A stretch of 33,422 nucleotides of DNA, taken from IMG/VR virus record IMGVR_UViG_3300038318_000399, one strand, 5' to 3'. Below, one piece after another: positions 1 through 33,422 of the stretch. Both the position numbers and the translations under genes were made by a program. The stretch's first letter is position 1, and the number at the start of each line of letters is the position of its first letter. The stretch is from a virus. Under the pieces are notes generated by a model. It saw only the letters and a list, made by a program, of their open reading frames with translations. It ran no database searches and was not told the DNA's origin.

Positions 1-65
1 ATCGCTGCGAGGATGAAACGGCTAGTCGATGCCGGCCGAGGGGATTTGGGGCGGTTCGCGGGCAC
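1..65 (-). CDS. 5' end (signal peptide) of spike gene, runs off the window
   Basis: GGAGG RBS, GTG start, MPANRPKSPRPASTSRFILAA identical to 23624-23688. Confidence 0.75.
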   Translation of the reverse strand, partial: MPANRPKSPRPASTSRFILAA

Positions 66-77
66 GCTAGCGCCTCC
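1..77. repeat. 77-bp exact direct repeat, copy 1
   Basis: atcgctgcgagg...ctagcgcctcc identical to 23624-23700; flanks diverge immediately after (tggg vs gggc). Confidence 0.97.
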
Positions 78-144
78 TGGGCGGGGAGAGGCTATGGGCG
101 GGGAGGTCGAGGGAGGCCCCGCCGGCAACGGGGTGCTGTGCGCG

Positions 145-160
145 CACATCATATGATGTG
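145..160. promoter_or_regulatory. 16-bp perfect palindrome, candidate operator
   Basis: CACATCATATGATGTG, upstream of the minus-strand spike start. Confidence 0.4.
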
Positions 161-616
161 GTTTGCGCGCTCCGGGGAGATATAGGTTTCGAGAGCCAAG
201 GCTCGTTGAGGTGGACCGTTGCGCCTTTTGATCCACTGTGAGGGGCAGGATTTGATTGTCTTGTGTATGATGAACTCTTTGCGCGGCTGCCCCACCCGCA
301 AGTATGGAGTGCGCGGAAGAGGGAGAAAAGGGTTTCTGTCCGATGTGGCGAGATCAGGAGGAATGTGGGGCAGGAGGTCAAAGAGGTAGCTCGAGACCTG
401 TCTGTCGTCTGCCCCGGCCGACAACTGAGTCTATAGGGGGCAAGGCATAAAATCATTGCCTGTGGGGAATCGTTCCCCCGCGCGGCGTTTTGTGAATAGG
501 GGTTCCCGGGGGGGTCTGTGCGCGGGGATCTTGTTTCTCTGGCATCGGACAGCGTAAGATATTTATATTTAGGTGAAGATTTGGGAGTATCACTGAGTAG
601 TCAGAGAGGTGGATCG

Positions 617-976
617 ATGATGAGAAATGATGATGCGGTCTCGCCGGTCCTTATGAGCCCTAGAACCCTCCTTTTTTGCTTCCTGCTTCTCGCCGGACTC
701 CTGGCGGCCGACATCCTGACAACAGTGTGGTTCTGGTCCCTGGGGATGCCGGAGCTCAATCCCGCGATCGCCCCGATCGCCGGGGATCCTCTGGCGCAAA
801 TACAGTATAAGATCCCGTTCGTCGCGGCCCTGCTCGTCGGGGTCTTGGCGCTGTCGCGGGGATGTGAGTGCCTGCGGCCGGGGAGCGGTTGGGGTCCGTG
901 GGCCGTGGTGCTGCTGATGTTCGCGGTGCCCCCTATCTGGAATCTCGTGCATATCGCGGCACATCATTGGATGTGA
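617..976 (+). CDS. Membrane protein, DUF5658-like
   Basis: D-x-x-TT...G-x-x-E-x-NP pattern (ADILTTVWFWSLGMPELNP), 3-4 hydrophobic segments, GAGGTG RBS. Confidence 0.6.
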   Translation: MMRNDDAVSPVLMSPRTLLFCFLLLAGLLAADILTTVWFWSLGMPELNPAIAPIAGDPLAQIQYKIPFVAALLVGVLALSRGCECLRPGSGWGPWAVVLLMFAVPPIWNLVHIAAHHWM

Positions 977-1023
977 GCGCAGGCGTGGATACTTTAATCT
1001 TTTGATGCTGTCCTTTTTTGTAT

Positions 1024-1641
1024 ATGCGAATAACGGTGAATCTGGATGCTGCAGCAGTGAAATTGCTCGATGCATCGGCAGAAGCGCACCATGAGTCTCG
1101 GGCCGAGTTCGCCGGGATGCTCCTTGAATCTCAACTCACCTCTCAAAATAAGATCCACGACCAGTATATCCAGGAACTCAATCAGAGAGAGCAGATGATC
1201 AAGCGCCTGACCAGTGAGATGCAGGATCTTCGCCAGCTGCTGGACGAGGCCCGGGGCGAGGCCCGGAAACTGAACGCCACCACTGAAGAGGGGGTTGGGG
1301 TGATCATCGACCGGAGGGATATGAGAATTGATGATCTTTCTGCAACGGTCGCCCGGGTGGAGAGTGCTCTCGGCCAGGCACCTGCGGCAGGTGATGTTGA
1401 TCGGCTCCAAAATGATGTGACTGATCTGCGCGCCCAGGTGCAGGCCCGGGATGTACAGGTCGCCCGGCTGGCGGACCTGGAGCGGGAACTGTCCCGGGCA
1501 GGGGAGCGGGAGCGGGAGTTGCTTGATCTGATTTATCAGGAGAAGGGGGAAAAGAAGGCGTTGTTGGAGCGGTTGCCCCCGGCCGAGGTGCCGAAGAAAG
1601 GGATCTGGGAGAGGCTGCTCGGGGGCGAGAGAGGGGATTGA
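1024..1641 (+). CDS. RHH-like N-terminus plus long coiled-coil protein (plasmid/virus type)
   Basis: MRITVNLD...RAEFAGMLLE RHH-like pattern; heptad-rich middle; C-terminal KKGIWERLLG. Confidence 0.7.
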   Translation: MRITVNLDAAAVKLLDASAEAHHESRAEFAGMLLESQLTSQNKIHDQYIQELNQREQMIKRLTSEMQDLRQLLDEARGEARKLNATTEEGVGVIIDRRDMRIDDLSATVARVESALGQAPAAGDVDRLQNDVTDLRAQVQARDVQVARLADLERELSRAGERERELLDLIYQEKGEKKALLERLPPAEVPKKGIWERLLGGERGD

Positions 1642-1955
1642 GCGTACAGTAGTACTGGTAATTTCTCATTACTCTGTTTTACTTTCGCGGTGCGTGTGGA
1701 TTAGTCTGGTAAATTACTCACTGTTCACATCAGGATAGGTGTGAGGTGTGGTATGGAGGACCACCAAACAGCGTCGAACAACACCCGGACCTCCCATACC
1801 ACCCCCTAAATTACACTCACTTTTGATAAAATGTTGTGGTTTTGATCTGTTTTTGGGTGCTTCGATAGCGGTTTTTAGGTGCGGCACCTCAAAAAAGTTC
1901 ACACAACTTTGAGTAATAGTAATAATTGATATTATTTTAGTTATCAAAACTAATT

Positions 1956-2170
1956 AAAACTGATATCTATCTATCTATCTATCACCTACCTAAAACCCCT
2001 ATACGTTCTCTGATTCTCAGTGGATTATAATTCGTGTAGGTTTTTTATATATATATTATTACTTTAATACCTCTACAACCGAGCACTAGTCACGCAAAAA
2101 CAAGCACCGTCACGCAAAAAAGCATGGGAGTGCTAACCCTATGATAGATAGATAGATAGATATCAGTTTT
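1956..2170. repeat. 29-bp perfect inverted repeat with (GATA)n tract flanking an AT-rich core with iteron-like repeats; candidate origin
   Basis: aaaactgatatctatctatctatctatca at 1956-1984 and its reverse complement at 2142-2170; gtcacgcaaaaa at 2089 and 2109; (TA)n at about 2046-2056. Confidence 0.75.
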
Positions 2171-2609
2171 ATGTACTTTCGCTCTCATTCGTGTTACCAA
2201 CCTCAAACATCTTTTCCCTCAAAAACACATGGATCTGCTCTTCAGATGCCCTTTTCTGTAAAAATTCCTTCAAAAACCGTGAAAAAGCAGGCACCAAATA
2301 CCTTACATTCTGTCCATCTTGAAAAGACCCCAATAATTCATTTTTCAGTGCAGCAGCGTATGCGTTAAAGGTTATCTCGAAGTCAGAGGGTGTTGCATAG
2401 TCTAACTCTTCCATCGGGTCGGTCTGCAACCTCTTCGAGTATGCTTCTGATTGCAGCTGGTGACGCTTCATATCCTCAGCTACCAACCACCGGAGATAGG
2501 CACCTCTCCCATACGCTGATTGATCATCAATATACTCTAACTGAGCTGGTGGAAATCCCACGAGGACTCGCACCAATAATTGATCTGTCCGTTTACGAAT
2601 AGCCATCAA
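2169..2609 (-). CDS. Putative RHH-type regulator, divergent from early operon
   Basis: 146 aa; VRVLVGFPPAQLEYID...RGAYLRWLV resembles RHH. Confidence 0.55.
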   Translation of the reverse strand: MMAIRKRTDQLLVRVLVGFPPAQLEYIDDQSAYGRGAYLRWLVAEDMKRHQLQSEAYSKRLQTDPMEELDYATPSDFEITFNAYAAALKNELLGSFQDGQNVRYLVPAFSRFLKEFLQKRASEEQIHVFLREKMFEVGNTNESEST

Positions 2610-2847
2610 ACACGCTCCTTTGTTTTTTATGCGGCCTGGAACCGCTTTACTTTAGAAACTCATCGAGGTCTGAGGACTTAACCCGCCAATAGCGACCAAC
2701 CTTAACCCCTTTTAGCTTACCACTCCGTAACCACTTGTAAATCACATCCTTCGTTACTTTAAGTATCTGCGCCACCTCTAACGGTGTATACAGAGTCTCA
2801 TTCATAAGGGATTGTTTGGGAGTATATTATTTAAATGTATTTAATTG

Positions 2848-2895
2848 GTTCCAAATGGAACGAAACAGAGCCAAATGGAAATTATTTTATATGAT
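2848..2895 (+). promoter_or_regulatory. Early promoter/operator
   Basis: Palindrome GTTCCAAATGGAAC (2848-2861); CCAAATGGAA repeated 20 bp apart (2851, 2871); TTTTATA box about 2885-2891. Confidence 0.5.
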
Positions 2896-2971
2896 ATTAT
2901 CATACGTAGAGAGTAGAGCACAAAAGCGGGATAGGGGTTCCAGGCCCCTCCCGCGGAGCGTGTGATGTAAA

Positions 2972-3100
2972 ATGTCGAACAACACCACTGATACAGTGGC
3001 TAAAACTAGTGGGTTATCCTACTATTTTAGCCTGTTGCCTCAAAACGAGGCTCAGAATAGACCGCAGAACGAAGACGCGATCCGGGGGATCAGCGTATGA
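2972..3100 (+). CDS. Small hypothetical protein (42 aa)
   Basis: Hand translation; ATGA overlap with next gene. Confidence 0.35.
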   Translation: MSNNTTDTVAKTSGLSYYFSLLPQNEAQNRPQNEDAIRGISV

Positions 3101-3276
3101 GCAGGATCTACCTCTGCCCCGTCTGCAAGCGCCCGCTGCGGAAAATCCGCACCGAGGAAAACGCCTTCTTCACTGAAGAGGTCTGGAACTGCTCCGCCTG
3201 CCGGAAGAACTACTATAAGCGGCGGAACACCTGGATCGGGGCACAACCGATCCTCGCAGACGAGGCGTCCCAATGA
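3097..3276 (+). CDS. Zn-ribbon protein (59 aa)
   Basis: MSRIYLCPVCK...WNCSACRK; ATGA-coupled on both sides; not in ORF track. Confidence 0.7.
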   Translation: MSRIYLCPVCKRPLRKIRTEENAFFTEEVWNCSACRKNYYKRRNTWIGAQPILADEASQ

Positions 3277-3566
3277 TCTCCCTCCCCCCTCCACAACCCT
3301 CTCAGGTCCGCGCGGCCTCCCGGTCCTTCCGGGCGGCGGTGCGACGCCTCCACACCCCGCGACCGGCCGGGATGGTCCTGACCGGATCCGTGCTCCCTCT
3401 CCCCGTCACAATCGAGACCCAGATCACCGACGAGCGGATCGGGGACGAACCATACTGTTACTATCGCCTATCCTCCTCCGGCGACCCGCGCTGGATCTGG
3501 GGCCCGGACCTCCTCAAAGGCAACTCGCAGATCCTCGTCTACCGGCTGCAGGGGGCGAGGTCATGA
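3273..3566 (+). CDS. Hypothetical protein (97 aa)
   Basis: ATGA-coupled operon gene. Confidence 0.6.
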   Translation: MISLPPPQPSQVRAASRSFRAAVRRLHTPRPAGMVLTGSVLPLPVTIETQITDERIGDEPYCYYRLSSSGDPRWIWGPDLLKGNSQILVYRLQGARS

Positions 3567-3697
3567 GCGGCCGCCCCCGGAACCCGACCGACAAACTTCT
3601 CACCCGACTCACCCAGACCCCCCAGGGCCGGGAGCGACTCCGCGAGGCAGTCCAGAATATGAAGCGGCGCGAACAGTTCGAGGCGGCGCAACGATGA
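3563..3697 (+). CDS. Small hypothetical protein (44 aa)
   Basis: Hand translation MSGRPRNPTDK...; ATGA coupling. Confidence 0.5.
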   Translation: MSGRPRNPTDKLLTRLTQTPQGRERLREAVQNMKRREQFEAAQR

Positions 3698-3864
3698 GCA
3701 GCAAGACCGGCGGCCTATTCTCCGGCCTGCGCCGCGCCTCGACTGTCCACCACCTCCCCGGGTGCCCGAACGGCTGCGGGGAAATGCTCGCCCTGGATGA
3801 CGGCTGGCAGTGCCCGGTGTGCAACTGGTATCGCGGATACTACAGGGGGGAGCGGCACCCATGA
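3694..3864 (+). CDS. Zn-ribbon protein (56 aa), paralog of 26870-27034
   Basis: LRRASTVHHLPGCPNGCGEML...CPVC vs LKRAPTVVYLPECRYGCGEML...CPIC. Confidence 0.7.
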   Translation: MSSKTGGLFSGLRRASTVHHLPGCPNGCGEMLALDDGWQCPVCNWYRGYYRGERHP

Positions 3865-4181
3865 GCGGCTTATCTCAATCAGTATGGGCGCACGAGGACC
3901 ACCTGCTCGCGATCTATCGCCGCACAGGCGATACCTCGTTCACTTACAAAGAGATCGCAGACCTCATCCCGTGCGGCACAATGCTCCGCTACACTGTTCC
4001 AGGCATATTCATCCCCGCCCGGGACTCCAAAGGCATCCCGCTCAAAGGTGGGTCCCGGGCGCGCTCTAACGTCTGGCGCTGGCACCCCCGCGCCGCCGAG
4101 CTGTGCCGCCAGGCAATCGAGCGTGATCACCGGTGGGAAAACCTCGCAAACGGACTCACAGGGGGGCAGGAATATGCATGA
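3861..4181 (+). CDS. Putative wHTH DNA-binding protein
   Basis: SFTYKEIADLI helix-turn-helix-like segment; ATGA coupling. Confidence 0.55.
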   Translation: MSGLSQSVWAHEDHLLAIYRRTGDTSFTYKEIADLIPCGTMLRYTVPGIFIPARDSKGIPLKGGSRARSNVWRWHPRAAELCRQAIERDHRWENLANGLTGGQEYA

Positions 4182-4374
4182 GGATCACCGGGCACCCCTC
4201 CTCCTCACAACCGGGCGCTGGATCTGCTCAAAATGCCTCCAGCGGATCCCCACTGGATCCAACTCCTGCCCACAATGTGGCGGGCAATCATTTCGGCCAG
4301 AGTACAACCCAGCAGCCCTCGCAGAAGCCGACCGGCGAGCAGCCGCCAGGGGATCACGTCATGACCTGGGATGA
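4174..4374 (+). CDS. Zn-ribbon protein (66 aa)
   Basis: WICSKC...CPQCG. Confidence 0.6.
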   Translation: MHEDHRAPLLLTTGRWICSKCLQRIPTGSNSCPQCGGQSFRPEYNPAALAEADRRAAARGSRHDLG

Positions 4375-4722
4375 ACTCGAAGAACTCCAGGACCGGCTCA
4401 CCACGATCCTCGAGTACGAGCGCGCCGAGGAGGGGTTCTCCCCATCGAGGAGGATTATTATATCCAGTATCGGCAGGCAGCCCGGCGAGCCGTCAACGAC
4501 ATCAACCCAGACCACTCCCGCGACCGGGACCGCTACCAAACCCTCCAGGCAATTTACGATACCGTAGGAGAGATTTACGAGATCAGGAGTGCAAAACTCC
4601 GCATGGTCGTTCAGGACCGCGTGGTGTTCCGGCGCGCCGGGGAGCGGCCCGAGAACCTGACCGAGGAAGAGCGGGTCCGGTACGACATGGCGATCTCGCT
4701 CGGGGGGCACAATGCTGAATAA
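4361..4722 (+). pseudogene. GINS (Gins51/Gins15 A-domain)-like protein interrupted by a -1 frameshift
   Basis: Joined frames read TILEYERAEEGFS/PIEEDYY...IYEIRSAKL...PENLTEEERVRY; break in C-run at about 4440-4443. Confidence 0.6.
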
Positions 4723-4969
4723 CGCCCTGCAGACCATCGGCTTGCTCGGTGGTATCGCCGGGGCGGTCCTGGTGGCTGGCCCCACTCCCCGACAGCGGGC
4801 CGCCGGGTTCACTACCTGGATCGCCGGAAACGGTGCCTGGGTTGCGTTCGCAGCGTTGACCGGCTCGCTCTATCTCGGAGTGCAGTTCGGCATATTCCTG
4901 CTGCTCTCTATGGCGGGACTGAGAACGAATCTGAAAGAATTGAGAGTATCGAATTTGGGTGAAAAATGA
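4712..4969 (+). CDS. Small 3-TM membrane protein
   Basis: 85 aa, three hydrophobic stretches. Confidence 0.7.
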   Translation: MLNNALQTIGLLGGIAGAVLVAGPTPRQRAAGFTTWIAGNGAWVAFAALTGSLYLGVQFGIFLLLSMAGLRTNLKELRVSNLGEK

Positions 4970-5082
4970 AGATCAACACAGATTATGTACGCGGGATGAA
5001 GCAGAAGGAGAATGAGAAGATCCGGCGCATCCTCGACCGCGAAGGGGTCAACGCAGGCAGGGGTGATCACGATGGATCCTAA
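4966..5082 (+). CDS. Small basic hypothetical protein (38 aa)
   Basis: Hand translation; ATGA coupling. Confidence 0.4.
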   Translation: MKINTDYVRGMKQKENEKIRRILDREGVNAGRGDHDGS

Positions 5083-5428
5083 ACCGTTCAACATCCACAA
5101 CCCCTCCGACGTTGACCGCTGGTTCACGGAGATGAGGGGCTACCTGCGGGCCTGCGACTTCGTGAACCTGGGCACAGACCGTAGTGGAAGGAAGTACGCT
5201 CTGGAGTGCTTCAATTCCCTTCAGAAGATGCTGGTCTTTGACCGCGTCTCTCGGAAGTGCCCGTTCTGTGGCGGGACGGCGGATCACGCAGAAACGGCGG
5301 TCACCCCCGGCAAAGACGTGACCGTTGCCTATCTCTGCCGGTCCTGCGGCCGTCATGTCCTTGAGATCCACGACTACTCCTCCTCTGAGAGCGAAGATCG
5401 AACCGTAGAGGAAACCGGTGAGGCGTAA
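5072..5428 (+). CDS. Protein with C-terminal Zn ribbon
   Basis: KCPFCGG...LCRSCG; GGGGTGA RBS; ends TVEETGEA over a junction-motif variant. Confidence 0.7.
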   Translation: MDPKPFNIHNPSDVDRWFTEMRGYLRACDFVNLGTDRSGRKYALECFNSLQKMLVFDRVSRKCPFCGGTADHAETAVTPGKDVTVAYLCRSCGRHVLEIHDYSSSESEDRTVEETGEA

Positions 5429-5430
5429 GG

Positions 5431-5634
5431 ATGTTCAAATGTTGTATCTGTCAAAAAGAGATTCACTCGGAAGAAGTGCCTCCGGGGTGGAAACAGGTGA
5501 TCTACACCGATGGAGACGGTTTCGGGTACTGCCCGGATCATCCTCTGGTAGAGGTGCTGAACGACATCATTTGCCGAGCGGACACTGAAATCGGGCTGTG
5601 GTGCGAGATAGACGAAGTGCTAGGATCATGGTAG
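5431..5634 (+). CDS. Cys-rich cassette protein (67 aa)
   Basis: CCIC...YCPDH; ends TGG TAG in junction motif. Confidence 0.7.
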   Translation: MFKCCICQKEIHSEEVPPGWKQVIYTDGDGFGYCPDHPLVEVLNDIICRADTEIGLWCEIDEVLGSW

Positions 5635-5648
5635 AGGAGTGAAATACG

Positions 5649-5816
5649 ATGCCAAACTGCACGACAAGAGGATGCAATCGCCCGGCGACCTGGGAGATAG
5701 AGATCCGCCGGGCCGGAGCAGATTACGATCTGCTGTACGCCTGTGACGAGCATTGCCCGGATCCGGCGATCCTGTCGCCGCAGGACGAGATGCGCAGACT
5801 GGTAGAGGAACGATAG
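5649..5816 (+). CDS. Cys-rich cassette protein (55 aa), paralog of 25952-26116
   Basis: MPNCTTRGCNRPATWEIEI...ACDEHCPDPAILSP; hand translation. Confidence 0.8.
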   Translation: MPNCTTRGCNRPATWEIEIRRAGADYDLLYACDEHCPDPAILSPQDEMRRLVEER

Positions 5817-5817
5817 C

Positions 5818-6009
5818 ATGGGAAACGACTGTTGGTATTATCGGGCTCAATACGCAGGCATGACGAAGGTCTGTATGCGTCAGAGCATTGTGGAGTGTGG
5901 TCGGATCAGGCGGTTCGGCCTCTGTCCAATACCACCGGACTCGGAAGCCTGGCGGCGGTGCGGGTTTGCCATCGGGCAGCATGAGATCCCGCTCATGGTA
6001 GAGGTGTGA
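5818..6009 (+). CDS. Cassette protein (63 aa), paralog of 25038-25229
   Basis: MGNDCWYYRAQYAGMTKVCMR identical N-terminus. Confidence 0.8.
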   Translation: MGNDCWYYRAQYAGMTKVCMRQSIVECGRIRRFGLCPIPPDSEAWRRCGFAIGQHEIPLMVEV

Positions 6010-6012
6010 AAG

Positions 6013-6201
6013 ATGATATTCACCGACGAGGAAGTTGAAAATATCAACAGGTATCAGCAATCCGGCAAATTCCACCCGCTAACCTGCGGGAACGGTCACG
6101 GAGACCTCATAGCAACAAATGATGGATTGATCTGCCCTGAGTGCGATTACCGGCAGACCTGGGTACATGGCTGGATTAAAAGCGGGGAATGTCCCTGGTA
6201 G
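6013..6201 (+). CDS. Zn-ribbon cassette protein (62 aa)
   Basis: HPLTCGN...LICPECDY; ends TGG TAG. Confidence 0.7.
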   Translation: MIFTDEEVENINRYQQSGKFHPLTCGNGHGDLIATNDGLICPECDYRQTWVHGWIKSGECPW

Positions 6202-6216
6202 AAAAGAGGTAGATCA

Positions 6217-6747
6217 ATGCTGATGCTGGATCTGTGCTGTGGCCTGGGGGGGGCGTCTAAGGCGATGAGGGAGAGGGGGTGGGACGTTATCACAGTCGAT
6301 ATCGTCCCGGAGTTCAACCCCTCTATCGTTGCCGACCTGCGGACGTTCCACTACTCCGGCCCCTGCCCTGATCTGGTGTGGGCGTCCCCGCCCTGCCAGG
6401 AGTTCTCCCGGTATTCGTTGCCCGAGAGTTGGGCCTGTAACCGGGGAGGGAAAACAGAACCAGACCTCTCCCTGATGCTGGCAGCAAAGAGGATTATCGA
6501 TGAGGTAAACCCGCGATGGTGGGTAATCGAGAATGTCCGGGGTGCGGTCCCGTTCTTCGAGCCGCACCTCGGCCCGGTACGGAAGCGGAGCGGGAGCCGG
6601 TATCTGTGGGGAGAGTTCCCCCCGTTCGACTGCGAGCCGGGATATGGGAAGTGGAGACTACCCCCGACAGCAGACAGGGCAGCCAAGCGATCCGTAATCC
6701 CGAAACAACTATCGACGGCGCTCTGCCGGTCGATTGAATCATGGTAG
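6217..6747 (+). CDS. dcm: Short C5-cytosine DNA methyltransferase
   Basis: Motif I LDLCCGLGG, motif IV ASPPCQEFS, motif VI IENVRG. Confidence 0.85.
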   Translation: MLMLDLCCGLGGASKAMRERGWDVITVDIVPEFNPSIVADLRTFHYSGPCPDLVWASPPCQEFSRYSLPESWACNRGGKTEPDLSLMLAAKRIIDEVNPRWWVIENVRGAVPFFEPHLGPVRKRSGSRYLWGEFPPFDCEPGYGKWRLPPTADRAAKRSVIPKQLSTALCRSIESW

Positions 6748-6760
6748 AGGAGTGAAAGAA

Positions 6761-7060
6761 ATGTTTAAGTGGCTGAAATTTGGAGCGGTTAGCCGCATGA
6801 TCCTGAAATACAGGATCACCGATGAGGCGGAGTATCGTAAAGATAGCGGGCTTTTGCAGACCGCGAACGTCCTGTTAGGGATGGCGATCACGGGCCTCGG
6901 TTTTGCCGTGTCATATGGGTTCTTCTGTCCCGCCATTCTGATTCACACCGAGGATCTCATTGTATCGGCATGGGTCTGCACGTTTGCTTTTATCGGGTTG
7001 GCTGGAGTGCAGGTATTACGGTTCGTCCGGCGGCTCCCGGTCGAGATGGTAGAGGAGTAG
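6761..7060 (+). CDS. 2-TM cassette protein
   Basis: Two hydrophobic segments; ends MVEE in junction motif. Confidence 0.7.
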   Translation: MFKWLKFGAVSRMILKYRITDEAEYRKDSGLLQTANVLLGMAITGLGFAVSYGFFCPAILIHTEDLIVSAWVCTFAFIGLAGVQVLRFVRRLPVEMVEE

Positions 7061-7063
7061 AAG

Positions 7064-7222
7064 ATGAACCTGATAGAGATCATCCGGGATCCGGTCGTGG
7101 ACTGCCCTGAAACCGGCGAGACCGTGCTCTTATGTGAGTGCGAGAGATGCCAACATTTCTACGGCTACAACACCGGCGAGACGAAGATCGGCTGCACCTA
7201 TCACTCTTCCCCCGAGGACTGA
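7064..7222 (+). CDS. Cys-rich cassette protein (52 aa)
   Basis: MNLIEIIRDPVVDCP...CECERC...GC; hand translation. Confidence 0.65.
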   Translation: MNLIEIIRDPVVDCPETGETVLLCECERCQHFYGYNTGETKIGCTYHSSPED

Positions 7223-7263
7223 TAGATAACTACTTTTCAAATCTCTCTCAGCACTCATCTGGC

Positions 7264-7413
7264 CCCTAAAAACGGCCATTTAGGGCTCCATTCAGTATAG
7301 CAGAATATGGTTTATTATTGGGTCTCGGACTGATATATCTGTTTCAGAAAAAAGTGATAGGTGAATTGTCCGATAACTTACCATTTATTGAGCTGTCCTA
7401 AACAATTTAGGAC
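7264..7413. other. Candidate attP / recombinase core sites
   Basis: CCCTAAA-8nt-TTTAGGG (7264-7285) and GTCCTAAA-CAA-TTTAGGAC (7395-7413) in non-coding gap downstream of integrase. Confidence 0.4.
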
Positions 7414-7590
7414 CTCTCTCCACCGTTTAAGAGCCAAATAGCAGCAGCACCATTTACGATCCCCTCCCACTGCGGGCACTCCATCTTGATATCTAGGTTC
7501 TGAGTGCAGTGGCGGATCCCCCTACAAAATTTAGCCGGGCACCCGGGGTTTAGGTTCTCGTGTGCCACCCCTGATTTAATTCCGGTCATC

Positions 7591-8154
7591 TCAAACAACC
7601 TCCCTCTCCTTCGCACTCTCCGCAAGCTCCGACTTTGACGGCGTAGTGTAATGCTCCTGGATCGTCCGGAGCGTGTCCCCGATGATCTCCGCGACCTCCT
7701 CCGGCCGCCACCCGGCCGCCTGCATAAACTTGATCGCCGTCGCCCGGAGCGCGTGGAACGGCCTCTCCTCGATACCGGCGATCTGGCAGACCTTTTGAAA
7801 GCGGTTGTATGCCTGCCGGTCTTTGAACGAGAACACTGTCTTCTGTGCCTTCGGCTGCGTGTTCCGCAGGATCATAAGCTCTTGTGCGAGCTTCGGTCCG
7901 ATCGGGACCGCCCGTAGCCGGTTGCCCTTCTTCTTCTCCTGGTAAGTGACGGTCGCGCTCTCCGGATCCCGGATATCAATGTTCGCCCACTCGAGCCGGA
8001 CGATATCGGAGCGCCGTAGGCCGAGGGTGCAGCCGACCATGATGAGCACCCGATCCTCTAGGTTCTGGCAGGCGGCCAGGGCTTTGTCGTACTCTTTCCG
8101 GGTCAGGGCGTATTCGCCGGTTCGGTAGGGGGCGGCTTTGTTGTGCGGTTTCAC
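7591..8154 (-). CDS. int: Minimal tyrosine recombinase/integrase (catalytic domain only)
   Basis: LGLRRSDI (R), FHALR (HxxR), IIGD...QEHY (Tyr); GTG start after GGGGAG. Confidence 0.9.
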   Translation of the reverse strand: MKPHNKAAPYRTGEYALTRKEYDKALAACQNLEDRVLIMVGCTLGLRRSDIVRLEWANIDIRDPESATVTYQEKKKGNRLRAVPIGPKLAQELMILRNTQPKAQKTVFSFKDRQAYNRFQKVCQIAGIEERPFHALRATAIKFMQAAGWRPEEVAEIIGDTLRTIQEHYTTPSKSELAESAKEREVV

Positions 8155-8167
8155 TCTGTTCTCCCCT

Positions 8168-8575
8168 CTACTCCGCACAGAAGGCCCCTAAGTCGGCCTG
8201 CCGCTGTTCTGCTTTTGCGCCGGCCGCTTTCCGGGCTCGCCGCTCCTGGTCGGTCGGATAGAGGATCAGCTTCCCCGTCTCGGAGTTAAACCAGACACTC
8301 CCATTTGACCCGCTCGCCATGTCGTCGCCATCCGGACTGGCGGACCGGGTGATCGCACCCCGGATCTCTTCGGCGTCGATGATCATCCACCAGCCGCAGC
8401 CGGTGCAGTCGAAGTGCCGGAGCGGGTGACGTTCGCCGGATTGGGACTGTGAGATGTGCCCGTCACAAATTGGGCAGCGGTCGAATACAAACGGAATGTC
8501 CCGGGCTCGGGATACCGCTACAGAGAGCTCACTGAGAGCCCTGGCGATTGTTTCAGAGTTTCTTCTTCTTGCCAT
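8168..8575 (-). CDS. Zn-finger protein upstream of integrase
   Basis: CPICDG...CTGCGW. Confidence 0.7.
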   Translation of the reverse strand: MARRRNSETIARALSELSVAVSRARDIPFVFDRCPICDGHISQSQSGERHPLRHFDCTGCGWWMIIDAEEIRGAITRSASPDGDDMASGSNGSVWFNSETGKLILYPTDQERRARKAAGAKAEQRQADLGAFCAE

Positions 8576-8763
8576 AGTCTACACCTCACTTATTGCCGCT
8601 TTCAGTTCCATAAGAGTAATAATGTGCCAAACATTAATATACCTTTCGAGCATAGTAATGGTTATACTGCCTTTACTGCAGAGTTTAGGCAATCAGGGTG
8701 GTGAGTTAAAGAGTATGACTGAGAACGATCCGATCCTCGATGTTTACAGAGGCCGACATCGCA

Positions 8764-8931
8764 ATGAGCCCCTATATCCCACCCATACTGCTCCTCGCGC
8801 TGGCAGTCCCGTTCTTCTTGCTCAACTGGTGGTGGACCTCGATGATCTACGGGGTGTTCCGGGTCCCGATGACGGGATTAAAAGAGTGGCTCGCGGAATC
8901 AACCCCTTACCGGAGGTTGCATGAAACATAA
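8764..8931 (+). CDS. Small membrane protein
   Basis: PPILLLALAVPFFLLNWWW hydrophobic helix. Confidence 0.5.
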   Translation: MSPYIPPILLLALAVPFFLLNWWWTSMIYGVFRVPMTGLKEWLAESTPYRRLHET

Positions 8932-9136
8932 CCAAAGCCTAATCACCCTGGCCCTCGTCGCCGGGGCCCTGGTGGGGGCGGTGCAGACCATCGCCGGCAA
9001 CCCCTCCGCAGCCCTCACCGGCCGGCTGGCGGGCGAGTTCCTCGGGGCGGCCGTGATCTATGGGGCGGTGTTCTGGGTCCTCCTGCAGGTGATTTATAGA
9101 TCCTCATGGGCCGGGGCGCCAGAGCAAAAAAGATAA
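8921..9136 (+). CDS. Small 2-TM membrane protein
   Basis: GGAGGT RBS; two hydrophobic helices. Confidence 0.65.
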   Translation: MKHNQSLITLALVAGALVGAVQTIAGNPSAALTGRLAGEFLGAAVIYGAVFWVLLQVIYRSSWAGAPEQKR

Positions 9137-9352
9137 TCACCGCCCCTCACGTTTATATCGCTCCCTTCTCTCCTGCTTGATCCGCTCCCGATACTCCGGG
9201 TCGGTCGCATACCGCTCCTTCGCCCGTGCATCGACGCACTCCGCACACCAGGACATCCGCCCTTGCTTCCAATATGCTCTCGGCCGGAACGCGGACAGGG
9301 GGAGGGTCCGCCCGCATTGGGTGCAGTTCTTCACCTCATCCTCATCGGTCAA
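9137..9352 (-). CDS. Zn-binding basic protein (like N-terminal modules of phage HNH proteins, no nuclease domain)
   Basis: CTQCGRTLPLSAF...WCAEC plus basic helix. Confidence 0.65.
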   Translation of the reverse strand: MTDEDEVKNCTQCGRTLPLSAFRPRAYWKQGRMSWCAECVDARAKERYATDPEYRERIKQERRERYKREGR

Positions 9353-10130
9353 GGGCGGCCCCCCGTAGATCTCCGTGCGAAATCTCGCACTTATCGATAT
9401 ACACCGTGATATGGCAGTCCGGACAGGTCGTCCGGTGCTGCGACCCCCCGCGATACAACCACGAGTGACCGCACTTGTGGCATCGCAGCGGGATCCCCTT
9501 CATCCGGCGGGCGTGCTCCTCACAGTACGCCCGCACCTCCTCGATGCTCTCCACCTCGTCGGCCCCCTCCCCTACGAGGGCCTGCCCCTGCTTGTCCACA
9601 GCCCACACCGGATACGCAGTATCGACCCCCTCCGGGATCGGGGCGGACGGGAGCGCGTCCATCCGTACGTAGTCCTCCGCTCCCACTCTCCGGTCGGCCC
9701 GGTCGCCAATCGCATCCAGCCGCGTGAGCAGCCCCACCAGCTCGGATATGTCCTCCGTATCCCAGGCTCGGACCTCCCGCGCGATTATCCGGGCGGCCCG
9801 GTCGAGTACCTCGAGGTACGCGGCCCGGTCGATCCCCTCCAGGGAAAAGAGGGCCTCGTCGTACTCGTCCTCCACCCTGACCATCGCCGCGGACGGGATG
9901 GTCGGCAGGTGTTCGGTCGCGTCCATCTCCGTCCCGATCATGTGCTCGGCGCACTCAGTCAGGGGGGCGAGCCAGAGCTCGAGGAGCATCTCGTCGCGCT
10001 CGCTCGCTGTGAGCGAGTCGAGGACCTCGATCCCTTCCTCATCCAGTGCGAGGTACTCCCGCGCTTCATCGTAGTCGAGCCGGACCACGATCGCCGGCTC
10101 GCCGTTCCAGGTTGTTGTTTCGGTCTTCAT
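9342..10130 (-). CDS. Acidic protein with C-terminal Zn ribbon (262 aa)
   Basis: GGAGTGGTGA RBS, MKTETTTW start; RCHKCGH...TCPDC. Confidence 0.75.
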   Translation of the reverse strand: MKTETTTWNGEPAIVVRLDYDEAREYLALDEEGIEVLDSLTASERDEMLLELWLAPLTECAEHMIGTEMDATEHLPTIPSAAMVRVEDEYDEALFSLEGIDRAAYLEVLDRAARIIAREVRAWDTEDISELVGLLTRLDAIGDRADRRVGAEDYVRMDALPSAPIPEGVDTAYPVWAVDKQGQALVGEGADEVESIEEVRAYCEEHARRMKGIPLRCHKCGHSWLYRGGSQHRTTCPDCHITVYIDKCEISHGDLRGAALDR

Positions 10131-10160
10131 AATCACCACTCCCGCCCGGGGCGGGGAAAT

Positions 10161-10210
10161 GCGGCCCCGGGCTTCGAACCCGGGCGGGGCCTGGCTACCC
10201 TCGCCGCTCA
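10161..10210 (-). repeat. 50-bp tRNA-like repeat, copy 1
   Basis: TGAGCGGCGAGGGTAGCCAGGCCCCGCCCGGGTTCGAAGCCCGGGGCCGC; T-arm-like hairpin. Confidence 0.8.
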
Positions 10211-10377
10211 ACAAACTCAACAAGCGACGCAAGATCCTCAAACTCACAGTCTCGAATCTCCTCTGCAGTTAGATCCGGGGCGGTGAAGAGCGAAAGGTTG
10301 CTCTCAGTGTTCCGGGCGTATCCGTGCAGATTCATCCATCGGGCGCGAAGCCACTCAATTTCAGTTTTGTAGATCAT
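10195..10377 (-). CDS. Small hypothetical protein (60 aa)
   Basis: GAGGTGA RBS; stop lies inside the tRNA-like repeat. Confidence 0.6.
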   Translation of the reverse strand: MIYKTEIEWLRARWMNLHGYARNTESNLSLFTAPDLTAEEIRDCEFEDLASLVEFVERRG

Positions 10378-10432
10378 TCTCTCTCACCTCACAGTTAGCC
10401 CCGAAGGGCAATTCCTAACGGATTTTCTGAAA

Positions 10433-10482
10433 GCGGTCCCGGGCCTCGAACCCGGGCGGGGCCTGGCTACCCTCGCCGCTCA
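10433..10482 (-). repeat. 50-bp tRNA-like repeat, copy 2
   Basis: 2 mismatches vs copy 1; immediately follows stop of 10484-10906. Confidence 0.8.
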
Positions 10483-10483
10483 C

Positions 10484-10906
10484 TCAGTCCAAAACATCCA
10501 CGCGCACCGGGCGATCCCAGTCGCACGCATCGCCCTCGTCCTGCACGTAGGGATCGTACTCCTTGCGCTCGACCCAGTAGACTTGAGCAGACCGCCCGGT
10601 CTCGATCTCCGTTGCAGAGGCCGCGTATGCGTCCTCCAGGAAGTGGCCATCTGGGAATTCGATCCGGCCCACACAGTAAGCCTGCTGTGTGAGACCGTAG
10701 GTCCGCCCCCCGAACTCGACCCACCCCTCCTCATACTCCTGCGCAGCGTCATACTCAGACAAGACCTGCTCGCTGGTGTGCTGGAGCAGGTCCGCGTTCT
10801 CCCGCTCGTCCTCATCGAGGAGGGCGATCCGGTGTTCGTAAATTCGGTTCAGGGTTGCGAGGTCGTACGCGGAGTACCCCTCTGTGTTTTCGGTCGTGTA
10901 CTGCAT
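10484..10906 (-). CDS. Acidic hypothetical protein (140 aa)
   Basis: Own promoter copy; very D/E rich. Confidence 0.75.
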   Translation of the reverse strand: MQYTTENTEGYSAYDLATLNRIYEHRIALLDEDERENADLLQHTSEQVLSEYDAAQEYEEGWVEFGGRTYGLTQQAYCVGRIEFPDGHFLEDAYAASATEIETGRSAQVYWVERKEYDPYVQDEGDACDWDRPVRVDVLD

Positions 10907-10950
10907 GATCTTTCCTCTACTACATACTATGTATGCAAACTATAAATAAG
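10904..10950 (-). promoter_or_regulatory. Duplicated promoter/leader with operator, copy 1
   Basis: 34 bp identical to 11992-12025; TACATA-N-TATGTA palindrome; TTTATA box upstream. Confidence 0.75.
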
Positions 10951-10953
10951 TTT

Positions 10954-11781
10954 CTATTGTTGCGCTCCCTGCAGGATCCCCCGGAGCGCAACACTGTATC
11001 TCTCTCCCCGGTAGCTTTGCCAGCATCCATTTGAGGGGGACCAGCGGAACCCGGCCCGCTTGAGCGCGGCCCGGACCTCATCGGAGGGCTTGCCTGGGAA
11101 AAACGCTTGTAGCCGGTTATCCTCTACACTGTCCACGACCCGCACCTCTCCGACCTGCTGCTCTGCGGTCTCGTCCGCTGCGGCCCGCTCCAGGGTAACG
11201 ATCCGCTGCTTGAGTCTCCGGATCTCCGCGTTAGAGTTGGTCAGCGCGTACCCCGGGACCCCGACCCGGCCCCCAAAGTCAGGGACGAAAAACTTACGGG
11301 AGAGCTCCTCAGAGAACCCGGCCGCGATGAGGTCCCGGATTTTCTCGTCCTCGCTGTACCCCTTCCTCCGGGAGAGAACAATTTTGTTCGCCCGGACCAT
11401 CTGCTCGTGGAGGTTCTCCAGGTTGGTGAGTTTCTCCCGCAGTTTCCGCACCGCATCGGGATCGTCAGAGCTGATCGCGTGGCCGTTCTCCAGCCGATCC
11501 GCTTTCTCCTCATAGTACTGTGCGGTCTTGTCGAGCTCGAACCCCTTAGAGTATGTACTCTGGATCCGGCTGCGATAGTTGCGATCGCGCTGCTCGGAGT
11601 GGTGGCCCACCAGGATCGGCTGTCCCAGGGGGATCGCGTCGGCCATCGACCGCGCCCGGTCGAGGGTGGCCGCAGCCTCCCCGCGCTTCTGGTCTGCAAT
11701 CTCCCGGTACTTCTCGATCTTGGCCGATTTGCGGGCCTCGTAGGAGTTCTCAAAAGTTGTTTGCACCGTCTCCATTCTCAC
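10954..11781 (-). CDS. DUF3560-family protein
   Basis: IPLGQPILVGHHSE signature; C-terminal FFPGKPSDEVRAALKRAGFRWSPSNGCWQ. Confidence 0.85.
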   Translation of the reverse strand: MRMETVQTTFENSYEARKSAKIEKYREIADQKRGEAAATLDRARSMADAIPLGQPILVGHHSEQRDRNYRSRIQSTYSKGFELDKTAQYYEEKADRLENGHAISSDDPDAVRKLREKLTNLENLHEQMVRANKIVLSRRKGYSEDEKIRDLIAAGFSEELSRKFFVPDFGGRVGVPGYALTNSNAEIRRLKQRIVTLERAAADETAEQQVGEVRVVDSVEDNRLQAFFPGKPSDEVRAALKRAGFRWSPSNGCWQSYRGERYSVALRGILQGAQQ

Positions 11782-11994
11782 TCACTCCGTGGCCCCGCAG
11801 GGGGTTGTTTGGTAGTTCCGGATCTCCGGATTGTACCACTTGTGTTCTACCTTCACGATCCGGCGATCCGCATCAGTCACCACAGTTTTAAGCACCCGGG
11901 GGTACCCGCGGAGCTGCTCCGCGGATTTGAAGAACACGATCTCTCCTCCATGCTTTGACTCAGCTGTTGAGTAGTTGATCCAAGTTTCGGTCAT
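11782..11994 (-). CDS. Hypothetical protein (70 aa)
   Basis: First gene after promoter copy 2. Confidence 0.7.
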   Translation of the reverse strand: MTETWINYSTAESKHGGEIVFFKSAEQLRGYPRVLKTVVTDADRRIVKVEHKWYNPEIRNYQTTPCGATE

Positions 11995-12040
11995 GATCTT
12001 TCCTCTACTACATACTATGTATGCATAGTATTTATTACTT
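11992..12040 (-). promoter_or_regulatory. Duplicated promoter/leader with operator, copy 2
   Basis: catgatctttcctctactacatactatgtatgca identical to 10904-10937; AT-rich TATA-like region upstream. Confidence 0.75.
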
Positions 12041-12306
12041 TCTGTTATGTTCCCCCCGGCCCCCTACATGGTACCTCCCCGGCCCCGGGCTCGCGAACCA
12101 CTCCCCCGCACACTCCCGGCCCCCGGTCGGGGAGCAGGGAGATACTTTTATCTCCATCGGGACCCCACTATCAGACTAGAGCGGCCGAGTGGCCCGGCGA
12201 GGTGCACGAATGGGAAAGCAGAAGGTCAGCGGCCACCTGCGGAGCGTCCCCGGACGGAAACAGAAGGTCCGGGTGAAACCCTACGAACGAAAGGTAAGGA
12301 AGTAAC

Positions 12307-12549
12307 ATGGCAAAAGCGAAGGGCTCAACTAAAAAGGCGAGCACAACCAAAAAGAAGAGCGGACAGACGAAGATCGGTGCCTACGGGCGGCGGGTCCTGA
12401 AGGCGACGTACAAGCAGACCGGAACCTCCTCGACGGTCCGGGACAAGAAGCGGAAAGCGATGCAGCCGGGCAAGCGGCGCAGCGCGAGCGGCCGCACCTA
12501 CACCGAAACGCGGAAGAACCGATCGGACCTCCGGGGATCCCGGGTCTGA
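12307..12549 (+). CDS. Very basic small protein, candidate genome-binding/core protein
   Basis: 80 aa, K/R-rich throughout with almost no acidic residues. Confidence 0.75.
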   Translation: MAKAKGSTKKASTTKKKSGQTKIGAYGRRVLKATYKQTGTSSTVRDKKRKAMQPGKRRSASGRTYTETRKNRSDLRGSRV

Positions 12550-12766
12550 TCGTTTTTGCGCCATACTGATAAGCAAATCCCCTCTCTTTTAGTGAAAACG
12601 CAGATACACGCTCCGATTAGCAATCAAACAGAATTGGTTGCTCCGATTCGGCACCTTCACAGACGCCCTAAAACCGACGATCTCCGGGCGGGTGGAGTGA
12701 TACACCCTCCCATTTTTCCCGCCCCCTTAAATCGCCGTGATACTCAAAGATTTGGGCTCGGATTAA

Positions 12767-15082
12767 TCAGAACCCTCCGACCTCGAAGAAGTCCGCCGGC
12801 GGCCCGGCCACCGGGGACCGGCGGGAAGATTTCTTCCCCTTCTGCCGGGCGGGAGCGTCAAGCGGCCCCACGCCGAGGGAGAACTCGATATCCGGGACGG
12901 GGTTGGTGACAAGCCAGTCATACGCCGTCCGCGCTTTTCGCTTCCGCCCCTTCTTCTTTCCCGACCGCTCCGCCTCATCGAGCCGGAAGCCCCGGGGCGC
13001 AGGCTCGTCCCGGAAGAGTCCCGGGACCCTGCCGGGGATCCCCCCCTCACGAGGTCTGCCACCGCCCCGGCTCTCTTCGCGGGGACGCGGGGGCCGGGGA
13101 TCCACTTCCCACGGCCGCGACGGGCGGGACCCCTGGCGGACGGCATCCGGCTCCCGACGACCGGGCCGGATCTCCTGGTCCGGGCCGCGTATCGCCCGGT
13201 CGAGGGATGCCCTATCCGGACGCACTGCACCGCTCCCCCGGGCCTCGGTCGGCCGAGTCTGCCGGGCCGGCCGGACGGTGAACGTTCCTTTGGGCACATC
13301 CATAACTCCCCGGGTCCGAGTGCCAGGTGCATCCCGGCGGCCGGAGGCCGGACGGGTCGGGGGGCCGGCGAGCACCTCCTCAACCGTCACCGAACCCCGC
13401 CGGCGGCGGCTCGTCTCGGCCGCTCCTGCAGCTGGGGCCGCCAGCGGGCCAGAGGTGAGATCCGGCAGGCTCGGCAGCTTCGCCCGGATCCCGGGGATAT
13501 CAAAGAGGATCGGGGGCGGCGGTGCCTGCGGGACCGGGCTGGTTGAGAACTCCATGATCTCGAGGAACTCCCCGGTTGCAGGGTGGATCGTGTAGGAGCT
13601 CCCCCGGGTCACGCCGAACCGCTGGAAGAACCGAGACCGGCCGCTATGCACAGGATACAGCCGCGTTCCGGGTTTCACGACATACTCGTGCTCCGCGATC
13701 CCCTTCCACTCGAATCCCGATATCGGTTTCGGGGAGACAAGGATCTCCCCTCGCGGAGCGTTGAGGTACTCCTCATATGCCGCGACGGAGAGGTGCTGCT
13801 GCAGGTCGCGGGGTACTCGCTCCCCGCTCTGCCGGAGTGCTTCCCGCTCCTTCGCCATCGAGGTCAGCCGATCGGGGATATCCCGAACAGTGCCGCGAAC
13901 CTTCAAAAACCCGCCCGACGAGAACGGGCCGTATCCGGTATCCGGCGGCCCAAGGAAGAGAGCGTGTTCCACGGCACCGAACGCCGGATCGACCTTGCCC
14001 CGCTCCAGGGCGGCAGCGGCCGCCCGGGTCTCCGGGATCGCGGAGGGCCTGTGGCCAGCGACCTCCAGCCGCCCCTCTTTCACCCCCATCTCCAGGAAGT
14101 CCCGGGAAGTGCCGTGGTAGTAGTTCCGGGGCACCTCGAAGACATCCGGAGCTAACTCAAACTTCGTGGACCCTCGCAGGGTGGGATGATACTTCATAGG
14201 GTTCTGCCACCGGGTGATCGCCTCGATCGGTCCCGGCGCTCCGGTGTAGACGTTCATCCCGCGCTCGAAGAACGGATCGAGGTGCGCGACACCCCGCAGG
14301 GCCGTAGCTCCGGCCCGCTGCTTGAGCGGAGCGGCCTTTCCCCCTATCACCACGCCGGCAGCCATCTCCCCGACGAACCGGGCAGGGTTCTCCTGTGCGG
14401 CCTGGACGGTCCCCGCACCGACCGCCACGAGACCGCCGGCGGTCATCCCTGCAGCTCCGGCCGGGTCCCGGAGAGCCATCCGTGCCGCTCGCTCAGCGCC
14501 GAGCGGGGCAGCGGTGACGAACTCGATCGTATGCTGCGGCATATCAACCGCTGCACCTTTGGCGAGATCGTGCCCGATATCCCCCTCCCAGTTCGGCCGG
14601 AGGCGGGTGCCCCCTCCGGTGAGCGGGCCGGCCGTCACCGGGACGACCTGCCCACCCTCAAATCGGTGGAGCGTCCGGGGGCCGAGGTAGGGGAGCGAGT
14701 CGATCGCCTGGGATATGGCCGGCGCTGCGTTCTTCGTCCACCACTGACTCGCCCCTACTCCGGCATCATAGATCGGTTTGGCGATGTCCTGCGAGGCCCT
14801 CTGCTGCGCTGGCTGCACCGGCCGGGCCGCGATCGGCTGCTGCTTCGGGGCGAGTGCCTTCTTCAGCTGCTGCACCGGCTGCACGGGTTTTGGGGTCGGC
14901 TGCCGGGCCGGGGTCGTGGCGACAGGGGTGGAACGTCTCCGACCGTGGGACACTGTTGCCAGCTCCTGCCGGGCCGGCGCGGTCTGCACTGGAGTCTGTA
15001 CCAGGGTTTGTACCGGCGCCCGCTTTGGGGCGAGCGCCTGCCGGACGTTCCGGCCCTGCTGCACGAACCAATCAAGTGCCAT
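12767..15082 (-). CDS. Large putative internal virion protein; possible ADP-ribosyltransferase-like domain
   Basis: 771 aa; Q/P-rich N-terminus, Gly/Ala hydrophobic stretch, YYHGTS...EHEYVV region, R/P-rich C-terminus. Confidence 0.7.
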   Translation of the reverse strand: MALDWFVQQGRNVRQALAPKRAPVQTLVQTPVQTAPARQELATVSHGRRRSTPVATTPARQPTPKPVQPVQQLKKALAPKQQPIAARPVQPAQQRASQDIAKPIYDAGVGASQWWTKNAAPAISQAIDSLPYLGPRTLHRFEGGQVVPVTAGPLTGGGTRLRPNWEGDIGHDLAKGAAVDMPQHTIEFVTAAPLGAERAARMALRDPAGAAGMTAGGLVAVGAGTVQAAQENPARFVGEMAAGVVIGGKAAPLKQRAGATALRGVAHLDPFFERGMNVYTGAPGPIEAITRWQNPMKYHPTLRGSTKFELAPDVFEVPRNYYHGTSRDFLEMGVKEGRLEVAGHRPSAIPETRAAAAALERGKVDPAFGAVEHALFLGPPDTGYGPFSSGGFLKVRGTVRDIPDRLTSMAKEREALRQSGERVPRDLQQHLSVAAYEEYLNAPRGEILVSPKPISGFEWKGIAEHEYVVKPGTRLYPVHSGRSRFFQRFGVTRGSSYTIHPATGEFLEIMEFSTSPVPQAPPPPILFDIPGIRAKLPSLPDLTSGPLAAPAAGAAETSRRRRGSVTVEEVLAGPPTRPASGRRDAPGTRTRGVMDVPKGTFTVRPARQTRPTEARGSGAVRPDRASLDRAIRGPDQEIRPGRREPDAVRQGSRPSRPWEVDPRPPRPREESRGGGRPREGGIPGRVPGLFRDEPAPRGFRLDEAERSGKKKGRKRKARTAYDWLVTNPVPDIEFSLGVGPLDAPARQKGKKSSRRSPVAGPPADFFEVGGF

Positions 15083-15084
15083 CC

Positions 15085-15393
15085 TTACCGCCCCTCATAG
15101 ATTGAGTAGTCGTCCCCGTATCGGTCGTAGCGTTTCCGCTGGTGGAGGGTCACGACGAAGATCGCCACGCCGAGCAGGGGGATCAGGTACATCAGGAGGT
15201 AATAGAGGTTGATCGCCAGGTTGATCGTGCCGCTCTGGTCCCACTCTGCCGGGACATCGTAGACGCCAGCCATCGTGAGTCCGTCCACGAGCGTATCGAG
15301 GATCGTCCCGCCGGCGAAGCTCATCATAACGCCGACCGCGATCGTCACGATCATGATAATGAACCCCTGCCACACGGCACTGAAACTAGTCAC
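15085..15393 (-). CDS. Two-helix hydrophobic protein, capsid/envelope candidate (102 aa)
   Basis: GGAGGAG RBS then GTG; two TM helices; N-Q-S sequon in loop. Confidence 0.7.
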   Translation of the reverse strand: MTSFSAVWQGFIIMIVTIAVGVMMSFAGGTILDTLVDGLTMAGVYDVPAEWDQSGTINLAINLYYLLMYLIPLLGVAIFVVTLHQRKRYDRYGDDYSIYEGR

Positions 15394-15655
15394 TTGGATT
15401 CTCCTCCAGTGCTCTGATGTATGCCCAGTACCCGATACCGAGGAGCCCGATGATCGGGATGGCGCCGAACCATCCGAGCCCCCACCCCACTGCTCCGGCC
15501 GTCTGCACGCCGACCTTACCATCTCCTATGAGGTCGTTGGCGGCCCCGATCACCCCGTTCATCGCCGGGGTGAAGCAGATGAAGATCAGCGCGACCATGC
15601 CGAGGAACATCACGACCGCGATTAACCCATATGCAATGCCTTCGTCGTTTTTCAT
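15386..15655 (-). CDS. Two-helix hydrophobic protein, capsid/envelope candidate (89 aa)
   Basis: MKNDEG followed by hydrophobic helix, loop, second helix. Confidence 0.75.
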   Translation of the reverse strand: MKNDEGIAYGLIAVVMFLGMVALIFICFTPAMNGVIGAANDLIGDGKVGVQTAGAVGWGLGWFGAIPIIGLLGIGYWAYIRALEENPSD

Positions 15656-15760
15656 GCTTTTTTCGTCCTCCTCTGCCCGGCGGCCGGGAAAGAAAGTTTT
15701 GGTTTTTGTATTTGTACAATACTATACGCCGGTGGGAGCCTCGTCATCATCATCACCGAC

Positions 15761-16771
15761 TTATGCGCTCACTCCGAACCATTTCAGCACCCTTTCCCGC
15801 TCCCAGTGCTGCCATTTGCCCCGATTGATACCGGCCTCTTTCAGGGCCTCGTTGTGACTCATACCCCCTAGCCTATACTGCTCATAGAGGGGGAGTTTTA
15901 CTTGGGCGGTTCTGTACATCTCTTTCGTCCTCGGGTGGAACCTCGCCCACTCTGGGTGGTCGGAGAGCCCCTCTTCGTAATCGTCCGAGGAGGGATCCCC
16001 GCCAGCCGCCTCGCCGCTCTGTGATCGGGCGGCAATGATCCTCTGAGTAGTCTCCTGCCGGATCTTGTCATACTGCTCTGCCAGGAACTTCGGCGGCTGG
16101 GCGATCACATGCTTGACGATCTTCTCTCCCGTGGTTGCGACCAGGTGGGGGTTGATCCGGAGACTGTCCAGCCGGAAGATAGTTTTTGCCTTAAACACCT
16201 TCATCGTAGAGAGACCCTTGCTGAAACTGGAACTATCCATCTCTGCCAGGTAGTTGCAGAGCATCCGGGGCACTTTGTCGAGGAGGAATTGATTTGGCAT
16301 CGAAAGAATCTGGATGGTCTGCGCCACCCGGTTGATCTGGAAAATATCGTTTTTGTCCCGGTTCTCTTTCGAGGCGAAGGCCCTACTATTCCACCCAACG
16401 CCGATATCATCGAAGATATAGATGTTGTAGGGTTTCGCATGGGAGATGATCGCAGATGCCCGCTCAGGGTCGATGATAGCGACATTTGCCATGCTGAAAT
16501 ACTTGGGCCATTCCCGCCAGTCCTCATCCCGGATCTCCGCTATTCTTCGGGCCGTGTTGTAGGCGATACGGAGCGAGGCATACGATTTCCCGGATCCCTT
16601 CTGGCCCTGGAGGACCATAGCGATATCCTGCTTGTAGGGGCCGGTGATGGTCGAGGCGAAGCGGTTGGCGAGATAATCGTTGTCAGGGGTGCAGTATTTG
16701 GGCGCCGGCAGTATCGGCACCGGGTAATTACTCTGTTGGGCACAGTCCAGTACTGAGATCACCTGCATCAC
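15761..16771 (-). CDS. P-loop ATPase, putative genome packaging/morphogenesis
   Basis: Walker A GQKGSGKS, Walker B YIFDD; embedded in virion module. Confidence 0.85.
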   Translation of the reverse strand: MMQVISVLDCAQQSNYPVPILPAPKYCTPDNDYLANRFASTITGPYKQDIAMVLQGQKGSGKSYASLRIAYNTARRIAEIRDEDWREWPKYFSMANVAIIDPERASAIISHAKPYNIYIFDDIGVGWNSRAFASKENRDKNDIFQINRVAQTIQILSMPNQFLLDKVPRMLCNYLAEMDSSSFSKGLSTMKVFKAKTIFRLDSLRINPHLVATTGEKIVKHVIAQPPKFLAEQYDKIRQETTQRIIAARSQSGEAAGGDPSSDDYEEGLSDHPEWARFHPRTKEMYRTAQVKLPLYEQYRLGGMSHNEALKEAGINRGKWQHWERERVLKWFGVSA

Positions 16772-17177
16772 CTCCGCCGTACTTGATCTCGTCCTCCTCC
16801 TCGTTCTCTTGCTTTCCGCAGACCCCGTACGTCATCTGCGTGATCAGCGGGATCGCTTCCCCGAGCCAGCCCCAGAGGTGTCCGAGCGCCAGGGTGTCGG
16901 CATCGAACCGGGCGAGGGCCTCGTCGTCGCGGGTGATGTTCTTGTACTCCTTGAGAGCTGCCTCGTAGTACCTGTCCCGATACTCCCAGAGAGACCGCTG
17001 AACCTCTTTATCCGCGACCATCGTGATCAGGCTCTTGGTGAGCATCGCCACACGGGGATCCCGGATATCGTGCGAGGTCTTGATGCACTCCGTTCGGGCT
17101 GCCCATTCCTGGAGGATGGCCTGCAGGTAGACATCGTTGATGCTCATCGGCGGGGCGCCGAGTCCTATCTTTGCCAT
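16728..17177 (-). CDS. Hypothetical protein (149 aa)
   Basis: MAKIGLG start; operonic. Confidence 0.7.
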   Translation of the reverse strand: MAKIGLGAPPMSINDVYLQAILQEWAARTECIKTSHDIRDPRVAMLTKSLITMVADKEVQRSLWEYRDRYYEAALKEYKNITRDDEALARFDADTLALGHLWGWLGEAIPLITQMTYGVCGKQENEEEDEIKYGGGDAGDLSTGLCPTE

Positions 17178-17536
17178 GAAATCACATCCTTTCGTGCAAG
17201 AATCCGCTGCCATCTCTCAAAGAGCTCAATGCCAGCCGCTGCCCGCCCCTTGGTGATGTTCTGGTTCTGGGGGTTGACCCACTCTCTGATGTCCTTGAGG
17301 AGCTGTGCGCTGTTTGCATCATCCTCATCAACGATCTCCTGGTAGGGAGAGGTCAGCGTGAAGAGTGCCGAGAAGCACTCATAAAATTCGAGAAAGGGTT
17401 GGGTGAGGGGTCCCCGGGGATCCATCAGATAGAGGCGGAGGTTGGTGCCCTGCCGGGCCGTGGCGATATATGCGGCGTCGATGACGGTCGCAATCGCGGG
17501 CCGCTCGTTCCTGGGTGTCGGGAGGGATTCTGCCAT
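17165..17536 (-). CDS. Hypothetical protein (123 aa)
   Basis: GTGAGG RBS; operonic. Confidence 0.7.
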   Translation of the reverse strand: MAESLPTPRNERPAIATVIDAAYIATARQGTNLRLYLMDPRGPLTQPFLEFYECFSALFTLTSPYQEIVDEDDANSAQLLKDIREWVNPQNQNITKGRAAAGIELFERWQRILARKDVISWQR

Positions 17537-17543
17537 GTGTGCC

Positions 17544-18362
17544 TCACTTGATGATGGTGTACGCCACCGCTCCGCCGATGATGATCATCAGTGCCGCGAA
17601 CGCCACCGTCAGGATCAGGCCGAACTTCTTGGCGAAGTCCTCCATCTGCTTTCTGACTTTGCGCTCGATGAGCAGGCCGTACTGATGGAGGTCCTGCGAG
17701 AGGTAGGCGGTCGGGATGTTCTTGAACGCATAGGCATAGGAGTACATCCCGCTCGACGGCACCTCCACCTCTGCGGTGCGGTCCTGGGCGTCGATGATGA
17801 GCGTCATGAGTGCGCGAGCGTCGTGAATGTCGAACTGCACGGCGGTTGTGGCAGTCATCTCGTAGAGGGACTCGCAGTATTCCTCCAGGTCGTTCCGGGG
17901 CGTGTCGAGGAGCGCCAGAACCTGATCGTCCGTCAGGAATTGCAGCTGCGGGAACTCCGTCCGGATCGTGTAGATCGCTGTCTGGAGAGACATGCAGTGC
18001 CGGCCGTCGAGGGCAAGCGGGGTGGTGGTGCCGTAGTGGTAGACCCGCAGCCCTTTTGCGAGCCGGTCGGGGGCGATCTGCCCGCTGAACTTCGGGTCTA
18101 CCTGGATACCGAACGACTGGCCTTTGACACTGAAGACCGGATCGCCCTTCTCGTCTTTCCCGCCTAAGATCAAGTCCGTCTCCCCTGTGCCGGGGACCGT
18201 GAGGGCCAAGACCGGGAGGTTCTTCTTCCTCGCCTGGGAGAGGATGCGCCATTCGGGGATCCACTTGTAGACTTCGGAGACGATCAGGCCGAGGCCGACA
18301 TAGCCGCCGGCTGCAATGAGTCCACCGGCGATGAGGGTCAGGTCGTCAATTACTATCGGCAT
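17544..18362 (-). CDS. Membrane protein with N- and C-terminal TM (272 aa)
   Basis: TM at both ends; precedes ATPase as in conserved clusters of enveloped archaeal viruses. Confidence 0.75.
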   Translation of the reverse strand: MPIVIDDLTLIAGGLIAAGGYVGLGLIVSEVYKWIPEWRILSQARKKNLPVLALTVPGTGETDLILGGKDEKGDPVFSVKGQSFGIQVDPKFSGQIAPDRLAKGLRVYHYGTTTPLALDGRHCMSLQTAIYTIRTEFPQLQFLTDDQVLALLDTPRNDLEEYCESLYEMTATTAVQFDIHDARALMTLIIDAQDRTAEVEVPSSGMYSYAYAFKNIPTAYLSQDLHQYGLLIERKVRKQMEDFAKKFGLILTVAFAALMIIIGGAVAYTIIK

Positions 18363-18940
18363 TAGTTGTCACCTCCGCCGAAGACCCGGCTGATGATGCC
18401 GAGCCCGCGCTTTGCTCGTTTCTGTTCTTCGTCATTGGTGATCTTCGATACGCTCTCATAGGTTGTTCTGTTCTGCAGGATCCGCTCTCTCTCTGTGCCG
18501 AGGGTGCGGCTGACGATGAAGCGGTTGAAGTGCGCCCGGATCAGCTCTATCAGGTGCGGGTATTCGGGGAGGTTGATATCGACCTTGTTACAGTTGAGTG
18601 CCAGGAGGTTGAGGGCGATATCGAGGTCAATCTCTGCGATCTCTGCGTCCCGCTGGTAGGAGAGAAGTGCCGTGTGTGAGAAGAAGTTGAGGATCGTCGA
18701 GATGAAGGCCCGTTTCGCCCCGGGGGAGAGGTGGCTGGCATTGATGCGCTCGATTAAGAAGGGGCGATAATCTGAAGAATAGAGGCTTTCGAGATAGTTG
18801 TAGTGCTCGGCTATGTACGGGACGGCCGGGCGGCCGGTGGGTGCTGCGGGGTGCTGCTGAGGGTCGGTGCCGTAATCGACCCCGCACTCTCCGCCCCAAT
18901 CGTTCTGGTCCGGGGAGTCGGGGGAGTCGTAACCATCCAT
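18362..18940 (-). CDS. Hypothetical protein (192 aa)
   Basis: CAGGAG RBS; C-terminal GLGIISRVFGGG resembles end of 31368-31778. Confidence 0.75.
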   Translation of the reverse strand: MDGYDSPDSPDQNDWGGECGVDYGTDPQQHPAAPTGRPAVPYIAEHYNYLESLYSSDYRPFLIERINASHLSPGAKRAFISTILNFFSHTALLSYQRDAEIAEIDLDIALNLLALNCNKVDINLPEYPHLIELIRAHFNRFIVSRTLGTERERILQNRTTYESVSKITNDEEQKRAKRGLGIISRVFGGGDN

Positions 18941-18986
18941 GAAATCTCCTGTGTAGTCATAGTGTTATGGAGGAATGGAAGGGGGA

Positions 18987-19403
18987 TTAGATCCCGCCTC
19001 CAGACCCGCTGTTACCTCGGACCCTCATGATGGCCCAGATGATCATCGAGAGGATCGAGACCATCACGGCGAGCATCAGGAGACCAGCGTTCTGTTCCCA
19101 GATGCCGACGCCCGTGGGAATGTCCGTGTTTTCGGTGGCGTTCCACTGTGAGCCCGGCGGGACGGTCGCTGCACTGTCGATGTTGGAACCGATCAGCGGT
19201 GCGAGCGAGAACACAGCAACGAGCACGATCAGCCCGATCGCCATCGTCACTGCGACGTCGATCATGGTGCTTCCGGACTCGTTCATGCGCCGGGAAAAGA
19301 GGTTCTTCTGCGTTTCCTCTGCCCACTGCTTCAGAGCGGTGCAGGTTTTGAGAGGTTTCTCAAGCAAAGTGTTTTTGATGACCTCCGATGGATGATATAT
19401 CAT
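18987..19403 (-). CDS. Putative major capsid protein precursor (spindle-virus-like two-helix hairpin)
   Basis: Hydrophilic N-extension, then two hydrophobic helices joined by loop with NAT sequon; own TATAAATA promoter; true start may be TTG at 19367. Confidence 0.6.
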   Translation of the reverse strand: MIYHPSEVIKNTLLEKPLKTCTALKQWAEETQKNLFSRRMNESGSTMIDVAVTMAIGLIVLVAVFSLAPLIGSNIDSAATVPPGSQWNATENTDIPTGVGIWEQNAGLLMLAVMVSILSMIIWAIMRVRGNSGSGGGI

Positions 19404-19425
19404 CCTTTCGATTATTTATAGGTTT
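19390..19425 (-). promoter_or_regulatory. Promoter with palindromic operator
   Basis: TATAAATA at 19420-19413; perfect palindrome GGATGATATATCATCC 19390-19405. Confidence 0.6.
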
Positions 19426-19458
19426 CCCGCCTAATGGGGGAGGGGGAGAGGGGGCCGG

Positions 19459-19713
19459 TCAAATCAACCGGCGGAGGATGATGAGACCGGCGATCAGCGC
19501 GATGATCACGAGCATCACCGGCAGATAGGAGATTAGGGAGATTGATGCACTTGATGCGTCTACAGTGGCGTTGTACTGATCCCCGTATGGGGAGTCCGTC
19601 ATGTTCGTCGCGCTGTCCGCAGCCCCGAGCGCACTGATGCCGTACGTGAGGCCGATAACCAGGGCGAAGACCACAAGGGCCGCCCCGAGGATGGTGTTGA
19701 GTCCAGATGCCAT
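19459..19713 (-). CDS. Two-helix hydrophobic protein, capsid candidate (84 aa)
   Basis: Two TM helices; loop sequons NMT and NAT; basic C-terminus. Confidence 0.75.
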   Translation of the reverse strand: MASGLNTILGAALVVFALVIGLTYGISALGAADSATNMTDSPYGDQYNATVDASSASISLISYLPVMLVIIALIAGLIILRRLI

Positions 19714-19714
19714 G

Positions 19715-20080
19715 TTATTCCAGCTCCTTCATGATTTCCAACCCGAGCGAGATGATAAGCGCCAGGGATACAATTGTCATGACCGCCGCGATCCCGGAGA
19801 GGAGGAGACCGAGCGCGGGGTCTACGGTGGTTGCGGTCAGGGTGCCGTACTCGATCGTGGTGATGTTCGTGGTGATGTTCTCTGCTGTAGTCAGCGCGAC
19901 CGTGGTGATGTCGCCTACATTACCGCCGAGGGTGACGAGGGCGAGATACCAGGAGAGGATCGCGGCCCCGACCGCCGAGAGGATGTCCATGAAGAGGCGG
20001 TTATCTGTCGCAAGGAAGGCGATTGCTATCAGAGCGGCGTCGAGCAGGAGCAGGGCGATGAAGAGGGATGTGGCTATCAC
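19715..20080 (-). CDS. 3-TM virion membrane protein candidate
   Basis: 121 aa; NIT sequons in Thr-rich loop. Confidence 0.75.
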   Translation of the reverse strand: MIATSLFIALLLLDAALIAIAFLATDNRLFMDILSAVGAAILSWYLALVTLGGNVGDITTVALTTAENITTNITTIEYGTLTATTVDPALGLLLSGIAAVMTIVSLALIISLGLEIMKELE

Positions 20081-20241
20081 CGTTCCACCCCGGTGAGCGT
20101 GAGCTCTATATCCATCCCCCGCGCCTGGAGGATCTGGTTGATCTCGGGGATTGCCCGGGAGACTTTGGTGTTCTTGATGTCGTAGATCCGTCCCTCCTCA
20201 TCGTAGAGTGTGAGGCGCCCGAAATAGAGTTTTGGCATCAT
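20077..20241 (-). CDS. Small hypothetical protein (54 aa)
   Basis: Hand translation MMPKLYFGRL...; fills gap with overlap. Confidence 0.6.
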   Translation of the reverse strand: MMPKLYFGRLTLYDEEGRIYDIKNTKVSRAIPEINQILQARGMDIELTLTGVER

Positions 20242-20250
20242 TTCTCGCTC

Positions 20251-20712
20251 CTAGTTCCTATCCTTGATGACTCCCCACACGACCGCCAGGATGCTGAGCG
20301 CAATGAACGCTATCGCGGCGAGGTGGTATTCTGCGGGGGTTTTCGCCAGCATAATCCCGCCCAGGATGATCCCGATCGCTGCCGGCACCGCCATGCTCCC
20401 CTGCCTCAACCACTGCATCAGGAAGGGGATGGCGAAGACGATGACGTAGAAGAATGGCCCGATCGCGTCGGTGTAGGGCCGCTCGGCGGCGTCTTTCATG
20501 CCGAGCCAGTCCACCCCTTCGGTGGTCTCGTTGAGTTGGTTGTTGCCGCCGAAGGCTTCGATGAGGGCCAGGTAGGGAGATTCATCGAGAGTGGGGATGG
20601 GGGCTGTGGCTTTGGGGCGGAATGATGCGTTCTCATCGTATGCAGATACTACACCGACGAGGAGGAGGCAGCCGATGAGGATCAAGATGATATGATGCCG
20701 CACGTCACTCAC
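20251..20712 (-). CDS. Membrane protein with signal peptide and 3 C-terminal TM
   Basis: IILILIGCLLLVGVVSA signal; sequons NAS, NET. Confidence 0.75.
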   Translation of the reverse strand: MSDVRHHIILILIGCLLLVGVVSAYDENASFRPKATAPIPTLDESPYLALIEAFGGNNQLNETTEGVDWLGMKDAAERPYTDAIGPFFYVIVFAIPFLMQWLRQGSMAVPAAIGIILGGIMLAKTPAEYHLAAIAFIALSILAVVWGVIKDRN

Positions 20713-21076
20713 TCCCCTTCAGGCCCCGCCCGGTGAAGAACTGCACCACGGCGGCGAGGTAAACAAACCAGATCGGGCCCTGGAACATCATGGCGACGAT
20801 CGGATCTATGCCGTAGCTGGTCAAGAGCGGGATGATTGTGAGGGCAGTTTTCAGTGCCTCAAAGAATACGCCGCCGAGGGTGAACAGCACAGTGATCGGG
20901 TAGAGGGGCGAGGCCCCGCCCGATGTGGCGCCGGCAGTGATTTCCATCACCTGGGACTCTCCTAGGGCTATGTCGCTGCCGGGGAGCGCAGTGGTGAAGA
21001 TGCCGAGCGCGTTGACGCCTCCGACGACGAAGCCGAAGGCGAAGAGGGCTAATGCGATGGTATAGGCTCTACTCAT
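20705..21076 (-). CDS. Membrane protein (123 aa)
   Basis: Hydrophobic throughout; operonic after spike. Confidence 0.75.
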   Translation of the reverse strand: MSRAYTIALALFAFGFVVGGVNALGIFTTALPGSDIALGESQVMEITAGATSGGASPLYPITVLFTLGGVFFEALKTALTIIPLLTSYGIDPIVAMMFQGPIWFVYLAAVVQFFTGRGLKGSE

Positions 21077-23688
21077 TGATATCCCTCCTCCCGGTATCGG
21101 GTGACGATGACACCCACCACCCCGAGGGTGCTGACGAGACCAAGTGAGACTGGAGCGATGAGGCCGAGATCGTCGAGCCAGCCGAAGGCGTAGAAGAGCC
21201 AGCCGGCGAGGGCGATCACGACCACGCCCCGGGTGGCGCTGGTCGCGCCGAAGATGCCGCCGAGGAGCATGAGGCCGAACCCGGCGACGTAGATATACAG
21301 GCCGTCCGGGAGCGGGCCGAGCGGGACCCTAACACCTTTGAACGCGGCGGCGTAGTCTCTGTGGACGGTGCCGAAGTCAGGGTGCTCGGCTTCGAGCCGG
21401 ACGAAGAACGATTGACCTTTGTAGACGGAGAGGTCGAAGGTGTGGGTGACGTTGGCGTCGTTCGCTACGGTGTGCGAGGCGATGACTTCTTCCGGTGCCG
21501 AGGAGTCGGTGGTGTTCTGCTGCGTGACCTGGATACTGAGGCCCGTGGTTTTGCGGGTGGTGTCGTTGTAGTCGATATGGATGTGGCCGGTGTCGGCTTC
21601 AGTGCTGGTGGTGACGTTGATGTGGATGTCTCGGAGAGCGTCCCCGGCGTCAGGGAGGAGGGGGCCGCCGGCAGTGGAGATAATGATCGGGTAGGTGTCT
21701 TCTTTGGGGTAGATTTCGAGGGTTTGGTTGACGACATCGGGTTTATAGAGCGTGATTTGGTATTTGACGACCTCCACCAGCATGAAGTTGATCTCCCCGT
21801 TGGTGTCGGTGGTGCCGCTCATGAGCTCGCTGTTGATCGGGGTCGAGGTCATGTTGATGCCGAGCAGCCGCTCGATGATGTTGGTGGAGGGGGTTTGCTG
21901 GATCCCCTGGGCGGTGACGTTGACGCCGGGGATGGGGGTGCCGAGGAGGGTTTGCACGGTGAATTTGACGTTGTGCGGGGGATAGTTGGGCATCTCCGGC
22001 GGGGTTGGTGTGGGGGCGATGGCTGTCATCAGGACGGTGGCGGTAGTGGTGCCGGGCTTGTCGAGGTACGCGGATTGCGTCTGGGGGTAGTAGCCGCCAG
22101 CGGCCGCGGTGATGGTGTAGGGGCCGTAGTCGACGTTGAACGTCGCGGGGTTCTGGGTGCTCTCCTGGCCGTCGCTGAGGGAGATTGTGGTGTTGTGGAG
22201 GGTCGTGAGGTCGTCGGCGTCCTTGGCGGAGACGGTGAGGAGGAAATGCCCTTTGAGTGCGAGGTTGTGTTGGGTGGCGGTGGCGTCCACAGTGACGGAC
22301 TCGCTGAGGGCGTCGTGGAGGGAGGCGGAGGCGGAGAGAGTAAGGGTGCCGGGCGTGACGTTGTTGAAGAGATAGAATCCTGTTGATGACGTGGTTGTGC
22401 TGCCGTAGCCGTCGAGAGAGATGGTGGCGCCGCTGATCGGCTGCTGGCTGCCCTGGGTCTGGATGTAGCCGTAGAGCATGGATTTTTCGGGCTCGGTGGG
22501 GACGTCGGGCGGGGCGTCGGGGGCCATCCAGAGGATGATGGTCGTGCCGCCCTCCGGGACGCCGAAGAGGATCGGGGAGAGGAGCGTGTATCCCGGTGCC
22601 GTGGCGGTGGCGTGGTACTTAAGGTAGTCCGCTTTTTCCAGGCTGTAGGTGCCGGTGCCGCCGGGGAGGGTGGCGTTGACGACCTCGGTTTCGGTCCCGC
22701 CGGCGGCCGCGAGGATTGAGAGGTGGGCGTCGGCGAGGAGGGCGCCGGTTTGGGAGTTTTGGACGTAGACGGTGGCGGGGGCGTTGTCGGGGAGGGTGCC
22801 GGAGTCTGAACCGTAAACAGTTGTATTGTACCAGCGACCCATTACAGGTGACCAGATATTGACGATGTAAGGTCTGTGGGATTGAGGGAGTGATAACGAT
22901 ATATCCTCAATGCCGGAGGTGTCCGAGTACGGTACGGTTTTACCCTCCCCGATAATGATTACCCGGCTCGGATAGTGGTCGTCGCCAACCGATCGCAGGA
23001 CAGATAGATGGTCGGTATCGACCATCGGCGTAGATTGAATCTGGTGCCGAAACTCTACTATCTCGTTATAGGTCTGATAGCCCCGATAACCTATGAATTT
23101 CTCTCCCCCTGTTCGGTCACCCAAACTGACCGCCGGCAATCCAGCCTCATTTTTGCTGTAACGCCCATTGAAATAATGTATGCCGTTAACATTTGTCCTA
23201 TTGTAGTTTAAGCTAATTTGTACAGCACCGGTTTTGCCCGTAAACACATCATTGTCCCAATTATCAATAGCCAGCCACACGTACGTATTTTGACCGTCCG
23301 GGTCGTACTGATATCCAATGTCCCCAGTCCCGACCGTGACACTGCCGTAAGTTAGTGTCACCGACGTACTAGCGCTGAAAATCGTTGGGTCGTCACGAAT
23401 AAACGTATTATGATATTCCGGGTCAACCCAATGTATTATCGCCGTGGGGGTCCCGATGGTCTCAATCTGTTTAATCGAAATCGTATAAAAGTAAGCAGAG
23501 CCCCCCGTGTAAGAAGTGGCGTCAATATACGTATTATCACTCAAAATCTCATGGTCGTCGATGTCTTTTATAAAAATATCAGATGCCGTGACGGTAGAGA
23601 CTGGTAACAGCAATATAATTGCTATCGCTGCGAGGATGAAACGGCTAGTCGATGCCGGCCGAGGGGATTTGGGGCGGTTCGCGGGCAC
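21073..23688 (-). CDS. Large membrane-anchored surface/spike (adhesin) protein
   Basis: 871 aa; signal peptide, low-GC N-terminal domain, repeated beta-sandwich (carboxypeptidase-regulatory/PEGA-like) segments, many N-x-S/T, 3 C-terminal TM. Confidence 0.8.
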   Translation of the reverse strand: MPANRPKSPRPASTSRFILAAIAIILLLPVSTVTASDIFIKDIDDHEILSDNTYIDATSYTGGSAYFYTISIKQIETIGTPTAIIHWVDPEYHNTFIRDDPTIFSASTSVTLTYGSVTVGTGDIGYQYDPDGQNTYVWLAIDNWDNDVFTGKTGAVQISLNYNRTNVNGIHYFNGRYSKNEAGLPAVSLGDRTGGEKFIGYRGYQTYNEIVEFRHQIQSTPMVDTDHLSVLRSVGDDHYPSRVIIIGEGKTVPYSDTSGIEDISLSLPQSHRPYIVNIWSPVMGRWYNTTVYGSDSGTLPDNAPATVYVQNSQTGALLADAHLSILAAAGGTETEVVNATLPGGTGTYSLEKADYLKYHATATAPGYTLLSPILFGVPEGGTTIILWMAPDAPPDVPTEPEKSMLYGYIQTQGSQQPISGATISLDGYGSTTTSSTGFYLFNNVTPGTLTLSASASLHDALSESVTVDATATQHNLALKGHFLLTVSAKDADDLTTLHNTTISLSDGQESTQNPATFNVDYGPYTITAAAGGYYPQTQSAYLDKPGTTTATVLMTAIAPTPTPPEMPNYPPHNVKFTVQTLLGTPIPGVNVTAQGIQQTPSTNIIERLLGINMTSTPINSELMSGTTDTNGEINFMLVEVVKYQITLYKPDVVNQTLEIYPKEDTYPIIISTAGGPLLPDAGDALRDIHINVTTSTEADTGHIHIDYNDTTRKTTGLSIQVTQQNTTDSSAPEEVIASHTVANDANVTHTFDLSVYKGQSFFVRLEAEHPDFGTVHRDYAAAFKGVRVPLGPLPDGLYIYVAGFGLMLLGGIFGATSATRGVVVIALAGWLFYAFGWLDDLGLIAPVSLGLVSTLGVVGVIVTRYREEGYQ

Positions 23689-23700
23689 GCTAGCGCCTCC
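23624..23700. repeat. 77-bp exact direct repeat, copy 2
   Basis: Identical to 1-77. Confidence 0.97.
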
Positions 23701-24055
23701 GGGCGATCACGAGCAGGCAGAAAAGAAGCAAGCCGACTATGATCGCGTTTTGGGTGAGCCAGGCGATGATGGCATCGAGCAGCGATACGGGATCCTGATT
23801 GGTCGCGGACGGCTGGAGCTGCACGGTGTAAAACGCCGATTCGGATGAGTTGAGCTCCACGCTGGATGTGGTGTTCGCGGTCGCGATGAGGGCGCCGGCG
23901 TCGTCGAACAGTTTGATGTCCTGTTGCATCAGCCCGAGGGACTGAAAGTTTACGGTGATATCAGCAGCAGAAACGCCGGCACAGCAGATACAGCAGAAGA
24001 GGAGCAGCACCGCGACGAGCCGGGATGCAGGGTTATTGGGGGGGGTCCACCTCAT
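23690..24055 (-). CDS. Secreted, C-terminally anchored protein (121 aa)
   Basis: Signal peptide, NTT/NSS sequons, C-terminal TM plus RRR. Confidence 0.75.
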   Translation of the reverse strand: MRWTPPNNPASRLVAVLLLFCCICCAGVSAADITVNFQSLGLMQQDIKLFDDAGALIATANTTSSVELNSSESAFYTVQLQPSATNQDPVSLLDAIIAWLTQNAIIVGLLLFCLLVIARRR

Positions 24056-24099
24056 GGTTACTCCAGAGGTGAACCCCGAGGATGTCAAGAAGCCGGGGC

Positions 24100-24270
24100 T
24101 TACATGCGCCCGATCATTGCGACGATCTTGTCGAAGAATCCCGCGATGAACGAGATCAGGATGACCACGATGATTACGGGGAGGATGCCGACCACGAAGT
24201 CTACCAGGGCCGGCATAACGCCGACGATGCCCTGCAGCACTTCAGTGATGGGAGTAAGATTGATTGTCAC
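24100..24270 (-). CDS. 56-aa very hydrophobic coat-like protein
   Basis: GAGGTGA RBS, GTG start, MTINLTPITEVLQGIVGVMPALVDFVVGILPVIIVVILISFIAGFFDKIVAMIGRM; first gene after AT-rich promoter; missed by ORF track. Confidence 0.8.
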   Translation of the reverse strand: MTINLTPITEVLQGIVGVMPALVDFVVGILPVIIVVILISFIAGFFDKIVAMIGRM

Positions 24271-24380
24271 GGTGGTTCACCTCGTTAAAACTAGGTAGGA
24301 GTTACCTTATAGTATAAGTTTCTATTACTGGATAGTCACTGGAGGATAATTTTATACTCTGTACTGACAAAGTATAGATT

Positions 24381-24611
24381 ATGGCAAAGGTTGTGCGGCT
24401 TTCGAACGAAATCGAAGAGGTCCACTTCACGAAAGAGAATGCTCTGGCCTACCGGAGGGTGCTTGGGGTTGAGAAGAAAGACCGGGTTGATACCCATGTG
24501 TTGATCGAGAGAGAGATACTCGAGCCGTTCAAGGGGATGTCTCGGGGGGCACTCTCGGACGCGGTAAACATTGGACTCAATATAGTGATGGTGCAGCGCG
24601 GGATGTTGTGA
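24381..24611 (+). CDS. Putative transcriptional regulator, divergent from coat gene
   Basis: 76 aa; divergent AT-rich promoter region 24290-24380. Confidence 0.55.
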   Translation: MAKVVRLSNEIEEVHFTKENALAYRRVLGVEKKDRVDTHVLIEREILEPFKGMSRGALSDAVNIGLNIVMVQRGML

Positions 24612-24710
24612 TCGGCCTATCACTTTTTCCCGGTTATGATAGTTGCTGTTTTGAGAGGCCTTTGATAGTGGCCCGGGGTTATAAAGGGAGATAAAGAAAA
24701 GGGGGTCGGG

Positions 24711-24839
24711 CTATCGGAAAGGGGTTAGCCATATACCCCAAGTGCCTAAGTCGTGCTGCGCTCCCGGCCACGGTTGCCCGCTCAGGTTGTTAAGGTAGTT
24801 GCATACGTGTATGTGGTCGCAATAATCACAGGCTGCCAT
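24711..24839 (-). CDS. Terminal cassette protein (42 aa)
   Basis: MAACDYCDHIHVC...; follows junction motif, T-rich tract downstream. Confidence 0.5.
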   Translation of the reverse strand: MAACDYCDHIHVCNYLNNLSGQPWPGAQHDLGTWGIWLTPFR

Positions 24840-24841
24840 CT

Positions 24842-25033
24842 CTATCGCTCCTCTACCATTTCCGCCCGCAGAAGTTCCAGGGATGCAAACGCTTTCCCGA
24901 GCGTGGCGCGAGCCAAGTAGAACCCATCATCACAGTCATGATCCTCCAGGCGGTCGATCAGCGGTGCGACCAGATGGAGTCCCGCCTCGATGTTCTCGTA
25001 GAGCCGGGCCTTGTTTGCGGTTACGTTTTCCAT
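24842..25033 (-). CDS. Cassette protein (63 aa)
   Basis: AGGTGA RBS; ends MVEER in motif. Confidence 0.7.
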   Translation of the reverse strand: MENVTANKARLYENIEAGLHLVAPLIDRLEDHDCDDGFYLARATLGKAFASLELLRAEMVEER

Positions 25034-25037
25034 GTTG

Positions 25038-25229
25038 TCACCTACGCACAGCCTGTGCCGTCTCGACCTGCCCGATCGCAAAGCCGCAGCGCCGCCATGC
25101 CTCCGAGTCCGGCGGGATAGCGCAGAGGCCGAACCGCACGATTCGGCCCCGCTCAACGGTGCTCTCCCGCATGCAGACCTTTGTCATGCCTGCGTATTGA
25201 GCCCGGTAGTACCAACAGTCGTTTCCCAT
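25038..25229 (-). CDS. Cassette protein, paralog of 5818-6009
   Basis: Near-identical protein. Confidence 0.8.
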   Translation of the reverse strand: MGNDCWYYRAQYAGMTKVCMRESTVERGRIVRFGLCAIPPDSEAWRRCGFAIGQVETAQAVRR

Positions 25230-25230
25230 G

Positions 25231-25395
25231 CTATCGTTCCTCTACCACATGAGCCCGGATAGCCAGCGGCCGCAGATCCGGCGAGCAGTCATATGACTGG
25301 TGGACGAACGCGGCCTCTTCGGTCCTAAACCGGCGGTCGCAGACCCGGCACCGGAACCCGGCCCGGGTCTCGATGATCTTCTGTTTGACCTTCAT
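25231..25395 (-). CDS. C2H2-like Zn-finger cassette protein (54 aa)
   Basis: FRCRVCDRRFRTEEAAFVHQSYDC; ends VVEER. Confidence 0.7.
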   Translation of the reverse strand: MKVKQKIIETRAGFRCRVCDRRFRTEEAAFVHQSYDCSPDLRPLAIRAHVVEER

Positions 25396-25397
25396 AC

Positions 25398-25766
25398 CTA
25401 CTCCTTTACTATGTGGACGTTCATCAACTTCGACTTCAGCAGGTGTTTCAGCACCCGGCGGGCGTATTTCCGGTCGGCCTCTTTCTGATCGTCCGGCAGT
25501 CTCGAGTACGACACCCACAACTTCTTCCACCGTGCCAGCCGCTCCGGGGAGATGTTCTCCACCTCGGCAATGGCCTTCGACCACTCGACCCATTGTAGGT
25601 GCTCGAACCGGGCGATCTCCTCGATCAGCTCCTCGTACGAGTTGATCAGCCCTTCCGGGCAGCGGTCCATGTGCCCCGCGACCTTCCCGAAGACCGTGCA
25701 TTGAGACTTCCACGGGAAGAACTTGGGGCACCGGATTTCATCGCAGATTTTTACAGAGGGTTTCAT
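25398..25766 (-). CDS. Cys-rich N-terminus plus RyR-like domain cassette protein
   Basis: ARFEHLQW...W...Y..LP..QKEADR pattern of phage RyR-repeat proteins. Confidence 0.65.
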   Translation of the reverse strand: MKPSVKICDEIRCPKFFPWKSQCTVFGKVAGHMDRCPEGLINSYEELIEEIARFEHLQWVEWSKAIAEVENISPERLARWKKLWVSYSRLPDDQKEADRKYARRVLKHLLKSKLMNVHIVKE

Positions 25767-25948
25767 TTTTCTACCACATGAGACTGGATACAATCCAGAA
25801 CTTCCTTCGTCCTGCCGACGAACGCAAGAAGCGGCAGAATCGGGAGGAGAGATTCTAACATCGCTTCAATAGGTCGCTTGATGTGCCGATCATACTCGTA
25901 CTGCCGCCCCTGGAGAGAACCGGGGAGGTGCAGGTCTATTGGATTCAT
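25763..25948 (-). CDS. Cassette protein (61 aa)
   Basis: Between two junction motifs; ends VVEK. Confidence 0.65.
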   Translation of the reverse strand: MNPIDLHLPGSLQGRQYEYDRHIKRPIEAMLESLLPILPLLAFVGRTKEVLDCIQSHVVEK

Positions 25949-25951
25949 CTT

Positions 25952-26116
25952 CTACTCCTCTACCACCCTTCGGATCTCATCGTACGGCGACAGAATCGCC
26001 GGGTCCGGGCAATGCTTGTCGCAGGCGTAGTACAGATCGCTCGACGTCCCCTCTCGGCGGATCTCGATCTCCCAAGTCGCCAGCTGGCGGCATCCTCTCG
26101 TTGTGCATTTTGGCAT
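25952..26116 (-). CDS. Cys-rich cassette protein (54 aa), paralog of 5649-5816
   Basis: MPKCTTRGCRQLATWEIEI...ACDKHCPDPAILSP...VVEE. Confidence 0.8.
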   Translation of the reverse strand: MPKCTTRGCRQLATWEIEIRREGTSSDLYYACDKHCPDPAILSPYDEIRRVVEE

Positions 26117-26135
26117 CGTGTTTCTACCAAATCCG

Positions 26136-26276
26136 TTAGTCCACCGGCAGCGCCTGCCGCTCCGGGCAGAGGCACCGGTATTGATCGCAATTCCAGTTCT
26201 TCCGGTCGGGGCAACGGCAGTGGCACACCCCCTCCCGGGTCTCTCGCTCCTCGTGGGGGCAGCGGCGGGGCATCAT
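26136..26276 (-). CDS. Cys-rich miniprotein (46 aa)
   Basis: MMPRRCPHE...CHCRC...CDQYRCLC. Confidence 0.55.
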   Translation of the reverse strand: MMPRRCPHEERETREGVCHCRCPDRKNWNCDQYRCLCPERQALPVD

Positions 26277-26365
26277 TGCACCACCGCACTGAGCAAGACC
26301 CCGCCCCACATCAGCACCACCGTCACGATCACGCCGACCACGGCGAGCCAGCCTCGCACCGTCAT
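26273..26365 (-). CDS. Single-TM peptide (30 aa)
   Basis: MTVRGWLAVVGVIVTVVLMWGGVLLSAVVQ; ATGA-coupled both sides. Confidence 0.55.
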   Translation of the reverse strand: MTVRGWLAVVGVIVTVVLMWGGVLLSAVVQ

Positions 26366-26715
26366 ACCGGGACCGCCTCCGGTCGGGTCGGTTCGGTCGC
26401 CGGGGCGGGCCACCGGAGGTATTGACCGTCAGCGGTCCAGACCCGGAGGGCATCCGGCCCCGGGCGGCTGATATGTATGGCGTCCACGCCATGCGCTTTT
26501 AACGCCTCTTTCATGTCGGCGATGAGCCGGGATACCTTGATGTGGTTTTCACCGCCTCCTAGGGGGCATATGGTGCCCTGCTCCATCCACTGCACCTGCC
26601 AGGTGCCCGCGTCGGTCACCCAGGCATGCAATATGGTGATGCCCTCGGCCCGCTCCCAGCCCCGGATGATCTCGAGGAGCTGGGGGAGGAGGTCAGCCGG
26701 GGGAGTCAATCGCAC
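26362..26715 (-). CDS. Hypothetical protein (117 aa)
   Basis: GGAGG RBS; overlapping operon. Confidence 0.6.
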   Translation of the reverse strand: MRLTPPADLLPQLLEIIRGWERAEGITILHAWVTDAGTWQVQWMEQGTICPLGGGENHIKVSRLIADMKEALKAHGVDAIHISRPGPDALRVWTADGQYLRWPAPATEPTRPEAVPV

Positions 26716-26873
26716 CCCTCCGCACAGATAACCGGGGGCCGGCTGTAGCTCTCACGCCACCGGCGGCGCTGCTCTCGCTCGGTCGGCATCGTCCAGGGGA
26801 CGGTGATGTCACCGGCCCGGATCGTGGTCGTGGTCCGGGGGAGCGGGGAGGAGGAGTGGATGAGGCGGATCAT
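26706..26873 (-). CDS. Small hypothetical protein (55 aa)
   Basis: MIRLIHSS start, ATGA coupling. Confidence 0.5.
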   Translation of the reverse strand: MIRLIHSSSPLPRTTTTIRAGDITVPWTMPTEREQRRRWRESYSRPPVICAEGCD

Positions 26874-27034
26874 ACCCGCACCTCCCGGGGCCGGCGGGGG
26901 TAGGACATGAACCGGCCGCAGATGGGGCACATGTAGCCCTCGTCGGTCATGAGCATCTCGCCGCAGCCGTAGCGGCATTCAGGGAGATACACGACCGTTG
27001 GCGCGCGTTTTAGGTCGGCAAAGGCGGGAGTCAT
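26870..27034 (-). CDS. Zn-ribbon protein, paralog of 3694-3864
   Basis: ECRYGCGEML...CPICG. Confidence 0.7.
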   Translation of the reverse strand: MTPAFADLKRAPTVVYLPECRYGCGEMLMTDEGYMCPICGRFMSYPRRPREVRV

Positions 27035-27342
27035 CGTGGCATCTCCGTGAGGGAGTCTACTTCTTCCCATTGAGGGGGGAAATCAGACCATGGGCAGTTC
27101 TGCGGCGGGGATGAGTCAGGGCAGGCAATGATGATGCAGGGGTGGCGCTTTGGGTGGTAGGCGTTCCCGGGGCAACGATTGCAGCGGTAGATTTTCCGGG
27201 AGGAGTGGCCGCCGAACCATTCGGGGTTGTGCTCGCCGCCGGGGCCATCGGAGTAGGGGCAGGCATCCGGGACGCCGGCACCGTCACCGACCTGCAGGGT
27301 GCAGGGGTCGCCGCAGGAGGAGCACGAAAAAATCCGGGCCAT
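27031..27342 (-). CDS. Cys-rich protein with two similar Zn-binding modules
   Basis: CSSC..PC...P.ACP and CNRC..PC...P.NCP. Confidence 0.7.
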   Translation of the reverse strand: MARIFSCSSCGDPCTLQVGDGAGVPDACPYSDGPGGEHNPEWFGGHSSRKIYRCNRCPGNAYHPKRHPCIIIACPDSSPPQNCPWSDFPPQWEEVDSLTEMPR

Positions 27343-27510
27343 CTATACCCTCTCCTCTAGTGCCGCTATGCGGTCCTCTAGGGTCTGTATGCGCTCGTCG
27401 CGGGCAGCGAACTCGGTGTTTATCTGCTGTTCAATATCTTTATAGACCGTCCCGAATTTTTCGAGGATGGCCTTAAACTGTTCCGTTAGTTCTTTCGCGT
27501 CTTTTTTCAT
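27343..27510 (-). CDS. Coiled-coil miniprotein (55 aa)
   Basis: GGAGTGA RBS; MKKDAKEL...LEDRIAALEERV; hand translation. Confidence 0.7.
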   Translation of the reverse strand: MKKDAKELTEQFKAILEKFGTVYKDIEQQINTEFAARDERIQTLEDRIAALEERV

Positions 27511-27653
27511 GGTTTTTCACTCCTGTTTCTGTAGTATGTCCGGTAGCAACTCGGACAGATGCGATCCCGGGGTCCGGCACAGTAGAGCGGGACGTTCGCG
27601 TCCTCCTCCGTCGTTTCATAGGCGTTTCCGCAATTTTTACAGGTTCCAATCAT
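27507..27653 (-). CDS. Zn-ribbon miniprotein (48 aa)
   Basis: MIGTCKNCG...ICPSC; directly after Rep. Confidence 0.65.
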   Translation of the reverse strand: MIGTCKNCGNAYETTEEDANVPLYCAGPRDRICPSCYRTYYRNRSEKP

Positions 27654-27660
27654 TTTTACC

Positions 27661-29406
27661 TCACAGAAAATCAGCCAGGGAGTACGGCCTCCCGGTGGCC
27701 GGGTTCACGTCTCCGCCGGTCGGGCCGGCATCATCGACGGTGGCTGTAGCTCCTCGGCGGTGCTCGCGGTAGATGTCGAGGGCAGATCGGAATTTCAGAT
27801 GCCCTTTACGCCGCAGGTGCTCTATCCGCCGCTCGTCGGCGGTCAAAAACGGCGGCACAGTGGGGAGGATGTTCTCGGTCAATACGGGCGGCGGCTGCCT
27901 GGTGCGCCGGTTTTTCCGGTCATACCAGGCCATCCAGCCGGGGATATCTCCGGCGGGAGAACAGAACGCATAGCGCCAGTATGACGGATTTTGCTCCTTG
28001 AGGAGCTTGGTTTTGATTCTCTGATACCAGGCATCTACCTCCTCCTCGACGGTGAGGCGGGCCGGGTTGAACCGGCGGGAGGCGCTCATGAAGTTTTTGT
28101 TGAGCGCCCAGTAGAGTTCGAAGCCTTTGCGGTCGTAGATCGCTTTGTTCAGGTATTTTTTGAGGTAGTCGCGGGGCGATTCGCCAGATTTTGCATCGTC
28201 GGGACGGCCGCCGGCCCACTCCCAGATGCCCGTTTTCGGGTTTCGATGCACGGCGAGCGCCTTGACGATCTGCCCTTGTCCGCAGCGGTTCCAGTCTGCG
28301 GATATCTGTTCGCGTTTCGCTACCCAGGAGGTGCCAAAAACAATAATGTGCATGTGGACGAGCCCATTTTCCATAAATTCGTTAACCGCGACGTATCGGG
28401 GGCGGAATGAGCGCCCTTGAGTTTCTTGGTCGATGTATTGCCGGAACTCGTCAGAATGGACGGAGGTTTCGATCTCCTCTTCGGTGTATCCTTGTTTTTT
28501 CAGGATCTTCTCGCGGGTGGTCCGGAGGTCATCGATAAACCCGGCCCGGGCTCGCTTGGTGAGCAAGGCCGTGTAGCGGTTCCAGGCGACGCTCATATGT
28601 CGGTTGGCCCGCCAGAGGGAGCCGTGCATTTTGGGATCGGTCGTCAGGGTGAGGAAAACGGCGTTGGAATAGTATTTTTCAGCCTCTACCCAGGCTGCCT
28701 CGTATTTGTCGAGCGCCCTGGCGGACCGGGACCAGTCGTTAAAGCGGGTCCGGTAGGGGAGGGTTTTAAAGTCCTCTTCTTTGGGGCTCTCGGCGTCCTT
28801 GTTGACAAGGACGATTGTCTTATCCTCGATTTCTTCTAGGTAGTAGTTGTAATAGTCCCGGATATCGGCTAATTTTGCCTTCAGAAGAGGGTTTACAACC
28901 GTGATCGGTTTGCCGGTCTTCGGGTCTACCCGGCCCGTATCGAGGCGTTCGAAGAGCCGCCGCTTGTAGTTCGGGAGGAAGTCGTTTCTGACTTGGCAGA
29001 GGAGGGAAGCCGCTTTGAGCCGGGTGAGGCTGCTCCTCTTCGGGAACCGCACCCACCGGGGGATCTCCTGTTCGGGCTCGTCGGTGTCGTACGGATAGCG
29101 GGTCCGGAAGGCTCCCCGGGCCACCTGTCGGGGGAGGGTATCGCCTTCCAGGGTGTCCGGGTCGCGGGGTAATTTGCACGGGTTTGAATTTTGCACCTGC
29201 CTTATCAAGTTAAGGCCTGTACTGGTGGGCCGCCACCACGTACACGGTTTTTCGTCCAGCCCGTAATCGGAAATGCCGCGTTCCGATATCAGATAGCCGG
29301 CAGATTCGAGACGTTTTAGGAATCGCCGGATGCGGTGATAGATCGCGTTGTAGCCCGTGAGGGGGTCGCCTGTTTCCCGGGCGATAGCGGCTCTAATACG
29401 GTGCAT
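27661..29406 (-). CDS. rep: HUH rolling-circle replication initiator with N-terminal wHTH-like region
   Basis: Motif I FLTLTT, motif II VHMHII, motif III YLKKY (two Tyr); GGAGG RBS before ATG 29406. Confidence 0.9.
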   Translation of the reverse strand: MHRIRAAIARETGDPLTGYNAIYHRIRRFLKRLESAGYLISERGISDYGLDEKPCTWWRPTSTGLNLIRQVQNSNPCKLPRDPDTLEGDTLPRQVARGAFRTRYPYDTDEPEQEIPRWVRFPKRSSLTRLKAASLLCQVRNDFLPNYKRRLFERLDTGRVDPKTGKPITVVNPLLKAKLADIRDYYNYYLEEIEDKTIVLVNKDAESPKEEDFKTLPYRTRFNDWSRSARALDKYEAAWVEAEKYYSNAVFLTLTTDPKMHGSLWRANRHMSVAWNRYTALLTKRARAGFIDDLRTTREKILKKQGYTEEEIETSVHSDEFRQYIDQETQGRSFRPRYVAVNEFMENGLVHMHIIVFGTSWVAKREQISADWNRCGQGQIVKALAVHRNPKTGIWEWAGGRPDDAKSGESPRDYLKKYLNKAIYDRKGFELYWALNKNFMSASRRFNPARLTVEEEVDAWYQRIKTKLLKEQNPSYWRYAFCSPAGDIPGWMAWYDRKNRRTRQPPPVLTENILPTVPPFLTADERRIEHLRRKGHLKFRSALDIYREHRRGATATVDDAGPTGGDVNPATGRPYSLADFL

Positions 29407-29838
29407 GTTTGCACCCTCCTTGAGGATAGGGTAGAGGTCGAGAGCCTGCCCTCCGGTGTGGAAGAGGAACGGCGTACGGGTTGCGTGCGGGGCAGCTAAA
29501 GATTCCATCCAGAGAAACCCCGCGCGATTATGATCAGAGAGGTTTTTATGGAGGGAATGATACTATCTTGTGCCGCTTTGCGGCGCGGGGGTGGCGAAGG
29601 GTCTTGGCAGATCTCACAACCCCCGCAACCATTTTGTATTGATACAATCTTCTGAATCCAGATTTCCGGCAGAATAGAGGCATTTATCCCTATCTTCCGG
29701 GATAGATACCCATTATAGAGTATAAAGGGTCTAGGCATAGACCTAGGGTATCTGCCAAGATTATATAAATGTGGCGATTCTCCCGCGTCTGACACAGAAA
29801 AGGGGCGATTTGGTCACCTTGATGAAAAATAAACCGAA

Positions 29839-30789
29839 TTACACCTCTAGTTCTGTCTCATATATCCCATCATAGAGCACGGTCCCGAGCCGGTCGCCTT
29901 CGGTGTAGTGCGGGAGGTAGAGCGGGCGGCTGTAGGTCCGGGTGGGCAGGACCAGGTAGGCCTCGTTGGTCTCCATCGCTCCCCACCGGGGATTATACTG
30001 TCGGAGTTTCGGTTCATCTCCCGTAAATTTCGCCCCTCTTCTGAGAAGGAGCCATTCGAACGAGGTCCGGACGCCTTGGAACAGCTGGTTCCATTCGTGG
30101 GTGCTGGCGATGATCCGGATCCCTTCGTTTCGAAGCTTCTGGATGTTGCGCCGGATGTAGTTAATGGCCCGGTTTTGTGCCTGCTTTTCGCTCTGCTCGC
30201 CGGCATAGCCGTATCCCCATGCAGGGCACACGTTGTGGAATTCGTCTGCGATCATCGCCAGCGGGCGGTAGATCTGCCTGCGGTGGGCGGCGTATACCAG
30301 GTCAATGAACATATTGCTGATTTCCCGGGTGTAGATCGTCGGGTCCAAAATAAACGGTTCGAATGACGCGATGTTGATACGGTCGGCCGTCAGGTTGGCC
30401 CGCCAGATGTCGCGGCACGAGGAGATGGTTTTGAACTCGATATCATACTCCTTGTGCGCGTTGATCTCGATCTGGCAGCCGGGCAGGGTCCAGACGGTGC
30501 AGGGGCCGAAATACTCCGCCAGGGTCAGAATCTCGGAGCCCTTCCCGAGGTCGAACCAGAGGATCGCCTCGTCGGGGGCATACTCCCGGAATAAATCGAC
30601 CATCCAGTATAAGCCCTGCGTTTTCCCGGTCCCGGTGCGGCCGAGGGTGCAGAGGTGTTGCCCGGGGTGCTGGATGAACCGCTTAACGAACGCCCAGTAC
30701 CACATCCGCGAGGCGTCGCTATCGAAGGGGAGCGGGGCCTCGTCGCCGTCGAGGGCGTCTACGCTCTGTAGGTCAAGTGGTCGAGGCAT
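29839..30789 (-). CDS. P-loop ATPase (FtsK/HerA-like), putative packaging/morphogenesis
   Basis: Walker A GRTGTGKT, Walker B MIADE, downstream R...STH. Confidence 0.85.
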   Translation of the reverse strand: MPRPLDLQSVDALDGDEAPLPFDSDASRMWYWAFVKRFIQHPGQHLCTLGRTGTGKTQGLYWMVDLFREYAPDEAILWFDLGKGSEILTLAEYFGPCTVWTLPGCQIEINAHKEYDIEFKTISSCRDIWRANLTADRINIASFEPFILDPTIYTREISNMFIDLVYAAHRRQIYRPLAMIADEFHNVCPAWGYGYAGEQSEKQAQNRAINYIRRNIQKLRNEGIRIIASTHEWNQLFQGVRTSFEWLLLRRGAKFTGDEPKLRQYNPRWGAMETNEAYLVLPTRTYSRPLYLPHYTEGDRLGTVLYDGIYETELEV

Positions 30790-30898
30790 ATCTCCGATAT
30801 CCGATGTAGATCCCGAGCCCGAACGAGAGCAGGAGGAGCGCCCAGAGGACGGGATACGGGCAGTAGAAACTCGATGCTGAGATAAGGATGGTGGCCAT
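30773..30898 (-). CDS. Single-TM miniprotein (41 aa)
   Basis: VLWALLLLSFGLGIYIGYRR; hand translation. Confidence 0.5.
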   Translation of the reverse strand: MATILISASSFYCPYPVLWALLLLSFGLGIYIGYRRYASTT

Positions 30899-30948
30899 CT
30901 GCTCCGGGACCGGCCCGGCGAGCAGGTGCGCCGGGTCGGGGCCGGTGA

Positions 30949-31371
30949 TCATTCGCCCCGCCTCCGGATGGCCGGGCTCGGCATCGCAGCGCCTTCGATA
31001 TCCTCCTTCGAACAGAGGTTATACTTCTCGATCAGGGTGACGAGGGCCGTCCGGATCTCCCGGAGCGTGGTCTCGAACGTGGCCGCTTTTCCGTGGGTGT
31101 GGATGTCGTAATCGAGGATCGGTTCATACCCTTTCTCCAGAGTCACCAGATCGCCCAGCACCTCTTTTAATGCCGCTTCGATCTCCTCTTTGTCGGTGCC
31201 TTTCATGTTAGCCGCTTTCGCGGCGATATCACTGTAGAGTTCCCCGTGGAGCGTGAGCCGGAGCCGGATCGGGCCTCCGGCCGAGTTGGTGAGGGCCACC
31301 AGGGTATAACTCATGTGGTAGGAGATAGGGCCGAACGGCATTGAGCCGCCGGTGGGGGGGTTATAACTCAT
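30949..31371 (-). CDS. Hypothetical protein (140 aa)
   Basis: GGAGGGA RBS; ATGA coupling. Confidence 0.7.
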   Translation of the reverse strand: MSYNPPTGGSMPFGPISYHMSYTLVALTNSAGGPIRLRLTLHGELYSDIAAKAANMKGTDKEEIEAALKEVLGDLVTLEKGYEPILDYDIHTHGKAATFETTLREIRTALVTLIEKYNLCSKEDIEGAAMPSPAIRRRGE

Positions 31372-31778
31372 TGGTCGTTCCCTCCCTTCCACCAGTTCCG
31401 CGCCCGGGTGAGTATGCCGGGCTTGGAGTCTTCCACCGGGCCGGAGGGGGCGGACCCGAGCGGGCCGAGGTCGGCCGCCCGGCCGCGTTCGATGCCGATT
31501 AAGGCCTGTAGGTACTCCTTAACCCTCCGGCGGTCCACGCAGGGGGAGAGCTCTTGGTAGGTCTCGCACATCGCCAGCGTCGCCGGGCAGGGGAGGATCC
31601 CGGAGGCGTCCAGGGTGCGGTAGAGCGAGACCATGAACTGTTGCTCGCTGTTGAGCTCTGTCAGGTCTACTTTCGGGTTGGGGATGAGCGCCCGGACGGA
31701 TTCGAGCCGCTTTAGGCGCGGGTCGTTGTCCGATACGGACTTCTCGATAATCTCCTGTGCTTCTTCGGATATGGCCAT
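31368..31778 (-). CDS. Hypothetical protein (136 aa)
   Basis: GGAGGA RBS; positional analogue of 18362-18940. Confidence 0.7.
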   Translation of the reverse strand: MAISEEAQEIIEKSVSDNDPRLKRLESVRALIPNPKVDLTELNSEQQFMVSLYRTLDASGILPCPATLAMCETYQELSPCVDRRRVKEYLQALIGIERGRAADLGPLGSAPSGPVEDSKPGILTRARNWWKGGNDQ

Positions 31779-31780
31779 GC

Positions 31781-32239
31781 TTATCCTCCGTAGACCGATG
31801 CGGCTACAGCCCATCCAATCGCGGCCGCCATTGCCATCCCCATCAGGACGATGGCATACGAGGCGCTGCGGCTGAACATATTGCTGATGTTGGCCCGGTC
31901 GAACGCCCGGAAGAGGAGGGCGGGGGTTGTCTCAAGCCTGAGTGTTCGGACCTCGCCGGTGGTCGGGTCGGTGTAGTCAAATGGAGCGGTGAACGCTGCA
32001 CCCCACTCGAACCGGATCGCTGCGCCGGTCTTGGCGTCGAAGAGCCGCCAGTATTTTCCTTTGTCATCCTTGATGACGGCGGCCTCTGCTATGGGGCCGT
32101 ATGCCGTCCCCATCGCAAAATCTTTGGCCATGCCGTCCTCGTCTTTGAGGACTGCGAACTCTGCCGGTAGGCCGTTCCGGTCGAGCAGGACGCTGTTAAC
32201 GTTCTTGTAGCGTTTCAGGTATTTTAGGGGGTTTATCAT
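31781..32239 (-). CDS. Protein with C-terminal TM (152 aa)
   Basis: C-terminal AIVLMGMAMAAAIGWAVAA. Confidence 0.75.
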   Translation of the reverse strand: MINPLKYLKRYKNVNSVLLDRNGLPAEFAVLKDEDGMAKDFAMGTAYGPIAEAAVIKDDKGKYWRLFDAKTGAAIRFEWGAAFTAPFDYTDPTTGEVRTLRLETTPALLFRAFDRANISNMFSRSASYAIVLMGMAMAAAIGWAVAASVYGG

Positions 32240-32364
32240 CGTCTATCACGTCCTTTGAGTTGTGATCGTACGTTTTTCGTCGCTTCGTCGAGGGACTGCC
32301 CAAAGGCTTTCGCAATGGTGGTCCCGTTCTGGCATACCTTGATTTTATAGCGGTGCCGGTCCAT
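32236..32364 (-). CDS. Small basic protein (42 aa)
   Basis: MDRHRYKIKV...; fills gap with ATGA coupling. Confidence 0.45.
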   Translation of the reverse strand: MDRHRYKIKVCQNGTTIAKAFGQSLDEATKNVRSQLKGRDRR

Positions 32365-32370
32365 TTTCGA

Positions 32371-33246
32371 TCATCCCAGGGGGTTGAGTGCGTTGATGAT
32401 CCGCGTGATGATTGTTACCATTTTTTCAATGAGCCAGTACATGCCTTTAAATGCGAAAACGTTGTAATCCACCACTTTTTTTACGAACTGGAAAAAATCG
32501 CGGCTTTTGTTCGCGGCGTAGGTCATGCCGATGACTTCGAATAGGCCGGCGAAGAGCAAGAAATTTTCAATAAATATTTTCCTGAACACATACCAACCGA
32601 GCGATATCACCAGGTAGACGCCTTCCAGCAGGCCCCATAACAGGGCGAGCAGGTTACCCGGGGTTCCTTCGACCCGTTCGCTGATGGCAGCGTTCATATC
32701 CTCGATAGGCACCGTTGAAACGGCAATGCGGGTCTCCTGCGTTGAGGTGACCGAAACCCGGTAAATAATATCAGTGATAGCGGAGGATAGAGGGGTCCAC
32801 GCGCTCTTGCCGGCGGGTTGCTTCATCCAGAGGTGACGGCCGCCGTCGTCGTATACCCCATACTGGATTATATACGTCTGTGAGCCAAGAGAGCCGATGC
32901 CGAGCCATGTAGATTGCTCGTATGGGCCGGCGGTCTGGTTGCCCAGGCGATAGGTTACGATCTCGGAGGTCGGGCCGGTTGAGGTCCGGTTAATTTCGCC
33001 GGTGACGGTGCCCCCGTAGTCGTACAGAGTAAATTCTGTGATAGTGTCGGGGTTGAGGGTTATGAGCAGCTCCCCGATTACAGCGCCGGCGGGGTCGTAG
33101 GCGTTGAAATCAATTTGACGCGTCCACTCATCGTATGCGGTCGTTACGCTATCGGGCAGGTCCACGATGGTTACGGCCGCCGCAGGTGCGACGAGCACGG
33201 CCGCGAGGAGCACCAGGGCGATGAGAGGAACGCGTTTCATCGACAT
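32371..33246 (-). CDS. Secreted/membrane virion protein candidate (about 290 aa)
   Basis: Signal peptide, beta-rich ectodomain with NRT/NQT sequons, hydrophobic C-terminal third. Confidence 0.75.
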   Translation of the reverse strand: MSMKRVPLIALVLLAAVLVAPAAAVTIVDLPDSVTTAYDEWTRQIDFNAYDPAGAVIGELLITLNPDTITEFTLYDYGGTVTGEINRTSTGPTSEIVTYRLGNQTAGPYEQSTWLGIGSLGSQTYIIQYGVYDDGGRHLWMKQPAGKSAWTPLSSAITDIIYRVSVTSTQETRIAVSTVPIEDMNAAISERVEGTPGNLLALLWGLLEGVYLVISLGWYVFRKIFIENFLLFAGLFEVIGMTYAANKSRDFFQFVKKVVDYNVFAFKGMYWLIEKMVTIITRIINALNPLG

Positions 33247-33422
33247 CACCACTTCACCATGAGTTTGAGCAAGCCCAGCAGCAGGCAGATCAGCGCCAGC
33301 GCCCCGATGCCCTCCGCGTTATCGGCGATCATGTCTATGACAGCCTGCCCTTTCTGCTCATTTGTGCGCCGGTCGGGGGTGGGGGTGGCCCCCGGGTCGC
33401 CGGGAGTCTCGCCGGGGCCGGG
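33246..33422 (-). CDS. 3' end of a membrane-anchored surface protein (partial)
   Basis: PGETPGDPGATPTP linker then GIGALALICLLLGLLKLMVKW stop. Confidence 0.7.
   Translation of the reverse strand, partial: PGPGETPGDPGATPTPDRRTNEQKGQAVIDMIADNAEGIGALALICLLLGLLKLMVKW

Follow-up and report, generated by a model that had tools for sequence, protein, structure and literature searches.

A 33-kb metagenomic contig as a probable assembly walk through two methanogen viruses that share a spike-gene start

Introduction

The viral contig IMGVR_UViG_3300038318_000399, a stretch of 33,422 nt referred to here as the window, raises the question of how many genomes it holds and how they came to lie on one sequence. 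Its first 77 bases recur inside it, and this repeat, R, divides it into a left part, A, and a right part, B. The initial annotation, made from the sequence alone, proposed that two distinct viruses share the 5′ end of a spike gene and are joined there, either by the assembler or as a co-integrate, a helper/satellite pair or co-infecting relatives. The spike relatives described below come from digester and fermentation metagenomes and one metagenome-assembled genome (MAG) of the Methanomicrobiales, a group with very few described viruses.

The shared segment R and the adjoining leader

R is a minus-strand feature present in two copies, at window 1-77 and 23624-23700, which are exactly identical as initially annotated; the identity breaks at base 78 (T) against base 23701 (G), and the flanks past the break are unrelated. 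The chance expectation for an exact 77-mer repeat within 33 kb is arithmetically ~1e-38, and R cannot be attributed to chance. It is the sole direct exact repeat of at least 25 nt between parts A and B; the other exact stretch common to both is an inverted 38-mer (5800 versus 25247). The left copy begins at contig base 1, and the sole observed edge of the shared stretch is therefore 77|78; 77 nt is a lower bound for the shared length, and the identity may run deeper into the spike gene. The exact R has no match in the viral, metagenome or genome contig collections.

Read along the minus strand, R comprises three Arg codons and the TAG stop of an upstream frame, one further base, a GTG start (23688 in the right copy, 65 in the left copy) and 21 codons; a GGAGG ribosome-binding site (RBS) lies inside the Arg-codon/TAG-stop segment, one base before the GTG. 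The 21 codons translate to MPANRPKSPRPASTSRFILAA..., a charged n-region followed by the first half of a signal-peptide hydrophobic core. The earlier statement that R encodes the RBS and signal peptide of the spike is thus borne out for the RBS and the GTG start; of the signal peptide, R holds the n-region and half of the hydrophobic core. The left copy carries the RBS, the GTG and the first 21 codons of a spike whose body lies beyond the contig start; the right copy joins the stop of a small membrane-protein gene of B to the start of the spike of A.

The stretch upstream of the left copy (78-160, minus strand) is an A-type leader, which is conserved together with an R-like start in the related contigs L019, L013 and L025. 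Identity is 86% in L019, where it continues past base 78 down to ~44, and 94.7% in L013:7730-7802; the base composition of the stretch, the non-coding leader of A, is not of coding type. A perfect 16-nt palindrome, CACATCATATGATGTG, lies at 145-160 with GCGCGC on its flanks and is kept upstream of the spike gene in L004-L007, L019 and L025; it is a candidate operator or promoter element.

Genome A and its closure

The unique part of A (78-23623) plus one copy of R forms a 23,623-bp circle (78-23700). Homologs of the spike protein were found at 31 loci. Twelve distinct contigs from at least eight other datasets have a homolog of window ~44-150 at a distance of 1.0-2.5 kb from the conserved core of the spike, the same arrangement as in the proposed circle, in which the leader-to-core distance is 0.9-1.8 kb; these 12 contigs then run on into the downstream genes of A. 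Sequence of B is absent from the closure junction in all 12, and B-side matches in A-type contigs are limited to small cassette genes, which A has too. One relative, L005, comes from a contig of 28.3 kb and aligns in unbroken order to window 12078->23623|130->7196 at a nucleotide identity of up to 92%. The proposal that bases 1-23623 close into a circle is supported by the leader-spike synteny of the 12 contigs, by B never lying between and by the colinearity of L005; as judged from closure synteny in 12 independent contigs, A is a real circular genome type.

A tyrosine integrase catalytic domain is encoded on the minus strand of A at 7591-8178 (Pfam PF00589, E 3.5e-15; phrog_1). The domain is only 195 aa and overlaps by 11 nt an upstream 135 aa ORF (8168-8575) with a homolog in L020 at 52%; the integrase in window 7591-8575 could be split, frameshifted or organised as two ORFs. 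The ATPase of A (15761-16771, minus strand) is DnaA-like by PHROG (phrog_5484, E 8.5e-7), and A further encodes a DUF3560/primase-like protein and a block of membrane proteins headed by the 871 aa spike. The sole match of the window in the phage collection is to the Methanoculleus virus Blf4/L4768, at 90% identity, and falls on a small cassette gene. There is no tRNA gene in the window; most small ORFs of A and B have no annotation in Pfam and PHROGs, and the viral contig collection, scanned with the spike and with the Rep and ATPase of B, returned no relatives.

Spike protein of A

The spike/adhesin of A is an 871 aa protein encoded on the minus strand at 21073-23688; its translation features a signal peptide, a CarboxypepD_reg-like β-sandwich domain (Pfam PF13620, E 6e-17) and three C-terminal transmembrane helices. 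Among relatives, the first ~230-300 aa are hypervariable and the central part is near-identical; the nucleotide homology of the 31 spike loci to A ends at window ~22500-22850. The G+C content of the region encoding the N-terminal domain (22805-23623) is ~0.51 versus 0.63 further in; this low G+C, together with the loss of homology to all relatives, fits a recently swapped receptor-binding domain. A distant homology links the spikes of the A type and the B type over their N-terminal halves (21% over 373 aa, E 7e-5).

A variable cassette slot is present between the A-type leader and the spike in L001, L003, L011, L015, L016, L022 and L030; it holds zero, one or two optional genes for small multi-pass membrane proteins (92 aa and 154 aa in L016). 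At the contig end of L008 (1-110), a 27-nt unit is repeated head to tail at least four times, ~350 nt upstream of a distant spike homolog.

Genes of B and related chromosomal proviruses

The first gene of B past the right copy of R, TM132, encodes a small membrane protein on the minus strand at 23690-24055 (or 24088); the protein is complete at 121-132 aa, with a signal peptide and a C-terminal anchor, and ends ...ARRR. The ORF just upstream of the right R copy is therefore not a C-terminal fragment. Homologs of TM132 (37-41% identity) immediately precede the spike gene in three proviruses, L045, L046 and L047, which are found in complete Methanomicrobiales genomes (L045:9444-17931, L046:3604-10534 and L047:4997-10378), one of them that of Methanoplanus sp. 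FWC-SCC4.

The rolling-circle initiator of B is a 615 aa HUH Rep (27661-29508, minus strand; Pfam PF23343, E 6.6e-8; phrog_3419), which matches ORF1 of HRPV-1/2/6 by tblastn (27.7% over 238 aa, E 2e-10) and phmmer (E 7.6e-19). B also encodes a P-loop ATPase (29839-30789, minus strand) with the Walker A motif GRTGTGKT, for which an Atlas feature search gives a HerA/DUF87-like lead only. The ATPases of A and B show no similarity to each other, and neither has a sequence match in the PDB or a match in the phage collection; homologs of the B ATPase with 44-48% identity are found inside complete Methanomicrobiales chromosomes, e.g. that of Methanoplanus sp. FWC-SCC4. A membrane-protein block follows on the minus strand at 30949-33252, consisting of proteins of 293 aa (32371-33252), 152 aa, 148 aa and 147 aa; L045-L047 have these four genes, likewise ordered, after the spike.

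The gene order of the three proviruses is a TM132 homolog, one spike of 501-663 aa, the homologs of the 293, 152, 148 and 147 aa proteins, and the ATPase. L045 has a Rep (29% identity) upstream, at one end, and L046 an integrase 61% identical to that of A; the virion genes of A are absent from all three. No clear att-like direct repeats surround the proviruses, the ends of which were not located. Window part B is a circular permutation of the provirus map, the proviruses being opened between ATPase and Rep and the window inside the spike gene. The proposed B circle would run from Rep through small cassette genes, TM132, the spike and four membrane or unknown proteins to the ATPase. From its gene content and that of the proviruses, B is an element distinct from A with its own Rep, ATPase and spike C-terminus. 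All three had been ascribed to the right part of the window initially and all three are present; the C-terminus, however, sits at 33246-33422 and not beside the right copy of R. The suggestion of a helper/satellite pair is disfavoured, as B carries structural-type genes of its own, with a full set of membrane-protein and ATPase genes.

The truncated spike gene of B

The C-terminal 58 aa of the spike of B, comprising stalk and membrane anchor, are encoded on the minus strand at 33246-33422 and are cut by the contig end. The fragment aligns to residues 447-495 of the 501 aa provirus spike L046:5414-6919 (43% over 49 aa, E 5e-15) and has no similarity to the spike of A. The proviruses have one spike gene in the position where the contig breaks, with the homologs of 23690-24055 and 32371-33252 on either side; this gene order and the match at the right end indicate that the spike gene of B starts at R and ends at 33246. 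The missing interior is predicted to be about 420-580 codons, or about 1.3-1.75 kb. This would make B a circle of some 11-11.5 kb, or 11.1-11.5 kb by the codon count, a size matched by an 11,436-nt contig that carries a homolog of the provirus spike. The right end of the contig lies in a GC-rich Pro/Gly linker of the spike of B, and assembly of the gene would therefore have broken off at either side. No second copy of the last 31 bases exists in the window, and so there is no sign of B rejoining A within the contig.

Junction types in other contigs

Both junctions flanking R recur in contigs of other samples. The A-type junction, a leader followed by an R-like start, is present in L019 and L013; the B-type junction, an anchor ending ...ARR[R/H], a stop and a start encoding MPAN[R/H]P, is present in L016:999-1084, where one natural molecule combines the 3′ end of a TM132-like gene with an R-like start and a spike of the A family. 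L013, a 29-kb contig with a Rep 81% identical in amino acid sequence to that of B and a backbone unlike A or B, has both junctions in tandem at 7681-7802: the stop of an upstream membrane-protein frame precedes the first ~45 nt of a spike gene like that of L016, after which come ~60 nt of A-type leader and another spike start. After this second start the N-terminal domain is different, and homology to L016 returns in the central part of the protein. The crossover in L013 lies at GCCGGC, a hexamer common to R (32-37) and the leader (121-126); homology to A is lost near 112-144 in many relatives. The tandem looks like the footprint of a replacement of the spike N-terminal domain that brought its own leader, as read from the order of these segments.

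The spike family, or parts of it, is present in at least three backbones, namely the A type, the B type and the L013/L020 type. The shared spike 5′ end probably goes back to a recent homologous exchange during co-infection of a Methanoculleus-like host. Together with the footprints of exchange in other samples, it suggests that host-recognition modules move across families of Methanomicrobiales viruses.

Origin of the A-B join

The contig is probably an assembly walk through two replicons rather than a natural join. The length of R, 77, is a SPAdes default and a common de Bruijn k-mer size; we infer that the assembler worked at k = 77 and that A and B were separate molecules in the sample. At this k, an identical stretch of at least 77 nt would be one graph vertex, with exits into the leader of A and into the membrane-protein gene of B. 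A path could leave the R vertex, run around A, return to the vertex and pass out into B, ending 58 codons before the end of the spike of B, the interior of which would not have assembled. Were that interior absent from the graph, a walk from B backwards would enter A, circle it, return to the vertex and stop; such a walk would yield exactly the order R, A, R, B that the contig has. An assembler with spanning reads would normally stop once A had closed, and the extension into B would reflect either a missing in-edge of B or some reads supporting the passage from the end of A to B.

Two marks of an assembly artefact were looked for. One copy of the repeat does lie exactly at the contig terminus, its identity ending abruptly; flanks belonging to separately existing replicons were found as well, in relatives rather than in the sample itself. 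A related JGI contig, L002, starts with a 99-nt exact copy of a stretch internal to its own spike gene, its bases 1-185 being 98.4% identical to 805-989 over 185 nt. This looks like a walk through strain variants at k = 99, and indicates that k-sized terminal duplicates do arise in assemblies of the spike gene. The mixed molecule L016 counts against an assembly walk, as it shows that the local order at 23600-23760 is not unnatural.

The same graph would be produced by a physical co-integrate, in which homologous recombination at the spike start had created a circle of ~35 kb with each spike body under the upstream region of the other virus; the order of the contig would then be true and would lack only the interior of the spike of B. 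That order itself favours such a molecule, as do the distant homology of the A- and B-type spike N-terminal ectodomains and the tandem junctions and B-like Rep of L013, which imply that recombinants between the two contexts occur. The footprint in L013, however, resembles domain replacement rather than co-integration; moreover, the contig ends exactly at the repeat and does not continue into the spike body of B, and none of the 12 A-type relatives or the three B-type proviruses is joined to the other type. A co-integrate is considered rather unlikely on these grounds. If the join is physical, the spike start would be a shared homology arm for swaps of receptor-binding domains across virus families of the Methanomicrobiales; that A and B are physically joined at a portable spike start of this kind, with L013 as a resolved product, is also deemed unlikely.

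The window taken by itself is compatible with one larger genome in which two spike genes have the same 5′ end, the second lying to the left of base 1 and thus outside the window, and in which A is not a circle. This duplicated leader is hard to reconcile with the relatives, in all of which the A-type leader is followed at 1.0-2.5 kb by an A-family spike core and the downstream genes of A, with the colinearity of L005 over the whole circle and with the gene order of B, which requires a spike from R to 33246; it is given little credence. Even less probable is a site-specific insertion of A into B by a tyrosine integrase, with R as a duplicated att core. A does encode an integrase and is flanked by direct repeats; R, however, is a functional translation start with a signal peptide in both contexts, and each junction type is kept in relatives that have no copy of the other element, with homology crossing the repeat boundary. 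One copy, of exactly 77 nt, lies exactly at the contig end, and a tRNA gene is lacking. Both junctions are ordinary conserved gene contexts, and R was rejected as an att core.

Implications

With the assembly walk as the preferred reading, the contig most likely consists of a complete 23.6-kb circular methanogen virus and most of an unrelated ~11-kb virus. It ought not to enter counts or classifications as a single virus of 33 kb and is better split into a complete genome of 23,623 bp and a partial genome of ~11 kb. Two unrelated mobile-element backbones of methanogens have an identical translation start and signal-peptide segment on their spike genes, and footprints of exchange at the same spot at the spike start are preserved in contigs of other samples. 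A group of chromosomal proviruses with a pleolipovirus-like gene order is also revealed in the Methanomicrobiales.

Comparison with known systems

De Bruijn assemblers are known to leave terminal k-mer overlaps on circular contigs and to follow chimeric paths where a repeat is shared. The window is like the artefacts of SPAdes-type assemblers in its exact repeat of a typical k, the terminal position of one copy, the abrupt divergence and the enclosed complete circular genome; it differs from the usual overlap of a circular contig in that the second copy is internal and the path leaves the circle for a second replicon.

B is like the alphapleolipoviruses HRPV-1, HRPV-2 and HRPV-6 in having a homologous HUH Rep and, when B and the proviruses are set against the HRPV-1/2/6 annotations, in the order Rep, small membrane protein, spike with a signal peptide and a C-terminal anchor, membrane proteins and ATPase; TM132 occupies the position of VP3. 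The predicted ~11-kb circle of B is inside the pleolipovirus genome range of 7-16 kb, and pleolipovirus relatives occur in methanogens (PMC13107129). Pleolipovirus-related methanogen proviruses are listed for the Methanonatronarchaeales and Methanomassiliicoccales only (PMC10919331), whereas the host lineage of the B-type elements is the Methanomicrobiales. In comparisons of profiles of 3-7 sequences by hhalign, the 293 aa protein of B gave 37% against ORF6, the ATPase of B gave 12.7% against VP8, over the Walker A motif only, and the provirus spike gave no signal to VP4/VP5; BLASTP likewise gave no significant match of the ATPase to VP8 or of the provirus spike to VP4/VP5. AlphaFold models the provirus spike poorly (mean pLDDT 55.8), as a string of β-sandwich adhesin-like domains; Foldseek with this poor model returned generic β-sandwich adhesins at a TM of ~0.15, with no pleolipovirus spike among the matches listed. 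B resembles an alphapleolipovirus in its Rep and gene order, with sequence homology to pleolipoviruses seen only for the Rep.

A has features in common with the spindle-shaped viruses His1 and SSV1, namely a DnaA-like ATPase (phrog_5484), an integrase and an 84 aa protein with two hydrophobic helices (19459-19713) that is like His1 VP21 in size and layout. The small membrane proteins of A have no significant hhalign match to His1 VP21, at a probability of 4-6% with shallow profiles of five sequences. Spindle-type contigs have been linked to methanogens, one of them being assigned to Methanoculleus by a spacer match (PMC9796341).

The spikes themselves are like the host-recognition modules of mosaic phages, as one spike family is present in several backbones with a hypervariable N-terminal domain and a near-identical centre. 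Mosaic exchange of host-recognition genes between unrelated phages is a form of modular evolution; the elements described here differ from those phages in being non-tailed archaeal elements rich in membrane proteins, and in having one breakpoint exactly at the RBS of the gene.

Follow-up and report, generated by a model that had tools for sequence, protein, structure and literature searches.

What does a short DNA word that recurs between the smallest genes of a virus do: does it serve the expression of these genes, their exchange, or both? The window analysed here is the whole 33,422-nt stretch of the IMG/VR virus record IMGVR_UViG_3300038318_000399, and it holds two arrays of tiny genes, A on the plus strand and B on the minus strand, whose junctions carry the word TGGTAGA. 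A sequence-only reading of this DNA had proposed that genes are gained and lost by crossover inside the word. We examined the word in the window, in related loci and in the isolate genome of Methanoculleus virus Blf4.

TGGTAGA in the two arrays of the window

The window contains 14 exact copies of TGGTAGA against 2.14 expected, and 0 of 100 dinucleotide shuffles of the window gave as many (maximum 6), so the word is enriched over this null. Eleven copies are found at junctions of tiny genes, as the sequence-only reading had stated: six on the plus strand (5629, 5800, 5996, 6196, 6742, 7047) and five on the minus strand (26129, 25965, 25776, 25247, 24858). At each of these the first base of the word (T1) is 10-24 nt 5' of the ATG that opens a small ORF. 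The 31-nt zone 5' of the 66 called starts represents 3% of strand positions and holds 11 of the 14 copies (binomial P = 7e-15). The three non-junctional copies are at 5546 (in frame within a 67-aa gene), 18037 and 24206. None of the structural genes of the window carries the word, and tRNA and Rfam scans of the window returned no matches.

In array A (plus strand), the 67-aa gene that precedes the first junction (5431..5634) ends TGG TAG inside the word at 5629 and includes the internal copy (5546-5552); the sole word-like element 5' of it is a degenerate relative at about 5405-5415. Six cassettes follow. Cassette A1 (5629..5816) comprises the word (5629-5635), a Shine-Dalgarno (SD) linker and the MPNCTTRGC gene (5649-5816; 55 aa, Cys-rich), whose family has 37 representatives. 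Cassette A2 (5800..6009; word 5800-5806) carries the MGNDCW gene (5818-6009, 63 aa); it matches Blf4 25132-25336 at 90% identity, and its copies in Blf4-like loci at about 97%. Cassette A3 (5996..6201; word 5996-6002) encodes a 62-aa zinc-ribbon protein (6013-6201). In cassette A4 (6196..6747) the word (6196-6202) is followed by AAA and a separate SD, which we call a class II linker, and by a short C5 DNA-methylase-like gene (6217-6747, 176 aa). Cassette A5 (6742..7060; word 6742-6748) contains a gene for a putative membrane protein (6761-7060, 99 aa), and cassette A6 (7047..7222; word 7047-7053) a 52-aa gene (7064-7222), with which the array ends, no word coming after it. Convergent with array A is a tyrosine recombinase (Phage_integrase) gene (7591..8178, minus strand).

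Array B (minus strand) starts with cassette B1 (25952..26129), made of an intergenic word (26123-26129) and the MPKCTTRGC gene (25952-26116); a 7-nt deletion removed the SD from this junction. The word and linker of cassette B2 (25763..25965; word 25959-25965, 61-aa gene 25763-25948) are identical to those at 7047. In cassette B3 (25398..25776), the word (25770-25776) is directly followed by AAA and the ATG of a 122-aa gene (25398-25766). Next is a 54-aa gene (25231..25395) with a linker-like purine/SD stretch only and no word upstream; it ends VVEER* in the next word, that of cassette B4 (25038..25247; word 25241-25247). The latter carries an MGNDCW paralogue (25038-25229; 86% identical to 5800-5979). 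A second, minor junction word, TGTGCGTAGGTGA (25038-25050), precedes a 63-aa gene (24842-25033; unit 24842..25050) that ends in the word at 24858, and cassette B5 (24711..24858; word 24852-24858, 42-aa gene 24711-24839) closes the array.

The word stops one upstream frame directly (TGG TAG, with the C-termini GSW*, CPW* and ESW*) and a second frame is stopped past it (VEE*, VEER*, VEV*, VEK*); all these termini had been read correctly. At 26129 the upstream ORF has already ended 6 nt before the word, so that this copy stops nothing. Two further observations of the sequence-only reading proved accurate: the sequence 5' of the MGNDCW gene is shared by the two arrays (22 nt, identical), and three extra ORFs separate the MPxCTTRGC and MGNDCW genes in array B. 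Inverted repeats or hairpins are absent from all junctions of both arrays, as that reading had held for attC hairpins, those found lying inside genes. The next TATA-like promoter lies past the array.

The word in related loci and the Shine-Dalgarno site

Our comparison set consisted of 95 loci, 84 of them non-redundant (300 kb), and the Blf4 genome. Two cassette genes, of which one ends in the word, served as baits for the loci; arrays are therefore over-sampled, and the bait accounts for about 84 of the 406 copies discussed here. In the 84 loci TGGTAGA is the commonest 7-mer of the coding strand, with 406 copies against 7 on the other strand and a composition-based expectation of 17.7, and it is carried by 342 of 887 plus-strand starts. 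All 21 one-mismatch variants are at background, as is the reverse complement. The word is thus confined to arrays, strand-specific and very sharply defined. Upstream ORFs read it in frame 2 (70% of copies) or frame 0 (23%), and a frame-2 stop is present in 80-94% of junction linkers, including those whose current upstream ORF is in frame 0, compared with 24% of shuffled linkers.

Beyond this set, an IMG/VR scan with a 17-nt junction pattern found two true relatives (L001, L100) and three chance matches at 35% GC. A scan of genome contigs retrieved only two short contigs, in a "Bacteroidales" MAG with a bacterial 16S gene; they are probably of viral origin and binned there in error. Literature matches to the TGGTAGA string were primers only, and the motif is absent from the texts of the Blf4 paper and of the methanogen-virus paper (PMC9796341).

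One explanation is that the word is only an extended SD matching the 3' end of the host 16S rRNA. AGGAG directly follows TGGTAG in 72% of junctions, and the pairing would be longer if the mature 16S rRNA had six extra 3' bases; this explanation needs the M. bourgensis 16S rRNA to end in ...CCUCCUCUACCA. However, the non-array genes of the window and the motif-less starts of the loci use GGAGG/GGTGA, and 52 of the 63 Blf4 genes have a plain SD (GGAGG); in Blf4 and in non-array genes the 5' neighbours of GGAGG vary and do not include TGGTAG. TGGTAGA has two plus-strand and six minus-strand copies in that genome. Moreover, the word stands apart from a distinct SD in 23% of junctions, 25-36 nt from the ATG, and wobble-compatible variants are not tolerated. 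Judged from the window genes, Blf4 and the mismatch counts, the word has neither the general use nor the tolerance of variation of an SD. On these RBS data we reject extended anti-SD pairing, to which the sequence-only reading had conceded that the enrichment might reduce, and the extended-SD explanation is largely refuted and highly improbable. TGGTAGA is not an ordinary SD site or the general RBS of the host. It is only a thought that the word could pair with a tRNA-like ...CUACCA 3' end, that of the archaeal initiator tRNA.

Breakpoints at the word and the exchange of cassettes

The 942 ORFs called on the plus strand of the loci fall into 372 families, whose order is permuted among loci; MPxC, for instance, precedes MGNDCW in some loci and follows it in others. 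The sequence after the word tracks the downstream gene, as suggested from the window: 15.7% of linker pairs are identical when grouped by downstream family versus 2.3% by upstream family, and the identity profile flips from upstream-linked to downstream-linked exactly at word positions 0-6. Among HSPs of at least 90% identity, 288 of 1055 internal 5' ends fall exactly at T1, and 3' ends cluster from the last base of the word (A7) to +13. Homology breakpoints are found at 64% of motif junctions versus 15% of motif-less junctions, a contrast that is partly one between regions because motif-less junctions are mostly in conserved backbones. In blocks of at least 98.5% identity, roughly two in three ends coincide with the word (68/106 at the 5' side, 69/93 at the 3' side), and 40 of the 68 blocks with two internal ends are word-bounded on both sides, some of them single-gene blocks. 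One locus (L017) contains an exact 2845-bp duplication that the word delimits on either side; the flanks in L017 are not periodic, and we therefore rejected the idea that this locus is a simple 3.1-kb circle.

Cassette B1 occurs in three contexts, being 100% identical to its copy in L041 over 169 nt and 97.6% to that in L035, and the unrelated flanks begin at the word. Cassettes are also common to at least three different backbones at 97-100% identity, with near-identical copies in element-A-like, Blf4-like (RecT-encoding) and Rep-encoding ones. These belong to a tailed virus lineage (Blf4-like), to a pleolipovirus-like element that encodes Rep and to a third element, with an integrase, all of one methanogen genus. 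Breakpoints of gene gain and loss thus map to the motif across the 95 loci and Blf4, and these statistics support the proposed crossover inside it.

Could such a pattern stem from chance, common descent of duplicated junctions or assembly chimeras? Most loci are short-read metagenome contigs, and the window may itself be two viruses joined at an 83-bp repeat. Yet every assembly k-mer is longer than the word, which means that reads must span each junction; the loci come from many independent samples, and the finished isolate genome of Blf4 includes one cassette ending in the word. Chance is ruled out by the window, start-zone and 84-locus statistics, and we give this whole group of explanations very little credence.

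From the sequence comparisons, we consider it rather probable that TGGTAGA and its purine-rich SD linker together form a universal adaptor at the junctions of small accessory-gene cassettes in Methanoculleus viruses, where recombination exchanges these cassettes. The cassette unit would be linker + ORF + TGGTAGA: the word would close the upstream ORF in one frame (TGG TAG), and the linker would close it in a second frame and supply the RBS for the next gene. Since the word would stand in one orientation at both ends of each cassette, recombination within this short stretch of identity could delete, duplicate, permute or exchange cassettes, within a genome or between co-infecting unrelated viruses, and every outcome would leave expressible genes. 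We infer that short homology guides the exchange (by RecT-type annealing, slippage or template switching), without catalysis by a dedicated site-specific enzyme, and that the strict 7-mer would be maintained because cassettes with an intact word stay exchangeable and expression-ready. A gene for a RecT-family annealing protein lies just 3' of the arrays in Blf4-like loci. Against the adaptor, an identity of seven bases, or about 17 at most if the linker consensus is included, is very short for known homologous recombination, and Pfam and PHROGs searches found no single-strand annealing protein (RecT) in either element of the window. Nor does microhomology alone account for TGGTAG being far sharper than the adjoining, functionally constrained SD, a sharpness that suggests recognition by some factor.

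Two other roles for the word were rejected. The upstream stop comes after the word in 70% of junctions, so that RNA cleavage at the word would produce mRNAs without a stop. Nor does a Chi-like hotspot fit, since Chi spreads crossovers over kilobases and the breakpoints here are exact to the base.

Alternatively, the word may serve mainly in cis regulation, with a viral or host factor binding it in the RNA or the DNA and recombination being incidental to the shared sequence. Models for this would be the stoperators of cluster A mycobacteriophages, which are asymmetric repressor sites at gene junctions, or, for translation, the start-associated sequences (SAS) of mycobacteriophages. The extreme sharpness of the 7-mer, with mismatch variants at background, is what specific recognition predicts, and the word is strictly co-oriented with transcription. 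It also diverges less than its flanks (2.6% at orthologous junctions, where the linker diverges 5.3% and third codon positions 14%) and is limited to arrays of small non-structural genes, like SAS in the passages of PMC3203893. On the other hand, it stands anywhere between 10 and 36 nt from the start, genes of the same operon 5' of the array lack it, and in Blf4, which has no array, a cassette gene and its linker are kept although the 5' word has decayed to TGGTAGC. No candidate binding protein common to the three backbones was found, and regulation alone does not predict block boundaries at T1 and A7. We therefore regard a mainly regulatory role as unlikely, though deserving of some weight.

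The same boundaries, exact to the base, could instead reflect a dedicated site-specific system, an archaeal-virus counterpart of integron cassettes, in which a recombinase, such as the tyrosine integrase next to array A, would use the 7 bp as its crossover core, or the 7 bp would be an insertion target that is duplicated. Lambda-type tyrosine recombinases have an overlap region of just this length, an integrase adjoins the array in the window and in L011, and single-gene blocks can be word-bounded on both sides. However, no dyad-symmetric arms or hairpins accompany the word, positions -20 to -1 holding less than 0.35 bit each, and the Blf4-like loci examined and the window's part of element B showed no integrase in the vicinity of arrays. 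The integrase near array A is short (195 aa), and its sole match is the generic Phage_integrase Pfam domain. Such a system is decidedly improbable. Scarcely less doubtful is a broader proposal, that the 7-mer is the recognition or crossover site of a putative dedicated machinery (a recombinase/nickase or a word-pairing factor) actively excising and inserting single-gene cassettes. If true, this machinery would maintain a common cassette pool for unrelated Methanoculleus viruses and would be an archaeal-virus counterpart of integrons with a translational adaptor in place of attC.

The adaptor bears on an old question, whether viral mosaicism originates in homologous exchange at conserved linkers or in random illegitimate joins among which selection chooses. 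The boundaries of recent exchanges (98.5-100% identical blocks) coincide with the word to the base, and one word serves hundreds of junctions. It is thus a precisely delimited signal of recombination in archaeal viruses, one that can be counted and that can be tested in the culturable pair Blf4 / M. bourgensis. Cassette contents include DNA methylases and PAPS-reductase-like genes. The word is also a practical marker by which to find accessory genes, probably anti-defence ones, in methanogen viromes, and it suggests a ready-made stop/restart adaptor for gene stacking in Methanoculleus.

Comparison with known systems

The nearest analogues of the word are the SAS of mycobacteriophages and the promoter-early stem-loops (PeSL) of T4-type phages. 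According to the passages of PMC3203893, the SAS of cluster K mycobacteriophages are, like the word, asymmetric short repeats that contain or abut AGGAG in a single orientation, just 5' of the starts of many unrelated non-structural genes and absent from structural genes. In both, the upstream stop codon is sometimes inside the repeat, and conserved positions exceed what 16S pairing explains. However, SAS is a 13-bp sequence, GGGATAGGAGCCC, of phages with a bacterial host, fixed 3-7 bp from the start and accompanied at half of the sites by ESAS inverted repeats, whereas the word is a different sequence in archaeal viruses, its distance from the start is 10-36 nt, a quarter of the cases having a separate SD, and it has no extended inverted repeats. 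The role proposed for SAS is translation initiation, and these passages (PMC3203893) mention no recombination mapped to them, in contrast to the breakpoints at the word. TGGTAGA is thus an analogue of SAS and not a member.

PeSL cassettes also have short conserved repeats between small non-essential genes of hyperplastic regions, where recombination between repeats shuffles, deletes and replaces genes (PMC2839356, PMC4122927); insertions, deletions and replacements between relatives are likewise bounded by the word in our loci. A PeSL is, however, a transcriptional unit of several tens of bases with an early promoter and a terminator hairpin (PMC2839356, PMC4122927). The word has neither and acts within one operon at the stop/RBS level, its junctions being 10-36 nt linkers in one transcription unit with an invariant core of just 7 nt. 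The sequence-only reading knew of no description in an archaeal virus, but the general idea has a precedent there, as a PeSL-like junction motif was already proposed for the haloarchaeal virus HGTV-1 (PMC3950731).

Like integrons, the arrays consist of single-gene cassettes that lack promoters and point the same way, and a repeated element marks each boundary; the same cassette is present in different arrays, and an integrase gene is sometimes adjacent. Unlike integrons, they have no imperfect palindromes of the attC type, no evident IntI-type integrase and no attI/Pc arrangement (the integrase is distal to array A rather than at its head), and word arrays also occur in elements without an adjacent integrase.

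In the Susskind-Botstein model of lambdoid phages, short conserved linkers at module boundaries were reportedly proposed as sites of the homologous exchange that makes mosaics, and the word resembles them as a short shared sequence at gene boundaries with a proposed role in exchange. The lambdoid linkers are said to be sporadic and heterogeneous, whereas here one exact word stands at hundreds of junctions and is common to unrelated virus lineages of one archaeal host.

The TGGTAGA word and its setting in the window

Across the 33.4-kb window we counted 14 copies of the seven-base word TGGTAGA, whereas dinucleotide shuffles predict 2.1 and no shuffle out of 100 attained the observed count. Eleven copies lie on the coding strand, 10-24 nt 5' of the ATG of a small ORF, a pre-start zone representing only 3% of strand positions (P = 7e-15); the remaining three, at 5546, 18037 and 24206, lie outside junctions. 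We recovered all eleven junctional copies of the sequence-only reading, which had placed six on the + strand (5629-7047, array A) and five on the - strand (24858-26129, array B) between tiny genes. The C-termini it quoted, the 22-nt string shared 5' of the MGNDCW gene in both arrays and the three extra ORFs of array B are also correct, and, as it proposed, no hairpin was found at the array junctions of the window. Neither tRNA nor Rfam elements were found in the window. Array B also contains a minor second junction word, TGTGCGTAGGTGA (25038-25050, - strand), which separates the MGNDCW gene from the one that follows it; the core of this word, TGTGCGTAG, has 15 coding-strand copies in related loci versus one on the other strand.

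Judging from its sequence, the window probably consists of two elements joined, at a shared gene start, at an 83-bp direct repeat (1-83 and 23624-23705, 98.8% identity); alternatively, a circle and a second element may be joined at this repeat. In the probable two-element layout, genes for an integrase and for a large protein with a CarboxypepD_reg domain lie in the left-hand element, and the right-hand element encodes a Rep related to ORF1 of Halorubrum pleomorphic virus. The host is very probably Methanoculleus, because the MGNDCW cassette matches, at 90% identity, a gene of Blf4 (MZ171369.1), a cultured Methanoculleus virus that infects M. bourgensis. Digester, bioreactor and fermentation metagenomes are the sources of the related DNA.

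Other repeats are present in the window. A 55-nt repeat (10904-10958 and 11992-12046, 87% identity) precedes two - strand genes; at its end stand a relative of the word with one mismatch, TAGTAGAGGAA, and an ATG, and the repeat may be a promoter-RBS module of another type. Gene ends also carry a 53-nt direct repeat (10158-10210 and 10430-10482, 94% identity), and the AT-rich region holds a 38-nt inverted repeat (1947-1984/2142-2179).

A conserved junction unit distinct from an ordinary ribosome-binding site

We assembled 95 related loci, baited with the MPxCTTRGC and MGNDCW cassette genes, of which 84 (300 kb) remained after dereplication. In these 84 loci, where the bait over-represents arrays and inflates counts accordingly, TGGTAGA is the top 7-mer of the coding strand; its 406 copies there compare with 7 on the opposite strand and with 17.7 predicted by composition. 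None of the 21 one-mismatch variants rises above background. The word precedes 342 of 887 heuristically called + strand starts, and decayed copies occur occasionally. Downstream of the word come RRA, an SD-like GGAG/GGTGA and an ATG, in this order. Divergence in orthologous junctions is 2.6% in the word, 5.3% in the linker (the purine-rich SD stretch before the ATG) and 10-14% in downstream codons. Two short array-bearing contigs (L014, L015) are binned in a 'Bacteroidales' MAG (G001) with a bacterial 16S, and are probably mis-binned viral DNA.

The word is not an ordinary ribosome-binding site, as RBS usage differs outside the arrays and in Blf4. Non-array genes of the window and motif-less starts of the loci use GGAGG/GGTGA without TGGTAG, and genes upstream of array A in the same operon lack the word. 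A plain SD whose 5' neighbours vary precedes 52 of the 63 Blf4 genes, and TGGTAGA occurs in Blf4 twice on the coding strand and six times on the other. Furthermore, 23% of junctions place the word about 25-36 nt from the ATG, with AA and then a distinct SD after it. Enrichment reflecting nothing beyond anti-SD complementarity, which would have spoken against the sequence-only reading, is thus not what we found.

In 70% of cases the frame of the upstream ORF across the word is nTG GTA GAx, and the stop follows 11-14 nt further on; in 23% it is TGG TAG, and the third frame accounts for 7%. The second-frame stop is present in the linker of 80-94% of junctions versus 24% of shuffled linkers, and is kept even where the present upstream gene has no need of it. 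The unit thus closes two reading frames before supplying an SD and a start.

Cassette exchange at the word

Pairs sharing a downstream gene but not an upstream one show, when anchored on the word, random identity through position -1 and ~96% identity from +7; pairs sharing only the upstream gene show the opposite profile, so the switch point is the 7-mer itself. Among HSPs of at least 90% identity, 288 of 1055 internal 5' ends fall exactly at its first base (T1), and 3' ends are concentrated from its last base (A7) to +13. Breakpoints occur at 64% of motif junctions versus 15% of others, bearing out the prediction of the sequence-only reading for related DNA. Blocks of at least 98.5% identity end at the word in 68/106 cases (5') and 69/93 (3'), and 40 of the 68 with two internal ends run from word to word (median 211 nt, about one gene). 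In L017, an exact 2845-bp duplication of ten genes (876-3720 and 3976-6820), its copies separated by one 255-bp cassette, extends in both from T1 to one base past A7. The array B MPKCTTRGC cassette recurs in an element-A-like locus (L041), at 100% identity over 169 nt, and in a Blf4-like locus (L035), at 97.6%, with flanks unrelated outside the words. Being shorter than any assembly k-mer, the word does not mark assembly joins. These data show that cassette exchange happens at the word. The array B MPKCTTRGC gene has a shorter linker (26117-26122, - strand), missing the 7 nt of the SD that the otherwise identical L041 and L035 cassettes carry.

Cassette order varies between loci: the 942 ORFs heuristically called on the + strand of the loci form 372 families whose order is permuted, with MPxC and MGNDCW genes in both orders and 0-3 genes between them, whereas motif-less backbone genes keep theirs. 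The linker tracks the downstream family, not the upstream one: linkers are identical in 15.7% of pairs that share the former and in 2.3% of pairs that share the latter, against 1.0% of all pairs. Larger cassettes encode a C5 DNA methylase (L082:1044-2468), an N4/N6 DNA methylase (L070:477-1085) and a PAPS-reductase-domain protein (L042:3748-4548), by their predicted domains cargo of a kind typical for anti-restriction or accessory functions. Some proteins of 112-121 aa (L011:1030-1374, L057, L086 and others) carry the 55-aa MPxCTTRGC protein as their C-terminal domain, where VCETC replaces MPxC; the two are fused and free forms of one cassette.

We favour short-homology recombination between co-oriented words, which would proceed by annealing, template switching or slippage, because the word lacks dyad symmetry or arm-type conservation around it, arrays occur both with and without an adjacent integrase, and the region just downstream of the arrays in Blf4-like loci contains a gene for a RecT-family single-strand annealing protein (L004:2142-2822, Pfam E = 1e-33); homologues (family F14) lie a few genes downstream of the arrays in other Blf4-like loci. 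TGGTAG is conserved more sharply than the adjoining SD, a strictness that microhomology alone does not explain and that leaves room for a putative recognising factor, which could be a regulator of the SAS or stoperator type or an enzyme dedicated to recombination. Blf4 has a single cassette at a site holding one to eight in relatives; there, an unannotated 28-codon ORF 5' of the MGNDCW gene (about 25060-25150) ends in a decayed word, TGGTAGC, after which the usual linker and gene persist. This one case suggests that the word may be dispensable for expression.

Comparison with known systems

We found no description of a TGGTAGA junction word in the literature searched. The arrays fall outside the integrons on both attC and IntI. 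The nearest analogues are the start-associated sequences (SAS) of cluster K mycobacteriophages and the T4-type promoter-early stem-loops (PeSL). SAS resemble the word in position, asymmetry, SD core and confinement to non-structural genes; no function has been assigned to them (PMC3203893). PeSL are likewise repeats where hyperplastic regions recombine (PMC2839356, PMC4122927) but, unlike the word, each consists of a promoter and a terminator. For the haloarchaeal virus HGTV-1 a PeSL-like motif has been put forward (PMC3950731), and the general idea therefore has an archaeal precedent.
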